Of a stretch of DNA of 64,000 nucleotides, positions 1 to 64,000 are shown piece by piece; position 1 is the stretch's first letter; the number at the start of each line of letters is the position of its first letter. Made by a program: the position numbers and the translations under genes. The stretch lies in IMG/VR virus record IMGVR_UViG_3300028883_000032, positions 62,001 to 126,000 of that record, one strand, 5' to 3'. The notes under the pieces were generated by a model, which was given only the letters and a program-made list of their open reading frames with translations, was not told the DNA's origin and did not search any database.

Positions 1-1
1 C

Positions 2-805
2 GTATTTCCAGCATTTGTACAACCAAAGCTAGATGGAGTTCGTTGCCTTTCTTTTTGCGATAAAAACAACAAAATAAAGTTGTTATCGAGGAAAGTAAAG
101 GACTACACAAGTATTGTTGGACGAAACGAATTCATCATCAATTCTCTTACTAAATTGATGTCACCGGGAGATGTGTTAGATGGTGAATTGTATGTCCATG
201 GGTGGAGTTTGCAACGCATAAACTCTGCCGTAAAAAAGTATCGAGATGATACGCTGTTGCTGCAATATTGGGTATACGACTTTCCCAGTATTGCCGATAC
301 TTTCGAAAGTCGGATAAATCGTTTAAAAGAAGTGTTTGGGAATACACGGCATCCTCAAATAGTATTGACGGAAACTGAACCAATCGATTCTGAACAAACG
401 ATGGTTGAGTACCATAAGCGCTTTGTAAATAGAGGTTTTGAGGGTGCTATAATTCGCAATTCAAGTGGGTTATACTCTTGGGGAAACAGGAGTAATGATC
501 TGCAAAAGTACAAGCATTTTAAAGACGACGAATTCAAAATTGTAGGGAGTTATAGTGAACAACAACAAACAAACGGAAAAGAATATACCTGCATCGTATT
601 CATCTGTGAAACCGATGATGGCACAACTTTTCACTGTCGCCCAAAAGGGACTCTCGAAGATCGCCAGCAAGCTTGGGGAAATCGAGAAAAGTTCATTGGA
701 AAGTATCTCACAGTCCGATACTTCACCCTCACAGATTCAGATCAAGGAAGCGGAAGAGGCGTTCCCCAGTTCCCTGTCGGAATCACCGTCAGAGATTATG
801 AATGA
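2..805 (+). CDS. ATP-dependent DNA ligase (5' end outside window)
   Basis: Frame open from base 2: VQPKLDGVRC (KxDG adenylation motif), LDGELY, YDFP, FEGAIIR, RSNDLQKYK, C-terminal OB fold (GKYLTVRYF...PQFPV). Confidence 0.92.
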   Translation, partial: VFPAFVQPKLDGVRCLSFCDKNNKIKLLSRKVKDYTSIVGRNEFIINSLTKLMSPGDVLDGELYVHGWSLQRINSAVKKYRDDTLLLQYWVYDFPSIADTFESRINRLKEVFGNTRHPQIVLTETEPIDSEQTMVEYHKRFVNRGFEGAIIRNSSGLYSWGNRSNDLQKYKHFKDDEFKIVGSYSEQQQTNGKEYTCIVFICETDDGTTFHCRPKGTLEDRQQAWGNREKFIGKYLTVRYFTLTDSDQGSGRGVPQFPVGITVRDYE

Positions 806-861
806 CAGTGAACCCGAAATTGGACTAATGCATGGAAGGCCTGTAAGTGATGATTTGATCG

Positions 862-1308
862 TTGCAAAGACCGAACGATATGTTAGTAAACATTGAGCCG
901 CATGACGCGGTAAAAGTGCAGGCTTTTCTTACTCTGGATATTTTGGGAATCCCCGTAAGTGACACGGGGATTCTCTATCCAGAAGTTTTAGATAAGTGGC
1001 CAAACCTAAAAGAAGTATGGGAGGGCCTGTTAAAAAGTCACCGACAGATAGATCTAACAGGGAAAGTACTGTTAGTAAATGGTTTAAACAATTCTACAAA
1101 ATTTAAGGTTGCCTTTATATTTACTCATAAAGGCAACAGCCCAAAGAAAGAGTGGTTAGAAAGCGCCCTAACCAAACTTCTTAAAAGGGCAGAAGAACTT
1201 GACATGGACATTCATATGCCTTATATTGAGGAAGCGCTGTGGTTTTTAAAGGGGTATGAATCTCCAATAAGTTTTGTCATGTACAAACCGGAGAACAAGG
1301 ATGAGTAA
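862..1308 (+). CDS. Macro-domain-like protein, degenerate (likely start 880)
   Basis: LESALTKLLKRAEELDMDIHMPYI resembles the macrodomain C-terminal helix/HMPRIG strand; the GCG loop is missing. Confidence 0.45.
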   Translation: MQRPNDMLVNIEPHDAVKVQAFLTLDILGIPVSDTGILYPEVLDKWPNLKEVWEGLLKSHRQIDLTGKVLLVNGLNNSTKFKVAFIFTHKGNSPKKEWLESALTKLLKRAEELDMDIHMPYIEEALWFLKGYESPISFVMYKPENKDE

Positions 1309-1720
1309 TTTCTTACTTATTAAGTACCGTCATGGAATTAATCATGGCGACGAATCAGTGGAACATGGAGTTGTGGGTATTCCCGCGGGAAGTCACATTT
1401 CTGGATCAAAGGCTTTTCAAGAAACAAGCCCACACAATAAGCTGTATGGCGCAATTTATGATGTAAACCAAAGAGCCATTGTCAGCTTGTTTACCAGTTT
1501 AGGAAACCCATATTTTACCGATGAGAGGGGAACTTTTAGACCCGATACTCGTGTACCTGGTGAAAATTGGGGAAGGCGGATTAATGTAATGATTCATAAA
1601 ACCAATAGAATCGTACCCCGCAATCAGTTTATAGAGTGGGGAGGAACCATTACAAAAGGTTCCGCAAATTACATGACGGAAGTTATGTGGAACAGGCTTC
1701 GCGACCACATGACGGCATAA
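1274..1720 (+). CDS. hypothetical protein
   Basis: ORF in the + strand operon, overlapping its neighbour. Confidence 0.6.
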   Translation: MSCTNRRTRMSNFLLIKYRHGINHGDESVEHGVVGIPAGSHISGSKAFQETSPHNKLYGAIYDVNQRAIVSLFTSLGNPYFTDERGTFRPDTRVPGENWGRRINVMIHKTNRIVPRNQFIEWGGTITKGSANYMTEVMWNRLRDHMTA

Positions 1721-1842
1721 TGCAGGCTTTTTATCGTCACCCTAGCTTTAACAAGTCTGCGGGGATTATTGATTTCCGCGGACTTGGTAAGCAGCGGGTA
1801 GGGCCTTACCAAATTTTAAACATGTTGTAAAATGGGAGAAGT

Positions 1843-2001
1843 ATGGTTATAGATGTAGAGAGATTAAAAAGAGAGATGGCGGAGGAAGCGAAACAACTTG
1901 AAAACTTTACTAGCCATTCTCTAGGCTACCCAGCATTTATTTTAAGACAGGCTTTAGAGTACATAACAATACTAGAGACAAAATTACAAAAGGACAGTTA
2001 G
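1843..2001 (+). CDS. small hypothetical protein (52 aa, not in ORF track)
   Basis: GGGAG SD then ATG; MVIDVERLKREMAEEAKQLENFTSHSLGYPAFILRQALEYITILETKLQKDS. Confidence 0.55.
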   Translation: MVIDVERLKREMAEEAKQLENFTSHSLGYPAFILRQALEYITILETKLQKDS

Positions 2002-2077
2002 AGTAACTTGGCCTATTACTGGCCTGTTGATTGGGCCATTCAGGAAGGTTGGCAGAGTGGTTTATTGCATCGGTCTT

Positions 2078-2744
2078 GAAAAACCACTTGATTTTTATAC
2101 CGCTGGTTGTTATATTATATAAACAACCAAGAGTATATTATGCACACTTGTAAACACTGCAAAAAAGAACTGGCTAACCCAAAACATCAGTACTGTTCTA
2201 ACCAATGTCAAGCTAATTATTTACGACAACGTAAAGTCGCCGCTTGGTTACGTGGGGAACATAATGGAATGAGGGGAAAAACTGGTACTGCTAAATGGAT
2301 TAAATGGTATTTGATTAATAAGTTTGGGGAAAAGTGTAGTAATTGTGGTTGGTCTGAAATAAACCCATTTACTGGCAACATACCTATTGAACTTAATCAT
2401 ATTGATGGGGATTTTACCAATAATAACGAAGCCAATTTAGAGCTTTTATGTCCCAACTGCCATTCACTAACTAACAGTTACAAGGGTGCAAACAAGAAAA
2501 AAGGCAGGCCTAGATCAAAGTATTACCGAGGTCTGTAAAATCGAGCAATACTAAAGAAATTTATTATTGCACTAGCCCTCAAATTCAGGGAAACCTCAGC
2601 ATGTAGAGATGGTGGTAATCCTGAGCTAAACCTATATGTAGGAAAGTGCAGAGACTTGACGGGGGCGGCCTAAGTTTAACAAATAAGGCAGAGAGAAAGT
2701 CCAGACCACAAACTAAACAGGCAGTGAAAACTGTAGATGGTAAG
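2078..2744 (+). mobile_element. Group I (IC3-like) self-splicing intron with homing endonuclease ORF
   Basis: Core elements AAATTCAGGGAAACC (2581), AATCCTGAGC (2617), GTGCAGAGACT (2646), GAGAGAAAGTCC (2691); P9 CAGT-GAAA-ACTG; follows a U and ends in G. Confidence 0.92.
2140..2538 (+). CDS. Intron-encoded HNH homing endonuclease with N-terminal zinc finger
   Basis: CKHC..YCSNQC, CSNC..ELNHIDGDFTNNNEANLELLCPNCHS (HNH motif). Confidence 0.9.
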   Translation: MHTCKHCKKELANPKHQYCSNQCQANYLRQRKVAAWLRGEHNGMRGKTGTAKWIKWYLINKFGEKCSNCGWSEINPFTGNIPIELNHIDGDFTNNNEANLELLCPNCHSLTNSYKGANKKKGRPRSKYYRGL

Positions 2745-2830
2745 GAAAACCGACGAGGCCTAAAAACCTCCCAGGGTTCGAATCCCTGACCTTCCTCCAC
2801 AAAACGACAAAATAAGAATCGGAGAGACAG

Positions 2831-3127
2831 ATGAAATTAGTAATTGGAAAAATTATTGACTATTCCGCCAAATTTTCTGATGGCAGCAGCATTAGCGGGC
2901 AGGTTATAGTACCCACTAATGATTCCTATCCAACGTATTACGAGAGAGTACTTGAGATTTTGAGAACCGGTAAATGCGGAGCAAAAATGGATGACATAAA
3001 CACATTACAAGTGGGTTACAGGAAATATACTGAATTTGCTATACACCCAAGTGTGTTTGATACACTGCCTTCTGCTTTACCAAAGACTAGAAAACATAAA
3101 GAATGTTCGGCTGATGGCCATGTTTAG
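2831..3127 (+). CDS. hypothetical protein
   Basis: GGAGAG SD, ORF in operon. Confidence 0.6.
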   Translation: MKLVIGKIIDYSAKFSDGSSISGQVIVPTNDSYPTYYERVLEILRTGKCGAKMDDINTLQVGYRKYTEFAIHPSVFDTLPSALPKTRKHKECSADGHV

Positions 3128-3797
3128 AAAATATGAAAAAACATTTAGATTGCCATCCGTTTTATTCGAGACTGGAAAGCGCGAATTATCTTCGGCTGAT
3201 CAGAAAAAACTACTTAATGGAAAAATTACTGTAGAAGAAAAAATTGATGGGGCTAATGTCGGAATAATAGGAACAAAGCCTGGAGAAGTATTTCGTACGC
3301 AAAAGCGGGGTTCTTTGGTGGGACCATCCGAACATGAGCAATTTAACAGATTTAAAGCTTGGACTGTGGGTCACGCAGATGACTTTAATAGTTTGCCAAA
3401 AGGAATTATAATTTATGGCGAATTTATGTGGGCGACACACCACATATTTTATAATAGCTTACCAGATTGGTTTATATGTTTTGATATCTGGGACAACTGT
3501 GAATATGTCTCACGTTTAGAGAAAGAAGAATGGTGCCAACAGTTAAATCTACAGTGTGTTCCCTTGATTTATGAAGGACCCGTTGCTTCAATAACCGAGT
3601 TGTTAGATTTGTTACCTGGAAAATCCGAATACAGCTCTGACCAAGAAAAAGAGGGCATAGTTGTAAAAAACTATAAAAAACAAATGCGTGCAAAACTTGT
3701 TAGGCCTAATTTCATAAAAGAGGTTAATGAAGATGGCACACATTGGATGACTAAATGGGATCCTAGAAAAGTTAATAAACTGCAAATGGGAGAATAA
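3114..3797 (+). CDS. RNA ligase (Rnl2-like nucleotidyltransferase)
   Basis: EEKIDGAN, YGEF, FDIW, EGIVVK, RAKLV motifs; no OB fold. Confidence 0.85.
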   Translation: MAMFRKYEKTFRLPSVLFETGKRELSSADQKKLLNGKITVEEKIDGANVGIIGTKPGEVFRTQKRGSLVGPSEHEQFNRFKAWTVGHADDFNSLPKGIIIYGEFMWATHHIFYNSLPDWFICFDIWDNCEYVSRLEKEEWCQQLNLQCVPLIYEGPVASITELLDLLPGKSEYSSDQEKEGIVVKNYKKQMRAKLVRPNFIKEVNEDGTHWMTKWDPRKVNKLQMGE

Positions 3798-4204
3798 TGA
3801 AAGTATTTTTGGGCGGTACCTGCGCCGGTAGTAAGTGGCGAGAAGAATTGATTCCTAAGCTAAAGTTGGACTACTTCAATCCAGTTGTTGATGATTGGGA
3901 TGAAATGGCATATATGCAAGAATTGTATGAGCGCGAACATTGTGATTTCGTGCTATACACAATAACTCCAGAAATGCAAGGGGTCTATTCTATCGCGGAA
4001 GTAGTTGACGATTCCAACAAAAGACCACATAAAACAATTCTTTGTATTTTGGGATCAAAGGAAGATTTTGACAATTCACACTTTAACTCATTGTATAAAG
4101 CTCTAACCAAAGTAGGTTTAATGGTTAGAAAAAATGGCGGTAAGTGCTTTGATTCTTTAACAAATGTGGCCCTATACTTAAATAGAATGAATAGGCAGCC
4201 ATAG
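3797..4204 (+). CDS. Nucleoside 2-deoxyribosyltransferase-like protein
   Basis: KVFLGGT..WRE..YFNPVVDDW..E.YEREHCD pattern. Confidence 0.75.
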   Translation: MKVFLGGTCAGSKWREELIPKLKLDYFNPVVDDWDEMAYMQELYEREHCDFVLYTITPEMQGVYSIAEVVDDSNKRPHKTILCILGSKEDFDNSHFNSLYKALTKVGLMVRKNGGKCFDSLTNVALYLNRMNRQP

Positions 4205-4218
4205 GGGTATAAGTAAGA

Positions 4219-4428
4219 ATGGTAAAATACAGGTTATGCCATCTGCAAAAAGGTCATGTGCATACAGTAAGTTACATCCCACAACCTTATGCAGTAGTTG
4301 GTAAAATATTATCTTTAAAGAAAGATCCCGGTTGGGAAGTGATGTCTGCAGGGAACCTTGTTAACCACGATGAAGTAATGGTCCAAAGAGATCTTTATCG
4401 GCATCACAGAGACATAACGGATGTTTAG
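4219..4428 (+). CDS. hypothetical protein
   Basis: 69 aa ORF filling the gap before tRNA-Cys. Confidence 0.6.
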   Translation: MVKYRLCHLQKGHVHTVSYIPQPYAVVGKILSLKKDPGWEVMSAGNLVNHDEVMVQRDLYRHHRDITDV

Positions 4429-4503
4429 GCTGGCGTAGCTAAGTTGGTTAAGGCGTCGGTCTGCAAAACCGTTCAATCGTGGGTTCGAATCCCACCGCTA
4501 GCT
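4429..4503 (+). tRNA. tRNA-Cys(GCA), CCA not encoded
   Basis: GCTGGCG/CGCTAGC acceptor, loop CT-GCA-AA, GTGGG-TTCGAAT-CCCAC T arm, U73 discriminator. Confidence 0.92.
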
Positions 4504-4524
4504 CTTTTAACAGGATAATAAAAA

Positions 4525-4809
4525 ATGGAACTTTTACATTTATCTGATGGTAAAACACTTGTTGTAAAACAAGTATTAAAACATGGTCCTCCTGAAGGAT
4601 TTGAGTATAATTTAGACTACCTAACACGTTCCGGCTACGAAGTTATTAAAATGCCTAATGGAATTGAAGTGATTGGAGAAATGGTAATAGATGCAAAATT
4701 TAAGGAACTTGATAATAGGAGATATTCACGGACGTTACGACTTAATGATGGACGTACTAAAACGTTGCCACTACGACCCTACGAAGGACCGTCTGATATG
4801 TCTTGGTGA
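4525..4809 (+). CDS. hypothetical protein (3' end overlaps phosphatase)
   Basis: AGGA SD; 119 nt overlap with next gene. Confidence 0.5.
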   Translation: MELLHLSDGKTLVVKQVLKHGPPEGFEYNLDYLTRSGYEVIKMPNGIEVIGEMVIDAKFKELDNRRYSRTLRLNDGRTKTLPLRPYEGPSDMSW

Positions 4810-5452
4810 CTTTGTAGATGGCTCCGAGAGAGTGAAAGATTGTTTAGAGTATCTATCGGAACAACCGAACATAGAACCAATATTTGGTAATCATGATAAA
4901 TGGTTCTTGGATTGGGTTCAAACGGGAGAAGACCCTGACCCGTGGTGGTTATATAACGGAGGTCCTGTAACTCTCAAAAGCTATAATTACTATGCAGGTA
5001 ATGCAAGATCAGAACAAGCGAAATATGAGTGCGCAATGCTTAGGTATTGTCCAGACTCCCGAATACCTAGAAAACATGTTGAATTTATTCGAAATGCCCG
5101 TTTATACTATGAAACAGATAATTGGGTTGCTATGCATGGAGGGTTTAGGCCCGAAGTGGGGTTCAAGAAAGAGAATCCTGAAAACATAATGTGGGACCGT
5201 GATCTATTTTATCAGCATTGGCAAAAATTGCCAAAAGATCACAAATTAGTAATCGTAGGCCATACGCCCACGATGGCTGTTACTGGAATTCCAGAACCTA
5301 TATTTAGATATAAGACATTTGGCAAAGACAAAAAGCTTATGTTAATAAATATAGACACTGGTGGAAAAATTGGGAGTGCTTTGTGTGTACTTAATCCAGA
5401 CACACTAGAATGGTGGACTAGTAAAAAAGAGACAAATCCGAAAAACTGGTAA
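4691..5452 (+). CDS. Calcineurin-like metallophosphoesterase (Ser/Thr phosphatase family)
   Basis: GDIHG, GDFVDG, GNHD, HGG, GHTP, DTG motifs. Confidence 0.92.
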   Translation: MQNLRNLIIGDIHGRYDLMMDVLKRCHYDPTKDRLICLGDFVDGSERVKDCLEYLSEQPNIEPIFGNHDKWFLDWVQTGEDPDPWWLYNGGPVTLKSYNYYAGNARSEQAKYECAMLRYCPDSRIPRKHVEFIRNARLYYETDNWVAMHGGFRPEVGFKKENPENIMWDRDLFYQHWQKLPKDHKLVIVGHTPTMAVTGIPEPIFRYKTFGKDKKLMLINIDTGGKIGSALCVLNPDTLEWWTSKKETNPKNW

Positions 5453-5464
5453 CCATAATTAGTA

Positions 5465-6268
5465 ATGGTCAATCGCTATTATACAGACATTAATGCTTAT
5501 GATTTGCTTGATCCCAAGCATGAAAGGATACTAGCAACTCGTGCATTACTTGGTGACGACGCTGCAAGAGATGAACTAATAACATCAAATTTAAGATTTG
5601 TTGTATCTGTAGCTAAACAATATGTTAACCAAGGAATACCGCTGGAAGACCTAATTTCCGAAGGAAATTTGGGGCTTATAACTGCGGTAGAAAAATATGA
5701 CCCGACTAAGAATTATAAGTTTATTACTTATGCTTCTTACTGGATTAGACAAAGTATAATGAAAGCGATAGCGGAGCAGAACCGCACAATTCGTATTCCT
5801 ACGAATAAAGTGGCCCAGCTCTCAAAAGTTCGACAAGCCGAAGATCAGTTAGAGATGCAACTTGAACGTAAGCCAACTTTGGAAGAAGTTCAAGAGCACT
5901 TAGGAGATGATTTCGACGTAGCCTCTGTGGTTGAATACCAAGACAGGCCATTGGGCCTTAATGGATCAACTAATGAAGAACAAGATCTCATCGAAATGAT
6001 ACCAGACCCCAATTCTGAAAATCCGGATGAGTCCCTTCGTGAAACCATGTTTAATGAAGAACTTGGCGAAATAATGAGGGATTGTACAGAAAGAGAAAAA
6101 GATATACTCTATCTGTACTACGGTTTAGGCACGGGTGATAAAATGACATTGGAACAAATTGGATACCTACACGGCATTTGTCGCGAGCGTGTTCGACAGA
6201 TAAAGGCTAAAACAATTGATTTCATAAAGTCACACCCAAATTTAGATACACTAAAGGAGTTTCTATAA
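5465..6268 (+). CDS. RNA polymerase sigma70-family factor lacking region 1.1
   Basis: NLRFVVSVAKQY, DLISEGNLGL, FITYASYWIRQ, RTIRIP, TLEQIG..RERVRQI. Confidence 0.95.
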   Translation: MVNRYYTDINAYDLLDPKHERILATRALLGDDAARDELITSNLRFVVSVAKQYVNQGIPLEDLISEGNLGLITAVEKYDPTKNYKFITYASYWIRQSIMKAIAEQNRTIRIPTNKVAQLSKVRQAEDQLEMQLERKPTLEEVQEHLGDDFDVASVVEYQDRPLGLNGSTNEEQDLIEMIPDPNSENPDESLRETMFNEELGEIMRDCTEREKDILYLYYGLGTGDKMTLEQIGYLHGICRERVRQIKAKTIDFIKSHPNLDTLKEFL

Positions 6269-6270
6269 CA

Positions 6271-6831
6271 ATGCGATATTTTCTGGCGGTGCTGTTAATA
6301 ATAGCATTTCCAGGGGTACTTCTAACCAACTCTTCTTCTGTCGAGGAAGAGTTGCGTTTTTTAAAAAATACACCTGACTTTGTAACAGAATCGTTAATAC
6401 CAGATCATATATTTGATTGTAGTGATGTTAGGGTAGTTGTAACAGCATATAACTCCCTAGAATCACAATGTGATGATACCCCGTTTATTACAGCAACGGG
6501 AGACTCAACAAAATGGGGCGGAATAGCTGTAAGCCGTCCACTATTAAAACGATGGCCTTATGGGTCTATTGTTATGATTGAAGGCTATAACCACCCTTTC
6601 GTCGTGTTTGACACGATGAACAAGAGATTTAGAGAGCCGCGGGTTGACATATGGCACGAGTCTTATGACTGGGCCATCTCCCAAGGGGTGCAAAGAAACA
6701 TTCGGGCAGTCAAAATTGGCCAAATCCCGAAAAACCAAATTAAGTATTTTGAGCCCTCAGCTTACAATACAAAAAACGTGGAATTATGTTACAACGATAG
6801 AAGACTTGAAAGAATGTATATTATTTTGTAG
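6271..6831 (+). CDS. 3D-domain (MltA-like) cell-wall hydrolase with signal peptide
   Basis: Hydrophobic N-terminus; VTAYNS..TPFITATG..IAVSR..DTMN..RVDIW. Confidence 0.85.
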   Translation: MRYFLAVLLIIAFPGVLLTNSSSVEEELRFLKNTPDFVTESLIPDHIFDCSDVRVVVTAYNSLESQCDDTPFITATGDSTKWGGIAVSRPLLKRWPYGSIVMIEGYNHPFVVFDTMNKRFREPRVDIWHESYDWAISQGVQRNIRAVKIGQIPKNQIKYFEPSAYNTKNVELCYNDRRLERMYIIL

Positions 6832-8584
6832 CAATGAATCCGCAATATCGTTTGACATTGAAACAAATTCACTGGACCCACGTTTAGGAGACATTTTGTC
6901 GATTCAAGTCGGTACTTATGATCGACAATATGTTATTAAAGTTCACAGTTTTACTAAAACCCAACTAAAACCCTTATTTAGAGTATTGGAAGATGAGGAT
7001 TACTTAATTTTAGGTCACAACTTAAAATTTGATTTCCAATGGATATATCACCATTATGGTGTAGTATTAAATAATGTTTATGACACTTATATTATTGAAG
7101 GCATACTTAACAAAGGAATGCACAACCACCGGTTAAACCTGAATGCCGTATTGGAGGTTTATGTACATGGGGTTGATCTTGACAAGGGAGAGCGCAAAAC
7201 CTTCGTAAACCGGTTACCATTCGAAGACTTTACTGAAAAGCAGATAGAGTATAGTGCCCTAGATGTTAAATTCCTATCAAAAATATATAAGGGTCAAATT
7301 AAATTAGCTCGTGAATATCAATGCGAGGCATTGGTGTGGTTGGAATGTGATGCTGTTATTCCAACGGCAATGATGGAATATAATGGGATTTATATAGATC
7401 AAAAGCATTGGCTTAGTTTGTCTAATGTGGCCCGCGAAGCGGCCGATAAAGCTAAAGAAGTATTGGACGAATATTTTAAAGATGTGAATTTGGGAAATCA
7501 GCTGAGCTTGTTTGATTACCCCATGATAAACTACGATTCTCCAGCACAAATGAAACGAGCTTTATCAGACTTACTTGAAAAAGACATAGAAAGTACTGGT
7601 AAAGAGGAACTTATGAAGTTGGACCATCCAGCAGCTAGGGCTCTTCTTGATTACAGAGAGCAGTCCAAATTAATAGCAGCGTTTGGTCCAGAGTACCTTC
7701 GTAAATATATACACCCGATTACAAATAGAATTCATTCTCAGATAGATCAACTAGGTGCAGATTCTGGAAGATTTTCTTGTCGCCGACCAAATTTAATGCA
7801 GATTCCTCACTTACAAATTTATAGGGAAGCCTTCTGCGTTGAAGATCCTATATTAAGGCGTATGATAGCAGCAGATTATTCTGGGTGTGAACTAAGGCTA
7901 ATTGCCGAATTAAGCGGTGAGGAAGAGTGGATATTTTGCCTCAAAAAGGGCTATGACATGCATAGCTATGTTGCCGCTTTGCTATTTGATCTTGACTATC
8001 ATAAAATAACAGAAAACAATAAAATAAAATCTGAATTTAAAGAGTTTCGTCTTAAGGCAAAAAGCATTAATTTCGGTGTAGCTTATGGCATGGGACCGGG
8101 ACGATTGGCAATAAGCTTAAAAATAAGCTTCGAAGAGGCGGCCGCACTGCTTGATAAATTCTGGGAGAAATTTCCAAAGATAAAACGACTTCTAGACAGA
8201 TTAGTAAGAGAGGGAATAAACAACGGATACGCACAATCTCCTCTAGACGGAAGACGGCGTTGGTTACTAGACTTCAATACTCGTGTTCCAAGAGAAAGAG
8301 CACACGCTGGCAATATTTGTAAAAACTTACCATTTCAAGGAGGTAACGCCAGCATTATTAAGCGTGCAATGTGTCTTATCCAAGATAAGTTTTTTGAACA
8401 TCCTGAATGGGAAGCAAAACTTTTATTGTGCGTACACGATGAAATTATTGCTACATGCAAAAAAGATAACAGTGAAACAGTAAAAGAAGTTATCGAGAAG
8501 TGCATGCTTGAAGCAGCATACTTGTTTGTAGACAAAGTACCGATGGAAGTAGATGTTGAATTAGGCAAGCATTGGATACACTAA
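6644..8584 (+). CDS. polA: Family A DNA polymerase with 3'-5' exonuclease (true start probably about 6750-6780)
   Basis: FDIET (Exo I), GHNLKFD, YSALDV, SGRFSCRRPNLMQIP, ADYSGCELR (motif A), KAKSINFGVAYG (B), VHDEI (C). Confidence 0.95.
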   Translation: MTYGTSLMTGPSPKGCKETFGQSKLAKSRKTKLSILSPQLTIQKTWNYVTTIEDLKECILFCSNESAISFDIETNSLDPRLGDILSIQVGTYDRQYVIKVHSFTKTQLKPLFRVLEDEDYLILGHNLKFDFQWIYHHYGVVLNNVYDTYIIEGILNKGMHNHRLNLNAVLEVYVHGVDLDKGERKTFVNRLPFEDFTEKQIEYSALDVKFLSKIYKGQIKLAREYQCEALVWLECDAVIPTAMMEYNGIYIDQKHWLSLSNVAREAADKAKEVLDEYFKDVNLGNQLSLFDYPMINYDSPAQMKRALSDLLEKDIESTGKEELMKLDHPAARALLDYREQSKLIAAFGPEYLRKYIHPITNRIHSQIDQLGADSGRFSCRRPNLMQIPHLQIYREAFCVEDPILRRMIAADYSGCELRLIAELSGEEEWIFCLKKGYDMHSYVAALLFDLDYHKITENNKIKSEFKEFRLKAKSINFGVAYGMGPGRLAISLKISFEEAAALLDKFWEKFPKIKRLLDRLVREGINNGYAQSPLDGRRRWLLDFNTRVPRERAHAGNICKNLPFQGGNASIIKRAMCLIQDKFFEHPEWEAKLLLCVHDEIIATCKKDNSETVKEVIEKCMLEAAYLFVDKVPMEVDVELGKHWIH

Positions 8585-8596
8585 CCAAGGATAATT

Positions 8597-9295
8597 ATGC
8601 CAAACAACGTACTAAATAAATTACGAATTGAGGGCCCAAAATTTCGAATTCAGGAAGTTTGGGATTTTTTACGTACCACGGACGACGACGGCGAAACTCA
8701 CCCAATTAGTTTCAATAAATTAGTCCCAATGCCAAAGTCTCTAAAATGTAAAGATGGAAGCTATGGGGATTTAGCCTATCGAGTATTATTTAAAGAATCC
8801 TTGCCGGGAGACATGTGGTTGGACGAGGATAATGAAGAAGAGGAAAAATTTTATTCCATGTCAAGGATGATAAGAAATGAGGCAACAATACTAGCACATC
8901 AATATCGAGAGAATATTTTAAAATACGGACATAAAACGTGGTATGGGTGGAGCATAACTAATTGGGGCACAAAGTGGGATGCCTATGACCAAATGTTAGA
9001 TGGCGATACGTTGATGTTTAATACGGCGTGGTCAGGAGTACCAAAAATAATAGAAAAGATATCTGAAAAATTTCCAGACTTAACACTTCACTACCAATTT
9101 GCGGATGAAGACATAGGATGTAATGTTGGAGATATGACTTTTTACGGAGGAAGATGTGTTGACGACACTTCACCGAAAAATCAAACAAAAGCTGCTTATG
9201 ACCTAGCTTTTGAACTAAGACCAGGGGCCAATAGCTATTACAGGCTTGTAAATGGTGAATGGAAATACGACGACGACTGGGAAATAAACCAATAA
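8597..9295 (+). CDS. DUF1281/YubB ferredoxin-like family protein
   Basis: MPNNV.N.L, SFNKLVPMP, WYGWSITNWGTKWDA, FNTAWS. Confidence 0.8.
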   Translation: MPNNVLNKLRIEGPKFRIQEVWDFLRTTDDDGETHPISFNKLVPMPKSLKCKDGSYGDLAYRVLFKESLPGDMWLDEDNEEEEKFYSMSRMIRNEATILAHQYRENILKYGHKTWYGWSITNWGTKWDAYDQMLDGDTLMFNTAWSGVPKIIEKISEKFPDLTLHYQFADEDIGCNVGDMTFYGGRCVDDTSPKNQTKAAYDLAFELRPGANSYYRLVNGEWKYDDDWEINQ

Positions 9296-9302
9296 ATCCG
9301 CA

Positions 9303-9944
9303 ATGCTATTAGATGCGTTAACAAAACTAGAATCTTGCAATTTACGTGACCTAACAAGATCATTAAGACATGATGGTCTGTGTAGAATATATGAGAGCTT
9401 ACCAGCATCGAAATGGGTTAACATTTTTAACCTAGATGGAGAAGTACAAAGCGGTTTATACAACGAAGTAAGATTGTACAATTTGAAAAGCAAGAGTTTT
9501 AAGCACGGAGAGTTCCTGCAATACCGCCTTTCTGCGACATTTTTAAAAAATAATTTAGATGAGGTGTTGTCTGAATGTATAATAAAAGCTCTTGAAGCCT
9601 GTTCATGTATATCAAAATTCAATTTAAATATAAAACACACTGTAAACAATGATGATTATGAAATGTTGGGGCATGAATTCCATAACCGGAATTTTCGAAC
9701 AGTTCTTACAAGTCCCGATCGACAACATTTAATAAATAGCTGGACTTATGATCTTGGGATGAAGGTATACACTAGTGGGAAACTACAGTTTGGCACCATG
9801 TACCTATTAACTCCAACCGCTATTAAGGCCTATTCTATTAATGGCCCACAAATTAACCGCGATAATGATAGATTTTGGGCAAATTACCACATGGGAGCAA
9901 ACGTGGATGCTTTGCAAGTTACTAAACTAAAATTTAACGAATAG
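9303..9944 (+). CDS. Divergent, shortened paralog of the major capsid protein
   Basis: Collinear with 26366-27343: RSLRHDGLCRI/RSVNHDQLVKV, NSWTYDLG/NGWTYTTIFG, GTMYLLTP/GTMYGFTP. Confidence 0.7.
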   Translation: MLLDALTKLESCNLRDLTRSLRHDGLCRIYESLPASKWVNIFNLDGEVQSGLYNEVRLYNLKSKSFKHGEFLQYRLSATFLKNNLDEVLSECIIKALEACSCISKFNLNIKHTVNNDDYEMLGHEFHNRNFRTVLTSPDRQHLINSWTYDLGMKVYTSGKLQFGTMYLLTPTAIKAYSINGPQINRDNDRFWANYHMGANVDALQVTKLKFNE

Positions 9945-9949
9945 AACTC

Positions 9950-10150
9950 ATGGAAAATAATATGCCATTACATAAAAAAGTAGACTGTGGGAAATGTCCA
10001 GTTTGTGGAAGCAAACTCAAAATAGAGGCGACTAGAGTCCCGGGAGTAAATGTAAGAATGGGAAGCCGATTTTTTGGTACATGGCGAGATCAAATATACT
10101 GCGAGCAATGCCAGATAATTTTTAGAGACAAACCAAGAACTAATAAGTGA
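9950..10150 (+). CDS. small zinc-ribbon protein
   Basis: CPVC..CEQC. Confidence 0.65.
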   Translation: MENNMPLHKKVDCGKCPVCGSKLKIEATRVPGVNVRMGSRFFGTWRDQIYCEQCQIIFRDKPRTNK

Positions 10151-10788
10151 ACGTAATGATCATTGGGCCAATGGCCAGCGGTAAAACATCCGCGGCGAAC
10201 CATCTTGTAGAAAAATTTGGGTTTAAGTGTATATCATTAGCTGGCCCAATAAAAGACATGGAAAGTAAAATAGACAATGCAGTAGGTATAGCTGATTTTA
10301 CTGACATAATATTTCCCCACTTCTCTGGAATTAGAGAATTCGGAGATTCCCACATCTCCAAAATGGTTAAGGTTCTACAAGAAGCGAAAGAAATAGAAAG
10401 AGAAGAGCCGAAACCACGTAAAAGGCTGCAATTCATCGGAACTGAAGGTGGGCGCCAAAGAATACACCCAGACATTTGGATAAAAATACTTCGTAATACC
10501 ATAAATAAATCTCCTTCAAACACCCAATGGGTTATTGATGATGTAAGATTTATAAATGAGTTTAATTCTCTTAATGACCTATTTCTACCCATAAAATTAA
10601 CAGTATCCAAAAAAGTCCAACTGCAGAGGTTGAGAAATTTATACCCTAACTTTGATGGTAGTGTATTACGACACTCGTCTGAACTGGATTTTTACAAAAT
10701 GGAAGTTGGACGAAAATACATCGTAAATGCAAATGTCCCCCTTGAACGAATGAATTTGGATATAGAAACAAAACTAGGATTAAAATGA
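10147..10788 (+). CDS. Deoxynucleoside monophosphate kinase
   Basis: GPMASGKT P-loop, RKRLQFIGTEGGR, IDDVRFINE. Confidence 0.88.
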   Translation: MNVMIIGPMASGKTSAANHLVEKFGFKCISLAGPIKDMESKIDNAVGIADFTDIIFPHFSGIREFGDSHISKMVKVLQEAKEIEREEPKPRKRLQFIGTEGGRQRIHPDIWIKILRNTINKSPSNTQWVIDDVRFINEFNSLNDLFLPIKLTVSKKVQLQRLRNLYPNFDGSVLRHSSELDFYKMEVGRKYIVNANVPLERMNLDIETKLGLK

Positions 10789-11492
10789 TACAATATTATA
10801 TAGACTGTGATGGGGTAACTTTTCATTATGTTGAACCTTTTTTGGATTTTATCAATGACTTGATGGGTAAAAAACTATACAGCGCCAAACAAATTACCCA
10901 ATATAATATCCCGTCATGCCTTGGAATGCCAGATAGAGAATTTTTTGCATATTTGAATAAATATGTGGAAAAGCAAAAATTTGCTTCCCAGCCTTTTATG
11001 GATGGGGCTATCGAGGGCATTTTTCATATTATTTCAAATACAAGAAAAACCGGCAGTGTAAACTATATTACTGTGAGACCTATTGGAGCTTACTTACAAA
11101 CTATAAAAAGCATAAGAGGTTTTTTCAAGACCCTTATTAAAAGGTTTTACAATGAGGATTTGGTACTTCCTGAAGATTTTTATAGACTGCTTTTGGGTAA
11201 CTATAATGGAACCCCAAAATGGAAAATAATAAAGGTGTTAAATGAGGGATCAAGCGCGTCTGTATTGATAGACGACAACCCAGAGTTTATCCATGAAGTT
11301 ATGGAACACTGCCCGGAAACTCTAACAATTTGGTTTAATCATAAAGGTTTTCTAAAAAACACCTGTCACGCTCATGTTAAAGTACAAAGCTGGGACGAGG
11401 TAATAGATATACTTGGAGACGACATTAAACCCGAAACAATCAATAAATTAAAGACTGCTTCGGGTTTCGGTGAACAGCTGTCTATTCTATAA
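10785..11492 (+). CDS. HAD-family 5'(3')-deoxyribonucleotidase-like protein
   Basis: IDCDGV, YITVR, LIDDNP. Confidence 0.75.
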   Translation: MIQYYIDCDGVTFHYVEPFLDFINDLMGKKLYSAKQITQYNIPSCLGMPDREFFAYLNKYVEKQKFASQPFMDGAIEGIFHIISNTRKTGSVNYITVRPIGAYLQTIKSIRGFFKTLIKRFYNEDLVLPEDFYRLLLGNYNGTPKWKIIKVLNEGSSASVLIDDNPEFIHEVMEHCPETLTIWFNHKGFLKNTCHAHVKVQSWDEVIDILGDDIKPETINKLKTASGFGEQLSIL

Positions 11493-11493
11493 A

Positions 11494-11520
11494 ATACCCC
11501 TCGTTGAGGGGTATTTTTTT
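11494..11520. terminator. Bidirectional intrinsic terminator between convergent modules
   Basis: ATACCCCTC-GTT-GAGGGGTAT flanked by A and T tracts. Confidence 0.85.
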
Positions 11521-12148
11521 AGCCTGAAATGACTCCCATACTACAAGCCAATAAACCTACATTCTCCACAAGAACAGTCCTATCAGATGCGAAGGATATG
11601 TTATGTTGATAAACATATGCATCTTCAAGATAAAAAGCTCCCATAAAGTTATATTCCCCATCAAACAGAGCAAACATTATGTCCGTTGGTTTGTTTAGGA
11701 ATTCCGAAGCCAAGTTAATGATGAATGTTTTATTCCCATCAAATGTAAATCCAAAATTCGGGTATTCGCCAAAATCTAGAGTTGTCTCGAGTTCATCGGG
11801 ACCTATAGGATAAAGAGAACCTATTAAGGAGTCCCCGTCAATTAACAACCTCCCCAAATTTGCATTTATTATTGTTCTTCCGGGAATTATATAAGACTGG
11901 TAAGAACCAAGTTCAAACAGTTGAATTAATTTCTTGTTCTGCTGTATTTGTGCTGTCTGGACGACACCAATGGCATTAAAGTCATTTATTGTAGGTGGAG
12001 TACCGATCCGTTCGCCATCTGCTGTGTGCTGTCTAGCACCGACAACTATTAACGTCGAATTTAATAAAGTTTTACCAGTTTTAATGTCAGGATTAACATG
12101 GCCACTAGAGCGGCCAACTAAGTCGCTCCAGTTGGCTACGGTAATCAT
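11519..12148 (-). CDS. Tail tube-like protein, paralog 2
   Basis: Paralog of 12167-12826 (AIGVVQ..QNK.L.QLFELGS..IPGRT..ANL.R..IDGDSL), downstream of sheath. Confidence 0.7.
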   Translation of the reverse strand: MITVANWSDLVGRSSGHVNPDIKTGKTLLNSTLIVVGARQHTADGERIGTPPTINDFNAIGVVQTAQIQQNKKLIQLFELGSYQSYIIPGRTIINANLGRLLIDGDSLIGSLYPIGPDELETTLDFGEYPNFGFTFDGNKTFIINLASEFLNKPTDIMFALFDGEYNFMGAFYLEDAYVYQHNISFASDRTVLVENVGLLACSMGVISG

Positions 12149-12166
12149 ATATTAGGCTCTGGTTTA

Positions 12167-12826
12167 TTATACAGATTGTACCGATTGTATAGAATTTGCC
12201 CTTAACGAACAACTTTCTAACACAACTGTTTGTTGCGAAGCCACGGAGATTTGGTGACTTTGTAGATACGCATCTTTCAAGTAAAAACCGCCCATTAATT
12301 CGTGGTCCCCATCATTAAACCAAAATGCTAAATCGATGGGATTATCAAAGAACTCTGACGCCAAGTTTATAAGGAAAGAATGTCCTTGAGGTGTATCAAA
12401 TCCAGGGTCTGAAGTCATTTGACCTGCAGTTCCAGCCGAAAATCCATTTTCATCAGTTGGGTACATTATGGCCATTAAACTATCACCATCAATCATAATA
12501 CGTGATAGGTTAGCTTGAACAACAGTTCGTCCAGGAACAAAGTATGATGCTCTTGACCCTAATTCGAATAATTGTGCTAGCTGTTTATTCTGAACTACGG
12601 AGGCATTTTGAATAACTCCGATGGCCATGAAACTTCCTGGACCATCGGTATTATCCCCCGGTACAGCCACTGACCCCACCCCGTTCTCAACTGTTACATT
12701 AACTTTACGGGCCGCAATAACAATAGTTTGAGCGGATGTAAATTGTTTGCCATTGGTTATTAAATCATCAACATGGACATCATTTTTTCCAATAACACTA
12801 GTTGTCCAATCATTTACTGTACGCAT
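12167..12826 (-). CDS. Tail tube protein
   Basis: Directly after sheath; beta-rich tube pattern (QLFELGS, YLQSHQISV). Confidence 0.75.
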   Translation of the reverse strand: MRTVNDWTTSVIGKNDVHVDDLITNGKQFTSAQTIVIAARKVNVTVENGVGSVAVPGDNTDGPGSFMAIGVIQNASVVQNKQLAQLFELGSRASYFVPGRTVVQANLSRIMIDGDSLMAIMYPTDENGFSAGTAGQMTSDPGFDTPQGHSFLINLASEFFDNPIDLAFWFNDGDHELMGGFYLKDAYLQSHQISVASQQTVVLESCSLRANSIQSVQSV

Positions 12827-12843
12827 ATTTATTTATCCTTTGG

Positions 12844-14427
12844 TTAGAAACCAACTGTAAAGCTGATTTTGTTAACAGGGAACTTTACCTCAACATCAAT
12901 ATTTGCGTATACGGTGTCATCTTCTGAGTAAAGTGTTACCAATGTAAATGAGTTGAGAACTCCTTCACGAACCAAATGCTTACCTACAGCAGTTATTGTT
13001 GTTGCCAATAGTTTCAAGAAGCTCGGACTAATAACGTTACGACCAATCAAACCGGATACAGAACTACGAAGGAATTTACCAGTATAATCCAGAGAAGCTC
13101 TAATTGAGTCCTCTTGACGCTTTGTGTCACTGCGATCTGTAGATAATTGGTGTCTTGTTACAATGGGAGCATTTTTAGTTACTTGGTACAGCCACCAAGT
13201 TCCCCCACCTGCCGCAGTATCTATCTGAGTTTCACTTAAGAAATCAGATGCATACTTAAGTCTTGCCGCACCGCTTAATGGTAAATTTGTGAGAGGCTGT
13301 TGTGGTGCAACTCCCGAACGGCGTCCAGCAGCCATTGCAGCGCCATAATAAGATGGTAATGGAATCAAAACATTGACAAAAAACTTATCACTGTCAATTA
13401 GTTGTTGGCGAACGGTTTCCGTAATTTCAGTATCTGCATATAAAATTGTACCGTCGCTAAGCGTAACACGTTCTTCCAATAAAGCGTTTAATGCCAACGA
13501 CCCATTAATATTATTTATATAGTTTGTTGTAAGTTGAGACACGTGCCATCTAACAGAAAAATATAAGGTGTCAGGGTATACCCAACGAGCACGTTCCTGT
13601 AAATTACTTATAGCCGCGGACTTTATATTTTGCATTGTCTTTGTTTTACCGCCTGAATCTACCAATGCTGCGGTTGTAGCGACATCGTCAGAATCTACCC
13701 ATGAGATGGTATTTCCGAAGAAAACTATACGCTCTTTCTTTGCCGCGGTTGCGCTCATGTTTACACAATGAGTTTGCCAAGTTCCACGTATAGTAGTATT
13801 AGTGGTGAGTGGTGCAAAGGCATAAGGTTCTGTTTGTAGTGCAAAAGCCTCCTGTGCCTCCTCGTGATCCGTGGCTGTTTGACCGTCAACACCATAGCCA
13901 TAGACTGCTTTACCAGCGTTATTTAGTGCCAGCCTTAATCCGAATGCTAGTGGGTTAAGAGGATCGATCTTACCACACCTGTTTGTCACATCATCCAAAC
14001 TTTCAAACAACACCACACTATTTACATTGGTGCGTAATTCACGCCAACCAATCAGTATTGATCCACCATCATAAGTACTTCCTAAAGAACCACTGATGGT
14101 TACATCGGTACCGTCTGGATTAACATAAAATTCTGTTGTATCCAAAGGTTTACGTGCGCCAAGAGTGCTAACAACGTCGACATAAACACTTTCTGTGTCC
14201 ACATTCGTACCATCACCAATAAGGCCCGAAAATGATACCGTAGTTCCAGTGGAATTATTGTAAGTATCTGGGTACGAATCCTTATATACAGAATCCGGAT
14301 TTTCTGTAATTTCGTGTACGTAGTAGCATTCACCAACAATCGCTGCTGGCAATAATGGAGTGTCAAGGTTAGGTGCCGCAGTCTTTTGAACGTAAGTTAC
14401 TTCGGAACCTGGTTTTGTGTAAGCCAT
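12844..14427 (-). CDS. Tail sheath protein
   Basis: MAY.KPG.EV N-terminus, HCVNMS...KERI, QPLTN, IVTRHQLSTD, VKFPVNKISFTV C-terminus. Confidence 0.88.
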   Translation of the reverse strand: MAYTKPGSEVTYVQKTAAPNLDTPLLPAAIVGECYYVHEITENPDSVYKDSYPDTYNNSTGTTVSFSGLIGDGTNVDTESVYVDVVSTLGARKPLDTTEFYVNPDGTDVTISGSLGSTYDGGSILIGWRELRTNVNSVVLFESLDDVTNRCGKIDPLNPLAFGLRLALNNAGKAVYGYGVDGQTATDHEEAQEAFALQTEPYAFAPLTTNTTIRGTWQTHCVNMSATAAKKERIVFFGNTISWVDSDDVATTAALVDSGGKTKTMQNIKSAAISNLQERARWVYPDTLYFSVRWHVSQLTTNYINNINGSLALNALLEERVTLSDGTILYADTEITETVRQQLIDSDKFFVNVLIPLPSYYGAAMAAGRRSGVAPQQPLTNLPLSGAARLKYASDFLSETQIDTAAGGGTWWLYQVTKNAPIVTRHQLSTDRSDTKRQEDSIRASLDYTGKFLRSSVSGLIGRNVISPSFLKLLATTITAVGKHLVREGVLNSFTLVTLYSEDDTVYANIDVEVKFPVNKISFTVGF

Positions 14428-14450
14428 GTCTTACTCCTATAAGTTAACTA

Positions 14451-15080
14451 TTAATAGTTTTGATATAAATTCGATTGGTGCGTTTTTGGTTTTAGGGTTT
14501 TTGATAGAGTACGAATACCTAAACTGCCTAAAGCCATACCACCGGCGGCAGCAGGTGCTAATCCCCACAAAGCGGCTTCGCTTAGAGCTTTTTTAGGAGA
14601 ATCTCCAGATGCTAAACTCATTCCTCCCCATGCAGCACCGCTTATAGCACTTGCTGAAGTTAGCGGACTTCGTAATAAACCAAGAGCCGATCTTTGACGT
14701 ACCATCTTGGTTTTCGGGTTTACTTTATATTTTAAACCTAAAGCTTCATTTTTAAACCAATTACCTACGCCTTTGTCTTGCATATATTTTAGGTGACCAG
14801 CAGTTTCTCCTGCCCATGCCCTTGGATTAAACATCCCTTTAAACCCAATACCCTCACTCACCGCACCTTTTAATTTTACACCGGTATCTTTATATCCCCA
14901 AATACCTATACTTGGTGAGCGGCGTTTAAGTTGGTTACTAACACCTAAAAAATTATGTCGTTCGTATCCAGATGCCAATCTATTTATAATAGACCCAGAT
15001 TGTTTGCCGCGTACTAAAAATCTCCCCAAACTTTGTACAAGGCCCGCCTCTTTTTCTATACTAAAATAAGGTTTTTGCAT
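14451..15080 (-). CDS. Basic Gly/Ala-rich putative virion protein
   Basis: EKEAG near N-terminus; C-terminal glycine-zipper hydrophobic helices. Confidence 0.55.
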   Translation of the reverse strand: MQKPYFSIEKEAGLVQSLGRFLVRGKQSGSIINRLASGYERHNFLGVSNQLKRRSPSIGIWGYKDTGVKLKGAVSEGIGFKGMFNPRAWAGETAGHLKYMQDKGVGNWFKNEALGLKYKVNPKTKMVRQRSALGLLRSPLTSASAISGAAWGGMSLASGDSPKKALSEAALWGLAPAAAGGMALGSLGIRTLSKTLKPKTHQSNLYQNY

Positions 15081-16141
15081 TAATCAAAACTCGCTTCATT
15101 AGTAGTAGTTAGATCAAAAATAACATCGGCCAACACGTAGTATCCGTATATACCTCCCGGCAGAGCAAATTCAGTTTCTATACCATCAACGTCTAAAGTT
15201 GCAATAGTTTCATCTAGAGTTGTTGCATTAGTATAAGTAACTGACCAAGTTACCGTACCATTGGGAACGTACCCTCTTGTTTTGAAGCTGGCACTTTGTC
15301 CGGGTTTTGGCTCTGTACCGTCATCTGGGCCTGTGGTACTTACTAAACCACTAACCATAAAATATTCTGGAACCGGGGCAGTAGTAAATTCTAATAGTCC
15401 TGATGAATTTACTTCGTAGTCCTCGGTCTCTACAAGCGTTACCGTAAATTCTTGTTCGGTTCCAGTATCCACCCAACCACCAACTGTGTTCTGCCCTTCA
15501 ATATAGGACCACACGTTGTTTATATCCTGATCTTCAGGAAGGTGGTTAGCTGTATAACTTACAACTATTTTATTTTGTTTTGGCATTTTTTCGAGGCCAA
15601 TTTGCATCGAAAAATCTACCTGAATGGGTACTGCGACAAAAACTTCGCGTTCTCTATTGTGCAGTCGTGTTTCTTCGCCTACATTGATATTATGTATTTG
15701 ATGAACACCTGCTCTCCTAAACTCCTCTTTGAAAGAAGTAAGAGCATTTGATACTATATTAGCTAGTTCTTCTGCTTCTAATCCGTTTTGGGATATACAT
15801 GTAAGAGTAACAGAAGTTCTAATTAAATCAGTATAAGTTTTGTTATTAGTCTCCATGTTAAATGAAGCAAGCTGATTAATACAGGTCTGCATTAGTTGCA
15901 TTGGGCCACGTGATAATATAATGGCCGGTCTTGGGTCCATGTGACCAGTATTATACGAAAACTTATCTAATATAATTAGCGGGGTATTTGTAAAGTCCGA
16001 TCTCCAATAAAATCTTGGCTCTATTGATTCATAAGTACTAAACCAAGATTGCATAAAAGATAGAAATATCTTCTTTGCCTTTAATGAATAATTGCCTATT
16101 ACGCCTGCAAAGTAAGCAGGATTTTTGTTTATGGTGCTCAT
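15080..16141 (-). CDS. Putative tail terminator/completion protein with C-terminal Ig-like extension
   Basis: RPAIILSRG..YTDLIRTSVTLTCIS.NGLEAEELANIV; position next to sheath. Confidence 0.55.
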   Translation of the reverse strand: MSTINKNPAYFAGVIGNYSLKAKKIFLSFMQSWFSTYESIEPRFYWRSDFTNTPLIILDKFSYNTGHMDPRPAIILSRGPMQLMQTCINQLASFNMETNNKTYTDLIRTSVTLTCISQNGLEAEELANIVSNALTSFKEEFRRAGVHQIHNINVGEETRLHNREREVFVAVPIQVDFSMQIGLEKMPKQNKIVVSYTANHLPEDQDINNVWSYIEGQNTVGGWVDTGTEQEFTVTLVETEDYEVNSSGLLEFTTAPVPEYFMVSGLVSTTGPDDGTEPKPGQSASFKTRGYVPNGTVTWSVTYTNATTLDETIATLDVDGIETEFALPGGIYGYYVLADVIFDLTTTNEASFD

Positions 16142-16329
16142 AAAGCTTTCTCAATGGGAACTGTTTCTCCATTCAAACTCTTTGGTACTAGATTTAAATA
16201 ATCGTCAACGAATGAAGTCACCTCCTCCACAGGAGCATTTGGGTATTCTTCGATAAGCTTATTCTTCGCACCTATCCTTAAATTAATTTCTGTGCCAAAA
16301 ATGTTGATATTAAATTCTTTTATACGCAT
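16138..16329 (-). CDS. hypothetical protein
   Basis: First ORF after - strand promoter at 16343-16371. Confidence 0.6.
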   Translation of the reverse strand: MRIKEFNINIFGTEINLRIGAKNKLIEEYPNAPVEEVTSFVDDYLNLVPKSLNGETVPIEKAL

Positions 16330-16342
16330 GGCAATCTATATC

Positions 16343-16371
16343 AATATAAACTTATTTTCAAGGTTTGTCAA
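16343..16371 (-). promoter_or_regulatory. sigma70-like promoter TTGACA-N17-TATATT (copies also at 26282-26310, 29303-29330, 36507-36535, 48602-48631, 55680-55708)
   Basis: Six intergenic copies of CTTGACW with a 16-18 nt spacer and TATATT/TATACT, all upstream of - strand genes. Confidence 0.8.
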
Positions 16372-16378
16372 GTATTAC

Positions 16379-16388
16379 GGAATAAGAA
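16379..16388 (+). promoter_or_regulatory. Conserved GGHATAAGAW box, putative phage-specific promoter (also 17130, 39993-40002 on -, 40391, 40687, 41312, 41499, 42033, 43887, 44034, 48643, 49629, 54017, 56279)
   Basis: At least 14 copies found by eye, nearly all intergenic and each at the 5' end of an accessory gene or RNA island. Confidence 0.75.
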
Positions 16389-16391
16389 AGT

Positions 16392-16760
16392 ATGGTTAAC
16401 TTACTCGGGAGACGTAACATGTTTGCAAAGCTTGAAAGAGCACTCGGCATCAGTATTCATACTGATGATCTGCTTGAAATGGTGAAGCTCATTGAAGATG
16501 TTATCAACGATTCGGGTTACAAAACCAATTACGTTTTGTGCCTTATCAAGATTGGACGATACGTTGATACGCCATACGCCAACATTCTGGCAGCTTTTCA
16601 ATCAGTGCTTGGTGCATCAGATGCAGAGTTGATGGCTTTCGGCGATCTGCAAGCTCAACTGACGAAGCACGTCAAGACTGTCGTCTTAGACGACGTCTAC
16701 CTATGCAAGTACTGCAATTATGGTCTTGAACACCCATTCCCGTTACATAATCAAAATTAA
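16392..16760 (+). CDS. hypothetical island protein (likely start 16419)
   Basis: GGGAG SD; followed by terminator ACGGGCTTAAGCCCGT-TTTT. Confidence 0.7.
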   Translation: MVNLLGRRNMFAKLERALGISIHTDDLLEMVKLIEDVINDSGYKTNYVLCLIKIGRYVDTPYANILAAFQSVLGASDAELMAFGDLQAQLTKHVKTVVLDDVYLCKYCNYGLEHPFPLHNQN

Positions 16761-16783
16761 GATTACGGGCTTAAGCCCGTTTT

Positions 16784-17116
16784 TTAGTAGTCCTGTTTAC
16801 CGTTATTGTCACGTTCTGGGATATCTTTAATTGATCCCTTGCCATGACGTTTTTCATGGTCTTTAGCCATCTTCTTTGCAATACGCGGATGTGTTGCAAA
16901 CATATAACGTTGCTGGGCTTTTGACTCAAATCCAAGCTTTTTCAAAGATGTTTTTTTCTTCTTTTTAGAATGGGATAATCCGCATTCTCCATGTTTTTTA
17001 AAGTATTCCACCTGTTGTAACCTCTTTATTGCGTGTGATCTGTGTTCATATGGTCCGCCAAGATTTTTACCCAAGCGGGAAACAACATAGTAACCATCTT
17101 TTCTTTTAACTATCAT
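16784..17116 (-). CDS. Small basic two-module virion-type protein
   Basis: MIVKRKDGYYVVS..GKNLGGPY..AIKRLQQVEYFK plus FESKAQQRYMFATHPRIAK, both motifs familiar from phage small proteins. Confidence 0.7.
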   Translation of the reverse strand: MIVKRKDGYYVVSRLGKNLGGPYEHRSHAIKRLQQVEYFKKHGECGLSHSKKKKKTSLKKLGFESKAQQRYMFATHPRIAKKMAKDHEKRHGKGSIKDIPERDNNGKQDY

Positions 17117-17167
17117 AAAGCACCTTTATGGCATAAGATTGTGTAACCTAACTTTAGGAGAAGAATT

Positions 17168-17254
17168 ATGCCTCGTGGAGACGGAACGGGTCCTGACGGA
17201 AAAGGACCACGGACGGGCAGAGGTACGGGAACGTGCCCCCCAGTAAAAAAATAA
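17168..17254 (+). CDS. DUF5320-like micro-protein (28 aa, not in ORF track)
   Basis: AGGAG SD; MPRGDGTGPDGKGPRTGRGTGTCPPVKK matches the MPxGDGTGP..GP.TGRG.G.C pattern. Confidence 0.8.
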   Translation: MPRGDGTGPDGKGPRTGRGTGTCPPVKK

Positions 17255-17263
17255 CGGTATGAC

Positions 17264-17486
17264 AGGTCCACGTGTGTTAAGTCTCAGAAGGCAGAGCTGC
17301 CCTATCCTAGGAATTGGGGTGGAGCCGTGTGCACGGGATCCGGCTTTCGAGCCTTCGCGACCCCTACGAGTAGCGAAGGACAAGGCTCGCATCAAAACGC
17401 AGTGCAAATCCACGGACACTACAGTGGACTTATCGCCCCACGTTGGGGCAACCGCCAAACAAGGTACTTCGGTGCCTTGTTTTTTT
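17264..17486 (+). ncRNA. Structured ncRNA candidate, possibly 6S-like, with terminator
   Basis: GC-rich and ORF-poor; closing stem AGGTCCAC/GTGGACTT, inner stems CGAGCC/GGCTCG and CCTTCGC/GCGAAGG, cUUCGg terminator. Confidence 0.55.
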
Positions 17487-17946
17487 ACAGCAATGTCAAT
17501 AAAATATACAGCATGAAAGCAAATATAAAACCAATACTTACTGCCCCATTAAAGTCCCAATTCAACCAATCTGCAAAACTAAACCCATTTGAATACAGTA
17601 GTTCCTGTTTCCATGCAGGCTGCTTATTACCATATATATACCAAGGTTTCCAACCATCAAATACTTCCCACAGACCTCCTATTACCCAAGATGTCAAACA
17701 TGCTACTATTGGCATTAAAGCAGTTTGCCAATTAAATAAAAACCAGAATGCAGCGACTAAAACTAAAGCAATAAATAAACTGCCGAGTAGGTGCCATTTT
17801 CCATATTTTCCAATATTGGTCTCTTTAATAAAATTCCACTTAAACCCAAACCTGTTAGTACGCACAGCGTCTGGACCTTCGGGAAGACCATCTGTTGGAT
17901 ACCCAAAAAAATCTCTTGTTTTTTTAGTAAAATACAAATCCATCAT
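17485..17946 (-). CDS. Membrane protein
   Basis: Three hydrophobic segments. Confidence 0.65.
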   Translation of the reverse strand: MMDLYFTKKTRDFFGYPTDGLPEGPDAVRTNRFGFKWNFIKETNIGKYGKWHLLGSLFIALVLVAAFWFLFNWQTALMPIVACLTSWVIGGLWEVFDGWKPWYIYGNKQPAWKQELLYSNGFSFADWLNWDFNGAVSIGFIFAFMLYILLTLL

Positions 17947-18632
17947 CGCCCTATTTGCCTCAGAATGTGATGTATAGTTTCCGGTAGCTCTCCAAATTCA
18001 TGTTCTACCGCTTTATATGCAACATTTTTATCACTGTATCGTGGCATGCCTAGTCCCCACCTATATGCCTCTTTACGTTCAGAATCTAGTTTTCTATACA
18101 AATTAGCCACATCTTGTGCCTCTTCAAGAGTAGGACGTTTTTCAGCTTGTTCTACTTGTCTCCCCATTTCCCTAGTTAATAAATCTAAATATGGTTTATT
18201 TAACTCGTTAATACGCTCCTCAAATCCGACTGGGCGGTCGTCTGGCTTTTTTATCCATTTGTCATTGATGACATCATATCCCGCCATTAAAGCTTCTGTA
18301 TTTGCTCTGTCAATTTCCGGTAAAACAAAATAATTCACTGGATGCTTAGTCGTACCAAGCATATTTTTACCAGAGCGATTAAATGCCTTAGCTATTGCAC
18401 TATAATAGTCTACAGCATTTTTGTCACTAAGCTCAACCTGTACATCAATATCGCTCGTATCACTATAATAGTATCCCAAAATGGAGCCTATAACGGTGAT
18501 GCCTCTAATAAACTTTGGCGGTATTACACCGTATAAATCTTCTATTAACTCTACCCTTACGGATGGCCTTAATTTGTCATTAATAAAAACAGCGGGCGAA
18601 AGTACACTTTTCTTTTTATCAAAAATACTCAT
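17943..18632 (-). CDS. Pol-beta-superfamily nucleotidyltransferase
   Basis: IGSILGYYYSDTSDIDVQV (GS..DxD), HPVNYFV. Confidence 0.8.
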   Translation of the reverse strand: MSIFDKKKSVLSPAVFINDKLRPSVRVELIEDLYGVIPPKFIRGITVIGSILGYYYSDTSDIDVQVELSDKNAVDYYSAIAKAFNRSGKNMLGTTKHPVNYFVLPEIDRANTEALMAGYDVINDKWIKKPDDRPVGFEERINELNKPYLDLLTREMGRQVEQAEKRPTLEEAQDVANLYRKLDSERKEAYRWGLGMPRYSDKNVAYKAVEHEFGELPETIHHILRQIGR

Positions 18633-19981
18633 TAGCGTAGGGCTTCCAATACTTGGTTTATTTCATCTTGTTTACGTCTGCTCATGGACATTAAATACTG
18701 TCCAGAACTTACAGGGGCGTGCCCACTAAAAAACGATTTTGGTAAAGTAGAAACGTATGTTTTTACTTTTACTGTTTTTGACGGATCGTCTCCGCGACGT
18801 ATGCCGCGGGCGGCGGCTTGATCAAGGCGACTTTTATTCCAATGAGGTTCTACCAACTGAACCAAACTAGTCTTTGGTAAGTTCAGGCCTTCAGAACCGG
18901 CACCGCTATATAAGAATGCTTTAACCTTACCTGAGTTGTATTGCTTAATTTGATCTAACCTGTTTGGGCCGGACATTTCCCCTGTAAGTACAGAATGCTT
19001 TATACCCAAAGCCTTCAATCTTCTTGATAGCGGCTCTATTCCGGCTCCAATGTAGTTCGAATAAGCCAATACTTTGCCGCCTCTTGCTAATTCCTCTGTC
19101 ATGTCTTTAACAACTTTATCCAGTTTAGTTGATTCCGCTTTAGCGGGATTTTTTACGTATGGAGCTGTTGTATTACTTACCTGTCGTAACCCAGACATGA
19201 AAGCATTTAGACTAGGTCTCTCCTGCTTTGAAGGTGGTAAATTCTTCTCAATTTTATAACGCACACTACGAGGAATCTGTTTGTTTAAGTATTTGTATAG
19301 TTTTGCTTGTCTTGGACCCATCTCAACACTAACTATTTCGCGGGAACTGTGCGGTATCAAGCCTTTAAATTGCTGTGTTTTTGCCACGTGAACATACGGT
19401 TTAACAACGTTTTTTAAATATGCTCTATTTTTAAGTTGTTTAACATCCCCGGGTTTTACTCCAGTAATTCTTGCAAAAAACGGAACGCTCACCTTTTTGT
19501 CTTCAAAAAACATTTTGTTAAAGCGTTCTTTGTCCATAGGAACTAAAGGCTTATTGGCGGCCAAGTTAACTTGGGTCGCCAAATCTGAAGCTTCGTTGTA
19601 CATGGGCGTTGCGGACAGTAGCAATGCCTTACGGTATTTTTGTCTTTGTTTTAATATATTTGAAAATGCTTTTGTTTCGGGGTTACGTATATATTGAGAC
19701 TCATCTATAACTAGTGCATCTCCACCAGGCAACTTATTTCCTCTAGAGATGGCTGCAAAGGTTGATGTGGTACGAGAGGATTTAGTCCCAAAAGCTTTTT
19801 GCTCTTCTTGCTCAAAATTTTTCTTTAGCGAAGCCGTGCCAACAACGCTAGTCTTCCTACCTCTAGTAGCATTTAACGCTAAGCGGGTTTTACCAGAACC
19901 GGTTGGATGTACCACTAATAGGCCGGTCGGGGACTGGCGGTATTTCTTTAGTGCCTGTTCTTGTGGTGGTAACATTACCAC
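18632..19981 (-). CDS. SF2 (SNF2-like) helicase
   Basis: HPTGSGKT, VIDESQ, LSATP, GSEGLNL, QAAARGIRRG. Confidence 0.9.
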   Translation of the reverse strand: MVMLPPQEQALKKYRQSPTGLLVVHPTGSGKTRLALNATRGRKTSVVGTASLKKNFEQEEQKAFGTKSSRTTSTFAAISRGNKLPGGDALVIDESQYIRNPETKAFSNILKQRQKYRKALLLSATPMYNEASDLATQVNLAANKPLVPMDKERFNKMFFEDKKVSVPFFARITGVKPGDVKQLKNRAYLKNVVKPYVHVAKTQQFKGLIPHSSREIVSVEMGPRQAKLYKYLNKQIPRSVRYKIEKNLPPSKQERPSLNAFMSGLRQVSNTTAPYVKNPAKAESTKLDKVVKDMTEELARGGKVLAYSNYIGAGIEPLSRRLKALGIKHSVLTGEMSGPNRLDQIKQYNSGKVKAFLYSGAGSEGLNLPKTSLVQLVEPHWNKSRLDQAAARGIRRGDDPSKTVKVKTYVSTLPKSFFSGHAPVSSGQYLMSMSRRKQDEINQVLEALR

Positions 19982-21357
19982 ATCTCCCTGAAGCCCAAAA
20001 AGACTGGCATTCTAAATTTTTCGGTAGCAGGATAAAAGTCCTGATAAGACACTTTTATTAACTTACCTATGTACTGACCCGGATTATTAAAAAAGTCTCG
20101 TCTGAGGTCATCTGTGAGCCCTGAGCCTATACGTATGTTAGCGGGACCATCTTTTTTTAGACTAGCAATTATTCCGCCAACGGCTACTCCGTCATATTTA
20201 GAATTTTTGGCAGCAGGATAAAAGCCCCTTATATAAACTTCAGTGTCCTTGGCCATCTTCATCTTTGATGGTACTGGTGAATCTAAATCAAATTCAACAA
20301 TTCCTTCTGAAGTAAGGGGGTATCGTCCAGACTTAACATCTGATAACAACATTTGTTTGTCGCTCCAAGTTTGTGCCATTGGGGCTAGCTTAAGACCTGG
20401 AGTCAAATCTACTACTTCTTTTAAAAGGGGGAACTTGTCTCTATACGGCAAGTTTGCGACATTACGACCACGATAGGTATCAATGTCATAAATGATGTGA
20501 TCCAATCCGCCTTTTTCAGCTTGCAATTCGCGGGATTTCATTGTACTGGCATTAAGCATGCCTGACGTCTCATTGGACGCTAGCACCTTTCCAGTATTGT
20601 CTTTTGCAAACAATTCTCCACGCAATACCGTCTCATTACCAACTTCAGGCGGAGCAATATTACGATATAGCGATGTTTTAAACGTGTGGTCTATTAATGC
20701 GTTGTTGTCTTTGCGACTTACCCTATATGAATAAGTCTCTATGGGCTTATCTTTACGAAGTACAAACAAAGCGTGCGCACCATCAATTTTTGGAGACCAT
20801 ATTTTTGAGTCATCCATATAGTCCAATTTTGATAGTTCCTTCTCTTTGTACTTCGGCTTATAGGCAGGAACAGAGCGAGATAAGCGAGTAGGCGTGTGAT
20901 TGACCAACAACCAATTTTTCCCATCAAAAGCTTTGATCAGTGTATAACGCCCAGGAGTAGTGCTTTTATGTACAACAAACGACAACTTACCTGGCTCTGC
21001 CTTAACAACCTCTACCTTATCTCTAGCCTCCAAACTAACATTACCCTTACCATACCCACTCTCTATTTTACCTTCAAAATTCATGTAGTCAAGTGTGTGA
21101 GTAGGCTGATGGATAGCTAGAACTTTTTCCCCAGGTTTTGGTAGGTGTTGTATAACCCACGAATGAGCATGGCCTGTTTCCGGATCACCCAGCCGTAGAT
21201 CTTTATGTGGACCGGCAACTTCCGCCTCATGACTATGAACCGCAAATTCCCAAATAACAGGATCCTTTACTTTGGGAATATTTTGGAACTTATTTCTATC
21301 GGGAATGCCGGGAATTGTCTCACCATTTTTGATTAACAACAGTTCACGTAAATTCAT
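19975..21357 (-). CDS. LigD-type 3'-phosphoesterase fused to ATP-dependent DNA ligase
   Basis: PE motifs VHSH, PHKDLRL, HTLDY.NFEG; ligase PKIDG, RGELF, YDI, EGIV, OB fold IGSGL. Confidence 0.88.
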   Translation of the reverse strand: MNLRELLLIKNGETIPGIPDRNKFQNIPKVKDPVIWEFAVHSHEAEVAGPHKDLRLGDPETGHAHSWVIQHLPKPGEKVLAIHQPTHTLDYMNFEGKIESGYGKGNVSLEARDKVEVVKAEPGKLSFVVHKSTTPGRYTLIKAFDGKNWLLVNHTPTRLSRSVPAYKPKYKEKELSKLDYMDDSKIWSPKIDGAHALFVLRKDKPIETYSYRVSRKDNNALIDHTFKTSLYRNIAPPEVGNETVLRGELFAKDNTGKVLASNETSGMLNASTMKSRELQAEKGGLDHIIYDIDTYRGRNVANLPYRDKFPLLKEVVDLTPGLKLAPMAQTWSDKQMLLSDVKSGRYPLTSEGIVEFDLDSPVPSKMKMAKDTEVYIRGFYPAAKNSKYDGVAVGGIIASLKKDGPANIRIGSGLTDDLRRDFFNNPGQYIGKLIKVSYQDFYPATEKFRMPVFLGFREMW

Positions 21358-21359
21358 TA

Positions 21360-22160
21360 TTATCTCACGTACTCCACTAAATCGGGGACACTGAGACGGT
21401 ACCTTATGTCACCTTTGGGAATTATCTCCATACGAGAATTATTAATTACTGTCACTAATCCTTTTTGGGTAGGTCTTACTTCAAGTATTTCGTATCTTTT
21501 GTTATCATAACTAACAACCACATCCCCCGGTTCTACGTCTGGCCATGGTGGAGAGGTTAGAATTGCATCCGTAATTTGCCACTCTCCCCATTGCAACTGA
21601 GCTTGTCTCTTTGGAGTTGGGTTAATCATGCAAGTTCTTATTATGGGAGTATAATAGCCCCCCTGATAGCCCGTATCGTAACAAGTACTGCAATTGGCAG
21701 TCTGATGCCGTCCTATGGTTACATCATAATCTGGACATCTTGTTCCACTAGTTTTTTTCTTAAAAATAGCACAAGGTCTACCAGTTAGTCTAAAAGCAAT
21801 ATCTTCGGTTCTAATAATAGCGTCACTATAAATATCTCCATAAGATGCCTGCTTTACAGGATTGCAGATATCTCCAGTATTAGACCCGTCGGTAAATGAC
21901 AGGGCGTAATAAAGTTCCTGCCACTGGTCGTACTCATAACCAGAGATAGTGGTATCTGTCCACCCATAATCATCAGCTGAGATTACTCCAGAAGACACTA
22001 AATCAAACTCATCTATAATTCCAGAATGGGCCGCCCAAAATCCCCTGTAGATGTTTACAGTGTAAACACTGGAATCCTCATCAGTATTTTCCAGTGTCCA
22101 ATGTAAATTCATCACTCCTGGTTCATAGGATCTTATCAGTAACTCATCTAGTGCTATCAT
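21360..22160 (-). CDS. Putative neck/head-closure protein
   Basis: KKKTSGTRCP..CSTCYDTGYQGGYY, PDVEPGDVVV; position in head-tail block. Confidence 0.6.
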   Translation of the reverse strand: MIALDELLIRSYEPGVMNLHWTLENTDEDSSVYTVNIYRGFWAAHSGIIDEFDLVSSGVISADDYGWTDTTISGYEYDQWQELYYALSFTDGSNTGDICNPVKQASYGDIYSDAIIRTEDIAFRLTGRPCAIFKKKTSGTRCPDYDVTIGRHQTANCSTCYDTGYQGGYYTPIIRTCMINPTPKRQAQLQWGEWQITDAILTSPPWPDVEPGDVVVSYDNKRYEILEVRPTQKGLVTVINNSRMEIIPKGDIRYRLSVPDLVEYVR

Positions 22161-22163
22161 TTT

Positions 22164-22622
22164 TTACCAAGATGCATCATAATATTCGGAACTTACACTA
22201 CCGTAACAATCGCTAATGTTCTGTTTTTTCTTCAAACCAGTTACTCTGTCTACCCACGATTTTTCAATAAGATTAAACCAGTTTAGGTAGTTTTTCCATT
22301 TATCATAAGCCTGTATTTGTACTCCTCCTGTGTCATTGTAGCTGACTGCATTACGGGCACTCCAAATGCCATGGCCTATTAATACTTGTTTTAAGGTCCC
22401 GTATTTTAAAGCAGAATATGATGGGAAGTCGTCGATTGTCCACGATGTTTCTATGTGTGGAAGAACAGCGTTATTTGCTTCGTCAACCGCATCTAGCATT
22501 GATTGGTAAATATAGGAATCCGAGCTTTCTTGAATTTTTTCAAGAAAATTTCTATCTACTGTATCCTCTACCCAAGTTCTTATGTTATCTATATAAGACT
22601 GTTCTGTTGTTGAATATGCCAT
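22164..22622 (-). CDS. Putative head-tail adaptor
   Basis: Helical protein with SYNDTGGVQI motif upstream of neck gene. Confidence 0.55.
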   Translation of the reverse strand: MAYSTTEQSYIDNIRTWVEDTVDRNFLEKIQESSDSYIYQSMLDAVDEANNAVLPHIETSWTIDDFPSYSALKYGTLKQVLIGHGIWSARNAVSYNDTGGVQIQAYDKWKNYLNWFNLIEKSWVDRVTGLKKKQNISDCYGSVSSEYYDASW

Positions 22623-22704
22623 ATTAGTAAACCCACGTTACAGTTACTGTTATAGACCCGCCACTTCCGGCCCAATCAAGTGTTATTAATGCATCACATA
22701 CTTA

Positions 22705-24528
22705 TTAATATCTTCGAATTACAATGTCCGACACCATACTATTTTCACGAAAGTTCAAGGTAAAATAACTACTTGCTGTTATATCCGCGTCTGTAATTGG
22801 ATTGGTAGCTAATCCAAACAAAACCCAACCATTCCATCCGTATTCACCGCCCTTAACATAAACATAAATATCATTAGATAAATCTCTAATAAATTTAAAT
22901 CTGTACCAAATACCATCGCTTGCTAAAAGATCATCGCCGGAAGACAGAACGGTTCTTGTTCCTGCTACTGTTTTTCTAAAAGAAAAAGTCTCTGGTGCGG
23001 CGCTAAGATATAAAACCAAATAGTATCCGGTACCATAATTTTGGTTTTCTATGTCCGTTTTATCTGACAAAATATAGCATTCATGTGCTATATTTTCATT
23101 GGAGCAATTTACGGAAAATTCCCATTCACCATATGCAACATCGCAAGGTATAGACATGTTACCATCACTACTAAATTTCATGGCATTTTTTCTAACACCA
23201 TTTATTTCTGTTTCAACTATTTTAACAGATGCGGCACCATCTGAAATCCAATTTGGTATTTGTTTTGTTACGCCGTCGGCCCCATAGTCAAAAGTTTCTC
23301 TTATAACAACAGAGTCTGAATGTAGCTCCGTCAACTTCATTTTAGTAACTGTCATAAACCTTGAAGAAGGATCGTCTTCCAAGATGCACTTAGGATACAC
23401 CGTTTGCGTTGATTTTGCTATAGCCACTTTTGATAGTGACTGAGGAGAAGAAAAGTCAGTATTTCGAAATATATAATTAATACCAAACACATTAGAACTC
23501 ATGTTTGATTGTATAACATCGAAGAAACCCAATCCATCCTTGTTTTCACTGTCTCCATTAAAAGCGGCCAACTCTATCAAGTATGGTTTTCCTGCCTTTA
23601 CATTAACCCCATTGGTAAACCAAACCGGGGCATTCACATCTTCATCATCCTCCAAACGTAATTGTCCATTTTGAAACTCGAAGACATCGGGGTCTCCATC
23701 TGTTGACCATTCGCTGACATCCAAATGATCTTTCATGTCAAATAAGACAAGACCCCTTCCAAATCCAGTTACAGGTATGACAATATTTCCGATAGTCTTA
23801 GCTTTTGAATATTCCGAATATGTTTGTGATACAAGATCAGTCATTTTTCCATCAGTTAACCCGTTTACCCCAAAACGGTACAATCTAACCCTACTAAACA
23901 ACCCACCGATTCCGCCCACCCCTCCTCCAGCGGTATAGGAACCTATTTTCAAAGGAAATGCATTATCAACACTCCCTATAACAGAACCATAAGCGGCACT
24001 GTATAGGGGTGAAGGAGATACTCCATCTTTATAAAGCGTAACTTTCGTCACTGAAGAACCATCATCCTTATCTACAAATATTAATAAATGAACCAACTTT
24101 GATACATTTTTACTTAACTCTGGTGCAATTGAAAGTTCACCTCCCGTGGTTCCATCACAAATTTCAAATCTTACGGTATCATTTGACCCTCTGTAAATAA
24201 ACATCCATCCGGGTTTGGTTGCCAAATAATCTTCTATTTTTCCTATAAGACTATTTCTTCCTGAATCTACATTTATTAGATTTACCCATAATTCTATAGC
24301 GAAATCTTCTAATCCAAAATTTAGTCTATTTTGATTTGCGTCTAATAAACTCAGATAAGGTGTAGTAGAACGATCTACTCTTCCTGCTCCTCTTAAAATA
24401 CCATTTTTAACTCCCAACTGCATAGAATTGTTATTTGTAAAGGGAACAGTTTGAATACCGGACTGGTCGTAAAGAGAATACCCTTGCCAATCAAGAACAA
24501 TATTTTTTTTGAAATCTGGGCTTAACAT
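22705..24528 (-). CDS. LamG/concanavalin-like lectin domain tail fibre or receptor-binding protein
   Basis: DFAIELWVN, HLLIFVD, LYKDG, LKIGS..GLFSRVRLY; further beta-sandwich domains. Confidence 0.7.
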   Translation of the reverse strand: MLSPDFKKNIVLDWQGYSLYDQSGIQTVPFTNNNSMQLGVKNGILRGAGRVDRSTTPYLSLLDANQNRLNFGLEDFAIELWVNLINVDSGRNSLIGKIEDYLATKPGWMFIYRGSNDTVRFEICDGTTGGELSIAPELSKNVSKLVHLLIFVDKDDGSSVTKVTLYKDGVSPSPLYSAAYGSVIGSVDNAFPLKIGSYTAGGGVGGIGGLFSRVRLYRFGVNGLTDGKMTDLVSQTYSEYSKAKTIGNIVIPVTGFGRGLVLFDMKDHLDVSEWSTDGDPDVFEFQNGQLRLEDDEDVNAPVWFTNGVNVKAGKPYLIELAAFNGDSENKDGLGFFDVIQSNMSSNVFGINYIFRNTDFSSPQSLSKVAIAKSTQTVYPKCILEDDPSSRFMTVTKMKLTELHSDSVVIRETFDYGADGVTKQIPNWISDGAASVKIVETEINGVRKNAMKFSSDGNMSIPCDVAYGEWEFSVNCSNENIAHECYILSDKTDIENQNYGTGYYLVLYLSAAPETFSFRKTVAGTRTVLSSGDDLLASDGIWYRFKFIRDLSNDIYVYVKGGEYGWNGWVLFGLATNPITDADITASSYFTLNFRENSMVSDIVIRRY

Positions 24529-24529
24529 A

Positions 24530-24745
24530 TTATATTGTTTCTTCTACTATATATAAAGGAACACAAATATTATATAGAGCTTCTATCTTATAATGTTCAT
24601 TTGTAGAAACTGGTCCAAAAATATAAACGTGTTCTATGTGACGCGCTAAATCTGAAGCATTTGAAAACTCTTCTTTAACAGACTCGGCGTATTCTAATAT
24701 TTCTTGTAATTTTTCTTCAGTCATAATTTTATCCTGAATATTCAT
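24530..24745 (-). CDS. hypothetical protein
   Basis: ORF in late operon. Confidence 0.55.
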   Translation of the reverse strand: MNIQDKIMTEEKLQEILEYAESVKEEFSNASDLARHIEHVYIFGPVSTNEHYKIEALYNICVPLYIVEETI

Positions 24746-25286
24746 GTAGACCGACGTAAAAAGTTAGTGTTTTAGCATCTTGTCCTGGGCACATGCAACG
24801 AGCCCATACTTTTGTTCCCGCGTCTTGCCTTTCCGTCTGAATAACTACCGGACCAGAATCAATTAAATTTGACGCCGGCGTAAACACACAATCAGTATAA
24901 TCTCCAGCAGTTAAAGCTGTAGCTCCATCGGCTCCAAAAGCTACTTGAAAAAAGTAGGACGAATTTTGGCTTGCCGCCGCAAATTCCAGTCGATGCAAAT
25001 CAAATTTGGTATTACCTGCATCTGCGGGCGTATCGTCTGCCCCAAGTATTTGGAGCCAATCCCCCCAAGTATCATCCCCTGAAGTAACTGTGAAAACTCC
25101 TGCCCCATCTGCGTCGCCTATTTCTACAGCAACGTGATCTTCGCCATCTGGAGTACCTGCTAGTTCAAACCAACGTTCATTGGAATGAAGATGACGTTCA
25201 ATTTCAGCAACCGCATGTCCTATGGTGCCATCCGTGGCACTAAGTCCTGTGGATACCGATACATCTGGATTATAATTTCCGTGCAT
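24729..25286 (-). CDS. Putative virion structural protein
   Basis: EIERHLHS.ERWF..LYVGLHEY pattern, acidic beta-rich. Confidence 0.5.
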   Translation of the reverse strand: MHGNYNPDVSVSTGLSATDGTIGHAVAEIERHLHSNERWFELAGTPDGEDHVAVEIGDADGAGVFTVTSGDDTWGDWLQILGADDTPADAGNTKFDLHRLEFAAASQNSSYFFQVAFGADGATALTAGDYTDCVFTPASNLIDSGPVVIQTERQDAGTKVWARCMCPGQDAKTLTFYVGLHEYSG

Positions 25287-26248
25287 TATAGTGCCTTTCT
25301 ACGACCTTTTACAATAACAGTATTTGTTGCCCCGTCATTAACAATTACCGCTCTAACATATTTGAAAATTACATTTTCAAGATCAATAGCAAAAGTTATT
25401 GTACCATTTGTAACCGTAACCGAAGAGGCATCAGAGGCAGCATTGCAGTCATAAAATTGTATTGCCACCCAATCTCTATTGGTGGCCGTGGAGTCTTCGT
25501 CATTAGATGCTTCAATTGTCAATGTAACTGTCCCATCCGCATCAATAAATTTTCCTGTAAAAGAAAGATCTTTGTAGCCATCCATGTCATACCCACTGGT
25601 ACTTGGGTAGTAGTGTGTATCGGCCCCTAAGTTTGTTGTGTCTAATGTGTTTAATAATTGATACTGTTCATTTAATGGACTTATATCCTCAGAATAGATA
25701 GCATCATTTGTTGAATCGTATGCCTTTGTGGGACCATTGACACCTACTTCATATGAGTCACCAGATGCAAATGGAGATGCTCCTGTTATACTAACTGTGC
25801 CACCGGAATAGGATAGTGTAATACCGGCATATCCATTAAAATACACATTACTAGATGTCCCGGCAGTATCAACAACCCTTACATATACTAACTGTGAGTC
25901 GTCTGAAATTGCAATGGGCAGGCCAGTCAACGTAATGGTGGAACTTGTCCCAAACGCAGCTGTAAAATCACTGGGACTTTTGTATTCCGCTATTAACTGA
26001 CCTTTACGATTTGCGTCCGAAACAGCAAGGGCATTGTCTGAATAAGCAATTGTTGAACCATCAGCTACTTTCACCTGTGCATCTGAGGTGGGGTCTGTTA
26101 GTATTGCTGGAAGAGCATTTTCAGAATCTAAATTAATGGATACATCTTCTACAGTAACCGGCAATGGGTTTTCTGGAGATACGGTTACACGCACTTGTTC
26201 CTCTGCACCGGTCGGTTTAAAATGGATATATGTGCTACTACTTGACAT
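25286..26248 (-). CDS. Putative virion structural/decoration protein
   Basis: VSPENPLPV motif, Thr/Asp/Ser-rich beta sandwich. Confidence 0.5.
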   Translation of the reverse strand: MSSSSTYIHFKPTGAEEQVRVTVSPENPLPVTVEDVSINLDSENALPAILTDPTSDAQVKVADGSTIAYSDNALAVSDANRKGQLIAEYKSPSDFTAAFGTSSTITLTGLPIAISDDSQLVYVRVVDTAGTSSNVYFNGYAGITLSYSGGTVSITGASPFASGDSYEVGVNGPTKAYDSTNDAIYSEDISPLNEQYQLLNTLDTTNLGADTHYYPSTSGYDMDGYKDLSFTGKFIDADGTVTLTIEASNDEDSTATNRDWVAIQFYDCNAASDASSVTVTNGTITFAIDLENVIFKYVRAVIVNDGATNTVIVKGRRKAL

Positions 26249-26317
26249 ATTTCCCCCAATTTTTATGGATTATCATATCTTAATATACTTAAAAAACTCT
26301 TTAAAGTCAAGTAAAAA

Positions 26318-26342
26318 AGCCTCCCAAAATATTTAGGAGGCT
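26318..26342 (-). terminator. Terminator after major capsid gene
   Basis: AGCCTCCTAAATATTTTGGGAGGCT-TTTTT on - strand. Confidence 0.8.
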
Positions 26343-26365
26343 GACTTTACAAAAAGCAAAGCTAA

Positions 26366-27343
26366 TTAGTTAGTCCAGTATACCTTTGCCATTGAATAGG
26401 CGTTACCAATACCCATGCCGATAATCTCATAAAGACTCCAGCTGATAAGGTTACGTTTCTTTTCAATCCAGAACTTAACATCACCCAATATATAGGCGTG
26501 ACCCATATATTGTTTTGGTGTAAAGCCGTACATTGTGCCAGGAGGTACAAGTTCGCCTTTATTGGTAACAATAAGATCTTTACCAAAGATTGTGGTGTAG
26601 GTCCAGCCGTTTACTGTGGTGTTTTCTGCGATTGCGTTACCGCGATCATCAGCACGCCACAAAAGGATCTTGTTGTAATCTTCACGATTCATGAGGATTA
26701 CGGAGCAATCATAACGTCTAGCATCAAAATCATGCTCGTAAATTGTTGATCCAGCTGAATTCTTTAAACTCGTACTACCAACGGTACTTGAATTCTCAAG
26801 CAAGTTGAATAGACGTACAAACAACATCGGATCAAGCTCATTATTATTTGTATTGTAGGCTGTAGAATTTTCGTACTTACCTGACAATGCAACGGCATCT
26901 TCGACGCGACTAATGAATCCTTGGTCTTCAATTGCATGAAGATCTTTTAGAGAGTTATTTTCGATGATCTCTGTTAGAGGCATCTCATAAGCTAAAAGCT
27001 CTTCTTCTACTTTCTGGTATTCTCTTGAGCTGATTCCGTAAAATGCAATTTCATAACGTTCACCCATGATGTACTCAGAATCTGGTGCACCACGGAAGTT
27101 AATTTCCATCGCTACTGAATTGGGCTCGAGATCCACGACCTTAACCAGCTGGTCGTGATTTACAGAGCGTTGACATTCTGCCTTTGTAATAGGCTGAGGC
27201 ATCATAATTTTGCGTGAGAAAGAAACTTCACGCATGCGCTGACGAATGTATGAGCTTGTGCTCATCGCAAGCTTGGCGCGATCCTCTGGAGAATCCAACG
27301 ACTCAACAAACAGTTCATTAAGAATTTCAGGACTTGTTGCCAT
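26366..27343 (-). CDS. Major capsid protein (HK97-like fold inferred)
   Basis: Follows protease, scaffolds and decoration gene, ends at a strong terminator; C-terminal P-domain pattern GKDLIVT..GTMYGF..YEIIGMGIGN. Confidence 0.75.
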   Translation of the reverse strand: MATSPEILNELFVESLDSPEDRAKLAMSTSSYIRQRMREVSFSRKIMMPQPITKAECQRSVNHDQLVKVVDLEPNSVAMEINFRGAPDSEYIMGERYEIAFYGISSREYQKVEEELLAYEMPLTEIIENNSLKDLHAIEDQGFISRVEDAVALSGKYENSTAYNTNNNELDPMLFVRLFNLLENSSTVGSTSLKNSAGSTIYEHDFDARRYDCSVILMNREDYNKILLWRADDRGNAIAENTTVNGWTYTTIFGKDLIVTNKGELVPPGTMYGFTPKQYMGHAYILGDVKFWIEKKRNLISWSLYEIIGMGIGNAYSMAKVYWTN

Positions 27344-27354
27344 TTTTTATCTCC

Positions 27355-27807
27355 TTAGACCTTTTCGATGCCGATTACGGTGAATGTTGTCCCCAAGTAT
27401 GTAATACTGTGAGGTGACTTATAACAAACTGCCTTAACCTGACCCGGGGTTTCAGAACCTGAAGCCGCGGTAAGCAGTCCGTCATCTCCTGTTACTAAAC
27501 TTGTGCCAAGAGTGATTGATGCTCCTGTGTTGTATTTATCTGTAAGAGCTTTAAAGTAACCTTTAAGAATGGTGACTTTACCCGTCTCAGAGACATCAGG
27601 AGTGTAGCCAGCATCTGATCCTGTGCGGTCGCCCGCTTCAGACCAAACCGGCCATGTTAATACGTTGGCACCAGTTGTTAAAATTGCCTTCTCTTGAGCA
27701 TTTAGTGTTACCCAGCTTCCTTCATAGCCGGAGACAGACACGTCGCCAGTCTGCATCGTAACATCTTGGCGATTTGCAAGCTCGAGATTGCTTAACAACT
27801 TAAACAT
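27355..27807 (-). CDS. Putative capsid decoration/cement protein
   Basis: Immediately upstream of MCP; GKVTIL.G.FKALTD..LVTGDDGLL pattern. Confidence 0.55.
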   Translation of the reverse strand: MFKLLSNLELANRQDVTMQTGDVSVSGYEGSWVTLNAQEKAILTTGANVLTWPVWSEAGDRTGSDAGYTPDVSETGKVTILKGYFKALTDKYNTGASITLGTSLVTGDDGLLTAASGSETPGQVKAVCYKSPHSITYLGTTFTVIGIEKV

Positions 27808-27819
27808 GTGGTATCCTCC

Positions 27820-28272
27820 TTAAGAAAGACTATTTTCGATTATTGCCTCTAGGGCATGAGCTGGATCAACTGAATCCAACCCGTATAGTGATTTTTCCGA
27901 AAGTATGCCTAGAGAAAATTCTCCAACTTTCGATAATTCTAGTGCTTTATCTAGAACCCTTAATTCCTCTTCAGATTTCTTTGCAAACGTTGCAGCTTTT
28001 TTAAACATTGTTTCAGCAGTAATCAATCCAGCGTCTGCCATTTTCATGACTATGCGCTCTGCCAAATCTCTGTTTTGTGCAATCTTTACAATTTCTCTGT
28101 ATTCCTCTGAAATTGATTTTATAGCTTCGGCCACTTTATTAAGCCAACAATCCCCGTTTGATCTGGATTCAATTAATTCAGCTAGTTTGTCAATATCAGT
28201 TGCTTCAAGAGTTTCTTCGGAGGCCGTCTTTGGGTTCTCAAGCTCCTTCATCAGGGCTTGAAGGTTCATCAT
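27820..28272 (-). CDS. Putative scaffold protein, K-x-A rich
   Basis: Helical; KTA, KLA, KVA, KIA, KMA, KKA. Confidence 0.55.
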   Translation of the reverse strand: MMNLQALMKELENPKTASEETLEATDIDKLAELIESRSNGDCWLNKVAEAIKSISEEYREIVKIAQNRDLAERIVMKMADAGLITAETMFKKAATFAKKSEEELRVLDKALELSKVGEFSLGILSEKSLYGLDSVDPAHALEAIIENSLS

Positions 28273-28325
28273 TGCCTCCAGTTAAGTATAATAAGGGGCC
28301 CCGGCAGGGCCAAGGCCCCTAAAAG

Positions 28326-28652
28326 TTACTCAGCCTGTTCAGCAGCTTGTAGTAATTCTACAAAACGATCAAAATGGCCCTGGGCTACGATTTTACCGTA
28401 ATCATAGGCTTCTGCTATTTTTTCCTCATTTTCCTCGGCTTCAATTGCCTTGTTAATGAGTACTTCTGCTACCTTGACAACATCTTCTTCGGTATATTCT
28501 TCGATACCATCGTTACGAATCAATGCTTCCGCTTGTTTTGCAAACTCGGAAATGACTTCAAGACGTGCTTGGTCAAGTTCTGCTGTTTTTGTTTCTTCTT
28601 CTACTTCAGCAGGTTTAGCTTGCTTTGCCATAAATTGTTCAAATAGACCCAT
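28326..28652 (-). CDS. Putative scaffold protein, K-x-A rich
   Basis: Acidic helical; KQA, KPA, KTA, KQA, KVA, KIA. Confidence 0.55.
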   Translation of the reverse strand: MGLFEQFMAKQAKPAEVEEETKTAELDQARLEVISEFAKQAEALIRNDGIEEYTEEDVVKVAEVLINKAIEAEENEEKIAEAYDYGKIVAQGHFDRFVELLQAAEQAE

Positions 28653-29251
28653 TATTCATCATCTCCTTGAGTTTCGGCAGGGAAATACTTGTCATAAAGA
28701 TCTGCGACAATTTTCTGTGCTCCGGTTTTCATACCAGATTCTGCCTGTAATTTAGCTTCTGCCGGTACCGGTGTAGTTGGTTGGCGGCCCGTTGCACCAC
28801 CTATAATTCCAGCCGGACCCGCTACATAGCCATTAGGCCCCGCAGCACGTTCACCATTTGTGAGCTGTGCAATCAGGCCTGCGATTGTACTTGGAAGTTC
28901 TTCACGAGATAACTGTACAGGATCTCCAGTATGAGCCTGTGCATCTGGTTCTTTACCTACGACACCAACTGCTTCTTTTGCTAATTCAGCTTGCTTATCA
29001 AACACACCTTGCATGTATATTTGACCCATAGCATACTGAATCTCAGCCATCTTCATTAGATCGACTTCCTCAGTTGGGGATTCCGCAGGAGTATTTTTTA
29101 CTTCGGCTTCCTTTACCGGTTCCTCTTTTTCTGGTTCGAGTGCCGGTTTTGGGTCTTCCTTACCGGTCGATGCAGCGAGCTTTTCAGCTAACTTATCGAC
29201 TGATGTTGATTCGCCTTCTAAATCCTGCAAGAATTCGCGCAATTTGAGCAT
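28652..29251 (-). CDS. Putative scaffold protein, K-x-A rich
   Basis: Acidic, low complexity; KLA x2, KEA x2, KMA, KQA. Confidence 0.55.
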   Translation of the reverse strand: MLKLREFLQDLEGESTSVDKLAEKLAASTGKEDPKPALEPEKEEPVKEAEVKNTPAESPTEEVDLMKMAEIQYAMGQIYMQGVFDKQAELAKEAVGVVGKEPDAQAHTGDPVQLSREELPSTIAGLIAQLTNGERAAGPNGYVAGPAGIIGGATGRQPTTPVPAEAKLQAESGMKTGAQKIVADLYDKYFPAETQGDDE

Positions 29252-29348
29252 GCTCTTGCCTCCTAATAAGTTTTCTAATTATCGGTTTTCACCTACTAAA
29301 TAAGTATAATACTATTTTTGTATTTGTCAAGTCTTTTTTTAAACTTTT

Positions 29349-30152
29349 TTACTTACCAAGAATTCTTTCTAAAGCACTAACCATCTGTGCCCTACGAGAC
29401 AGTTCCTGCGGAGAAGTAGATACGTCCACTATACTAGCGGGTATGTTTTTTTCCATACTTCCTATTTTTTTAAGCATGTATGCCGTTTTATCAGCAGGAA
29501 TACGAACAAAACTAATGTCAAAGAATTTTGGTTTGGTATTAATTGCTCTGGCTCTTCTACCGTCAGGGAGTATTGAATTAATACTGCTTCGTTTAAGATG
29601 TTTACAGTAGTCTTTTGTAGTTTTGGCTTTATTGTTACAAATAGAACAAATATCGTAAGGTACTTTGCACCCCATACTAAATGGGGGATATTCGTTATTT
29701 AATATTTTAACTAAAAGATCTTCTGGTAGTTTTTTCCCATCTATATCCAATACCAACTCCACACGATGCATGTGTGGGTTATAGTATGAAAATATTGGTT
29801 TTCCATAATATGGGTCGTCTGGTTTATTTTTATGGTGCCTAAATACCTTGGCACTTGTTTCAAATGTTTTATGATACGCTTGTAAAGCTGATTCTGGAAA
29901 CCCATCCCCATTGCGATTAGAACCATAATATTCATCAGCGCCTAGGGCGTTAACAATAATATAAATATGGTCTTCGGCCTCTTTAAGTTGCGATAAAAAC
30001 TCCTCTAAAGGAGTCATAACCCCAGCAGTTTTCACAAACTGGCTCGGATGAAATCTTCTAATATTTACTCCGCCGTTCTCATCATGAAAAGGAATAGAGA
30101 AATATTTTTCCATGCCATCTGGAGTGTCTACTATATGTGTGAATTCGCCCAT
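29349..30152 (-). CDS. Prohead maturation protease (HK97/assemblin-like) with Zn-finger
   Basis: NRNGDGF, KVFRHH (His), FSMGC (Ser), CSIC..CKH; upstream of scaffolds and MCP. Confidence 0.75.
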   Translation of the reverse strand: MGEFTHIVDTPDGMEKYFSIPFHDENGGVNIRRFHPSQFVKTAGVMTPLEEFLSQLKEAEDHIYIIVNALGADEYYGSNRNGDGFPESALQAYHKTFETSAKVFRHHKNKPDDPYYGKPIFSYYNPHMHRVELVLDIDGKKLPEDLLVKILNNEYPPFSMGCKVPYDICSICNNKAKTTKDYCKHLKRSSINSILPDGRRARAINTKPKFFDISFVRIPADKTAYMLKKIGSMEKNIPASIVDVSTSPQELSRRAQMVSALERILGK

Positions 30153-30153
30153 T

Positions 30154-30780
30154 TTACATTTTAGGAAAGAAGGGTTCCATATTCGGTGCTTGCATGTCTA
30201 AAGTTGTAGGATCATAAAATCTAGCACCTGAAATAAGACTTGCTCCTGCAATCCCAGGACGTTTACGGGGTTTCGCACCCTCGATTTTATCTTGAGTGTT
30301 TGCTAGAGCTTCATAAGTTACAATCGGTGGTCCACCGGCGTCGTGTAGTTGTAGATTATGTTTCACAGTGCTTGCTGCCGATAAATCGTTTTTAGCCACA
30401 TCGGGAGAAAAATGCCGTACCATATTATAATACATCTTAACCAAGTCGCGATCATATTCTCCAAGCGACGGCTGAATGGCCACCATTCTATCTATTTTAC
30501 GGTCAAGCATTGCTTTATCGGCTGCAGATGCTAACGCACTTGATGTTGCATCAAACGCCTTGTCCATTCTATTAGCGGCTACCCCTGCCAATCCAAGGGC
30601 AATTGCCCCAGGAACAACGGTTCTACTCAACCCCTTTAGGGACGACTCAACAGTTGGAGAAGGTCTGCCTTTAACTTTTTTTAGAGTTTCTAACAGTTTT
30701 CCGATACCTTCAGCTGCCTGTCCAATATTTTGTCCAAAACTCATAGGACCCGCTAATTTTGTAATGTTATATTTCCTCAT
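30154..30780 (-). CDS. Putative head-associated protein
   Basis: TKLAG N-terminus, GAIALGLAGVAA helix. Confidence 0.5.
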   Translation of the reverse strand: MRKYNITKLAGPMSFGQNIGQAAEGIGKLLETLKKVKGRPSPTVESSLKGLSRTVVPGAIALGLAGVAANRMDKAFDATSSALASAADKAMLDRKIDRMVAIQPSLGEYDRDLVKMYYNMVRHFSPDVAKNDLSAASTVKHNLQLHDAGGPPIVTYEALANTQDKIEGAKPRKRPGIAGASLISGARFYDPTTLDMQAPNMEPFFPKM

Positions 30781-30782
30781 TT

Positions 30783-31775
30783 TTACCCCATAGGATTATA
30801 TTTTTTTGGTAATCCATTCAACGGACTCATTTTTGCAGCTTGGATGGCTTTTCCCTCTTCATACCCTCTTTCTCCAGCAGACTTAGATGCAAGAGCAACT
30901 ACACCCATTCCAGCAAGTGCAGAAAGTAATGCAGCTGTTGCCTTACTTTTAAACTCGGCAGTTTTTTCAGAAGGATATTTTTCATCAAGCTCTGAAAAAT
31001 CAGGGCCTTTAATGTAGGCCTCTCTATACTCATGGGCTGTTTTAACAGCGTCATCTAATGCTTGGACAAGTCCCGATTCTCCATTAATTGGGGGCAGTTT
31101 ATCCCAAGATGATCCAACAGGAATACGTAACTCGCTAGCTCTCTTAACCATTTCGGTTGCAATGCCATCAGCTATGCTTACCAGTGACTCATCTTCATAA
31201 GTGGATTCCGCAAACTTTACCAAAATTTGAGCAAGTACCGCCGGTTCAGGTTGTGCCGGATTTAAAGCTGCTGTTTTAAAAGCTTGAAACAGCGAATCTT
31301 GCTTATGCTGGAAGTCTCTATCAATTTCCGCCATTTTAACTTCAAAAGCATCTCCTATCCCCTTTGTTGCATAGATAATGTCACGCTTTTCTTTCTCTGA
31401 CATTTCAGGGAAATCAAATCCAACATCCTCTAAAACAGCTTTTTTGGGAAATAGCTCACTTGGTCTCATCATGTAGTCGTCTACACCAAGCAGGGTTTCG
31501 GACGCCTCTTTAGTATGGTTAACCATTCCCTCTACAATTTTCTTCGCATCGGCCACATCAAATTCGATATATTTGTCATCTGTTGATGCGTGTTTCTGAA
31601 GGAATACACGAGAATTGGCCTCTTCGACTACGCGACTAATTTGGTTATAATTGAGATTTTTTAATGAGGCGATTTTGGAGATAGTGCCATTCATTGGAAT
31701 ATCTCTCGCAAGGAAAGCATCTGCTGCCTCCATTCCCCAACTTTTGTAATCGAATTCTGAATACTTATTAAGCAT
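30783..31775 (-). CDS. Putative inner-head/core protein, K-x-A rich
   Basis: KIA, KHA, KEA, KMA, KTA x3, KFA, KRA; C-terminal hydrophobic helix. Confidence 0.5.
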   Translation of the reverse strand: MLNKYSEFDYKSWGMEAADAFLARDIPMNGTISKIASLKNLNYNQISRVVEEANSRVFLQKHASTDDKYIEFDVADAKKIVEGMVNHTKEASETLLGVDDYMMRPSELFPKKAVLEDVGFDFPEMSEKEKRDIIYATKGIGDAFEVKMAEIDRDFQHKQDSLFQAFKTAALNPAQPEPAVLAQILVKFAESTYEDESLVSIADGIATEMVKRASELRIPVGSSWDKLPPINGESGLVQALDDAVKTAHEYREAYIKGPDFSELDEKYPSEKTAEFKSKATAALLSALAGMGVVALASKSAGERGYEEGKAIQAAKMSPLNGLPKKYNPMG

Positions 31776-31789
31776 CCCAAACTCCTCTA

Positions 31790-33403
31790 TTATGAAATAT
31801 AACTTACTGGGGTTTCACACATTTCGCAAATAGCTGTAGCAAAAATAAGTGAATGTACTGTGTCATCTGGATCAGAATTAGTATATTGTAGTTTATTATG
31901 ATCTTCATCATAGTCTGCTACAATAGCCATTAAATCATCAGCAAATGGTGTTTTAAACTGATCGTAGTGTGGAAAAACATATTGTTTAGTTTTTACTCTA
32001 TGATAAAAATTAGAAATCGCCTTGTTACGATTTACCATCCAATGCATGGCCTTACCTTGCCACTTATAATCCTCTTTTAAAGTGGCAGAATGTAGATATT
32101 CTGTTACTGCGTAACGGCCAAGACGCCTGCGTAATTCTGCGTTGGAGGCTTCCCCCATGCCACGATCTGCCCCTATTCGTTCAACTTCCCACGCTTTGGC
32201 TATTTTTGGTATTTCGTCATGAATGTATTCAAAATTGGCGTATTTGCCTTCAAACCTACGTATATATTTAACAACAAACCTGTCGTATTCATCTCGTTGT
32301 ATGACACTAACCACGGTATAGCTGTTATCGCTGTTGGCGGGACCCCAGTCGATTCCCATGTAACTTGGTCTGGGTTTGTGTTTTAAAGTTATGGCTCCAG
32401 GTTGTCGGTAGTCTGGCATAATATACCCAGGATCACAAGCTGCCTTAATTTGTTCAGGGGTGATAAGAACAACACCATCATCGTACTCAAGACCAAGTAT
32501 TTCGTTATAAAAGGTTGCTCTTGACTCTGTTTCGTATTTATAAACAATGTCTTGCTCCCAATCAATCCATGGTGCCCCATAGAATTGCAGCTGAGATATC
32601 CTAAACCCTTCAACAAGATTTGCTCGAGATCGAGCAGACTGATTAGTGCTTATCCATGACCCAATTCGTGGATTAAGAATCTTCCCACAATACTTACATA
32701 TTAACGCGTGAAGTCCTATATTCTTTTCTGTTAGAATATTATGTTTTCCACAGTGTCCACACTCCACAGCCCACTCATTCATGGTGGAAGAAAACCACCA
32801 TTTCGCCAAGGTACCACGTTTTCTTTTAGGCGTGCCTGTATAATAATTCCATTTATACAAAGAACGGTGCATAGCTTGATTAATAATTTCTATGCTGTCT
32901 TGCAGAAGATCCTGAGCCTCATCGTAACAAATCATATCAGCAGAAAGGCCACGAAGTCTGTCAGGACTTTGTAACGCATAGCGCAAGTATATTTTTGCGC
33001 CATTTACAAGAGTTTTGTTAAATACGTTATTTTGTAAATTTCTATTCCACCAATACTTCTTTATAAGGGGAGACTCTTCAAGTATAGGCGTAAAGCGATC
33101 GTACGAAAATATTTTTGTTTGGTCGACTGACGGAGAAACATACACTGTACGAAATCCCATCGGTCTGGCATCTTTGCCGCCTCGTTCCCTTGGCAACAAG
33201 GCGCTATTAGCAAATATAATATTTGCTAGAGTTGTGCTTTTTACAACCTGTCGTGCTGTTTTTAATACTATGACATTCGCTGGGTCTATATTATATATAG
33301 GCCGCATATGTGGATAGGCATCCAAACTATACGGCATTCCATTCAAATAAACATACGATTCAACAAATTCACTTTTTGTAAAATTAAGCGGTGCGTTCTT
33401 CAT
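31790..33403 (-). CDS. Terminase large subunit (GpA-like ATPase plus RNase H-like nuclease)
   Basis: KTARQVVKST (Walker A variant), RGLSADMICYDEAQD (Walker B), YMGIDWG, IGADRGMG, PDDTVHSL. Confidence 0.9.
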   Translation of the reverse strand: MKNAPLNFTKSEFVESYVYLNGMPYSLDAYPHMRPIYNIDPANVIVLKTARQVVKSTTLANIIFANSALLPRERGGKDARPMGFRTVYVSPSVDQTKIFSYDRFTPILEESPLIKKYWWNRNLQNNVFNKTLVNGAKIYLRYALQSPDRLRGLSADMICYDEAQDLLQDSIEIINQAMHRSLYKWNYYTGTPKRKRGTLAKWWFSSTMNEWAVECGHCGKHNILTEKNIGLHALICKYCGKILNPRIGSWISTNQSARSRANLVEGFRISQLQFYGAPWIDWEQDIVYKYETESRATFYNEILGLEYDDGVVLITPEQIKAACDPGYIMPDYRQPGAITLKHKPRPSYMGIDWGPANSDNSYTVVSVIQRDEYDRFVVKYIRRFEGKYANFEYIHDEIPKIAKAWEVERIGADRGMGEASNAELRRRLGRYAVTEYLHSATLKEDYKWQGKAMHWMVNRNKAISNFYHRVKTKQYVFPHYDQFKTPFADDLMAIVADYDEDHNKLQYTNSDPDDTVHSLIFATAICEMCETPVSYIS

Positions 33404-34361
33404 CGCTCTTATCTTTTTTCTTAGCCTTAATAACAGCCTCTATTTCATCTAAGCCCATTCCAGAAACATCCTCCATAGTCCCACCACCCATTTCATTTGG
33501 GTCCGGGAGTTCAACTCCCAGCTCTTCCGCGCTTTTTATTGTTATCGAAGGATTAATGGTCTTAAGATTTATTTTTAGATCCGCATAAAGGTCTGTAGAA
33601 TCAGAATCGCTGTTTTCCATATCACGAATACGGTCATATGCTTTTAGCATAAGATCGCCCCACTTCTTCGATTGGTCAGGGTTGTATCTAGAATTTTCAT
33701 CAAAGTTGTAGAAAGACGTACGAAACAGTGATTCCAGCATAGACCCAAATGATCTGTCTGGAGTAAGGCCTAAATTATAGACAACAAAATCCTTGTCTTT
33801 TTTTAAGGCCATGGTATAAAGACGTTTCAAATCTTTGTTTTCTTCATGCTGTCTATAAATTTCTAACTCTTCATAACTCCAACTGAACACATTAAAAAAG
33901 TATTTAAAAAACAACATGAATATTTCGGTATCCCAAGCAGTGCCTTGTCGTCCATTTGCATAAAGCTCTATGTCGGCTTCATCAATACCAGCCATTGCCA
34001 TGGTTTGTAATTCTCTGCGAAGCCTTGGGTCATTCAGAGCTTTAAATACATCTCTATACACGTCTATCGGAAAATCATCTACCGTGAATAAGTTAGTATC
34101 AAATAGATATGCAAACATGTCCTTTACTTGTAATTCGTTAAGGATGTCAACATCTATTCTAAAATTATTTGGATCTTGGTTAAAATGCTCTGGATACAAA
34201 CGTGACAGTTGGCCACGTATTTGAGAGTAGGCATCACCTTGTATCAACGGTAAGGAGTATTCTTTTAGTCTGTCATTAACAGTCTTTTGTGACAGAAGAC
34301 GAAGAACAAGGACCTCACAAAACCGCCTATGCGGGATTAGGTAAATTGGGTTTACTGCCAT
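33384..34361 (-). CDS. hypothetical protein, possible terminase small subunit
   Basis: Overlaps TerL start; helical with acidic tail; positional inference only. Confidence 0.35.
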   Translation of the reverse strand: MAVNPIYLIPHRRFCEVLVLRLLSQKTVNDRLKEYSLPLIQGDAYSQIRGQLSRLYPEHFNQDPNNFRIDVDILNELQVKDMFAYLFDTNLFTVDDFPIDVYRDVFKALNDPRLRRELQTMAMAGIDEADIELYANGRQGTAWDTEIFMLFFKYFFNVFSWSYEELEIYRQHEENKDLKRLYTMALKKDKDFVVYNLGLTPDRSFGSMLESLFRTSFYNFDENSRYNPDQSKKWGDLMLKAYDRIRDMENSDSDSTDLYADLKINLKTINPSITIKSAEELGVELPDPNEMGGGTMEDVSGMGLDEIEAVIKAKKKDKSDEERTA

Positions 34362-34710
34362 CCTTTTTTTCCTTGCGTGTCAGATACATGGCCACCGGTG
34401 CCGAAGTGGCGCCGATGCCAATTAAAGCTAAATTGTTTATGTTTTTCATACTACGTAGTATTGGTTTCCAGTCTTCGGGATGAAGGCGTTTAAATTCGTC
34501 CAGTATGTCTTTTGGGATTAATTTGTGTCCCGCCAAGGACGTCGCTAACCCAACTGTACCTCCAGCCGCAGACACCGCCGAAGTATTCGGCGATTCCGAA
34601 TGCCCAGCAACCCAGCCAACTAGCGGCGCTCCCATTAACCCGTATGGGGCATATCTTGTGGACGCCTTTGCTAGTCTTGCAAATGATTTAAACTGTTCTG
34701 GGCTGCGCAT
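34327..34710 (-). CDS. Glycine-zipper putative virion protein
   Basis: GLMGAPLVGWVAG, AAGGTVGLAT, LALIGIGAT. Confidence 0.55.
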   Translation of the reverse strand: MRSPEQFKSFARLAKASTRYAPYGLMGAPLVGWVAGHSESPNTSAVSAAGGTVGLATSLAGHKLIPKDILDEFKRLHPEDWKPILRSMKNINNLALIGIGATSAPVAMYLTRKEKKDGSKPNLPNPA

Positions 34711-34713
34711 AGT

Positions 34714-35013
34714 TTAGTATCTTGGTGCATTTGGAATCATGTACGGTATCTTAGTGCTGGCTTTTTGTTTGTTTGGTAATAAAAAACTCAAAGCACCACC
34801 AACGGCCGCACCCGTCATTGTATCTTGCTGTAACAAATGAGCAGAGATGGCGCCCAGCATCGCGAATACCCCAGCACGCAACATTTTCTTAAACAAAGAG
34901 GGGTCCTTCGCTTTAAGTTCCTGAAGAAGCTGTCTCTGCTGTCCTTGAAGTTCCAGGTACTGGAGTGATTCCTGGTCTGTTATTGGCTGAACACTCAGTG
35001 GGTTTTGATTCAT
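34714..35013 (-). CDS. Glycine-zipper putative virion protein
   Basis: AGVFAMLGAISA, GAAVGGALSFLL. Confidence 0.55.
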   Translation of the reverse strand: MNQNPLSVQPITDQESLQYLELQGQQRQLLQELKAKDPSLFKKMLRAGVFAMLGAISAHLLQQDTMTGAAVGGALSFLLPNKQKASTKIPYMIPNAPRY

Positions 35014-35054
35014 TATATTTCCTACAACAATTACAAACGTTATATACTACTACT

Positions 35055-35846
35055 TTATTTTCCGGCTGTCCAAGAATTGTCTTCGGGGGTGTAAATGGCT
35101 CGAACGGACTCAGACAGTGTTCTATTCCGCATACTGGACAAACTATTTTCATATTTCTCCAACAGTAGTGACACCTCTTTTCTACGCTGGTTATCGGCGT
35201 GTGTCAGTTGAACCACCTTTACATAAGGTTCAGTATCTAAAAGGTTTGACCAATATTTCAAACCGTTTGTTACAGCTAACTGTGTTGGTAAATCACTTTG
35301 AGAACAATCCCCGGTTAAAGCAATTTGAGTATCATGCCCAAGACGAGTTAAAACCATTTTTACTTGAGGTATTGTAGCATTTTGTGCCTCGTCTAGGATA
35401 ACGTACGCATTTGTAAGCGAACGTCCCCTCATATATGCTATCGGGGATACTTCTAATTTAAAGCTGTCTCGTAATTCTCTTATTTTATCGTGTGTTAGAA
35501 GTATTTTTAGAGAATCATAAATTGGTCTCAAATACGGATCTATTTTATCTTCTAACGAACCGGGAAGAAATCCAAGACTTTCTCCTGCCTCGACAATTGG
35601 CCGAGTAATAACTATTCTATCGACGGAACCGTCGTATAAAGATTTTATTGCCGCATATGTGGCTAAGAGCGTTTTGCCCGTTCCAGCGGGACCGGTGCCA
35701 AACACTATTGGGAAATCAGGATTTAAAAGATCGTTTAAGTACTTATTTTGATTTTTTGTTTTGGGTTTAATTTGTTTCAAACAACTGCTTGCTACTATTG
35801 AGGAATTAGTACGCTCTCTGCGACGGCTAGGTATTTTCTGAGCCAT
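35055..35846 (-). CDS. phoH: PhoH-family ATPase
   Basis: GTGPAGTGKT, TRPIVEAGESLGFLPG, AYMRGRSL, ILDEAQN, TGDCSQSDL. Confidence 0.95.
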   Translation of the reverse strand: MAQKIPSRRRERTNSSIVASSCLKQIKPKTKNQNKYLNDLLNPDFPIVFGTGPAGTGKTLLATYAAIKSLYDGSVDRIVITRPIVEAGESLGFLPGSLEDKIDPYLRPIYDSLKILLTHDKIRELRDSFKLEVSPIAYMRGRSLTNAYVILDEAQNATIPQVKMVLTRLGHDTQIALTGDCSQSDLPTQLAVTNGLKYWSNLLDTEPYVKVVQLTHADNQRRKEVSLLLEKYENSLSSMRNRTLSESVRAIYTPEDNSWTAGK

Positions 35847-35854
35847 ATAGTGCT

Positions 35855-36475
35855 TTATGAAGTTCTCCTGGATTTGGAGTCAAATAATAAACTACCACCT
35901 AAACCAACTGCACTCGTTCCGAATATTGACGACGACAATGGGTTTTGCTCTATATATTTACCAACACGCTGTTTTATCCCACCGGGAGCTGCTCCTCTTT
36001 GTAAGTGTCTTCCCGCATTTTGGACTTTGCCAAGAATGCCTGGATGGCTTGTGGTTTTAACTGCTTTTCTCGCCGTTACTAAACCTTTAGCGATAACGCC
36101 GGCCGTTGCCAAACCAGAGGCCGCACCAACTACATTATTTATAGCAGAAGCGCCTCGATTGAGTTTTGATCCTAGGTTCTTAATGGCGTCTTTTGTACCC
36201 ATATCTACAAAATCAGGTCTGGGAGGAGGGGTGTGTTGGCCATAGCTACCATGCCATTTAACTCTTGCACCATAATCACTAATAGTTGAAAATGGGTTGT
36301 TTGCTTTTGCATGTATTGCTACATTTTTTGGCGCAGACTTGGCAGCTGTCCAAGCTCCTACCGCTTTATTTTTACCGCCTGTAACAATGTCTTTGCCAAT
36401 TTGAGTAAGGCCTACACCAAAATCACTGGTTATGGCTTTTCTCAAAGATTTTATAAATGCAGTCTTTTGCTCCAT
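35855..36475 (-). CDS. Basic Gly/Ala-rich putative virion protein
   Basis: QKTA N-terminus; GAASGLATAGVIA; GTSAVGLGGSLL. Confidence 0.55.
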   Translation of the reverse strand: MEQKTAFIKSLRKAITSDFGVGLTQIGKDIVTGGKNKAVGAWTAAKSAPKNVAIHAKANNPFSTISDYGARVKWHGSYGQHTPPPRPDFVDMGTKDAIKNLGSKLNRGASAINNVVGAASGLATAGVIAKGLVTARKAVKTTSHPGILGKVQNAGRHLQRGAAPGGIKQRVGKYIEQNPLSSSIFGTSAVGLGGSLLFDSKSRRTS

Positions 36476-36521
36476 TGCATCCTCTTTTATATAGAAGTTC
36501 TATTGTAATATACTTATTTTA

Positions 36522-37262
36522 CTAGGCAATGTCAAGTCTTAACTTAACTTCGTTTTTTATTACATCATTTACAGGAAAACCCCTTAGTCGATCTTCAACC
36601 CAATTTTTGAATGGGGTTTGTGCATATTGTCCTTGGGCCCTACCAGCACTATACCAATCCGCAATCGCTTCAAGGTTTGTATTTATATCCGTTGGTGAGG
36701 GGTGGTGGTGAGGATTACGTGATTTGTGCTGCGAAGTAGCTTGCCTAAAATCCGATACAACTTCAGGAGTTTTCTGCCCGAACCAATACCTACGATATGG
36801 TCCCCATTCTGAAGGAGTTAGTTTTGATAAATCATGCTTTAAAAGTTGTAGTCTAGGCACATCCAACTCCCGCCCAGCGCGGTATACATAATATTTGTGT
36901 TTAGTCAGGTACTTCGCATTGTTCCAGTTTTGTGAAAACCAATCCTTTAGGCCAGCCTCTTTTTTAATTCCCCCGGACCCCCTTGTATGGTTGGAGAAGT
37001 TGAAATTTTTGGGTTGCACGCGCAGCGTCGCGGACTTTTCTTCAAAAAATGGAGAAGTGTAAGTATGCTTCGTAATGGTTGGAGCAGTGGAATCCAAGGT
37101 ATCTAGAATACCACGAAAGAAGGGTTCGTTGGACGACGCTGTGCTAGTAGCGGGAACACTATCCGCGGAGCGGATCATGTTGCCTACATGGTCCCTCGAC
37201 TTGGTTGGGTCAAAAGAACCTTGCATAAAATACCCTACATCTTTAACGACTTTCTGAGACAC
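36522..37262 (-). CDS. DUF5662-like HD-domain protein with N-terminal leader
   Basis: TKHKYYV..LLKHDLSK..EWGPY..HKSRNPHH..ADW; domain follows KKEAG. Confidence 0.7.
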   Translation of the reverse strand: MSQKVVKDVGYFMQGSFDPTKSRDHVGNMIRSADSVPATSTASSNEPFFRGILDTLDSTAPTITKHTYTSPFFEEKSATLRVQPKNFNFSNHTRGSGGIKKEAGLKDWFSQNWNNAKYLTKHKYYVYRAGRELDVPRLQLLKHDLSKLTPSEWGPYRRYWFGQKTPEVVSDFRQATSQHKSRNPHHHPSPTDINTNLEAIADWYSAGRAQGQYAQTPFKNWVEDRLRGFPVNDVIKNEVKLRLDIA

Positions 37263-37276
37263 TGTTGTTGTTCTTT

Positions 37277-37855
37277 CTAAGATTGGAAGATTGATCTAGC
37301 GAACGATTTAGTACCAACTCTCCGAGCCATACGATACAAACCTGATTTTGGATGTTTGGACATGAATTTAGCAGCGGTAGTACCCGCGAAGCCTAGTGCC
37401 GATAAACCTAATCCCCACTTACCCCACCTTTTTGCCCCGCTTAAAATAGAATTCCACTTGTTATTCATAAAGCTCTTTGCGCCAAAGTAACCTCCGGCAG
37501 CAAGACCAGCGCCTCCTACCAGTGCTCCTCCAAGAGCCTTACCAAAACCACTTCCTGCCGTAGAACTAACATTTGGGGTAGGTGTGGGAGATCCCACAGA
37601 CGCGCCGACAGTATTATAGTTAAACTCCGCTACTTTTGGCGGATTGGGAATTTGGTATTTCCGTTTAAATGCAAGTGTTTTGGCAACATTTGGATCCTGA
37701 AAAAAGGCGGGAACATTAACGTCGCCACCTCCGGGATTTTTAGGAGATTCCTCTATTATGGGTTGTGGTTCCAACTCAACAACTTTGGATTCAACTGGAA
37801 GTATGTCTGGATCTATTTCTGATAGTTTAAAAAAAGAAGTCATTACATAGCCCAC
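37277..37855 (-). CDS. Glycine-zipper putative virion protein
   Basis: KVAE then GGALVGGAGLAAGG and WGLGLSALGFAG. Confidence 0.55.
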   Translation of the reverse strand: MGYVMTSFFKLSEIDPDILPVESKVVELEPQPIIEESPKNPGGGDVNVPAFFQDPNVAKTLAFKRKYQIPNPPKVAEFNYNTVGASVGSPTPTPNVSSTAGSGFGKALGGALVGGAGLAAGGYFGAKSFMNNKWNSILSGAKRWGKWGLGLSALGFAGTTAAKFMSKHPKSGLYRMARRVGTKSFARSIFQS

Positions 37856-38778
37856 CGTTTGTTTAGTTCCGGCATGAACATATTGTCTTTTGGCTTACCT
37901 AGCGATTTGCTGGGCACTCCCCAAAAATTTGAAAATGATTGTACCTTGGGAGTTCTTAACGGTTTCTGAAAAAACGCCTTGGATACTGTCAAGAATCCGG
38001 ATGTTTTTGATAAGCCTTGTTGGAAAGAGGTTAAACCGACCGTTGTGAGAGCAGTACCCAAAATAGCTTTACGTAAATTACCGCTGTGCATAGTATTCTT
38101 CAAACCTGCTTGTGCAGCTTGTAGGCCTTTAACGGTATTTTCATTAGTTTTACCAAGACCATACCCAAGTGCAGCCCCCGCTAAGTCCTTACCAACAGCT
38201 TTGGTTTTATAGGTCTTTAGAACCGGGGATAGTGAATTCGTTTTAGCTGATTCAATAATACTTGATTTTAAATTTTTTGGTATTAATGCATTAATAATGT
38301 TATTATGAATACTTGTTGAAGTATGTTTTACATCCCTTTTGGATCGTCTTAAAGTTTTTTCTAATTTCTTTGATAGAGATTTTAGGGCCTCGTCCTCTTT
38401 CGGGGCACTTAAAGCCCTATTAACAGTATTTACTCCTGTGGCGGCACCGACGAGACCGGCTCCAATTAATGCCGGATTTCGGTCCTCAGCAGTTTTCGTT
38501 GGATAAACTTTGACAGTACGGCTTAATGCTTTATCTATGGCTTTCCATTGAGCGGGCAAAGACTTACCTGCTCTCATCAACGTTGTTGCTGCACCAACAG
38601 CAAAAAGCGCGTTGTTTAGTTGGTGCAATTTACCTGCACGGCGCATAAGCTTTGTTGCAGACTCTGTCTGTTTTGCAAGCTGCTTATTTGTGTAAGCTTG
38701 GTTAGCAACCAGTCCCCCGCCTAAAGCGGCCATGGTGGCTAGCGCTGTAGTACTGCGATTGTTTTTACGCTCTGGCAT
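37843..38778 (-). CDS. Modular glycine-zipper putative virion protein
   Basis: Hydrophobic/basic modules separated by TKTAE and SKTSG. Confidence 0.55.
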   Translation of the reverse strand: MPERKNNRSTTALATMAALGGGLVANQAYTNKQLAKQTESATKLMRRAGKLHQLNNALFAVGAATTLMRAGKSLPAQWKAIDKALSRTVKVYPTKTAEDRNPALIGAGLVGAATGVNTVNRALSAPKEDEALKSLSKKLEKTLRRSKRDVKHTSTSIHNNIINALIPKNLKSSIIESAKTNSLSPVLKTYKTKAVGKDLAGAALGYGLGKTNENTVKGLQAAQAGLKNTMHSGNLRKAILGTALTTVGLTSFQQGLSKTSGFLTVSKAFFQKPLRTPKVQSFSNFWGVPSKSLGKPKDNMFMPELNKRWAM

Positions 38779-39796
38779 TTACTTTCCCATGAAAAATAGG
38801 TGGAGTTGATATGGAATGCAAGACAGCTCTACCAAGATTAGCCTTATCTATCTTCTTGTCTTTTGTAAGTATCTTTTCTCCTCTATCGAGGCCAATATCC
38901 CAATAATCTGTATATGTCATTGTTTTACGGTCTTTAGATATGGTACGGTAATAATCGCCTAAAGTTGAATGAGTTCCTAGGTGGCCACCGCTTCCCCTTG
39001 ATCCTGGGCCTATACGGCGACTAACGTTTGGTGTAAATACACCTTTATAGGAGTCTTTTTGTAGTTGATTGTGTTGATCTGTTCCCGGTTTGAAAGAGTA
39101 AGTGCCATCTTTGTTTTTCTGAATAAGCTTGTCAATAGTAGCTTTTGGCGCTACCGACTCTCTTGGCTTTAGCCCAAACATGCGCCGAGAAGCAAATTCT
39201 CTCACAGCCGCATCTTCATCAAGATGTTGTAAACTAGGTGCCCAATTTGGCTTATCCTTAATTACTGCTTCAACTGCACGCTTAAACCCCAAATCCTTGA
39301 TACTCTGCAACTTAAAGGTGGCATCATAGCCATAAGGTGATATTAAATTAGTTGTCACGCGACCTACAGCTTTTGGGCCCAATGTTCCTACAACTGCTCC
39401 GGTTACAGTACCTGTAATGGCGGCATCTCGTACGCGGCGTCTGTTAACTTTTTTTAGATCGCCAGTCAATGATTCAACACGCTTATCAGCAACATATTGG
39501 TCTATATTTGGTATGCGCTTCCCAAAAAATTTTACATCTTTTGGCCGATTAGCCTTTATATATTTTATCTGGCGCTTTATACCTTTAGCTTTGTTTGCAG
39601 TTAGAGCCAGAGAAGCTCCAGCCCCAAGAACACCTGGAACGGCATACTGGGCAGCACGGTGTGTAGCATTACGGGCTTTAATAGATGTAAGCATACTTTT
39701 CGCAGAGCGTGTTTCATCGCCTACGAGCTTAAGTTTACCTACTAAATCAGACGGTAGTATCATTCTAGTGTACTTTCTTTTGGGGTAAAAAAGCAA
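38765..39796 (-). CDS. Glycine-zipper protein with globular C-terminal domain
   Basis: GVLGAGASLA, GTVTGAVVG, then ISPYGY..HSTLGDY..YTDYWD..IFHGKV. Confidence 0.6.
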   Translation of the reverse strand: MLFYPKRKYTRMILPSDLVGKLKLVGDETRSAKSMLTSIKARNATHRAAQYAVPGVLGAGASLALTANKAKGIKRQIKYIKANRPKDVKFFGKRIPNIDQYVADKRVESLTGDLKKVNRRRVRDAAITGTVTGAVVGTLGPKAVGRVTTNLISPYGYDATFKLQSIKDLGFKRAVEAVIKDKPNWAPSLQHLDEDAAVREFASRRMFGLKPRESVAPKATIDKLIQKNKDGTYSFKPGTDQHNQLQKDSYKGVFTPNVSRRIGPGSRGSGGHLGTHSTLGDYYRTISKDRKTMTYTDYWDIGLDRGEKILTKDKKIDKANLGRAVLHSISTPPIFHGKVNARA

Positions 39797-39799
39797 GCA

Positions 39800-39964
39800 T
39801 CATTTAGAGATGCTTACTATCACCAAAGCCCCTGCTAGGGTTATAGTGACTATGGGCCAAGCGACACAAAACAAGTATACATTGACTTGCTGGTATGTCA
39901 TACCTGTGTGTTTTGAAACCCAATTCAAAGCATCAACACAGTTGTTAAAAGCTTTGTCTACCAT
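39800..39964 (-). CDS. Small membrane protein (54 aa, not in ORF track)
   Basis: GGAATAAGAT box and GGGAG SD; MVDKAFNNCVDALNWVSKHTGMTYQQVNVYLFCVAWPIVTITLAGALVIVSISK. Confidence 0.7.
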   Translation of the reverse strand: MVDKAFNNCVDALNWVSKHTGMTYQQVNVYLFCVAWPIVTITLAGALVIVSISK

Positions 39965-40131
39965 GATAGCATCTCCCGAGTTAGGTTATACTATCTTATT
40001 CCCTTATTCAACTTTAGTATTATTTCTTTTCCTTTTTACCCGAAGAGCGTTGAATGGTATTTTTTGTTTCATTAAAAACTCTTGTTCCTCGGGATTGGTC
40101 TATCGGTTTTGGCATAGATTCCTTCCCTGTT

Positions 40132-40395
40132 CTAAATATACGCACAGAGCGGGTCCATTGTCCAGTATTTTCTATCCTGCGGGTTATACTGTGTAAATAA
40201 AGAGAATGGTTTAGCTGCGGTCTTTTTAAACCCCCAACGCCTTAATGATTTAACTGGCGCACTTGTTGGTATTTCAGTGAGGGGCAGCCTCATGGCTTCC
40301 CTCATGTGATTTCCAGCAGATTCCCAATCACCGGCTGTTCTTGCCGCCTTGGCTTTTGTTATAAGTTCAGTAAACTTGGGGTTGAGATTTGGCAT
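40132..40395 (-). CDS. hypothetical protein
   Basis: ORF with KKTAA motif. Confidence 0.5.
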   Translation of the reverse strand: MPNLNPKFTELITKAKAARTAGDWESAGNHMREAMRLPLTEIPTSAPVKSLRRWGFKKTAAKPFSLFTQYNPQDRKYWTMDPLCAYI

Positions 40396-40432
40396 AAGAA
40401 GGTAATCCTTACAAACTTACCCGGGAGGTAAG

Positions 40433-40693
40433 ATGTTCATGTTAATTGTTATAAACCTGATTGCCGTTTTTGGCTTAGTCGGGGGCTTACTGTTGCTGGT
40501 AAAGCATGAAGGAGAAGCTGTGGGCATTAAACAATGCCTTTCTGAATTAAATAATAAGTATACTGCTTTGGCGCGATTAAACGAAATCGCTCGTAAGCGG
40601 AAAACTATTAACGGTGTTATCTGGTTAAGCGGCGGCGTCTACCTATTCTTTCTCTATCATTTCATATTGGTTGTGCATAATTATCTGGCATAA
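40433..40693 (+). CDS. Small island membrane protein
   Basis: GGCATAAGAA box at 40391, GGGAGG SD, two TM segments. Confidence 0.75.
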   Translation: MFMLIVINLIAVFGLVGGLLLLVKHEGEAVGIKQCLSELNNKYTALARLNEIARKRKTINGVIWLSGGVYLFFLYHFILVVHNYLA

Positions 40694-40701
40694 GAATATA
40701 T

Positions 40702-40897
40702 GGTGATCTCGGACCTAGTCTTATGCACCGATCGCGCCTCGTGCCTGTTTTCCTTGGACGGGCCCAGGTAAAAAGTCACCCCGTGTATAACCGCATGGTT
40801 AGCCAAATCGGTGTAAGACAATGATCCGTGTTACCACACTTTTGGCGCTCTCGACGTTTTGGCTACGGCCAATCTGTCGGTTGCGTCAAATTTTTTT
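40702..40897 (+). ncRNA. Structured ncRNA candidate
   Basis: 13-bp WC stem 40718-40732/40807-40819, outer GGTGA/TTACC, 3' hairpin with UACG tetraloop and T7. Confidence 0.55.
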
Positions 40898-41273
40898 AGC
40901 CCCTAGGAGACTGAAAATAAGGAGTACGCGACATAGTATTTGCGGCTGCTTGTATTGCCTCTGCTTGTGCCATTGCTTCACGGTGCTGACGCATGGTTTC
41001 CTGATGCTTCTGTAAAGCAGTTGCATGGCGAGCATCCTTACGAGCTAATTGGCGAGTTATCTCATTAATAGCCTTATATTTAGATAGGGCAGGGGCCATA
41101 CCCAATGTTGGTATTCCCGTCATTATTGGGTGTCTTAATGGAAGACGTTTGTTGTATTGCTGTGTAATCATCTGGCGCACAACAGGCTCATCTTCATCAC
41201 CAAAATACGTGCCAATATTATCTTCAACATCGGACATGTTGAGAGTACGCGCTTCTTTGAAAAATGGGATCAT
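40896..41273 (-). CDS. Putative virion protein
   Basis: FFKEART N-terminus, GIPTLGMAPAL. Confidence 0.55.
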   Translation of the reverse strand: MIPFFKEARTLNMSDVEDNIGTYFGDEDEPVVRQMITQQYNKRLPLRHPIMTGIPTLGMAPALSKYKAINEITRQLARKDARHATALQKHQETMRQHREAMAQAEAIQAAANTMSRTPYFQSPRG

Positions 41274-41329
41274 TAGTCCTTCCTTATTTACATATTTGCG
41301 GGGTTAAATTTGGAATAAGATAGTAACAT

Positions 41330-41498
41330 TAAGGCCTATGTCCTGTGAGCACAGGATGAAATCTCTAAAGACGGATTTAATCTCCGTCGGTGGCGCCCCA
41401 ACCAAATGAGTCAACCAAACGGATTGAACATTTGGACATCGGGAGGATAGAGGGCCGAGATTATTTGCTCCGGGTGTAGCGCCAGCACCTGTTTTTTT
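41330..41498 (+). ncRNA. Multi-hairpin ncRNA candidate
   Basis: After GGAATAAGAT; hairpins TCCTGTG/CACAGGA, GACGGA/TCCGTC, CCAAATG/CATTTGG; T tract; only very short ORFs. Confidence 0.4.
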
Positions 41499-41543
41499 GG
41501 TATAAGAAATTACATGTTCACATTTAACGTTAAAGGGAAAACT

Positions 41544-41990
41544 ATGTCTCAACAAGTTAAAATTGCTTTATTTAGTTTGGTACCATTGACCCTTCTTACT
41601 GCTATTATTGTGTTTACAAGTATTAGCAACCTGTGGCTGTGGTATGTCATTTTGTCTCTGGCATCAGTGGCCTATTTTGTTTACAATTACAAGAACGATA
41701 TGGTATCTCAAATTATATTGCCAAAAATTAGTAACAGCACACGATGGATATTCAGTTCGGTTCAAACAATTAGCATGCTATTTATAATGGCATCATCTCC
41801 ATTTAGCTGGTTGCTGCTATTAGGTCTTTTCATTTTTATGTGGACTTTAGTGCTGTCTGCAACCACTATATACCTACACGCTTTGACGGAACTCTACAAA
41901 CTGTCTCAAAACCCTGAATCCCAAGCGGAAGAGCTTGAAAAGTTTGTGGAAGCCTTCCGGCTCGATTTCCTTTTAAAAAGGAATTTTTAG
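41544..41990 (+). CDS. Island multi-pass membrane protein
   Basis: GGTATAAGAA box at 41499; four hydrophobic segments. Confidence 0.75.
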   Translation: MSQQVKIALFSLVPLTLLTAIIVFTSISNLWLWYVILSLASVAYFVYNYKNDMVSQIILPKISNSTRWIFSSVQTISMLFIMASSPFSWLLLLGLFIFMWTLVLSATTIYLHALTELYKLSQNPESQAEELEKFVEAFRLDFLLKRNF

Positions 41991-42088
41991 TATCATGGGC
42001 CGGGTAACTGGCCTATTTTTTAGCCTAAAAATGGTATAAGATAATATAGGATGTTACTATATCCTTGCGGGCCATTTCCCTAGTCGGC

Positions 42089-42209
42089 TTACCCAGTTGA
42101 CTGTTCGCGAGAGCAGCGATGCGCGCTGCGAAGCATCCAAAGGTGCTAAAAAGCACGGACTTGTGCACAAGTCCATGGGTAAACAACCGTTGATGCTACG
42201 GTTGTTTTT
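42089..42209 (+). ncRNA. Multi-way-junction ncRNA candidate
   Basis: Closing TTACCCA/TGGGTAA, GCGA tetraloop hairpin, GTGCT-AAAA-AGCAC, 18-bp palindrome GGACTTGTGCACAAGTCC, terminator. Confidence 0.55.
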
Positions 42210-42651
42210 AGTCCAAATAAACATGAGCTGGGTCACCATTTTTATCCCAAACTTTGGGATCCTTCATTAATTGACTTATCAGTTTCGGAGCACCTTTGAC
42301 ACGTGCACGTATGAAAGCACTACCGTCGCCATCAACACTCAGTTTTAATTCCCTTGACGACCCTGAAGAACAACACCAATTGATGTGCCCTAAATGTTTT
42401 AACAGATTAATAATATTACCCTTACCACCGATTATTTCTACGGTGATCTTTGTATCCGTTTGATTAAACCCAAATTTTTTTAACACTTTGCCTACGTCGG
42501 CCCAAGTTGTAGCAGTAGTATCCACAGGCTTAAAAGCTCTAGCTATATCATTTGGACTAGTAGTTAACTTTCCTAAAATGTAACCATGTGTTTTTAACTT
42601 CTGCGAAGTTGTCATTTTAGGTATTGCTTCTATTAATCTGTCTGGTGACAT
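42208..42651 (-). CDS. hypothetical protein
   Basis: ORF in - strand operon. Confidence 0.6.
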   Translation of the reverse strand: MSPDRLIEAIPKMTTSQKLKTHGYILGKLTTSPNDIARAFKPVDTTATTWADVGKVLKKFGFNQTDTKITVEIIGGKGNIINLLKHLGHINWCCSSGSSRELKLSVDGDGSAFIRARVKGAPKLISQLMKDPKVWDKNGDPAHVYLD

Positions 42652-42659
42652 CTTTTATC

Positions 42660-43109
42660 TTACTGTGAGTTTGATTTTAGGCCTATTGTTGCTAAAGCAC
42701 CAAGTCCTAATACAGGAGCAATAGTGTTTAATTGTCCTCTGGCGGCAATCATTTTTTTTATGCCTGCCAAGCGTTTTGTGGATGCCAAGTCACCTACAAA
42801 AGCTCCAGCTATACCCCCACCCATAAGCCCGTGTAATGGCGGTTCATTACGTATTAAGCTGGTATTTCCTCCAATAACAGCTCCTAATCCGGCGCCTACT
42901 GATCTTCTATTATTTACTACTTTTAGATCAGACCGTATTTCTTTTGCAAGTTGATTAGATCTTAATGCCGCTCCGGTCGCCCCTGCTGCTAGTCCTAGAC
43001 CGGTACCTGTCATAATTCTATCTTTCTTCTTTAATATCTTCCCCAAACGCTTTGTCTCCCCTTCAGAGGGATCGGCGTAGGCACCTACTTTAAAAAATGG
43101 TACTTTCAT
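42660..43109 (-). CDS. Glycine-zipper putative virion protein
   Basis: GTGLGLAAGATG, GAGLGAVIGG, GGGIAGAFVG, VLGLGALATIG. Confidence 0.6.
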   Translation of the reverse strand: MKVPFFKVGAYADPSEGETKRLGKILKKKDRIMTGTGLGLAAGATGAALRSNQLAKEIRSDLKVVNNRRSVGAGLGAVIGGNTSLIRNEPPLHGLMGGGIAGAFVGDLASTKRLAGIKKMIAARGQLNTIAPVLGLGALATIGLKSNSQ

Positions 43110-43287
43110 GTTTACACACCGTTGTATAAAATTATATAAGACCTTTTCAAAAATATAAAAAAATTATAAAATTTCGATGGGTCCCTAGGGCAGCTCTTAA
43201 AGGTACGTTCCTACTATGTGGTAAGATACGGTTAGAGATACCGGTATGGGTTTCTGACAAGTTGTTGGTTTGCAGTAAGCATGCTTT

Positions 43288-43488
43288 TTAAAAAAAAGTT
43301 GGTTTGTGTCTTTCGTCCTTAAGATTAACACTTTCCACATAAGGAGGAACCTCAATCTTAACGCCTGTACTACCAAACCCCAAACTACTTAATTTTATTG
43401 GGGTTAGGGAATCATTGGCATTCACAACAGCACCTAATGTATACGCATTATATGCATCATAATCTCTAATACTATTGTTTACGTACAT
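43288..43488 (-). CDS. hypothetical protein
   Basis: Follows previous gene; ends at a T8 run. Confidence 0.45.
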   Translation of the reverse strand: MYVNNSIRDYDAYNAYTLGAVVNANDSLTPIKLSSLGFGSTGVKIEVPPYVESVNLKDERHKPTFF

Positions 43489-43490
43489 GT

Positions 43491-43868
43491 TTACCTCGGT
43501 CTGTAGTAACTACTACGCTGATAGCGTCTATTGGCAGCAAAGCCCAATGCACCCATACCACCTACACCAATACCTACACCTAACCCAATCTTTCCCCAAT
43601 TACTTGGTTTGGGCATAGATGTGGCCCCTTTGGCAGCATTTTGTACATCATTCACTGTTGTTACGAATTTCTTACCAAGTCTGCCTGCACGATCAATGGC
43701 CCCTTCTGGATTACGCCACAATCCACCTATTGCATTACGTAGTTTAAGGCCAGCAGCCTCTCCGCTGCCTATTCCACCGAATAAAGTCTTAAAAAAGCCC
43801 CCTACGTGTTCACCTGCTGCTGCGGGCATTTTTAAAGCTGTTTTTTCAAATCCTGCTTCTTTTAACAT
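43491..43868 (-). CDS. Glycine-zipper putative virion protein (start at MLKEAG)
   Basis: GGAG SD; KEAG, EKTA; C-terminal GLGVGIGVGGMGALG plus basic tail. Confidence 0.6.
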   Translation of the reverse strand: MLKEAGFEKTALKMPAAAGEHVGGFFKTLFGGIGSGEAAGLKLRNAIGGLWRNPEGAIDRAGRLGKKFVTTVNDVQNAAKGATSMPKPSNWGKIGLGVGIGVGGMGALGFAANRRYQRSSYYRPR

Positions 43869-43896
43869 GTTGTTTTCTCCATATATGGCATAAGAA

Positions 43897-44010
43897 TGTG
43901 TTAAGTTGCCGAGTACAAATTCCCGAGTAACCGGCATATTCCTGAAAATACTCTCACCAACTCCTTTTGGGGTTGGATTGTGTTCTTCTCCTGGAATATG
44001 TCGGTTTTTA
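43897..44010 (+). ncRNA. Short hairpin RNA candidate
   Basis: After GGCATAAGAA; 12-bp stem 43931-43942/43993-44004 enclosing CCAACTCC-TTTT-GGGGTTGG; T tract. Confidence 0.35.
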
Positions 44011-44068
44011 GCCCAATTTGCGGGTGTTTTAGGGGAATAAGATAGTGTGAGAGTAGTTTAATACCATT

Positions 44069-44485
44069 ATGTACAAGGAGAAGAACATGAGTTTGTTTCG
44101 GAAGACCGCGCCCCCGCCTTCAAGGTGGGAAAAAGTAAGAGTCGGAACAATTGACACCGTGAAGACCCATGGCCCGGGTGCCGCAATCGGAGCGGCAACC
44201 ACACTAGGACTGGTATTGGCTGTAAAATTCAAGAACCGGATCAAGGGTACTCCCTACAATCTACCCGAAAACCGTCTCGAATTGTTCCCGGAGGGTAAAA
44301 TCCGAGACCTCGTGGAGTATTGCGCGAGGCCGGATGTTCAGGACTGGCCAGATGAAGTCTGGCTCCGGTTGAGCGACGGTCACGCCAACTTCAATAAAAT
44401 GAAGGGGATCTGTCGCGATCTCTTCGGTGATCGTACCGTGGATTCATACCTGGAAGCTCAAAAAACCGCGGAAGTTCCGAAGTAG
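44069..44485 (+). CDS. Island protein with one hydrophobic helix (likely start 44087)
   Basis: GGAATAAGAT box, AAGGAG SD, downstream terminator about 44500-44537. Confidence 0.75.
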   Translation: MYKEKNMSLFRKTAPPPSRWEKVRVGTIDTVKTHGPGAAIGAATTLGLVLAVKFKNRIKGTPYNLPENRLELFPEGKIRDLVEYCARPDVQDWPDEVWLRLSDGHANFNKMKGICRDLFGDRTVDSYLEAQKTAEVPK

Positions 44486-44669
44486 TTGTGTGTCGAGCAA
44501 AAGTGGGTTAGTGCTTATGTGCTAACCTGCTTTTTTAGCCCAACCCACAACTTTTTTTGCCACTCTATAGGAACCACGATTCAACCACATAACTTTGCTT
44601 GCGACCCCAGGGAATAATGCAGCTCTCAACTACTTATTATTCAGGAATTTGCTTGTCAATGAACTATGG

Positions 44670-45293
44670 CTACAGTAATTTTGTCTTTAAATTATTGATA
44701 ATGCTTCGTAATTTATCCATTCTATGAGCTTTTGCAATCCGCTCTGCTTTTGTAGGTCCTAAAGCTAATGCCGCGAGCATTCCCACAAAAGCACCTTTTT
44801 CAGGTTTTCCACCATCATCTTTAAGATAGTATCCAGTGAGAGCACCCGCGCCTGCCCCAATTCCCAGCCGTTGAGCTAAACTAGCAAATTTAGTAGGAAA
44901 TTTACCTAAATCTTCTAACCCTTTTTTACCAACAGTAGACGGTAACGAGGGCTTACCAACAACTTTCGCTCCTTGTCTAGATATTGCCGCAGCATGTGCT
45001 ATTCCTCCCCCAGGAGGCGTTAACCATGCTACTGCGGCATTTTCTACAGCATTTAGTGGCCAAGCATGACGTGTGCCGTATACGTATCTAGCCCTCTCAC
45101 CTAAATTACTACTAGCTGCAGCTGTTAGTATGTTACTTTTTGATCTAACAGCACTAACCATCTCCTTAATAGGCATGGCAGTAGCTAAATTAGGAGTATC
45201 CTTTAGAATTTTAGTGATTCTCGACGTTGAAAACCCCAATTTAGTTAAATTAGGCATCAAGGACCTCAATATAATAGTTCTTTTTATTATCAT
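44670..45293 (-). CDS. Glycine-zipper putative virion protein
   Basis: TKFAS then LGIGAGAGALTG, GAFVGMLAALALG. Confidence 0.55.
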   Translation of the reverse strand: MIIKRTIILRSLMPNLTKLGFSTSRITKILKDTPNLATAMPIKEMVSAVRSKSNILTAAASSNLGERARYVYGTRHAWPLNAVENAAVAWLTPPGGGIAHAAAISRQGAKVVGKPSLPSTVGKKGLEDLGKFPTKFASLAQRLGIGAGAGALTGYYLKDDGGKPEKGAFVGMLAALALGPTKAERIAKAHRMDKLRSIINNLKTKLL

Positions 45294-45663
45294 GACGAAG
45301 TAAATACTTTGATTTACCTATATCAAACCTAATTCCTTTGTCATCTATGCTCGGAATATTGGCATTCCCTTTGGATAATAGCTTTTTTCTTTGAAACCCT
45401 GTGCGTGAGACAAACTCTCCACTAAAATCCATATCACTACGTAGATGATCTTTGGTGCGACGTGCTTTTGTGGGTCCACCTCTAAAAGGAACAGTCTTAG
45501 TAGACCATGAGTATGCTAATGACTCATTAGGCGGAGACAACATCAAGTCATAATGAATGCCATTACGTGTTTTATGGGCATGCAACGAGTACTTCCACTC
45601 TTTATTGGTAAGATTGGATACTATCGGTGTATACTTCTTATCAAACATGAATGCATTATCCAT
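45250..45663 (-). CDS. Stand-alone LigD-type 3'-phosphoesterase domain, partly degenerate
   Basis: LHAH, IHYDLML, AYSWS, KDH, MDFSG. Confidence 0.7.
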   Translation of the reverse strand: MDNAFMFDKKYTPIVSNLTNKEWKYSLHAHKTRNGIHYDLMLSPPNESLAYSWSTKTVPFRGGPTKARRTKDHLRSDMDFSGEFVSRTGFQRKKLLSKGNANIPSIDDKGIRFDIGKSKYLLRHDNKKNYYIEVLDA

Positions 45664-45677
45664 TACACACCTTTAAT

Positions 45678-45893
45678 CTATTTATAGCCTCTGGTAAAAA
45701 CTTTAGCTTCAATAGCAAAACTTGGTTCATCCATGTCACCTATGTCTTCACCAACATGGTTATCACAATGGTGATTAGAGCAGTAACAATGGTAATCACA
45801 ATACTCTAAGGTAGGAGAATTGTTAACTACTATTAAAGAACCACATACACGACACAAAAGCTTACTTTTGGGCCAAAACCAAGAACTAGTCAT
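45678..45893 (-). CDS. small Cys/His-rich protein
   Basis: CRVC..HCYCSNHHC. Confidence 0.6.
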   Translation of the reverse strand: MTSSWFWPKSKLLCRVCGSLIVVNNSPTLEYCDYHCYCSNHHCDNHVGEDIGDMDEPSFAIEAKVFTRGYK

Positions 45894-45895
45894 TA

Positions 45896-46096
45896 CTATG
45901 CCCCTCCCATCATATAGGGGTCCTGGTGCTTCCAGAATAACCCATAGTCACCTTCACACTCATTGAATATGAAGTCTTCATCTTTATCAGCGTCTTTACT
46001 CAATGATTCCTCAGTATACACTCTATTATTTACACTTGGAACACCGGCTTTAATCACAATGCCATGATAACGGTATAAATCTTCTGCCATATTCAT
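45896..46096 (-). CDS. hypothetical protein
   Basis: AGVPSVNNRVYTEESL motif. Confidence 0.55.
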   Translation of the reverse strand: MNMAEDLYRYHGIVIKAGVPSVNNRVYTEESLSKDADKDEDFIFNECEGDYGLFWKHQDPYMMGGA

Positions 46097-46569
46097 TATC
46101 TATCCAATAGGTCCACAGTGTTATTAAATATAGATTCCAATGTATCACCAAACCCAAAACGCTCTTTATTTATTTTTATACTTTTTCGTAAGTTGCCATC
46201 GTTGTGACGCATTGTTGCGGCTTTCCAATCACAAAACATTTCAACGATGTCTATCAAATTCATGTCTTTTATACCATTTTCAAAATGCTCTGGGTGGTGT
46301 CTGTTGTTAGCATAATGATGGTCAAGAGCAGATTGCATATCTTTCAAATAACCTTTATACTCATCACTACCATATGTGCAATCTTTTAATTTCGGAGTAT
46401 ATTCATTAAACGTTGCTAATTCGGGATCTTGTAATTTACTCGAATCGTGCCAAGGCCCACGTTCACTTATTAAGTGAACAATTTCCCTCATAAATTTATT
46501 TACATTACGTATATGTTCCTGTGTTTCAGGCTTGCTATCGTAATCATTTACAGTATCTGCTGTGTTCAA
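46096..46569 (-). CDS. DUF5662-like HD-domain protein
   Basis: TQEHI..WHDSSKL..HHYANNRHHPEHF..EMFCDW. Confidence 0.85.
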   Translation of the reverse strand: MNTADTVNDYDSKPETQEHIRNVNKFMREIVHLISERGPWHDSSKLQDPELATFNEYTPKLKDCTYGSDEYKGYLKDMQSALDHHYANNRHHPEHFENGIKDMNLIDIVEMFCDWKAATMRHNDGNLRKSIKINKERFGFGDTLESIFNNTVDLLDR

Positions 46570-46729
46570 AGTATTCTACTGGTTCATTTTTATCGCGGCA
46601 GCTTAATATTTGAAATGTATTATTATAAAGCCTAAATACTTTATTTTTAACTATTTTAGTTATAGCGTCCGCAATTTTATCACATTCTTTGTCTGATACA
46701 TCGTATAAATCTAATGTCATTCTACACAC
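46544..46729 (-). CDS. hypothetical protein
   Basis: Short ORF linking neighbours. Confidence 0.45.
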   Translation of the reverse strand: MCRMTLDLYDVSDKECDKIADAITKIVKNKVFRLYNNTFQILSCRDKNEPVEYFEHSRYCK

Positions 46730-46735
46730 AGTTTA

Positions 46736-48562
46736 CTACGCTACAGTAGCGTTGGTTTTTCTTACATTTTTTGCACCATGCAACATTGCAATAACTTTGC
46801 TTAATGCACTTATTGCTTCACTAATAGGAGTTGGATCCATATCACGCATTCCCATGCGTACAGAGAGTAATAGGCGTGCCAACTCATTGGCGCATTCTTC
46901 AAATGATGGAAGAAGATCAATAAACTCTTTTATAGTATTTTTGTTCAGAAAATTTAAAGACAGTATTGCGTCTATTGAGTCTGGTGATGGCATCCACGCG
47001 GCTAATTTTACCCAGTAGTCTGTTCCAACCCAATTTTCGTCAAGAGCATCGGCTTCTACCAGTTTTTCAGCTAATTTTTCCAATTTGGGAGGCAAATACA
47101 GGTCATTTTCAACAATCATAACCCTACCATCACGTAAATTAGACATTTTTTCTATCATTTCACCGTCTGCACCACATTGTAGCATAGCCCAAACGGTCTC
47201 TTTCCAAGAATGGTTGCCTTCTCCTAAATTATACCTCTCTGCATATTTTTCAAGGACTGGACTATCCCAATGATACTGATTCTTGCCAAATGCACTAATT
47301 TTGTGTGCTCCAAGGCTTGCACTTTTATAAATTACTTGGTCTTGGTCTAATTTATTGCCCAATTTTACGAAAATTGCATTTCCAGGAACATAATACGCAT
47401 TTTTTTCCGTCTCATGGGGCTCAATGGCATCAAATTCCTTACGAATTACCTCAAATTCAGTATTAAATGGGATGTCATTGGCAGCAACCTTCATTGAATT
47501 GCCTGTTGTAACGACATTTCGCACTTCAAAGGGCTCAGATACACCTAAGTATGATCCACTCTTAGTTTGAATCACAAATAATCCTGTATCCCCCGATTTT
47601 GGCATCACTCCAAGCTCTGCAACTTTTTCATTGGGCTCTTTAGGAACAGAAACCCCAGAAATGTGCATATAATCGCCATTTTCTGTAATAAATAGACTGT
47701 CACCAGTATTTATTGGGAGTGCAATGCCCAACTTATCCATATTTGGATAAACTTCTGCGGTCTTTTCCCTTGGAGCAGTTTTATAAGATGGTAGTTTTAT
47801 TGCTTCTTCTTCTGGAATAGATATTGTTACCGGATCATCCCATTGTGAACAACCAAGAGTGAGTTCCCAATCAAAATTACCTACCTTTTCTACAAAATAG
47901 ATATCCCGCTCTATGTGCTCTGACAATTTTTCATGGGCATCTATATCTTCAACTGCGTGAGCCTTTGCAATTTTGCCAATGGCCTCGGTTGCATCTTCAT
48001 TAGATTCATAAGCCCAACGGGCATTATTGTCTTCCCGTAATACTTGAGCTATGCGCTTTTTATCACTAGTATGGATGCAATCAGCCTCCGCTAACCTATC
48101 AATGCGTTGGCCGGTTTTTACACCATATTCATCTGGTACACCAGCTGCATAGGCCAGGGATCTATCGATTTTTCCATAATTTGCAAAATCTTTGGGGCGA
48201 GGATCAAGTTGCATAAAAGCTGTTGTTCCGCCCATTGTCATATTTATAACTTCCTCATTGAACGGTACAGTTATGCCATCTTGGCGTATAGCAACATCAT
48301 ACGGAGCAATAACACCGCCCTTGATCAACACTGGAACAGAAAAAGGGCCAGCCGTTATTGATCCTACTGCATACCCTTTTTTCGGATCGCGCTCTTTAAA
48401 TCTGATGTTGATATCCTTGCCCATAAATTGGGGAAACTGGTCGTAAAAATATTCAATAGACTGTTTAGCCCACTCGGAAGGATTGTTACTTACCTTTTTT
48501 GATGCAACTTTAATACGAGACTCAAATAAATTATATTTAGCCCCATTAAATAGGTTATCCAT
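46736..48562 (-). CDS. Large putative head/core protein, K-x-A rich
   Basis: Own promoter (48602-48631), GAGG SD; about ten K-x-A sites in linker-like segments. Confidence 0.55.
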   Translation of the reverse strand: MDNLFNGAKYNLFESRIKVASKKVSNNPSEWAKQSIEYFYDQFPQFMGKDINIRFKERDPKKGYAVGSITAGPFSVPVLIKGGVIAPYDVAIRQDGITVPFNEEVINMTMGGTTAFMQLDPRPKDFANYGKIDRSLAYAAGVPDEYGVKTGQRIDRLAEADCIHTSDKKRIAQVLREDNNARWAYESNEDATEAIGKIAKAHAVEDIDAHEKLSEHIERDIYFVEKVGNFDWELTLGCSQWDDPVTISIPEEEAIKLPSYKTAPREKTAEVYPNMDKLGIALPINTGDSLFITENGDYMHISGVSVPKEPNEKVAELGVMPKSGDTGLFVIQTKSGSYLGVSEPFEVRNVVTTGNSMKVAANDIPFNTEFEVIRKEFDAIEPHETEKNAYYVPGNAIFVKLGNKLDQDQVIYKSASLGAHKISAFGKNQYHWDSPVLEKYAERYNLGEGNHSWKETVWAMLQCGADGEMIEKMSNLRDGRVMIVENDLYLPPKLEKLAEKLVEADALDENWVGTDYWVKLAAWMPSPDSIDAILSLNFLNKNTIKEFIDLLPSFEECANELARLLLSVRMGMRDMDPTPISEAISALSKVIAMLHGAKNVRKTNATVA

Positions 48563-48682
48563 TGAGGTACCTCTTTTTAGTTATAAATCCGGATTCAATA
48601 CAATATAACACATTTATCCACCATTTGTCAAGTCTAATATTTGGAATAAGAATGTAACATTAACAATACTAGGGGGAACATC

Positions 48683-48922
48683 ATGCTAGTGAAGATCGGT
48701 AGTTTTAACTACCATGTTAAATCTGGCTGCTCCATAAGAAGTGGTTTAGACATCGCATCTTCCTGCGGTTTCTCGCTTGTTGGTGACGGGTTTGAGTTGA
48801 TTCGAGACGGTAAAAAAGTGCAGGTCTCAAGCGGAGAGGACAACCTACATGACGGAGACATGATAAATATATTCAACACTTTCGAGCGACTGTTGGAGTC
48901 CACAATATCTTACTATGAGTAA
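48683..48922 (+). CDS. Possible ubiquitin-like (beta-grasp) small protein
   Basis: GGAATAAGAA box; FELIRDGKKV..LHDGDMINIF pattern; no C-terminal GG. Confidence 0.35.
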   Translation: MLVKIGSFNYHVKSGCSIRSGLDIASSCGFSLVGDGFELIRDGKKVQVSSGEDNLHDGDMINIFNTFERLLESTISYYE

Positions 48923-49595
48923 ATTGGGGGATACCATGTTTTCGGCAAAGTGTATGCAGTGTGGGAGGTGCTGTAAAGGGTACGTTGTACCAGCTGGCGA
49001 AATACCCATCAATGTAAATAACAAAAGAAGTAGGTACAGCAATGGTTTTTGGTTGGAGGGGATAGGGAAAGCGTGTCCTCATTTAGACGAGAACAATCAA
49101 TGCCTACTCCATAACAACCATAAACCTAGCATATGTAAAAACTTCGCATGTCAAATGCCGCAGAATCCCTATATTGTAACAAAAACTATATTACTAGTTG
49201 GAGATGGGGCGATCCGACTGGCGGAAGACCATCAAATAAAATACGGTATTGAGTCACTGCTTAGCTATCCACACGTAGTTACTACGTTGAATAGCAAACA
49301 GGTGGGGAGAAGGCATCTATACCAATATATGGAAGAGGAATGCAGTACTGTGAGTTTAATAGTATGTTCTTTGGCTAATAGAATAAGACAGATAGCAAGG
49401 AGGCTGCTCATACTGGAATCTTATGGGCAACCTATATACTTAGTAGGAAAAAGTGATGTCTCTTCCTACCACGTGTTCAAAACACCGGTACATGTCATAG
49501 AAAAGTGGAGAGACATATTCCTTACTCCTTCGGTACTAAATACTCCTGGAGATTACTGCCACGACCCAGACAGGTACAGAGATATCTATAAATAA
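48915..49595 (+). CDS. YkgJ-like CxxCxxCC metal-cluster domain fused to unknown domain
   Basis: CMQCGRCC, CPHLDENNQCLLH..KPSICKNFAC. Confidence 0.75.
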   Translation: MSKLGDTMFSAKCMQCGRCCKGYVVPAGEIPINVNNKRSRYSNGFWLEGIGKACPHLDENNQCLLHNNHKPSICKNFACQMPQNPYIVTKTILLVGDGAIRLAEDHQIKYGIESLLSYPHVVTTLNSKQVGRRHLYQYMEEECSTVSLIVCSLANRIRQIARRLLILESYGQPIYLVGKSDVSSYHVFKTPVHVIEKWRDIFLTPSVLNTPGDYCHDPDRYRDIYK

Positions 49596-49672
49596 AGCCC
49601 AAATGGGGCTTTATTTTTACTCCAAAATGGCATAAGAATAAGAGAGTATACTACTACCAAAAGGAGAGGGAC

Positions 49673-50398
49673 ATGACAACCTACGACCGCGACTTGAAAA
49701 AAGCTGTAGCCAGTAGTAAAGAAGCCATCGCCCACATTATGAAGCTCAATGGCCTAAAGACACTCGATGAATTAGCACTACAGTTGGGGATAAGCAAAAG
49801 CTATGCTTACACGCTTTCAAAAGGTATTTTGATGCTGAGCATTCCGCTTATCGACCGAATCGATTCAAGTCTTACTGTGGATGACACCGCGATCAACCTA
49901 TTGTTATCTGTTCAAACTTTTAAGGAGTCATATAATGGGCGACAGAGTGTGAAAAACCAAAAAGGTGGTTCCGGAGTTGTAGCAGATAGTCCGATATCAA
50001 ACATACTTGATGCCTTAAAACGCATCAACAAATGGACCTGGGCAGAACTTGCAAAGAAAGCAAAGGTATCCAGTGTAACCATTGATAGGTGGGTTAAAAT
50101 GGGCCCACCCCCGTCTCTAAAAAAAGAGGCCTTAATACCATTGATAACCTATTGCACTTCCAACCACCATCTTCGAGAATATGGCGAACGCCTCGAACAA
50201 GCTTTTCTTGATTTTAAAGGATTGCCTAAAATTGAAGAAGAAGTGCGGCCTATGGTGGGATTACCAGAAATCACGGTTGGTATTACAAACTGCAAACCCG
50301 TGGAGTCTGTAATCGGTGAGGTGACCATTATGGGGAAGAAATACAAAGTAGTAGAAATTAAAACGTATGAATTGAGAGGAGGGGACGATGGGAACTAA
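49673..50398 (+). CDS. Tandem XRE-like HTH transcription regulator
   Basis: TLDELALQLGISKSYAY and TWAELAKKAKVSSVTIDRW. Confidence 0.8.
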   Translation: MTTYDRDLKKAVASSKEAIAHIMKLNGLKTLDELALQLGISKSYAYTLSKGILMLSIPLIDRIDSSLTVDDTAINLLLSVQTFKESYNGRQSVKNQKGGSGVVADSPISNILDALKRINKWTWAELAKKAKVSSVTIDRWVKMGPPPSLKKEALIPLITYCTSNHHLREYGERLEQAFLDFKGLPKIEEEVRPMVGLPEITVGITNCKPVESVIGEVTIMGKKYKVVEIKTYELRGGDDGN

Positions 50399-50903
50399 CA
50401 TTATATTTCTTGACTTCGATGGAGTCATGGGATACTGTGACGTGGAGGAAATGGAATACACTCCACCATGGTGCAGCAGACGAGTTCGTCCCATATTTAA
50501 TACCGGGGCAGTTGAGGCAATACGTGTGTTATGTGAAAGTCTTAAAGACATACGATTTGTCTTAAGCACCACATGGAGACTGGAGATACGCCCCGGTTAC
50601 GAGCCACATTTTATGCGGTGGTACTGCAACTTCCCACAAGAACTATCTGTACGTTTCGTGGGAAGTACACCCAACTTCCTAGACCAATCCCGAGACGAAG
50701 AAATATCCTCTTGGTTAACACATACAACATTCAATGTATCGTCGTGGGTATGTATCAACCACGCTACGTTGAATACTACCCACCTGTACAAAATACCGGG
50801 GGAAGGCCGGTATTTATGTGTAGACGATACCCCAAAGATACTTGAAATGTTGAAACTTGATCCACAGATCAAGTTTGGAGTTTTTGGGAACATAAAACAA
50901 TAG
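50388..50903 (+). CDS. HAD-family protein (Swiss-Army-knife RNA-repair-like, HAD_SAK_2)
   Basis: IIFLDFDGV, LSTTWR, GSTP..RDEEISSWL; motif IV degenerate. Confidence 0.7.
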   Translation: MGTNIIFLDFDGVMGYCDVEEMEYTPPWCSRRVRPIFNTGAVEAIRVLCESLKDIRFVLSTTWRLEIRPGYEPHFMRWYCNFPQELSVRFVGSTPNFLDQSRDEEISSWLTHTTFNVSSWVCINHATLNTTHLYKIPGEGRYLCVDDTPKILEMLKLDPQIKFGVFGNIKQ

Positions 50904-50923
50904 CCCACTAATGTGGGCTTTTT

Positions 50924-51385
50924 TTAACCGTAAAATGTCATGTATAAACAGTATCTTTTGTTGGAGTTGTATGCCTTTCCTGCATTTACCAGCCGTCTAA
51001 CAAATTTGGGTAAATCCTTTGAAACACGCCTTGCCTTACTTGCTGGCCTAATTTTTTCTTCACCTGCTACTCCTCGGTTTTCAGCACGAATTAACCTTGT
51101 ACCACAAAGTCTGTCATCAACACTATCGTCACATAGTGACACATTAGCCCTTGGGTGCGGGCTATCTTTGTGATATTTCTCCAACGCATCTGTTATATGC
51201 GTGGGCGTTTTAGGTTGTATTGTTTTCCCCAAAGTATCTCCCTCCATGCCTAAATCCTTAATAAAATCTTCAACAGAGTCATATGTAATATGATGCATCC
51301 CCTTGACTCCTGGGACACGATTCATAAACTCATCAAGATTTTCTTGAACACACCCCACCGCAATTTTACTTACTTTTTCACTCAT
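50924..51385 (-). CDS. hypothetical protein
   Basis: SKIAV N-terminus; - strand operon. Confidence 0.6.
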   Translation of the reverse strand: MSEKVSKIAVGCVQENLDEFMNRVPGVKGMHHITYDSVEDFIKDLGMEGDTLGKTIQPKTPTHITDALEKYHKDSPHPRANVSLCDDSVDDRLCGTRLIRAENRGVAGEEKIRPASKARRVSKDLPKFVRRLVNAGKAYNSNKRYCLYMTFYG

Positions 51386-51394
51386 GATATTATA

Positions 51395-51724
51395 TTACTC
51401 CGTAAATTGTCCAACTAATCCATAACCTTCTCGCAAAAAGTTACGCAACCCTTCTGTATCAGTATCTCCTCCGAGTTTGGACTTTAGTGCGTAGGCGATG
51501 GATACAATTGCCACACTTACTGCTTGTTTTATCATGTCCTCCCTATCACTAGGGTCTATATCCCAACGATCGGGAACTTTGAATTTCTTTTTAGTTACTG
51601 TTGAATCGACCCAATTGCCATTACGATACACTTTTGTATCTTCAGTTGATGTTTGCATTAATGTATTTCTAGCATAATCAAAAGCTGCGTCAATAATAGG
51701 ATTCATGGATGTGGCTTGTGACAT
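51395..51724 (-). CDS. hypothetical protein
   Basis: ORF in baseplate block. Confidence 0.6.
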   Translation of the reverse strand: MSQATSMNPIIDAAFDYARNTLMQTSTEDTKVYRNGNWVDSTVTKKKFKVPDRWDIDPSDREDMIKQAVSVAIVSIAYALKSKLGGDTDTEGLRNFLREGYGLVGQFTE

Positions 51725-52182
51725 TATAAAATGCCTCCTGTTGAATTAGTAACAACAATAGGCGCAGCGGGTATTGGTGGCAATGGTGGGCCACTCGGGG
51801 TATTTGGGCCGGTTAAAATGCTTGCCGATACTTGTGCACCTGTTATGTTAATTGTTAAATTATCAAGTATGTACTGTATAGTTAGTTCAGCCTGTTTGGC
51901 ACACGCAGATTTGGTAGCCAACATACACGCCTCGGCGATAGCTCTTGGCATTGACTGATCAGTAAAATTGGCTGGCACATCAATGGCGCCTGTAGGTGTG
52001 TACACAGGATCTACACCAGATTGAGTTGCCGGTTGATTTTGGCCTGTGCTAAAATTGTATCTAGAAAATGTGCGATCTTCCCTGCTCCATCTTTCGGACA
52101 AGGCAGCATTAAACGCGGATTTCCATTCGGCTTCTACTTCTGACGCCACGTTGGCACCATGCTGTTCGGGGACTAAAGGCAT
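51724..52182 (-). CDS. Putative baseplate/spike-associated protein
   Basis: Proline-rich C-terminus; near spike gene. Confidence 0.4.
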   Translation of the reverse strand: MPLVPEQHGANVASEVEAEWKSAFNAALSERWSREDRTFSRYNFSTGQNQPATQSGVDPVYTPTGAIDVPANFTDQSMPRAIAEACMLATKSACAKQAELTIQYILDNLTINITGAQVSASILTGPNTPSGPPLPPIPAAPIVVTNSTGGIL

Positions 52183-52556
52183 TAGTATTCTTCTCTTTCA
52201 TTAAAATCCTCACGTATGCACATAGGTATGTCGTTATATTTTACACTATATGCCATGTTATTGTGTTGCTGTACTTCCCATAGCAACGAAAAGATATCAA
52301 TTTCCTCTTCATCTGGGAATTCACGCTGTAGAGCGTTTGTTAATTTCCAATAAGACACGTATGGTGCCTCTTCCAGACACAATTCAATATATCTCTCCAA
52401 ATAGTTCAATATAGCATCATGCCGTGCATCATACTTTCGATATTCAATATTATCCTTAACCACCCTGAACCTCATTCGCATACGCCCTAATAGCATCCAT
52501 ATAAGGGTCATTCCACCCGCTCTTACCACCAAATATTTCTTGCTGAAAACTAGCAT
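52182..52556 (-). CDS. hypothetical protein
   Basis: ORF; true start probably internal. Confidence 0.5.
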   Translation of the reverse strand: MLVFSKKYLVVRAGGMTLIWMLLGRMRMRFRVVKDNIEYRKYDARHDAILNYLERYIELCLEEAPYVSYWKLTNALQREFPDEEEIDIFSLLWEVQQHNNMAYSVKYNDIPMCIREDFNEREEY

Positions 52557-52704
52557 CTACCGCATCTATGAACTTATAGTCTGGATAATCTCCATTATCA
52601 TAAAACTCTACAAGACTCATAACTCTACCAACTAATCCTGGGTATTTGTGTTCGGCATCTTCTAGTATCTTAAATACTCGATCTTTTACTTCTTTAGATA
52701 TCAC
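52456..52704 (-). CDS. hypothetical protein
   Basis: Directly follows spike gene. Confidence 0.55.
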   Translation of the reverse strand: MISKEVKDRVFKILEDAEHKYPGLVGRVMSLVEFYDNGDYPDYKFIDAVDASFQQEIFGGKSGWNDPYMDAIRAYANEVQGG

Positions 52705-53673
52705 TTATTCACCTTTGGTTGTTACTGTGTGCCAATTCTCGGAGCCACGAGTTGTTAAGGCATTTGGCACAATTGGTAACAATGGCGCCCCTGTAGGTGC
52801 CCCATTATTTCCATTACTATGGGTATGATTGGCAACCCATTGGTCGTGGTAATTCTTTGTTAGTAGTTCTTGTTCGAATCCCTTACCACCTAGATTAATA
52901 TTCATAGCATCGTTATTTACTGTAAGTGTGGTATTTCCTGTTTCGGCCATGTCTAGAATTGCTGCACCGGCATTCACATCTACATTTAAGGATTTGGCAG
53001 TTGTGATTGAGATTGAACCGTCGTGAGATACGTTAATTACTGTTTTACCGTCATTTATATCAACTCTAGTAGCAAAGTCTTCCCCTAGTATTTCAGTTTT
53101 TATTTGGTTGGGACCGTTTTCATCACGCATGGTTGCCTGTAGATAGTTACCAAGAGTTCCGTCATTACCAAGACGTACTTCAGTTTTATATGTCCCCTTC
53201 TTTTCACCGGACTTTGCACTGCGTTGTTCAAAAAATAACATTCTACCTTGTTCAACAGAACTTTCCGAAGTACCGCTGTCAACAGAATGCTGTGACGCTG
53301 AATCTGCTAGTCTCAATGAAACTCTGTCTCCGTAGTAGTCGCCATTGACCCCATCATCCGCGTCTATGGCCTTTGACATTGACCCAACTATCTCCATTGG
53401 GCTTGCCCAACCACGTGTGACCAAGAAAGACCAAAATGATTTATTTCCTTCTCTTTGCCAAGACCACTTAAAGTGTCCACCGCCTCTAAATGTAGCTAAA
53501 AAATCTAAAAGTTTTACTTTTACGGATTGAGTTACTTTATTTACAATAAAATCAGTCCATTGATTATACATCCACCTATGTAGCCCTATCGCACGATGCA
53601 ATATTTCGGTGCCATCTGTCATGGCTACATGCTTGTCACCTGGCCCGAGGTCTGGTTTTTTAAAATTAGACAT
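52705..53673 (-). CDS. Baseplate central spike (gpV/gp138-like)
   Basis: LGPGDK..DGTEIL OB-like start, beta-helix repeats, apex HTH(S)NGN..GAPTG (HxH metal site). Confidence 0.65.
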   Translation of the reverse strand: MSNFKKPDLGPGDKHVAMTDGTEILHRAIGLHRWMYNQWTDFIVNKVTQSVKVKLLDFLATFRGGGHFKWSWQREGNKSFWSFLVTRGWASPMEIVGSMSKAIDADDGVNGDYYGDRVSLRLADSASQHSVDSGTSESSVEQGRMLFFEQRSAKSGEKKGTYKTEVRLGNDGTLGNYLQATMRDENGPNQIKTEILGEDFATRVDINDGKTVINVSHDGSISITTAKSLNVDVNAGAAILDMAETGNTTLTVNNDAMNINLGGKGFEQELLTKNYHDQWVANHTHSNGNNGAPTGAPLLPIVPNALTTRGSENWHTVTTKGE

Positions 53674-53999
53674 TACAGATACACTCCAGATGTAGATATT
53701 AGACTAATGAATCCCAGTATGTATGCGTGTTGTATTATATTGTGTGGCCCAACTTCAAACGCCACTAAACACGGAGTTTCACGGGGAACAACCACTGTCT
53801 CTCCGCCGACAGTACTTAACCAAGGTTCTGGTCTAACAAGTCTGGCTTCAATACCCTTATCCCTCGGACCAAATGCAGCAAGTTCATCCTCGTTTATTGG
53901 TTTGATCCAGTAACGACTGGTTTCAGGTTCAGAAGAAGCCACTTTCCACACTTTAATGGGGTATTTAAATTCTACTTGCCCATCTTCATAACTAAACAT
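53673..53999 (-). CDS. Putative baseplate OB-fold protein
   Basis: VVPRE.TPCLVAFE..AYILGF pattern. Confidence 0.4.
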   Translation of the reverse strand: MFSYEDGQVEFKYPIKVWKVASSEPETSRYWIKPINEDELAAFGPRDKGIEARLVRPEPWLSTVGGETVVVPRETPCLVAFEVGPHNIIQHAYILGFISLISTSGVYL

Positions 54000-54063
54000 T
54001 ATTTGCTCTCCATTTTGGAATAAGAATATAGCAGCATATCATACAACCCCAGGAGGTAGAGAC

Positions 54064-54588
54064 ATGGTATTGGCATTGCTTATTATTGGCGCCCTGCTCC
54101 TTCTGGGAGCGGGTATTGGTTTCAGTAAAGAGTTTCATAGATACGTGTCAACTATGATACTCCTAGGTGTCATGTTGGCCTCTGTGTATCTGGCCATTCT
54201 TGGTACCATTGCGTATCAAAAAGAGTCCCTGCTATCCATGAATGACAATACCGTGGAGGCCATCAAAGTAATAATAAATACCATACCACAAGACGCATAC
54301 ATTGATAGTTCTTTTGTTATTCATGTAGCTGAAGACTATCCTGATAATATCGCCGAGGCACTTCAAGCCGCGGTTCTTGAGTACAAAACTCGAGAAAAAA
54401 TACTTGATAAAATGGAATCACCAGTACCAATAATATTCCCTTGGATACTACCCTCAAGAAATAGTGCCTCTATAATTATACATAAAGGTGATGCTGATTT
54501 CAATGCTAACTCACCATCTATTCCCCCAACTCCACTAGAAAACGTAACACAAGATACATGTGGCAAGTTAGATCAAAGTTTCCGGTGA
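54064..54588 (+). CDS. Island membrane protein (two N-terminal TM helices)
   Basis: GGAATAAGAA box at 54017, AGGAGG SD. Confidence 0.75.
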   Translation: MVLALLIIGALLLLGAGIGFSKEFHRYVSTMILLGVMLASVYLAILGTIAYQKESLLSMNDNTVEAIKVIINTIPQDAYIDSSFVIHVAEDYPDNIAEALQAAVLEYKTREKILDKMESPVPIIFPWILPSRNSASIIIHKGDADFNANSPSIPPTPLENVTQDTCGKLDQSFR

Positions 54589-55150
54589 CTTCTGCCCCAA
54601 CCCTCTAGGGTTGGGGATAGGCCTCGGAGGTCCTCCCAGAAGCGTGTACCCCGATCCTTGGATTGGTCTCGCCAATTTAAGAGGCGGAAGATCGCCCAGA
54701 CACTGGGAAATGGGGTTAGAATCCCCGCTTGCCTCACCATCGGGAAGTAGCTCAGGTCCGTAAGAGCACCACCCAACGGGGGTGGAGGTCCTTGGTTCAA
54801 ATCCAAGCTTCCCGGCAATACCACCATCGTGGGTGAAAAGCCCACTACAACCAGCAGTATGGCACCGTGTGGAACTTAGTGAAGCAGGGTGTCATTAACA
54901 TACTAGTGTCGATGACGTGCCGATAAGCATGCAATGGTAGACCCCCTACCGTCTGTCATTGTGTGGAATAACGGTGACATCCTAATACCAGTTATAAAGC
55001 CAGCTGGGGCAACACTAGTAACGACTCCCAGACCACAATGGCCTTAATACTGATGCCGGACCAGATTCGGTGGTTGATCATCGAGGTCGCGCTACCACAG
55101 TTTAAGCCTCCCGGACGTGAGTCGACCGGGTGTGGGGTAGGAAAACTCCC
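54589..55150 (+). ncRNA. Large ornate structured RNA candidate with tRNA-like modules
   Basis: GC-rich, no credible ORF, more than 12 helices, crossing long-range pairings, complementary loops TACTAGTGT (54901) and ACACTAGTA (55012). Confidence 0.65.
54741..54815 (+). tRNA. Atypical tRNA-Pro-like element with aberrant anticodon loop CAACGGG
   Basis: CGGGAAG/CTTCCCG acceptor, GCTC/GAGC D stem, CCACC/GGTGG stem, CTTGG-TTCAAAT-CCAAG; lacks U33, D-loop GG and adjacent CCA. Confidence 0.6.
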
Positions 55151-55156
55151 ATGTTT

Positions 55157-55191
55157 CGCCCTCTTCGCACATTGTGCGGAAAGGGCGTTTT
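55157..55191 (+). terminator. Intrinsic terminator ending RNA island
   Basis: CGCCCT..TTCGCAC-ATT-GTGCGGAA..AGGGCG-TTTT. Confidence 0.75.
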
Positions 55192-55501
55192 ATTTAGCCC
55201 TAATTTTCCTTACTTCTTCTCGTACACGGTAGAATGTTAGTAGTTCTTCGTATTGTTCTGCGTCTACCCCGAGGAACTCTATAAGATTTTCTTGTGTTTC
55301 TGCCCACTCCAAGAGTTTTTGGGGAGTAATCTCGTCTCCACTAGGAGTACAGATGGGTATGGTTACAATGTCATCCCTGTCCCTATCTCTATACATCTTT
55401 AGAGCTTGTTCGACTACCCAACTTTTGGTTTGATAGTTGTCAGTAACCGAGTCTAACCAGTCACTTAAGCTATCACTTAATGTTATTGTGTGTCTAGCCA
55501 T
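55190..55501 (-). CDS. Ribbon-helix-helix DNA-binding protein
   Basis: MARHTITLSDSLSDWLDSV..TKSWVVEQAL. Confidence 0.7.
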   Translation of the reverse strand: MARHTITLSDSLSDWLDSVTDNYQTKSWVVEQALKMYRDRDRDDIVTIPICTPSGDEITPQKLLEWAETQENLIEFLGVDAEQYEELLTFYRVREEVRKIRAK

Positions 55502-55628
55502 GACTCGCACAGAAGGAAGTAATCCATTTTTCTATCAAAGCAGACATACTATACCCGTGTTCTTTACATACTGCCCTGAATGTTGCCATGATCTCTTTTG
55601 ATACAGAGAAGTTAACTCGTATTTTCAT
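55494..55628 (-). CDS. Ribbon-helix-helix micro-protein (44 aa, not in ORF track)
   Basis: GAGG SD; MKIRVNFSVSKEIMATFRAVCKEHGYSMSALIEKWITSFCASHG. Confidence 0.75.
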   Translation of the reverse strand: MKIRVNFSVSKEIMATFRAVCKEHGYSMSALIEKWITSFCASHG

Positions 55629-56004
55629 TTTTTCCTCAAAAGTTTTGTTGGGTAGTGCTAACGTGCACACCCATGTTTAAATATACACAATAATATGTCA
55701 TAAGTCAAGTATGAACCCCTGTTTACTTTCCAGGATAACAGATGAATGCTAATAAATTTGAAGTACGTATTTTTCCCCCGAAAAGAAATTGGGGAGGGAA
55801 AACCATATCATTACGGCCATACGGAACTATACCCCCAAATTCGTACTATGGTACAAAGCCATACCAGACTGCGATAATGCAAAGAGGGTTAACCTCAAAA
55901 CGAAGAGCTTGGAAAAAAAGAAAGGCCTCTTCCGGGAAAAATACTACCTTTCCCGTAAACAAGCTTCGAGGCTCTATATCCCGCATCAGTAAAGGGGCTC
56001 AGCG

Positions 56005-56395
<391 letters not shown>

Positions 56396-56400
56396 AACAA

Positions 56401-56661
56401 ATGGATAATAAATTCGACACTGGTAAAGATGTGTGGATGTCTCCTGATAGTAGATTTTGTGGTACATCAGATACTAATCCGCCCGCTTTTACACATGGAA
56501 CAGTCGCGAGGCTTACAGGTCGTAAGCTCCCAATACGAGTTAGGTGGGACAACGGGTTAGAGAATAGTTACCAAGAATCTGACCTCCTCACTCCCGATGA
56601 TGTAGACACACTATATCAATTTTGGTCCAATTGCACCACTGAAACCAAAGGCAACAAATAA
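56401..56661 (+). CDS. Early hypothetical protein
   Basis: AAGGTG SD; GTVARL..PIRVRWDNG.ENSY SH3-like pattern. Confidence 0.7.
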   Translation: MDNKFDTGKDVWMSPDSRFCGTSDTNPPAFTHGTVARLTGRKLPIRVRWDNGLENSYQESDLLTPDDVDTLYQFWSNCTTETKGNK

Positions 56662-56751
56662 TGAGATTTGACAACAAAATCACACGAGCTGACCTGAAGG
56701 AGCTGCACCAACTTCACGAAGCCCTGCGGCTGAAGAGAAAGGAATAGGGAA

Positions 56752-57105
56752 ATGGGTAACCACGGAGAACCTTGGAGAGTGTTCACTGGAGATGGATTTC
56801 CTCCAGATGTCATTCGCACATCTTGTAGAAACAGTGATGAAGTCGAAATTATAGCCAAAATAGAGGCACACCCTCCGAGGTTCTGGGGAGGAATGCCTGG
56901 AGCTGAAGTAAACGCTAATCGTATCGTCTCTTGTGTCAACGCACTTGAAGGGCTCAACCCAGAGGCGGTGAAAGAAGCTCTCAAGTATGCTGTGGCCTTA
57001 ATGGGGCAATGGGACTCAGTAATGGAATACATTGCCATAACAGGAGAAGAGCCACACGGCTTGAAAAAGCTACGCGAAGCAGTAGCAAACCTGAAGGAGG
57101 AGTGA
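56752..57105 (+). CDS. Early protein, paralog A
   Basis: ANRIVSCVNALEG..ANLKEE shared with 57453-57875. Confidence 0.75.
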   Translation: MGNHGEPWRVFTGDGFPPDVIRTSCRNSDEVEIIAKIEAHPPRFWGGMPGAEVNANRIVSCVNALEGLNPEAVKEALKYAVALMGQWDSVMEYIAITGEEPHGLKKLREAVANLKEE

Positions 57106-57106
57106 G

Positions 57107-57490
57107 ATGAACGTTCTTGGACCATTTGAAACACTGAACCACCCCAAAGATGCAATAAGGGGAAGTGACACGCTGGTAGCTGGAAAAGAGTATTGGGTTG
57201 TTAAATCAGGCAGCGGATACTCGATACAATTTACCTTTCGCGGTATGGCAGAAGGTAGGTATGGGGGCCTTATTATTGATGGTGAAGATTTGTATGCAGC
57301 GGACTGCGGTCTTGAGCCATATGACAATAACCAGTGGAACACAGTAAACTTTACTCTCGACAGGGAGCCAACATCGGAAGAGATGCGGCGCAACTACGAA
57401 GAGTGGCAAAAAGAGGTAGCAAAACAGGAGTCCCCCTTGTATAAGGAGGTGTATGATGGCAGGAAAGTACGGCGAGCCTTGGAAAATTGA
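57107..57490 (+). CDS. Early hypothetical protein
   Basis: AGGAGG SD. Confidence 0.7.
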   Translation: MNVLGPFETLNHPKDAIRGSDTLVAGKEYWVVKSGSGYSIQFTFRGMAEGRYGGLIIDGEDLYAADCGLEPYDNNQWNTVNFTLDREPTSEEMRRNYEEWQKEVAKQESPLYKEVYDGRKVRRALEN

Positions 57491-57875
57491 TTACGAGGCT
57501 ATTCCTTGGAGCAAGCGACAGAAAAGCCCGTTTGACGACGAGGGGGCGGGAATAAGCGATTGCAATAACGAAGAGGTTGTTGTAGGTGGCTCTCAAGACG
57601 AACAGGGAGGGGCTATTGGAGTTCTTGATAACACAAGAGCAAACCGTATTGTCTCTTGCGTCAACGCACTGGAGGGGTTCGATCCCGAAGCGGTGGCGGA
57701 GGTGGTTTCATTGTTGGCATGGGGAAGAACTCACGTAGGCGGTTTAATAAGCAATCTCAAGATTCAACCGACAGACGCTGTTTCGGACGCGCTTACTGTT
57801 CGACAAGAACTTCCCCTGCTTGAAAGATGGATGCGCTTGTCAGAGACAGCCCTCGCAAACCTGAAGGAGGTGTAA
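57453..57875 (+). CDS. Early protein, paralog B
   Basis: GEPW..ANRIVSCVNALEG..ANLKEV. Confidence 0.75.
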   Translation: MMAGKYGEPWKIDYEAIPWSKRQKSPFDDEGAGISDCNNEEVVVGGSQDEQGGAIGVLDNTRANRIVSCVNALEGFDPEAVAEVVSLLAWGRTHVGGLISNLKIQPTDAVSDALTVRQELPLLERWMRLSETALANLKEV

Positions 57876-57876
57876 G

Positions 57877-58284
57877 ATGTGCAACTTTGCGGAGATCCCC
57901 GATATACTTCCCGGCGATCACACGATCTACAAGGTGGTGCTGAAAAATCCAAGGCTTGGTACATACCTTTCCCTCCTTGCGGGGACTATTCTTGAGGTCG
58001 GGGCTGTGCCACATGGGGAGCGCAAGCATTATGTACATGCAACACCAAAATATCTTTTCAGTAAACACAATGTTGGTCGAGTGTCTGGTTTTGTCGAGCT
58101 TCAAGTAGCAAAGCGCGGACTTGCAGTATGGAAGCATATGATGAAAGGGAATTTATATGATGTAATAATTGTTAAGGTTGTAATCCGAAATGATGTTATT
58201 GAGGGATCAGTCGGTTTGGTTGAGATACGAACCAAAGCCGGACGCGAAATTGTGTCCATAGAAGAGCTACCAGAGGAGGGGTAA
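57877..58284 (+). CDS. Early hypothetical protein
   Basis: AGGAGG SD. Confidence 0.7.
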   Translation: MCNFAEIPDILPGDHTIYKVVLKNPRLGTYLSLLAGTILEVGAVPHGERKHYVHATPKYLFSKHNVGRVSGFVELQVAKRGLAVWKHMMKGNLYDVIIVKVVIRNDVIEGSVGLVEIRTKAGREIVSIEELPEEG

Positions 58285-58285
58285 G

Positions 58286-58618
58286 ATGGCTACTCGTGAG
58301 AGATGGCTCGAATTGCAGGATAAAGTGATAGCGGCGTGTGAGCGAAACAAGGAGCTGGATTGCCCGTTTTGCAGCGAGGCGCAAAAGATGTTATCCAAGC
58401 AAAAGGACAAAGGCCAAAACGAATGCAACTTTTGTATTTACGCTATTTATGCGAAGAAAATCGGTTATACGTTTCTGTCTTGTGCCGAAATAGGCCCAAG
58501 ACACTACACCCCGGAACGCGCCACATGGCACAAGCGTTCCCTTCGTCGGCGCATCTTGAATATGCCCGACGATCACCCGTTGTTTCACAACAAACCTTTT
58601 ATTTTGCAGGAGGAATAA
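58286..58618 (+). CDS. Early Cys-rich protein
   Basis: CPFC..CNFC..C. Confidence 0.7.
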   Translation: MATRERWLELQDKVIAACERNKELDCPFCSEAQKMLSKQKDKGQNECNFCIYAIYAKKIGYTFLSCAEIGPRHYTPERATWHKRSLRRRILNMPDDHPLFHNKPFILQEE

Positions 58619-58619
58619 A

Positions 58620-58790
58620 ATGAGTATTTTTTCGGGATTAATTAAGGCTGTGACATTTCCGTTAACTACCCTTGATGTAGTAGCTGACGTTGCCACAGGT
58701 GGTGATGGTTCAGAGAAGAGCAGACTCGATGGTCCGTTTTTAGGAACTGCGGTTGCAAAAGCATTAAAAGATTTAGCAGAGGATAAATAA
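58620..58790 (+). CDS. Small early protein (56 aa, not in ORF track)
   Basis: AGGAGG SD; MSIFSGLIKAVTFPLTTLDVVADVATGGDG... Confidence 0.7.
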   Translation: MSIFSGLIKAVTFPLTTLDVVADVATGGDGSEKSRLDGPFLGTAVAKALKDLAEDK

Positions 58791-58832
58791 ACAGCGATGC
58801 AACAACCTTCCGCACCTGCGGAAAAAGGAGGG

Positions 58833-59102
58833 ATGATGCCAAGAAGAAACGTATGGATTATGACTTGGGTACCGACTCCCAACAACCTGAAAATAGAGGG
58901 TTTGTATCGGAAGTTAAAAGATGCCCTGTTGTCGGCCAAGGAGTTTGTTGTCACACAGGGAGAAGAGTGGTGCTTTGAGCACAATTTACGCGTAGCAAAC
59001 TTACAGTTTAGGGGTTTTGAGGCTTGTGGTGGTTCGATTGTTCATCCGATCATAGGACAATCCTATACAGAGCAGATAAACGATGCTCTCCAATATTGCT
59101 GA
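58833..59102 (+). CDS. Early hypothetical protein flanked by direct repeats
   Basis: Start after AGGAGG within the repeat. Confidence 0.55.
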   Translation: MMPRRNVWIMTWVPTPNNLKIEGLYRKLKDALLSAKEFVVTQGEEWCFEHNLRVANLQFRGFEACGGSIVHPIIGQSYTEQINDALQYC

Positions 59103-59341
59103 TTTTCCGCACCTGCGGAAAAAGGAGGAGTGATGAGCACAGTAAAACAAGATGTTGCGTACCTGCGTAAGGTTGCGGGACGATGTGATGGGGTGAGCTT
59201 TATTCCGGGATACCCGGACAACTTAAATCAGGTGCAACACATAGGCGAGATCTACACTTTCAGTGTGGAAAGATATACAACAACCTTGCTGACGTTCCTG
59301 ACAATACGCTACGCGCCGCCATTGACGCGGAAAAAGGAGGG

Positions 59342-59533
59342 GTGATGATACAGCGATACGATCCGTTTATTGATTCAAGCCATCCGGCTGTGTTTTTCGT
59401 TGATCATAAGGAATGCGATGACGGAGAGTGGGTCAGGTACGACGATGTAACCGAACTCGAAGCAGAGCTTGCCGAGTTGCAGAAACGGATTGCTTCATAC
59501 TTTGACAGGATTGACGCGGCAAAGGAGGAGTGA
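59342..59533 (+). CDS. Early hypothetical protein
   Basis: IQRYDP..GEWVRYDD..ELEAEL pattern. Confidence 0.7.
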   Translation: MMIQRYDPFIDSSHPAVFFVDHKECDDGEWVRYDDVTELEAELAELQKRIASYFDRIDAAKEE

Positions 59534-59724
59534 TGCGTAAGTTCTTATCTATCCATGCACTTGTAGTTCGTTTCTTACCATTTGTTGTCTTATATGGGTT
59601 AATTGGTTACATATTATGGGATTTAGGTGGTATTGGTTTAACTATTTTTATGGGGTTTGTGGTGTTTGGATTAGTCCTCCGGTATTTAGTGGGCCGCGAC
59701 GAAGAAACAGATTGGGAGGGGTGA
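59530..59724 (+). CDS. Small membrane protein
   Basis: Two hydrophobic segments. Confidence 0.65.
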   Translation: MMRKFLSIHALVVRFLPFVVLYGLIGYILWDLGGIGLTIFMGFVVFGLVLRYLVGRDEETDWEG

Positions 59725-60254
59725 TGCGTGTACGCTATATGGGTGTTATCGACGAACAGGTAAAGTGGGGTGGGAATGACGATCCCAGAAAACACCTGGT
59801 CGAAGGAAATGAATATATTGTAACCAAGCAAGACATTCGTACTTGGCATACAAAAATTGAACTTGAAGGGTTTCCCGGATTGGTGTTCAATGATACCAGT
59901 TTTACCTATCTAATGAAGACCAAAGAGCAGTGGTTATCTATGCCGCGCAGGGAGTTGGACGCGGCGATTTATGAGCTATTGACAGGGAAGAAGGCTTATC
60001 GTAGTTGGTATAACAAGATAGTAACCAACCTATATGGCCCAGAAATTCCCTATTACAGCACCGATCTCGACGATGCTGAAAAGTTGTTGGGTGATCAAGA
60101 TACGATGACTGTTATCTATTTAGACAAGTATTCCCGCGAATACTTGGTACATAAATTCAATCCTGAAGCAACGGTTCGTCACTTTGATCTCCGTCTTGCC
60201 ATCTGTCTTGCGTTCCTTGAGGCACACGGGGAGGTGGAACAAGATAAAACGTAG
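59724..60254 (+). CDS. Early hypothetical protein (start MRVRY; ABA-sandwich-like C-terminal part)
   Basis: ELDAAIYE..PYYSTDLDDAEKLL..LAICLAFL pattern. Confidence 0.6.
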   Translation: MRVRYMGVIDEQVKWGGNDDPRKHLVEGNEYIVTKQDIRTWHTKIELEGFPGLVFNDTSFTYLMKTKEQWLSMPRRELDAAIYELLTGKKAYRSWYNKIVTNLYGPEIPYYSTDLDDAEKLLGDQDTMTVIYLDKYSREYLVHKFNPEATVRHFDLRLAICLAFLEAHGEVEQDKT

Positions 60255-60283
60255 GTTTAACCAATTTACGAGGGCCCATAAAT

Positions 60284-60550
60284 ATGTTATTTACCAAGGC
60301 GGAACTCCCAATCGCGAAATCTTTTCACGAACGCATTGAGGAATTGCGCAAGATGATGTATTCCTCGGTATCCCCGGAATCCAGGGTTGGAGAAATGCTG
60401 ATTTACTGGATAACCGACAAATCGATAGAAAACGAATACATATATTCTCCCTTTAATGGTGAATTTGCAGAGGAAGAAATCAATGTGTTTAAATCATTAG
60501 GATTTAAAGTAAGAACTAATGGTAGTCAAGTCATAATCTCATTGGAGTAG
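60284..60550 (+). CDS. Paralog-array protein 1
   Basis: FKSLGFKV..VIISL. Confidence 0.7.
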   Translation: MLFTKAELPIAKSFHERIEELRKMMYSSVSPESRVGEMLIYWITDKSIENEYIYSPFNGEFAEEEINVFKSLGFKVRTNGSQVIISLE

Positions 60551-60552
60551 GA

Positions 60553-60828
60553 ATGATGGAATGTGTATCTCCGGCTGAAATGGCCATTTTATATAACTTA
60601 ACTTCAAAAGTCGATGAAATGGTCAAAAGAACTTATGGTACAGTAATTGAAAGTAAGGTAAAACAAGTATTTGGGCATTGGAGAGATAGGGGATTTATCC
60701 CATCCACAGAAATATTTGTAAACAGTGCCCACTTACATGAAATCACGGACTTCTTAAGAAAGTTGGGTTATAGTGTGGAACCGAACGAGTCACGCGGTTC
60801 AATAAGAATTTCATGGAATAAGACTTAG
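60553..60828 (+). CDS. Paralog-array protein 2
   Basis: LRKLGYSV..IRISW. Confidence 0.7.
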   Translation: MMECVSPAEMAILYNLTSKVDEMVKRTYGTVIESKVKQVFGHWRDRGFIPSTEIFVNSAHLHEITDFLRKLGYSVEPNESRGSIRISWNKT

Positions 60829-60886
60829 TACAATTTCCCTGCCCATAAGCTGTGGGGAGGAGTTGTTTTTACAACAAAAATGAGGT

Positions 60887-61201
60887 TTGAAGTTGAGAGA
60901 TATTTACTTTTACCAACTAGGCTCTAAATTATGGGGACCTCCACGGCGGAGTGTTAACCAACAGTGTGGTAAATATCCTGTTTGTTTGTGGGTTCATGTT
61001 CCCGATGGTTGGGGGGATGAATCGTCGTGGGAAGAAAGGGACTTGAACTTTCCCGAAGAAATAAAATTGTTCTGCCAAATGGGTTTAATTATGAAGTTCA
61101 AACCATGGTTGCACTTTTCTACTTACATTAAAAACAACACTCGTAGACGAAGAAGGCATTGTAATGAAAGAGCTCGCTATACCACACATCACTCCAAGTG
61201 A
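60887..61201 (+). CDS. hypothetical protein
   Basis: TTG start with GAGG SD. Confidence 0.55.
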   Translation: MKLRDIYFYQLGSKLWGPPRRSVNQQCGKYPVCLWVHVPDGWGDESSWEERDLNFPEEIKLFCQMGLIMKFKPWLHFSTYIKNNTRRRRRHCNERARYTTHHSK

Positions 61202-61505
61202 AATAATGGCTGTACGTAAAATAGGCTATCTAACAAAACACCAGCTTGAGATACATTCAGAATATACTTGTGAAACACCGGGATGGGAATTACATAATAC
61301 AGGGATGTGGTTGTGTCGTGCCTATAATCAGATTTTAAAAATGGGTATGGACCCATACTCCCCTGTTCCCGTAACCAGACAGCCTCACAGGGATTTAAAG
61401 TCAACAATAAAAGAAGCAATGGAGGAGCTTGGGTTTACAGTAGACGACGAATGCACCACAATTTGGATACCACGGGAGAGAAAAGATGAATTGGGACCAT
61501 ATTAA
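61164..61505 (+). CDS. Paralog-array protein 3
   Basis: ITPSE..MEELGFTV..IWI. Confidence 0.65.
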   Translation: MKELAIPHITPSEIMAVRKIGYLTKHQLEIHSEYTCETPGWELHNTGMWLCRAYNQILKMGMDPYSPVPVTRQPHRDLKSTIKEAMEELGFTVDDECTTIWIPRERKDELGPY

Positions 61506-61556
61506 CCTGACCTCAGCTGTGGATACAAAAAGATAAACTAACGATTGTGAGAGCCA

Positions 61557-62027
61557 ATGATTAATATACCAACTAACTCTTTAAAAGAATTTGCCCATGC
61601 TGAAGTTATAATCAATCGTTTTTCTGACCACATAGTTTCCACGGAGTACAGAGATCATACCCATCGTGGGCCGATGAGAAATTTAGACGTAGACGCTGTG
61701 AATCCAGAATATATAGTATCCCGTGGTATAGCTTGGGTTATTAGAAACCTCAAAAGTAAAATACGGGAAGCAGTACAATTGGATAAATTTATCATAGGTT
61801 CTAACGTCACAATGCGATTTCAAGTGTATTCCAGGCAAGATCGTTCTATTATTTTTTGGCGAGCCGGAGAGGAATTCATGGAAATGTTGAAAAACGGATA
61901 TGGCTTAAAGGTTGTGAGTATGGTGGAAAACCCACCAGGAATGGTAAAACACAGGATTCCAGACGAGAGGGAATTAATAAATGACACCATCGAATATTGG
62001 TACTTTGACATAACATTTGAGTTTTAA
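61557..62027 (+). CDS. Paralog-array protein 4
   Basis: IPTN..LKNGYGLKV..FDITF. Confidence 0.65.
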   Translation: MINIPTNSLKEFAHAEVIINRFSDHIVSTEYRDHTHRGPMRNLDVDAVNPEYIVSRGIAWVIRNLKSKIREAVQLDKFIIGSNVTMRFQVYSRQDRSIIFWRAGEEFMEMLKNGYGLKVVSMVENPPGMVKHRIPDERELINDTIEYWYFDITFEF

Positions 62028-62664
62028 AATGTATACAATTCCAACAGCACAAGAAGTGGTATTAGCAATTAGAACACGTAAATTTGTCTCATACAATGAG
62101 AGTGAACTACCCGATATTTGCTTAGACCTATTAGAGTCCCTTACAGAGGGTAAATTTTACATTATCAAAAATGCAGGAAGTTTCGATGTTCCCGAAATAG
62201 AGGACTTGGGGTTTGAAGTTTTCGTGTATCCTGATGGTAACGCTCATATATCGTGTAGAAATCCTCTTCCCGCTAAGAACAGTAATGCTCTTATCACAGC
62301 TACCCAACTCCATCTTTATGGTAAGATAATTGGAATACCAAGGGATGTATCAGCCAATCATTCCTATATTTCAGATGATACTAGAGAATATGGGATAAGC
62401 GACGAATATTGGCTATATGCCCACGCTTTTTCATCATACATGAGTGAAATTAGAAGTGTGTCAATTCACGGAAGTAAGGAATCTGAGGACATTCTAGAGA
62501 ACACAGATCCAGCAAAATTTATATTGGAAGGACAGCGAGGAGAAGAATTCACTGCGGCTGAAACACTAGAAGGGATATTGCCGGGATTGGGTTATACTTA
62601 TGAATTTAACAGAAATCCCGCTTATATTACATTATGTATACGATACCATCAAAGACAGAGCTAG
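62017..62664 (+). CDS. Paralog-array protein 5 (two repeats)
   Basis: IPTAQE..EDLGFEV..HISC..PGLGYTY..ITLCI. Confidence 0.65.
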   Translation: MSFKMYTIPTAQEVVLAIRTRKFVSYNESELPDICLDLLESLTEGKFYIIKNAGSFDVPEIEDLGFEVFVYPDGNAHISCRNPLPAKNSNALITATQLHLYGKIIGIPRDVSANHSYISDDTREYGISDEYWLYAHAFSSYMSEIRSVSIHGSKESEDILENTDPAKFILEGQRGEEFTAAETLEGILPGLGYTYEFNRNPAYITLCIRYHQRQS

Positions 62665-62984
62665 ATTTAATACACGACATGTGGGATAGAATTGTAGGAA
62701 ATAAAGCGGAACATTCCCTTTATAAGCAAAGCATTCGACTTAGAAGCGAAAGAGCCCCAACTCAACAGGAATTAGACGCCGAATACCACCATTTATTAAA
62801 TAATATTATTTCCAAGTATTTAAGCACGGATTATGCGGAGGTGTCCGTCGCCCAACATAAAAATCTTAATGCCACACCATTAGGGAGCAGCTTTAATAAG
62901 GTAGTGCAGACACTCACTGAATCTGGATTTAAGGTAACCGTTATTGAAGAATCCGACAGAATGCGGATAAAGATTAGGAGATGA
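62634..62984 (+). CDS. Paralog-array protein 6
   Basis: IPSKTE..LTESGFKV..MRIKI. Confidence 0.7.
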   Translation: MYTIPSKTELDLIHDMWDRIVGNKAEHSLYKQSIRLRSERAPTQQELDAEYHHLLNNIISKYLSTDYAEVSVAQHKNLNATPLGSSFNKVVQTLTESGFKVTVIEESDRMRIKIRR

Positions 62985-62985
62985 C

Positions 62986-63414
62986 ATGGCAACAAAAAAG
63001 GCAAGTAGTGGTTTAATTCCTACAATGGAAGAGGCTGCCAAAAAGTACGAGATAAACCATCGTATAGTGTTGGAGCAATTTGAAATTTCTTACTTCAACA
63101 GAGTTTACCAAGTAGCCAATGAATTTGTAGAGGAAGTTGTTAAAAAAATAACAGAAGAAATAATGTCTGGAAAATCCACCAGTATTAAAATTACTGCGAG
63201 CGATTTGGGTGAAGCGATAAGGGAAGTCCCGGACGAATATAATAACATCGCCGGTGAGTTAAAAGCAGAAGCCCGAAGAAGAGTTGTTACACCATTTCTT
63301 GAAGCAGGATGGGTTGTAGAACTCGAAGACAGGGATTGGAATCCAGATTTTACTTTAGCCATACTAGAAAAAAGTGCAGAGATACATAAAAGTGGGGACG
63401 AAGGTAGTTCTTAG
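62986..63414 (+). CDS. Paralog-array protein 7
   Basis: IPTMEE..FLEAGWVV..FTLAI. Confidence 0.7.
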   Translation: MATKKASSGLIPTMEEAAKKYEINHRIVLEQFEISYFNRVYQVANEFVEEVVKKITEEIMSGKSTSIKITASDLGEAIREVPDEYNNIAGELKAEARRRVVTPFLEAGWVVELEDRDWNPDFTLAILEKSAEIHKSGDEGSS

Positions 63415-63643
63415 GTATAAACGGCCCAAGAGTTTACATAAGTTTGAGCCGGGAATTTACACAATAAAAGCTTTCTATACAGCTAGAGGGGATAGAAGGC
63501 GTTGTAAAAATGTCCGTTACCTAAAACTTCAACACCCCGCAACACAAGAAACATTTTGGGCTCCCCATTGGTGTATTTTCATGGGTAGAAATACAGGATT
63601 ATCCATACTCGATGACGCTTTAGCATTTAGGGGGCTGCCTTGA
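63374..63643 (+). CDS. hypothetical basic protein
   Basis: ORF overlapping previous gene end. Confidence 0.5.
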   Translation: MQRYIKVGTKVVLRYKRPKSLHKFEPGIYTIKAFYTARGDRRRCKNVRYLKLQHPATQETFWAPHWCIFMGRNTGLSILDDALAFRGLP

Positions 63644-63935
63644 GACCAAATGGGGTTGAATTTATAACTCTAGACTCGTCGGCCGGACCAAGGTCGGCGA
63701 GTCCGGAGTTTTGTAATTCACTAAGTCTTTTTAACCCATAATTTGTTTCGTCGGAATACAAGGATGCAAAAGATTCCCCCACATTACCGCAGGATTCCAG
63801 TATCCTATAAAATTGTTTTTGTTTCTTATTTAATTTAATGTCTTTCCATAGTTTAAACCTCGCGTCCCATACTCCTTTTATATCTTTAAACTTGTTTCTC
63901 GTACATAGTATTATTTTCATGTACCTATTTTCCAA
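63627..63935 (-). CDS. hypothetical protein, possible winged helix
   Basis: LKRLSELQNSGLAD pattern. Confidence 0.5.
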   Translation of the reverse strand: MENRYMKIILCTRNKFKDIKGVWDARFKLWKDIKLNKKQKQFYRILESCGNVGESFASLYSDETNYGLKRLSELQNSGLADLGPADESRVINSTPFGLKAAP

Positions 63936-64000
63936 ACCATGTTTAATAGCAAAAGTAATTTTTATACTACTACCATGCTTTGTAGTATAGAATGGGCCGC

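What the first reader, a model, noticed from the sequence alone, without database searches (positions are those of the whole stretch)
34327..45293. Expanded family of basic glycine-zipper proteins: candidate ejected membrane-channel or vesicle components
Seen: at least ten late-strand proteins (34327, 34714, 35855, 37277, 37843, 38765, 42660, 43491, 44670, also 14451 and 30154) combine GxxxG hydrophobic helices with Lys/Arg-rich segments, usually released after a K-x-A site; 37843-38778 looks like a polyprotein of such modules. Established: glycine zippers mediate membrane helix oligomerisation; ejection proteins and jumbo-phage early infection vesicles rely on injected head cargo. Inference: packaged cargo that builds a trans-envelope conduit or membrane compartment on entry.
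Basis: inference. Interest (0 to 1): 0.6.

Follow-up and report, generated by a model that had tools for sequence, protein, structure and literature searches.

The report
Tagged basic glycine-zipper phage head cargo
An uncultivated 207-kb phage carries, next to its head-assembly genes, a block of fast-evolving, very basic, glycine-rich small proteins that appear to be address-labelled and trimmed by the head protease for packaging inside the capsid; whether they later act on the host membrane is still unproven.

Summary
The compositional observation is real. In a 206,856-bp viral genome, 7 of the 11 genes that are both basic and Gly/Ala-rich lie in 34.3-45.3 kb (p 3e-7). Uncharged small-xxx-small "zipper" segments are about 7-fold denser there than elsewhere. 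The proteins are not a demonstrable family: they show no pairwise similarity, and one has no relative among 1.84 billion representatives. The "polyprotein" reading of 37843-38778 is unsupported.

The K-x-A idea holds up better than expected. K-x-A is invariant in the major capsid protein and the head protease of eight related genomes, and is over-represented in the scaffold-like proteins. In relatives it ends a genome-specific N-terminal tag carried by many unrelated basic proteins, including glycine-zipper proteins, a helicase and DUF5662.

The best reading is a T4-like capsid-targeting and propeptide system that loads diverse internal head proteins. The membrane-conduit function is untested. 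The zipper segments fail a standard transmembrane hydrophobicity test. However, one tagged member outside the window is a single mitochondrial-carrier repeat that is modelled as a trimer.

Verdict: a new variant of a known kind, of moderate to high interest.

The parts
34327..34710 (-). 127-aa basic protein (pI 10.0) with zipper segments; no clear N-proximal K-x-A
34714..35013 (-). 99-aa basic protein with two zipper segments; its N-terminal part has a 225-aa homologue (L003 3748-4425) in the same position in a relative
35855..36475 (-). 206-aa protein, pI 10.7, net +21; K-T-A at residues 4-6; zipper segments at about 117-130 and 187-195
36522..37262 (-). 246-aa DUF5662 protein with a roughly 100-aa N-terminal extension ending in K-E-A just before the domain; not a zipper protein, but probably cargo of the same system
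37277..37855 (-). 192-aa protein (probable start at residue 5 = 37843). An acidic roughly 70-aa N-terminal part begins with an F-F-K tag and ends at K-V-A (residue 74-76); a basic Gly-rich zipper part follows
37843..38778 (-). 311-aa protein, pI 10.7, net +35, three to four zipper segments, one K-T-A at residue 95; the polyprotein reading is unsupported
38765..39796 (-). 343-aa protein (called as 332 aa), pI 10.3, net +36, zipper segments in the N-terminal half; only itself found in the word search
40896..41273 (-). 125-aa basic protein without zipper segments. Its N-terminal tag ends in K-E-A; the orthologue in L005 has K-I-A at the same position
42660..43109 (-). 149-aa protein, pI 10.9, 16% Gly, four zipper segments. 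N-terminal F-F-K-V-G tag. No relative in the exhaustive search
43491..43937 (-). 148-aa ORF; probable start at Met24 (43868; GGAG 8 nt upstream). This gives a tag of the M-L-x-x-x-G-F-x-K-T-A type. C-terminal G-x-G-x-G zipper, the most hydrophobic of the set
44670..45293 (-). 207-aa protein, pI 10.6, net +21, three zipper segments; tag-like L-T-K-L-G-F after Met13
14451..15080 (-). 209-aa basic zipper protein beside the sheath gene; N-terminal Y-F-x-x-E-K-E-A
30154..30780 (-). 208-aa protein conserved between the TerL-proximal gene and the protease in every relative. It has an N-proximal K-x-A, one hydrophobic Gly/Ala segment and a conserved C-terminal domain
29349..30152 (-). Head maturation protease. 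Invariant K41-x-A43 and K229 flank the ordered core
26366..27343 (-). Major capsid protein with invariant K24-x-A26 in eight genomes
27820..29251 (-). Three acidic scaffold-like ORFs (27820-28272, 28326-28652, 28652-29251) with 6-7 K-x-A each, against 1.3-2.1 expected
30783..31775 (-). Conserved acidic 330-aa head-module protein with 11 K-x-A (3.7 expected)
46736..48562 (-). 608-aa protein at the upstream edge of the block; 11 K-x-A (4.1 expected), the first at residue 18; function unknown
31790..33403 (-). Large terminase (GpA-type), the anchor used to find relatives

Best explanation
The block 34.3-45.3 kb, together with 14451, 30154 and 46736, encodes internal head proteins.

Proposed mechanism:
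1. Each protein is made with a short N-terminal address peptide, or a longer propeptide, that ends in K-x-A. In this genome the ending is sometimes K-x-G.
2. The peptide takes the protein into the assembling prohead.
3. The assemblin/HK97-type head protease (29349-30152) cuts after the small residue. It does the same to the capsid protein, to itself and to the scaffold-like proteins.
4. The mature products are small, strongly basic and poorly conserved. They stay with the packaged DNA, where their Lys/Arg offset phosphate charge, and they leave with the DNA at infection.
5. The glycine-zipper segments are most simply helix-helix packing motifs of proteins that must be soluble in the capsid and pass the tail unfolded. 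They may also let some members enter the host membrane after ejection.

Shown here: composition, clustering, motif conservation, and tags in relatives. Inferred: targeting, cleavage, presence in virions, ejection.
For: Context: the block lies on the head-gene strand directly upstream of TerL, the protease and the MCP.

K-x-A as a processing site:
- K24 and A26 of the MCP are invariant in 8 genomes.
- K41 and A43 of the protease are invariant, and a second K-x-A/G follows the protease domain. The AF2 model is ordered only between these two sites.
- K-x-A is enriched against shuffles in the acidic scaffold-like ORFs.
- The protease model matches herpesvirus assemblins and T4 gp21 best and hits a PHROG head protease family. 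From established knowledge, assemblins cut (V/L/I)-x-A|S and T4 gp21 cuts (L/I)-x-E|, the same P3-x-P1 layout.

Tags:
- In TerL-anchored relatives, 11 of 32 genes (L006) and 9 of 23 genes (L005) have K-x-A in the first 13 residues.
- Those genomes share tags of the MKYFEKxA or ML-x-E-L-G-F-x-K-x-A type.
- Codons vary synonymously and the upstream DNA is not conserved.
- The DNA pattern is multi-copy and one-stranded in clade genomes: 9, 8 and 6 copies, none in the controls.

The tag follows the genome, not the protein family:
- DUF5662 orthologues carry K-x-A immediately before the domain after 0, about 60 or about 100 extra residues.
- The carrier-like protein has one dialect in G000 and the other in G002.
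- The helicase is tagged in L006 and L022 but not in the window.

Other support: 72% of N-proximally K-x-A-marked proteins in relatives have pI >= 9, against 40% of the others, and every one of the MKYF-tagged ORFs that is long enough to judge has pI >= 9.4. Every relative with upstream sequence has 2-4 basic zipper ORFs near TerL. Literature precedent: T4 internal proteins are diverse and share only a capsid targeting sequence (PMC3012670); SPN3US head proteins lose N-terminal propeptides at A-x-E (PMC10052503).
Against: - There are no proteomic or structural data: the phage is a metagenomic record.
- In the window's own genome the tag is degenerate. ORFs 34327, 34714, 37843 and 38765 have no convincing N-proximal site, and positional enrichment of K-x-A in G000 as a whole is weak.
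- K-x-A counts in the candidates are not above chance, so a single site in a K- and A-rich protein proves little.
- Loci L010-L022 were retrieved with the tag pattern itself and are biased. Only L003-L009 are unbiased.
- The protease fold match is weak (E 4e-3, TM about 0.3).
- The portal was not identified.
- The AF2 model of 42660 is unusable (pLDDT 50).
Confidence: 0.6

Rival explanations
1. One reading: after ejection the glycine-zipper proteins oligomerise in the host envelope and form a channel, a conduit or a membrane compartment for the incoming DNA. This is compatible with the packaging mechanism above but makes membrane action the main function.
For: - Zipper segments of 17-20 uncharged residues are flanked by Lys/Arg.
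- There are sub-threshold resemblances to glycine-zipper and other membrane families, in the window and in relatives.
- A tagged 107-aa protein of the same genome is a bona fide single mitochondrial-carrier repeat (Pfam E 4.7e-9) and is conserved in G002.
- That protein is modelled as a trimer: score 0.77 against a best control of 0.00. The mark was reached by 21 of 30 solved pairs and 0 of 23 single chains. Contacts agree at least 78% and pLDDT is at least 77. The calibration used dimers only, and the pass may reflect memory of the carrier fold.
- Podophage ejection proteins set the precedent of capsid-stored proteins that insert into membranes (PMC8954989, listed).
Against: - None of the window's candidates reaches the transmembrane range on the Hessa scale (+2.9 to +8 kcal/mol).
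- No Pfam glycine-zipper model scores above 7.5 bits, against cut-offs of 25-29.
- There is no homology to known ejection proteins.
- This is a contractile-tail phage, whose tube and tape measure normally provide the conduit.
- In the low-confidence AF2 model the Gly-rich stretches are coil and the basic linkers are helices.
Confidence: 0.22
2. The proteins are not virion components. They are made in the infected cell as small membrane-associated or nucleoid-binding factors (exclusion, lysis timing, host takeover), and their position beside the head genes is incidental.
For: - Two true membrane proteins on the opposite strand interrupt the block (40433-40693 and 41514-41990).
- PhoH and a LigD_N-like gene also sit in the block.
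- ORFans that evolve this fast are typical of host-interaction genes.
Against: - They share a strand with, and are tightly packed among, the head genes.
- The shared N-terminal peptides end in the same motif that is invariant in the MCP and the protease.
- A separate amidase-plus-TM-protein set, taken for the lysis cassette, lies elsewhere in the genome.
Confidence: 0.1
3. There is no system. The block is a run of unrelated low-complexity ORFans, and the N-terminal similarities and K-x-A sites in this genome are chance in Lys/Ala-rich sequence.
For: - No pairwise homology.
- K-x-A counts are at or below expectation.
- The tag is degenerate in G000.
Against: - The clustering has p 3e-7 and the zipper excess has Poisson p 1e-12.
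- The frames are supported by codon usage.
- Relatives show the same class of genes with unmistakable multi-copy tags and strand bias against reversed-pattern controls.
- Orthologues keep the site position while the propeptide length changes.
Confidence: 0.05

Closest known systems
T4 internal proteins (IPI, IPII, IPIII, Alt) with their capsid targeting sequence
   Same: Diverse, mostly basic, fast-evolving proteins that share only a short N-terminal peptide. The peptide ends at the prohead protease site, loads them into the scaffold core and is then removed. The proteins are embedded in the DNA and injected with it (PMC3012670).
   Different: No sequence relation. The motif is K-x-A rather than L/I-x-E. 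Each genome of this clade has its own tag dialect. The cargo includes glycine-zipper proteins, an SNF2 helicase, DUF5662, HExxH proteins and a carrier-like repeat. Nothing here is shown experimentally.
Propeptide-bearing head and ejection proteins of SPN3US/phiKZ-like giant phages
   Same: A large myovirus with many head proteins whose N-terminal propeptides are cut at a three-residue motif that is also multiplied in scaffold-like proteins (PMC10052503).
   Different: Those phages use A-x-E and a T4-like head lineage. TerL here is GpA-type and its nearest cultured relative is at 28% identity. No inner-body homologues were found.
Herpesvirus assemblin and HK97 gp4-type maturation proteases
   Same: Best fold matches of the protease model. 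From established knowledge, assemblins cut after Ala in (V/L/I)-x-A|S, the same P3-x-P1(Ala) geometry as K-x-A.
   Different: P3 would be Lys. The match is weak (TM about 0.3). The phage enzyme has a Cys-rich insert.
Podophage ejection proteins (T7 gp14-16, P22 gp7/16/20) and the phiX174 H pilot protein
   Same: Capsid-stored proteins that refold into an envelope-spanning conduit. From my own knowledge, H uses glycine-zipper-like transmembrane helices.
   Different: No homology. The candidates are far smaller and less hydrophobic. The phage has a contractile tail.
Glycine-zipper membrane domains (Pfam Gly-zipper_YMGG, Gly-zipper_Omp, glycine zipper 2TM)
   Same: G-x-x-x-G-x-x-x-G spacing in short uncharged stretches. 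Weak look-alike by language-model features (rank 14; scores 0.78 and 0.77).
   Different: HMM scores are noise. The candidates have no lipobox or signal peptide and are much more basic.

Membership tests
CTS-type packaged internal head proteins (T4 paradigm) | Otherwise unrelated proteins share a short N-terminal peptide | tested here: met
   Clear in relatives. Degenerate but present in the window for 37277, 40896, 42660, 43491, 44670 and 14451.
CTS-type packaged internal head proteins (T4 paradigm) | The peptide ends at the motif used by the prohead protease on capsid and scaffold proteins | tested here: met
   K-x-A is invariant in the MCP and the protease, enriched in scaffold-like ORFs, and ends the tags. 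This is inference from sequence only.
CTS-type packaged internal head proteins (T4 paradigm) | Processed protein present inside virions and injected | not testable with these tools
   Needs virion mass spectrometry of a cultivated clade member.
CTS-type packaged internal head proteins (T4 paradigm) | Sequence homology to T4 IPs or their CTS | tested here: not met
   No PHROG or Pfam match. So this works like the T4 system but is not a member by descent.
One paralogous gene family ('expanded family') | Detectable similarity between members | tested here: not met
   All-against-all BLASTP and phmmer give nothing significant. ORF 42660 has no relatives in 1.84 billion representatives; the only hits were LRR noise.
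Pfam glycine-zipper membrane domains | HMM score above the gathering cut-off | tested here: not met
   Best scores are 7.5 bits (cut-off 28.9) and 6.8 bits (cut-off 25).
Pfam glycine-zipper membrane domains | Small-xxx-small periodicity in uncharged stretches | tested here: met
   26 segments against 6.1 +/- 2.2 in shuffles.
Integral membrane proteins | At least one segment with predicted insertion free energy near or below zero | tested here: not met
   Best 19-mers are +2.9 to +8.0 kcal/mol; true TM proteins of the genome are -9.7 to -0.4. This used a simple summed scale, not a full predictor.
Assemblin / HK97 gp4 / T4 gp21 prohead proteases (for 29349-30152) | Family HMM match and fold | tested here: inconclusive
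   PHROG head protease family at E 3e-8. Foldseek top hits are assemblins and gp21, but at E 4e-3 to 8e-2 and TM 0.26-0.34. Catalytic residues were not mapped.
Mitochondrial carrier family (for G000 168820-169143, outside the window) | Mito_carr repeat above cut-off with the P-x-[DE] and G-x-x-P-K motifs | tested here: met
   36.3 bits against a cut-off of 22.3. The alignment to repeat 3 of a GTP/GDP carrier is. The G002 orthologue scores 25.5 bits.
Mitochondrial carrier family (for G000 168820-169143, outside the window) | Three tandem repeats in one chain | tested here: not met
   Single repeat of 107 aa. The genome holds no other match. The trimer model passes its controls.

The most novel reading that the evidence does not exclude
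A clade of uncultivated large myophages uses genome-specific N-terminal labels ending in K-x-A to load the capsid with proteins that become membrane proteins only after ejection. These would include glycine-zipper oligomers and a single-repeat, homotrimeric carrier-like pore. The head cargo, and not only the tail, would then build a transport structure in the host inner membrane at the start of infection.
Probability: 0.15. Interest if true: 0.85.

Novelty: new variant of a known kind. Interest (0 to 1): 0.6.

Why it matters
If the tag and K-x-A rule hold, the packaged and injected proteome of a whole clade of uncultivated large phages could be read from sequence alone. The readable set already includes enzymes: an SNF2 helicase, DUF5662 and HExxH proteins.

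The system would also offer a second, independent capsid-targeting system next to T4's for loading foreign proteins into heads. The fact that orthologues switch tag dialect with the genome suggests co-evolution of the label with a receptor in the prohead core, which can be tested directly.

The glycine-zipper class and the single carrier repeat are candidates for the poorly understood step by which myophage DNA crosses the inner membrane. The carrier repeat also bears on how three-repeat carriers arose.

Tried and rejected
Searches that found nothing useful:
- Megablast of the block against phage records: no match.
- PHROGs and Pfam on all candidates: nothing significant.
- TerL as a single query in IMG/VR: no close relative.
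- Salmonella phage Arash, the best cultured TerL hit at 28%, has a different layout and was dropped.
- Word search with 38765 returned only itself.
- The exhaustive search with 42660 returned itself plus five borderline hits. All five are leucine-rich-repeat proteins, so they are noise.
- PDB sequence searches for 46736, 30783 and the protease were empty.
- PHROGs on the 627-aa ORF at G000 166410-168293 and its neighbours did not identify the portal.

Analyses that led nowhere:
- ESM Atlas look-alikes are unnamed viral clusters, with scores under 0.9, so they are leads only.
- The AF2 single-sequence model of 42660 has pLDDT 50, so no fold search was run on it.
- Self-BLAST for internal repeats in 37843, 42660, 38765, 44670 and 37277 found none.
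- An upstream k-mer search for a late promoter shared by the block gave no clear motif.

Ideas considered and rejected:
- Signal peptides: the tags have no hydrophobic core.
- Double-glycine bacteriocin leaders: the proteins are too large and no transporter gene is nearby.
- A DNA-level regulatory repeat: codons vary synonymously and the upstream DNA is not conserved.

The sequencing-run and read-laying tools were not used.

Full report
WHAT THE WINDOW IS

The window is bases 62,001-126,000 of a 206,856-bp IMG/VR virus record, judged complete. The minus strand between about 11.5 and 48.6 kb carries structural genes:
- tail sheath, 12844-14427;
- major capsid protein (MCP), 26366-27343;
- head maturation protease, 29349-30152;
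- GpA-type large terminase (TerL), 31790-33403.

The nearest cultured TerL is Salmonella phage Arash at 28% identity. Metagenomes hold over 130 TerL relatives (E <= 1e-20; the 120 best listed range from 31 to 57% identity), some on contigs of up to 186 kb. This is therefore a member of an uncultivated clade of large myophages.

THE OBSERVATION

Each has its best codon-usage score in the annotated frame.

The proteins have pI 9.6-10.9, net charge +4 to +36 and 16-29% Gly+Ala. Only 11 of 306 genes in the genome combine pI >= 9.5 with G+A >= 18%, and 7 of them lie in 34.3-45.3 kb (p 3e-7). Almost every gene of that block is basic (median pI 9.95, against 6.4 genome-wide).

Uncharged small-xxx-small-xxx-small stretches with at least two Gly are about 7-fold denser in the block than elsewhere. 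In the candidates there are 26, against 6.1 +/- 2.2 after shuffling. The composition claim is therefore confirmed and is more than chance.

Three parts of the description do not hold:
- The proteins are not a demonstrable family. All-against-all BLASTP and phmmer give nothing. ORF 38765 finds only itself in the word search. ORF 42660 has no relative among 1.84 billion representatives; its five borderline hits are leucine-rich-repeat proteins.
- ORF 37843-38778 has one K-x-A against 4.5 expected and no internal repeat, so 'polyprotein' is unsupported.
- The 'hydrophobic helices' are only weakly hydrophobic. The best 19-residue windows sum to +2.9 to +8.0 kcal/mol on the Hessa scale. The genome's 13 clear membrane proteins score -9.7 to -0.4 and are all other genes.

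THE K-x-A MOTIF

I fetched seven loci around TerL relatives (L003-L009). The head module is conserved in them.

- In the MCP, K24 and A26 are invariant in all eight genomes.
- In the protease, K41 and A43 are invariant. A second site directly follows the protease domain: K-V/L-A-S/E in seven genomes and K-I-G-S in the window.
- An AlphaFold model built on that alignment is ordered only between these two sites, at residues 45-230.
- Its best fold matches, though weak, are herpesvirus assemblins and T4 gp21.
- From established knowledge, this superfamily reads a P3-x-P1 pattern: (V/L/I)-x-A|S for assemblins, L/I-x-E| for gp21, and A-x-E| for SPN3US gp245 (PMC10052503). K-x-A| fits that layout.
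- Genome-wide, K-x-A is most over-represented against shuffles in the acidic scaffold-like ORFs 27820, 28326, 28652 and 30783, in ORF 46736, and in a 373-aa acidic ORF outside the window. This is what is expected of proteins that are degraded during maturation.

THE N-TERMINAL TAGS

In the relatives, many mutually unrelated genes start with the same peptide.
- In L006 it is of the MKYFEKxA type. It sits on at least eight ORFs: three consecutive basic glycine-zipper proteins, an SNF2 helicase, a DUF5662 protein and small HExxH proteins.
- In L005 it is M-L-x-E-L-G-F-x-K-x-A, on six or seven ORFs.
- L009 has MKYF(T/I)KTA twice.
- The codons differ synonymously and the upstream DNA is not conserved, so selection acts on the peptide.

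A DNA pattern for the first tag finds 13 stretches in all of IMG/VR. It is multi-copy only in clade genomes. A looser pattern gives 9, 8 and 6 copies in three such records, all on one strand, with none for the reversed-pattern control. One contig (L022) has eight consecutive tagged genes, again including the helicase.

Proteins in relatives with N-proximal K-x-A are mostly basic: 72% have pI >= 9, against 40% of the rest. That figure includes loci that were retrieved by the tag itself. In the unbiased TerL-anchored set, the bin for residues 6-10 holds 23 K-x-A. The bin for residues 21-25, where the MCP site lies, holds as many. Most other bins hold 6-12, and two hold 16-18.

THE TAG FOLLOWS THE GENOME, NOT THE PROTEIN FAMILY

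- DUF5662 orthologues have K-x-A immediately before the conserved domain. It comes after no extension in L006, after about 60 residues in L018 and after about 100 residues in the window's 36522-37262.
- ORF 40896 and its L005 orthologue keep K-x-A-R at the same place under different leading residues.
- A carrier-like protein (described below) starts with the M-L-x-x-L-G-F type in this genome and with the MKYF type in G002.

This is the behaviour of an address label that co-evolves with a receptor in the prohead. [quoted passage not shown]

In the window's own genome the label is degenerate. Sites I consider credible:
- ORFs 37277 (from Met5), 40896 and 42660 begin x-F-F-K.
- ORF 43491, from Met24 with a GGAG 8 nt upstream, begins with the M-L-x-x-x-G-F-x-K-T-A type.
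- ORF 44670, from Met13, has L-T-K-L-G-F.
- ORF 14451 has Y-F-x-x-E-K-E-A.
- ORFs 30154 and 35855 have K-x-A within the first ten residues.
- ORF 37277 has an acidic roughly 70-residue leader ending in K-V-A before its basic zipper part.

ORFs 34327, 34714, 37843 and 38765 show no convincing N-proximal site.

MOST LIKELY MECHANISM

The block encodes internal head proteins that are targeted by the N-terminal peptide, trimmed by the head protease, stored with the DNA and ejected with it (confidence 0.6).

The basic charge suits life inside a DNA-filled capsid; in T4, lysines of the internal proteins contact DNA phosphates. The rapid divergence matches the T4 precedent. All steps after 'motif and tag exist' are inference.

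THE MEMBRANE QUESTION

Against the membrane reading:
- hydrophobicity is below the transmembrane range;
- Pfam glycine-zipper scores are at noise level;
- there is no homology to known ejection proteins;
- the phage has a contractile tail;
- the one model I could make is of low confidence and puts the Gly-rich stretches in coil.

For the membrane reading:
- the zipper stretches are 17-20 uncharged residues flanked by Lys/Arg;
- several relatives' members give sub-threshold hits to membrane families;
- there is one clear case outside the window.

That case is G000 168820-169143, a tagged 107-aa basic protein. It matches Pfam Mito_carr at 36.3 bits (E 4.7e-9) over nearly the whole profile, and it aligns with the signature motifs of repeat 3 of a solved GTP/GDP carrier. 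An orthologue in the same gene neighbourhood exists in G002.

Three copies are modelled as a complex with score 0.77, against a best control of 0.00. That mark was reached by 21 of 30 solved pairs and 0 of 23 single chains. Contacts agree at least 78% between runs and pLDDT is at least 77. The calibration used two copies only, and the pass may reflect memory of the carrier fold.

This shows that the labelled set can include descendants of membrane proteins. It does not show that the window's proteins insert into membranes. I put the conduit or channel reading at about 0.2. The vesicle idea is lower; it was not tested.

COMPARISON AND NOVELTY

Functionally the system works like the T4 CTS/internal-protein system and like the propeptide-bearing head proteins of SPN3US. 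It is not a member of either by descent. The cleavage motif, the tags and the cargo classes are new, and the per-genome tag dialects have, to my knowledge, not been described. I rate it a new variant of a known kind.

LIMITS

- Everything rests on sequence comparison of metagenomic records.
- Part of the locus set (L010-L022) was retrieved with the tag pattern.
- The portal was not identified.
- TM prediction used a simple scale.
- The read-mapping tools were not used.

Noticed in passing
G000:C1:168820-169143 (minus strand; L023:2821-3144; outside the window): A 107-aa tagged basic protein that is a single mitochondrial-carrier repeat (Pfam Mito_carr, 36.3 bits). It has an orthologue in the same gene order in a related 169-kb phage record (L024 1489-1794). 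Three copies are modelled as a trimer (0.77 against a best control of 0.00). A one-repeat carrier in phages seems unusual.
   Followed up: partly
L006:12373-13728 and L022:1503-2855: The SNF2-family helicase, orthologous to window 18632-19981, carries the N-terminal tag in two relatives but not in the window. This suggests that some clade members package a helicase.
   Followed up: partly
L020:8953-9363, L020:10715-11203, L018 (minus strand, starts at reverse-complement position 8824): Small (136-163 aa) tagged basic proteins with an H-E-x-x-H motif, possibly packaged metallopeptidases. No counterpart was recognised in the window.
   Followed up: no
window 36522-37262 and 46096-46569: Two DUF5662 paralogues. 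One has a roughly 100-aa leader ending in K-E-A (probable cargo). The other has no leader (probably cytoplasmic). The function of DUF5662 is unknown.
   Followed up: partly
window 40433-40693 and 41514-41990 (plus strand): Two strongly hydrophobic membrane proteins (about 2 and 4 predicted TM segments) are encoded on the opposite strand in the middle of the block, like an inserted cassette. Their function is unknown.
   Followed up: no
window 44069-44485 (plus strand): A 138-aa ORF whose Met7 opens M-S-L-F-R-K-T-A, followed by a Gly/Ala hydrophobic stretch. It is tag-like but lies on the other strand, and its codon-usage support is ambiguous.
   Followed up: partly
window 29349-30152 and homologues: The protease is 257-267 aa in the window and in L003. 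In five other relatives it is fused to a 230-370-aa C-terminal extension, and the junction is the conserved K-x-A site. The core contains a conserved Cys-x-x-Cys ... Cys-x-His insert.
   Followed up: partly
L005:12330-14426: The homologue of window 30783-31775 is 698 aa in this relative. It has a repetitive basic Ala/Gly-rich C-terminal extension that ends in a glycine-zipper stretch, so the zipper theme can also be fused to a core head-module protein.
   Followed up: no
window 12844-14427: The tail sheath begins with a tag-like Y-V-Q-K-T-A at residues 11-17. This may be coincidence; sheath homologues were not compared.
   Followed up: no
L009:9739-9924: A relative encodes a ribosomal protein S21 homologue directly upstream of TerL.
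   Followed up: no
G000:C1:170249-172486 (outside the window): An amidase-type endolysin followed by small TM proteins, taken for the lysis cassette. It lies next to the carrier-like gene and a K-x-A-rich acidic 373-aa ORF.
   Followed up: partly

What the first reader, a model, noticed from the sequence alone, without database searches (positions are those of the whole stretch)
54589..55191. Candidate ~570-nt ornate phage RNA with palindromic kissing loops and embedded tRNA-like modules
Seen: a GC-rich, ORF-free stretch between a membrane gene and a terminator, dense in helices (CTTCTG/CAGAAG enclosing CCCCAACCC/GGGTTGGGG; GTGGG-TGAAAAG-CCCAC; CAGTAT 54855/ATACTG 55047; CACCGT 54863/ACGGTG 54971; GTCATTGTG 54955/CACAATGGC 55034, which crosses the previous pair). 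Two hairpin loops carry exactly complementary 9-mers (TACTAGTGT 54901, ACACTAGTA 55012), both centred on the palindrome ACTAGT, so they could kiss within or between molecules. The 5' part has a T-arm-like GGGG-TTAGAAT-CCCC ending GCCTC-ACCA (54739), followed by an atypical tRNA. Established: GOLLD and ROOL RNAs are large, phage- and tRNA-associated, and can form RNA-only multimers through loop-loop contacts; OLE RNA binds a membrane protein. Inference: a divergent or new ornate RNA class that may multimerise, possibly partnered by the co-transcribed TM protein 54064-54588.
Basis: partly seen in the sequence, partly recalled or inferred. Interest (0 to 1): 0.85.

Follow-up and report, generated by a model that had tools for sequence, protein, structure and literature searches.

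The report
Phage tRNA locus with orphan RNA
Behind a small membrane-protein gene, an uncultivated jumbo phage carries one odd tRNA gene, one broken or tRNA-like element and about 340 bases of GC-rich non-coding sequence ending in a terminator. This resembles the "tRNA plus mystery small RNAs" cluster of phage T4 more than a demonstrable new giant RNA, and nothing like it was found in any database searched.

Summary
The quoted strings are all present. The stretch is ORF-free, is the most GC-rich ORF-free gap in the window, and ends in a + strand intrinsic terminator.

Two parts are solid:
- A tRNA at 54741-54816 scores 50 bits on the Rfam tRNA model. Its anticodon is ACG and it has A33 instead of U33.
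- A tRNA 3' half (T-arm, acceptor strand, ACCA) ends 1 nt upstream of that tRNA, a layout common in phage tRNA arrays.

The upstream element reads either as a 59-nt CCA-ending minihelix or as a tRNA-Arg(UCU) interrupted by 96 nt at position 37/38. ARAGORN accepts the second reading at default stringency once the insert is removed (empirical p about 0.02).

The case for an ornate, kissing-loop RNA does not exceed chance:
- A perfect 9-nt inverted repeat occurs in 48% of shuffles.
- The two 9-mers fold just as well into an ordinary nested stem.
- The 3' domain's folding z-score (-2.3 to -2.5) is matched by 12% of random windows from the same genome.

No GOLLD, ROOL, OLE, tmRNA, RNase P or intron model matches, even at E<=10. 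The phage is a singleton with no homologues, so covariation cannot be tested.

Best reading: a T4-like tRNA-cluster transcript carrying tRNA-derived modules and an orphan 3' RNA.

The parts
54015..54042 (+). Sigma-70-like promoter candidate (TTGGAA-16-TATCAT) upstream of the membrane-protein ORF. It is the only + strand candidate ahead of the RNA region.
   Evidence: consensus scan, 9 of 12 matches. Weak evidence, and the phage also encodes its own sigma factor.
54064..54588 (+). ORF of 174 aa with two N-terminal hydrophobic helices, preceded by a GGAGG ribosome-binding site. Its last 27 nt overlap the possible tRNA 5' half, and its TGA stop lies in the possible anticodon stem.
   Evidence: No Pfam or PHROG family. 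No homologue other than itself.
54562..54594 (+). Possible 5' half of an interrupted tRNA-Arg(UCU): acceptor strand GGCAAGT, a degenerate D arm, anticodon-stem strand GGTGA, and loop CTTCTG.
   Evidence: ARAGORN -ps70 -i. The sequence with the insert removed passes ARAGORN default settings. Control p about 0.023. The acceptor pairing is kept in both the MFE and the centroid of 54555-54740, z -3.6.
54595..54690 (+). 96-nt GC-rich branched segment. Helix 54589-54596 / 54683-54690 stacks on the putative anticodon stem. It also holds hairpin 54595-54616 and hairpin 54657-54681. It is either an insert at tRNA position 37/38 or a leader of the minihelix.
   Evidence: helix P 0.47-0.86. There is no bulge-helix-bulge at the junctions (direct reading). 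No intron or ribozyme model matches.
54681..54739 (+). Alternative reading: a 59-nt tRNA-like minihelix. Acceptor GAGGCGG / TTGCCTC, hairpin CCCAG-ACA-CTGGG, T-arm 54712-54726 with loop TTAGAAT, discriminator A, and an encoded CCA at 54737-54739.
   Evidence: mascRNA-menRNA model, 17.9 bits, E=1.2, below the gathering score. A tRNA profile hits only the T-arm, 54706-54731. The ACCA + 1 nt + next tRNA layout recurs in unrelated phage tRNA arrays.
54741..54816 (+). tRNA gene with anticodon ACG (Arg). It has a regular acceptor, D and T arms but the anticodon loop is CAACGGG (A33 and G37, with no U in the loop). CCA is not encoded directly after G73.
   Evidence: ARAGORN. Rfam tRNA model 50 bits against gathering 29. 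A33 is rare: 3 of 300 tRNAs in the comparison set, counting this one.
54817..55156 (+). GC-rich (0.51) ORF-free 3' domain of unknown nature. It starts with ...ACCACCA-T-CG, repeating the CACCATCG junction at 54735. It contains hairpin 54829-54845, the 9-bp pairing 54901-54909 / 55012-55020 that encloses four predicted hairpins, and further hairpins up to 55130.
   Evidence: No Rfam match. No tRNA-like debris. No homologue found.
55157..55195 (+). Intrinsic terminator for the + strand: 15-nt arms, 87% complementary, followed by TTTTATTT. The complementary strand has no T run after the hairpin.
   Evidence: (pair I1) and direct reading.

Best explanation
This is a small tRNA-cluster-type transcription unit of a jumbo bacteriophage, not one giant RNA.

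Transcription starts upstream of the membrane-protein gene, runs through 54589-55156 and stops at the intrinsic terminator at 55157-55195 (inferred).

The non-coding part is modular:
1. A tRNA-derived element ending in ...ACCA at 54739.
2. One nucleotide later, a complete but atypical tRNA-Arg(ACG) with A33.
3. A GC-rich tail of about 340-375 nt.

Host RNase P would cut at the 5' end of the tRNA (54741). That cut also leaves module 1 with a CCA-type 3' end. 3' processing of the tRNA would then release the tail as a separate RNA protected by the terminator hairpin (inferred from standard tRNA processing).

The layout mirrors phage T4, where tRNA-Arg is followed on the same strand by the stable RNAs RNAD and RNAC, whose roles are unknown.

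The likely role of the tRNA module or modules is to supply arginine decoding (CGU-family and possibly AGA codons) in a form that host anticodon nucleases may not recognise. This fits the phage's own RNA-repair genes.

The function of the 3' tail is unknown. I think it is more likely than not a stable structured RNA.
For: Shown by tool results:
- The tRNA is called by ARAGORN and scores 50 bits on the Rfam tRNA model.
- The T-arm, acceptor strand and ACCA lie 1 nt before it.
- The layout 'T-loop TTAGAAT ... ACCA, 1-nt spacer, next tRNA' recurs in many unrelated phage tRNA arrays from metagenomes.
- The + strand has a terminator.
- The region has no credible ORF.
- It has the highest GC of all ORF-free gaps in a 40% GC genome.
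- The junction string CACCATCG occurs after module 1 and again after the tRNA.
- In T4, tRNA-Arg is followed by rnaD (119 nt, ending ...CACCA) and rnaC (139 nt, with a tRNA-type T-arm). Their roles are unknown (PMC3014915).
- AGA (14.6 per 1000 codons) and CGT (13.9 per 1000) are the two commonest Arg codons in this phage. They match the two anticodons read in the locus.
- Non-U33 tRNAs make up 6% of tRNAs in unrelated phage arrays.
- Phage tRNAs with anticodon-loop changes that escape host nucleases are described in PMC10264068.
- The phage encodes an RNA ligase, a metallophosphoesterase and a HAD_SAK_2 RNA-repair domain.
Against: - No transcript data exist, so co-transcription and processing are inferred.
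- No homologue exists, so no conservation or covariation supports a function for module 1 or the 3' tail.
- The tail's folding energy is unremarkable for this genome.
- A33 may make the tRNA a poor decoder.
- Module 1 fits neither reading cleanly. The minihelix has 1-2 extra nucleotides between the T stem and the acceptor. The interrupted tRNA has a 3-nt D loop, G37, a 4-bp T stem and a TCACCA tail that is out of register.
- Similarity to T4 RNAC/RNAD is positional only. blastn finds only the 16-nt T-arm.
Confidence: 0.5

Rival explanations
1. Decay products. The locus holds one working tRNA, and the remainder is wreckage of a former tRNA array: a tRNA 3' half, a rearranged 5' half and duplicated fragments. 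It is transcribed but has no function of its own.
For: - Short internal direct repeats resemble tRNA pieces: GGAGGTCCT at 54626 and 54784, AAGCTTCCCGG at 54805 and AAGCCTCCCGG at 55104, and a 16-mer at 54625 and 54685.
- Module 1 is imperfect under both readings.
- The 3' domain's z-score is ordinary.
- The whole neighbourhood is made of orphan genes, which suggests a fast-evolving accessory region.
Against: - A tRNA sequence profile finds no tRNA-like debris in the 3' domain.
- Junk in a 40% GC phage should drift towards AT. Other gaps have GC 0.28-0.40, but this is the most GC-rich gap at 0.517.
- The unit keeps a clean terminator.
Confidence: 0.28
2. One reading: one ~570-nt ornate RNA of a new class. 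It has embedded tRNA-like modules and two palindromic (ACTAGT) loops that kiss within or between molecules to build multimers, as in ROOL and GOLLD. It may work with the upstream membrane protein.
For: - ROOL and GOLLD are phage or prophage RNAs often found near tRNA islands. They form cages using kissing loops, some of them palindromic (PMC12286853).
- The size, GC content and ORF-free nature fit.
- With the 9-mers forced single-stranded the fold loses only 7.5 kcal/mol, while a 9-bp loop-loop duplex is worth about -10.4 kcal/mol. The kissing model is therefore energetically possible.
Against: - No match to the ROOL, GOLLD or OLE models at E<=10.
- The 9-mer complementarity is expected in 48% of shuffles.
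- The nested stem is the favoured fold, and in the constrained fold only one of the two 9-mers sits in a hairpin loop.
- An authentic tRNA in the middle should be excised by RNase P and 3' processing.
- The membrane protein is an orphan.
- No homologues were found with loop-based patterns.
Confidence: 0.12
3. Module 1 is a live, interrupted tRNA-Arg(UCU). The 96-nt segment 54595-54690 is an intervening sequence at the canonical 37/38 position. It is removed by an endonuclease, and the halves are rejoined by the phage's own RNA ligase and end-healing enzymes.
For: - With the 96 nt removed, the 78-nt product passes ARAGORN at default stringency. It has a 7-bp acceptor stem, a 5-bp anticodon stem and the loop CUUCUGA with U33.
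- Only 7 of 300 trials with random left ends gave a pass with this 3' half.
- AGA is the commonest Arg codon in the phage.
- A helix brings the two junctions together.
- An RNA ligase, a phosphoesterase and a HAD_SAK_2 protein are encoded in the same genome.
Against: - The intron position was imposed by the search.
- The D arm is nearly absent, position 37 is G rather than the A expected for an ANN-codon reader, the variable arm is long, the T stem has 4 bp, and the 3' end is out of register with the encoded CCA.
- The junctions show neither a bulge-helix-bulge nor a group I core, and 96 nt is too short for a group I intron.
- The 5' half lies inside the membrane-protein ORF.
- p of about 0.02 is not strong after the many features inspected.
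Confidence: 0.06
4. The tRNA 3' half (54691-54739) is the core of an attachment site (attP) used for integration into a host tRNA gene.
For: A free-standing tRNA 3' half that starts in the anticodon loop and runs to CCA is what many attP cores look like. This rests on established knowledge of tRNA-gene integration sites.
Against: - No integrase domain appears in the flanking proteins.
- The fragment sits 1 nt from a full tRNA, as in tRNA arrays.
- The T-loop TTAGAAT is typical of phage tRNAs.
- Jumbo lytic-type gene content.
Confidence: 0.03

Closest known systems
Phage T4 tRNA subcluster: tRNA-Arg followed by stable RNAs RNAD (species 2) and RNAC (species 1)
   Same: - A tRNA-Arg gene is followed on the same strand, after 1-6 nt spacers, by a few hundred nt of non-coding stable RNA.
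- Those RNAs carry tRNA-type ends: rnaD ends ...CACCA, and rnaC has a canonical T-arm and gives a weak tRNA-Sec-model hit.
- Their function is unknown (PMC3014915).
   Different: - No sequence similarity beyond a 16-nt T-arm.
- Here a tRNA-like element precedes the tRNA.
- The tail is longer (about 340-375 nt against 119 + 139 nt) and shows no T-arm or acceptor features.
- No transcript evidence here.
ROOL and GOLLD (large ornate phage/prophage RNAs near tRNA islands)
   Same: - Phage-encoded, ORF-free, GC-rich relative to the genome, several hundred nt long and next to tRNA genes.
- Palindromic loop sequences could in principle mediate symmetric contacts (PMC12286853).
   Different: - No covariance-model match at any threshold tried.
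- No homologues, so no conserved pseudoknots or covarying bridges can be shown.
- An excisable tRNA sits inside the proposed molecule.
tRNA-like processing modules such as mascRNA at the MALAT1 3' end
   Same: An acceptor/T-arm minihelix without an anticodon arm, able to direct RNase P cleavage of a longer transcript. This was the only non-tRNA model to align to 54681-54735.
   Different: - The score of 17.9 bits is far below the 42.5-bit gathering score, so this is an analogy and not membership.
- mascRNA is a vertebrate RNA.
- Here CCA is encoded.
Phage tRNAs with anticodon-loop substitutions that evade host anticodon nucleases
   Same: - A phage-encoded tRNA has an unusual anticodon loop (A33, G37).
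- The genome also carries RNA-repair genes.
- Non-U33 tRNAs recur in other phage arrays (concept from PMC10264068).
   Different: - A33 removes the U-turn nucleotide itself.
- Neither decoding nor nuclease resistance was tested.
- The host and its defences are unknown.
tRNA introns (bacterial group I introns in anticodon loops; archaeal/eukaryal bulge-helix-bulge introns at 37/38)
   Same: A possible intervening sequence lies exactly at 37/38 of a possible tRNA-Arg(UCU).
   Different: - 96 nt with no group I core and no model hit.
- The junctions lie in a continuous helix with a single bulged A, not a bulge-helix-bulge.
- The host is bacterial (sigma-70-type factor).

Membership tests
tRNA (Rfam RF00005) | Cloverleaf scoring above the curated threshold | tested here: met
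   54741-54815 scores 50 bits against gathering 29. ARAGORN calls tRNA-Arg(ACG).
tRNA (Rfam RF00005) | Canonical 7-nt anticodon loop with U33 and a purine at 37 | tested here: not met
   The loop is CAACGGG, so position 33 is A. Only 3 of 300 tRNAs in the comparison set have A33, counting this one.
tRNA (second gene, module 1) | A contiguous cloverleaf, or a cloverleaf after removal of a recognised intron type | tested here: inconclusive
   - No tRNA-model hit on the contiguous sequence.
- It passes ARAGORN default after in-silico removal of 54595-54690, with control p about 0.023.
- The insert is neither a group I nor a bulge-helix-bulge intron.
GOLLD RNA | Match to the family covariance model (conserved 3' half with pseudoknots) | tested here: not met
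   No match at the gathering score or at E<=10 on 54400-55400, both strands. That the family is in Rfam is from my own knowledge.
ROOL RNA | Match to the family covariance model | tested here: not met
   No match. That the family is in Rfam is from my own knowledge.
ROOL / GOLLD | Covarying intermolecular kissing loops and homo-oligomer formation | not testable with these tools
   No homologues exist for covariation. Oligomerisation needs experiments.
OLE RNA | Match to the family model, plus an adjacent OapA-type membrane protein partner | tested here: not met
   No model match. The adjacent membrane ORF has no Pfam or PHROG family and no homologues.
tmRNA (standard or permuted) | A tRNA-like domain with G3:U70, a tag reading frame, and a model or ARAGORN hit | tested here: not met
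   - No tmRNA from ARAGORN, even at -ps80.
- No Rfam hit.
- Position 3:70 is C-G or G-C in the two possible acceptor stems (direct reading).
- Positive control: the same tool finds a phage tmRNA in L003.
RNase P RNA | Match to the family models (P4 helix and conserved regions) | tested here: not met
   No match at E<=10.
Group I intron | A P3-P9 catalytic core and a model match | tested here: not met
   No match at E<=10. The insert is only 96 nt. Positive control: group I introns are found in L040 by the same tool.
Archaeal-type tRNA intron | A bulge-helix-bulge motif at both splice junctions, in a host with a splicing endonuclease | tested here: not met
   The junctions lie in the continuous helix 54584-54596 / 54683-54696 with one bulged A (direct reading). 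The phage carries a bacterial-type sigma-70 factor.
T4-type tRNA-cluster stable RNAs (RNAC/RNAD) | Non-coding RNA lying immediately 3' of a tRNA on the same strand within a tRNA transcription unit | tested here: met
   The tail starts right after the tRNA and ends at a terminator. The T4 layout is shown.
T4-type tRNA-cluster stable RNAs (RNAC/RNAD) | Sequence homology to T4 rnaC or rnaD | tested here: not met
   blastn finds only a 16-nt T-arm match, E=0.07.
T4-type tRNA-cluster stable RNAs (RNAC/RNAD) | Accumulation as discrete, stable processed RNAs | not testable with these tools
   No expression data exist for this uncultivated phage.

The most novel reading that the evidence does not exclude
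Module 1 is a functional tRNA-Arg(UCU) whose anticodon loop is interrupted at 37/38 by a 96-nt structured segment that is neither a group I nor a bulge-helix-bulge intron. It would be matured by cleavage and then rejoined by the phage's own RNA ligase and end-healing enzymes. That would be protein-dependent tRNA splicing in a bacteriophage.
Probability: 0.06. Interest if true: 0.85.

Novelty: new member of a known kind. Interest (0 to 1): 0.3.

Why it matters
If the modular reading holds, this adds a second, unrelated example of something left unexplained in T4 for fifty years: stable tRNA-like or structured RNAs riding on phage tRNA transcripts. It occurs in a jumbo phage that also carries RNA-repair genes and an anticodon-loop-variant tRNA. 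That would link such RNAs to the conflict over tRNA cleavage between phages and their hosts.

If the interrupted-tRNA reading or the ornate-RNA reading were true, the interest would be much higher. At present the locus is an orphan with no comparative support, so it is a candidate for a cheap bench test, not a discovery.

Tried and rejected
**Family scans**
- Rfam on the whole window at gathering score, and on 54400-55400 at E<=10. Only the tRNA, a sub-threshold mascRNA-like hit and noise were found.
- ARAGORN in tmRNA, intron and mitochondrial modes and at lowered thresholds. No tmRNA was found, and several plainly spurious intron-containing calls appeared.

**Homologue searches, all returning only the source contig or chance hits**
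- blastn of the locus against GenBank phages and against plasmids, and of the tRNA alone against phages.
- The membrane protein, the 322-aa neighbour and the HAD protein against 5.8 billion proteins.
- The membrane protein and TerL against IMG/VR.
- DNA patterns in IMG/VR: the T-arm 28-mer and 15-mer, the D-arm 21-mer, the T-loop plus two ACTAGT, a loop-only pattern, and the A33 anticodon arm.
- DNA patterns in JGI metagenomes: the two T-loops.
- DNA patterns in GTDB genomes.
- Self-blast within the window found no second copy.

**Readings rejected**
- tmRNA, including the permuted form. There is no G3:U70 and no model hit.
- RNase P RNA, SRP RNA and small ribozymes. No hits.
- Archaeal virus or bulge-helix-bulge intron. 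The phage has a bacterial sigma factor and the junctions show no bulge-helix-bulge.
- tRNA debris in the 3' domain. The tRNA profile finds none.
- Protein coding. Only a 64-aa ORF that runs through the terminator, and a 90-aa antisense ORF across the tRNA.

**Methods that failed or could not be run**
- My first control for the interrupted tRNA was confounded by neighbouring real tRNAs, so I redid it with non-tRNA sequence.
- A positive control for ROOL or GOLLD detection could not be obtained. None occurred in 132 kb of phage tRNA arrays, and the paper listing GOLLD genomes is not held.
Full report
**Context**

The window is part of a 206,856-bp viral contig, IMGVR_UViG_3300028883_000032, which is the same as metagenome contig Ga0272443_10000067. 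It is a tailed phage:
- It has a large terminase, a tail sheath and a family A DNA polymerase.
- It has a sigma-70-type factor, an RNA ligase, a metallophosphoesterase, a DNA ligase and PhoH.
- It has a HAD_SAK_2 'RNA repair' domain protein 3.7 kb upstream of the finding.

The sigma factor and the GGAGG ribosome-binding sites point to a bacterial host. The closest GenBank terminase is only 28% identical. The terminase and three proteins around the finding have no relatives other than themselves, either in IMG/VR or in a 5.8-billion-protein collection. The phage is a singleton, and this limits everything that follows.

**Observation check**

- GC is 0.52-0.59 in the region against about 0.37-0.43 in the flanks.
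- The ORF-free gap 54846-55189 is the most GC-rich of 23 ORF-free gaps in a 40% GC window.
- Only a 64-aa ORF that reads through the terminator and a 90-aa antisense ORF across the tRNA are found.
- A 15-nt-arm hairpin at 55157-55187 is followed by TTTTATTT on the + strand only.
- The + strand folds better than the - strand, z -4.35 against -2.57, from 20 shuffles each.

A + strand non-coding RNA locus is therefore a fair description.

**Whether the structure evidence exceeds chance**

- A perfect inverted repeat of at least 9 nt occurs in 48% of 500 dinucleotide shuffles of the region. The 'exactly complementary 9-mers' carry little weight by themselves.
- In the Boltzmann ensemble of 54817-55150 the two 9-mers pair with each other as an ordinary nested 9-bp stem (P 0.88-1.0). 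That stem closes a multiloop with four hairpins.
- Forcing both 9-mers to stay single-stranded costs 7.5 kcal/mol, while a 9-bp duplex is worth about -10.4 kcal/mol. Energy cannot separate a nested stem from a kissing complex.
- The 3' domain's z-score is -2.3 and -2.5. That is unremarkable: 60 random 334-nt windows of the same genome average -0.80 (sd 1.17), and 11.7% reach -2.3 or lower.
- The 5' part (54555-54740) is more unusual, with z -3.6 to -4.3.
- The ensemble gives P=0 to the true tRNA cloverleaf, so these calculations cannot decide any helix.

**The tRNA**

54741-54816 is a tRNA by ARAGORN and by the Rfam model, at 50 bits against a gathering score of 29. Its arms are regular, but the anticodon loop is CAACGGG. 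That gives anticodon ACG (Arg), A33 instead of the near-universal U33, and G37. Among 300 tRNAs in the unrelated phage arrays I had fetched plus this window, 282 have U33, 15 have C33 and 3 have A33, counting this one. It has no close relative among GenBank phage tRNAs.

**Module 1, upstream of the tRNA**

The T-arm at 54712-54726 (loop TTAGAAT) is followed by GCTTGCCTC-ACCA. One nucleotide later the tRNA begins. The pattern 'TTAGAAT T-loop ... ACCA, one spacer base, next tRNA' turned up repeatedly in unrelated phage tRNA arrays from metagenomes. This is therefore the 3' end of a phage-type tRNA gene. A tRNA sequence profile recognises only this T-arm and the full tRNA in the whole region.

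Two 5' partners are possible.

(i) GAGGCGG at 54681 gives a 59-nt CCA-ending minihelix with a small hairpin in place of the D and anticodon arms.
- The only model that aligns to it is mascRNA-menRNA, at 17.9 bits, far below threshold.
- It leaves 1-2 extra bases between the T stem and the acceptor.

(ii) GGCAAGT at 54562 gives a tRNA-Arg(UCU) with anticodon stem GGTGA/TCGCC and loop CUUCUGA, interrupted after position 37 by 96 nt (54595-54690).
- With those 96 nt removed in silico, the 78-nt product passes ARAGORN at default stringency.
- As a control I joined tRNA 3' halves to 295 random non-tRNA left ends. This gave a default hit for 44 of 298 real 3' halves, but for only 7 of 300 trials with this particular 3' half. 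The empirical p is about 0.02.
- The acceptor pairing of (ii) is kept in both the MFE and the centroid of 54555-54740.
- A helix (54589-54596 with 54683-54690, P 0.47-0.86) stacks on the putative anticodon stem and brings the two junctions together.
- AGA and CGT are the two commonest Arg codons of the phage (14.6 and 13.9 per 1000). Those are the codons served by UCU and ACG anticodons.

Points against (ii):
- The search imposed the 37/38 position.
- The D loop has only 3 nt, position 37 is G, the variable arm is long and the T stem has 4 bp.
- The 3' end reads TCACCA, out of register with a discriminator-CCA.
- The 5' half lies in the last 27 nt of the membrane-protein ORF.
- The insert has no group I core, no ribozyme hit and no bulge-helix-bulge.

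I leave module 1 as 'tRNA-derived, reading undecided'.

**The 3' domain (54817-55156)**

- It begins ...ACCACCA-T-CG, repeating the CACCATCG junction seen at 54735.
- It has no Rfam match on either strand at E<=10, no tRNA-like debris, no credible ORF and no second copy in the window.

**Search for relatives**

- Sequence searches against GenBank phages and plasmids found nothing.
- Exact and gapped patterns were built from the T-arm, the D-arm, the two T-loops, the T-loop plus both ACTAGT, a hairpin plus both ACTAGT, the A33 anticodon arm, and a 'loops specified, stems free' pattern. They returned only the source contig or chance hits lacking the stems.
- Covariation, the one test that could establish or refute a structured RNA, is therefore impossible with present data.

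**Comparison with known systems**

- The locus is not a member of GOLLD, ROOL, OLE, tmRNA, RNase P RNA or the group I introns by covariance model. The same tool does find a phage tmRNA and group I introns in other loci.
They establish possibility, not membership.
- The closest known arrangement is the T4 tRNA subcluster. There tRNA-Arg is followed, after 1 and 6 nt, by rnaD (119 nt, ending ...CACCA) and rnaC (139 nt, with a canonical T-arm and a weak tRNA-Sec-model hit). Their roles remain unknown (PMC3014915).
- The similarity to T4 is positional and architectural. blastn finds only a 16-nt T-arm match.

**Mechanism I consider most likely (confidence about 0.5)**

1. A transcript starts upstream of the membrane-protein gene and ends at the terminator.
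2. RNase P cuts at 54741, freeing the tRNA and leaving module 1 with a CCA-type 3' end.
3. 3' processing of the tRNA releases a tail of about 340-375 nt, stabilised by the terminator hairpin.

The tRNA module or modules would supply Arg decoding in a form that may escape host anticodon nucleases (concept from PMC10264068). This fits the phage's RNA ligase, phosphoesterase and HAD_SAK_2 genes. The sequence features are shown. Co-transcription, processing, stability and function are all inferred.

**Rivals**

| Rival | Confidence |
|---|---|
| Decayed tRNA-array wreckage around one live tRNA | 0.28 |
| A spliced interrupted tRNA-Arg(UCU) | 0.06 |
| An attP core | 0.03 |

**Verdict**

This is a real non-coding locus with one atypical tRNA and one tRNA-derived element, followed by an orphan GC-rich tail. 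The specific evidence offered for an ornate, kissing-loop, multimeric RNA is at chance level, and membership of the named families was tested and not met. Interest is moderate to low (0.3) until a transcript map or homologues exist. The bench tests are cheap and would discriminate all the readings.

Noticed in passing
window 17168-17490 (+): A 28-aa mini-ORF matches only the first 26 positions of the 99-residue DUF5320 profile (E=5e-8). It is followed by about 230 nt of GC-rich (0.55), ORF-free sequence ending in a hairpin plus T-run terminator. The folding z-score is about -3.0 and there is no Rfam match. It could be a truncated or frameshifted DUF5320 gene, or a second orphan structured RNA.
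   Followed up: partly
window 3036-6268 (+): An RNA ligase (PF09414), tRNA-Cys(GCA) at 4429-4504, a metallophosphoesterase and a sigma-70-type factor lie in a row. This looks like a tRNA-repair kit placed around a tRNA gene.
   Followed up: partly
window 50388-50903 (+): A protein with a HAD_SAK_2 domain ('Swiss Army Knife' RNA repair proteins) lies 3.7 kb upstream of the finding. It has no close homologue in 5.8 billion proteins.
   Followed up: partly
window 55190-55670 (-): Two overlapping small ORFs converge on the RNA locus. The 58-aa one has weak ribbon-helix-helix (ParG/CopG-like) hits at E about 0.01, and the 106-aa one has no family. This may be a toxin-antitoxin-like pair.
   Followed up: no
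window 36522-37262 (-) and 46096-46569 (-): Two DUF5662 paralogues lie 9 kb apart in the same phage.
   Followed up: no
window 56100-56400: A very AT-rich stretch (GC 0.19-0.25) lies 1 kb downstream of the finding. It could be a promoter cluster or an origin-like region.
   Followed up: no
L033 (Ga0181520_10069505) 1-3183: In an unrelated metagenomic tRNA array, seven tRNAs carry C33 instead of U33. Across all fetched arrays, 6% of tRNAs lack U33. tRNAs with the T-loop TTAGAAT (A56) mostly also lack the D-loop GG, which suggests a phage tRNA subclass with a remodelled elbow.
   Followed up: partly
L077 (phage T4, NC_000866) 2409-2547 (-): T4 rnaC (species 1 RNA) gives a weak full-length alignment to the tRNA-Sec model (17.5 bits, E=0.92) and has a canonical T-arm. 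This is consistent with it being an expanded tRNA-like RNA.
   Followed up: no
L003 (IMGVR_UViG_3300035510_000060) 2583-2926 (+): A phage-encoded tmRNA (68 bits) lies directly after a tRNA in a 34.8-kb viral contig. It was hit by chance through the T-loop 15-mer.
   Followed up: no
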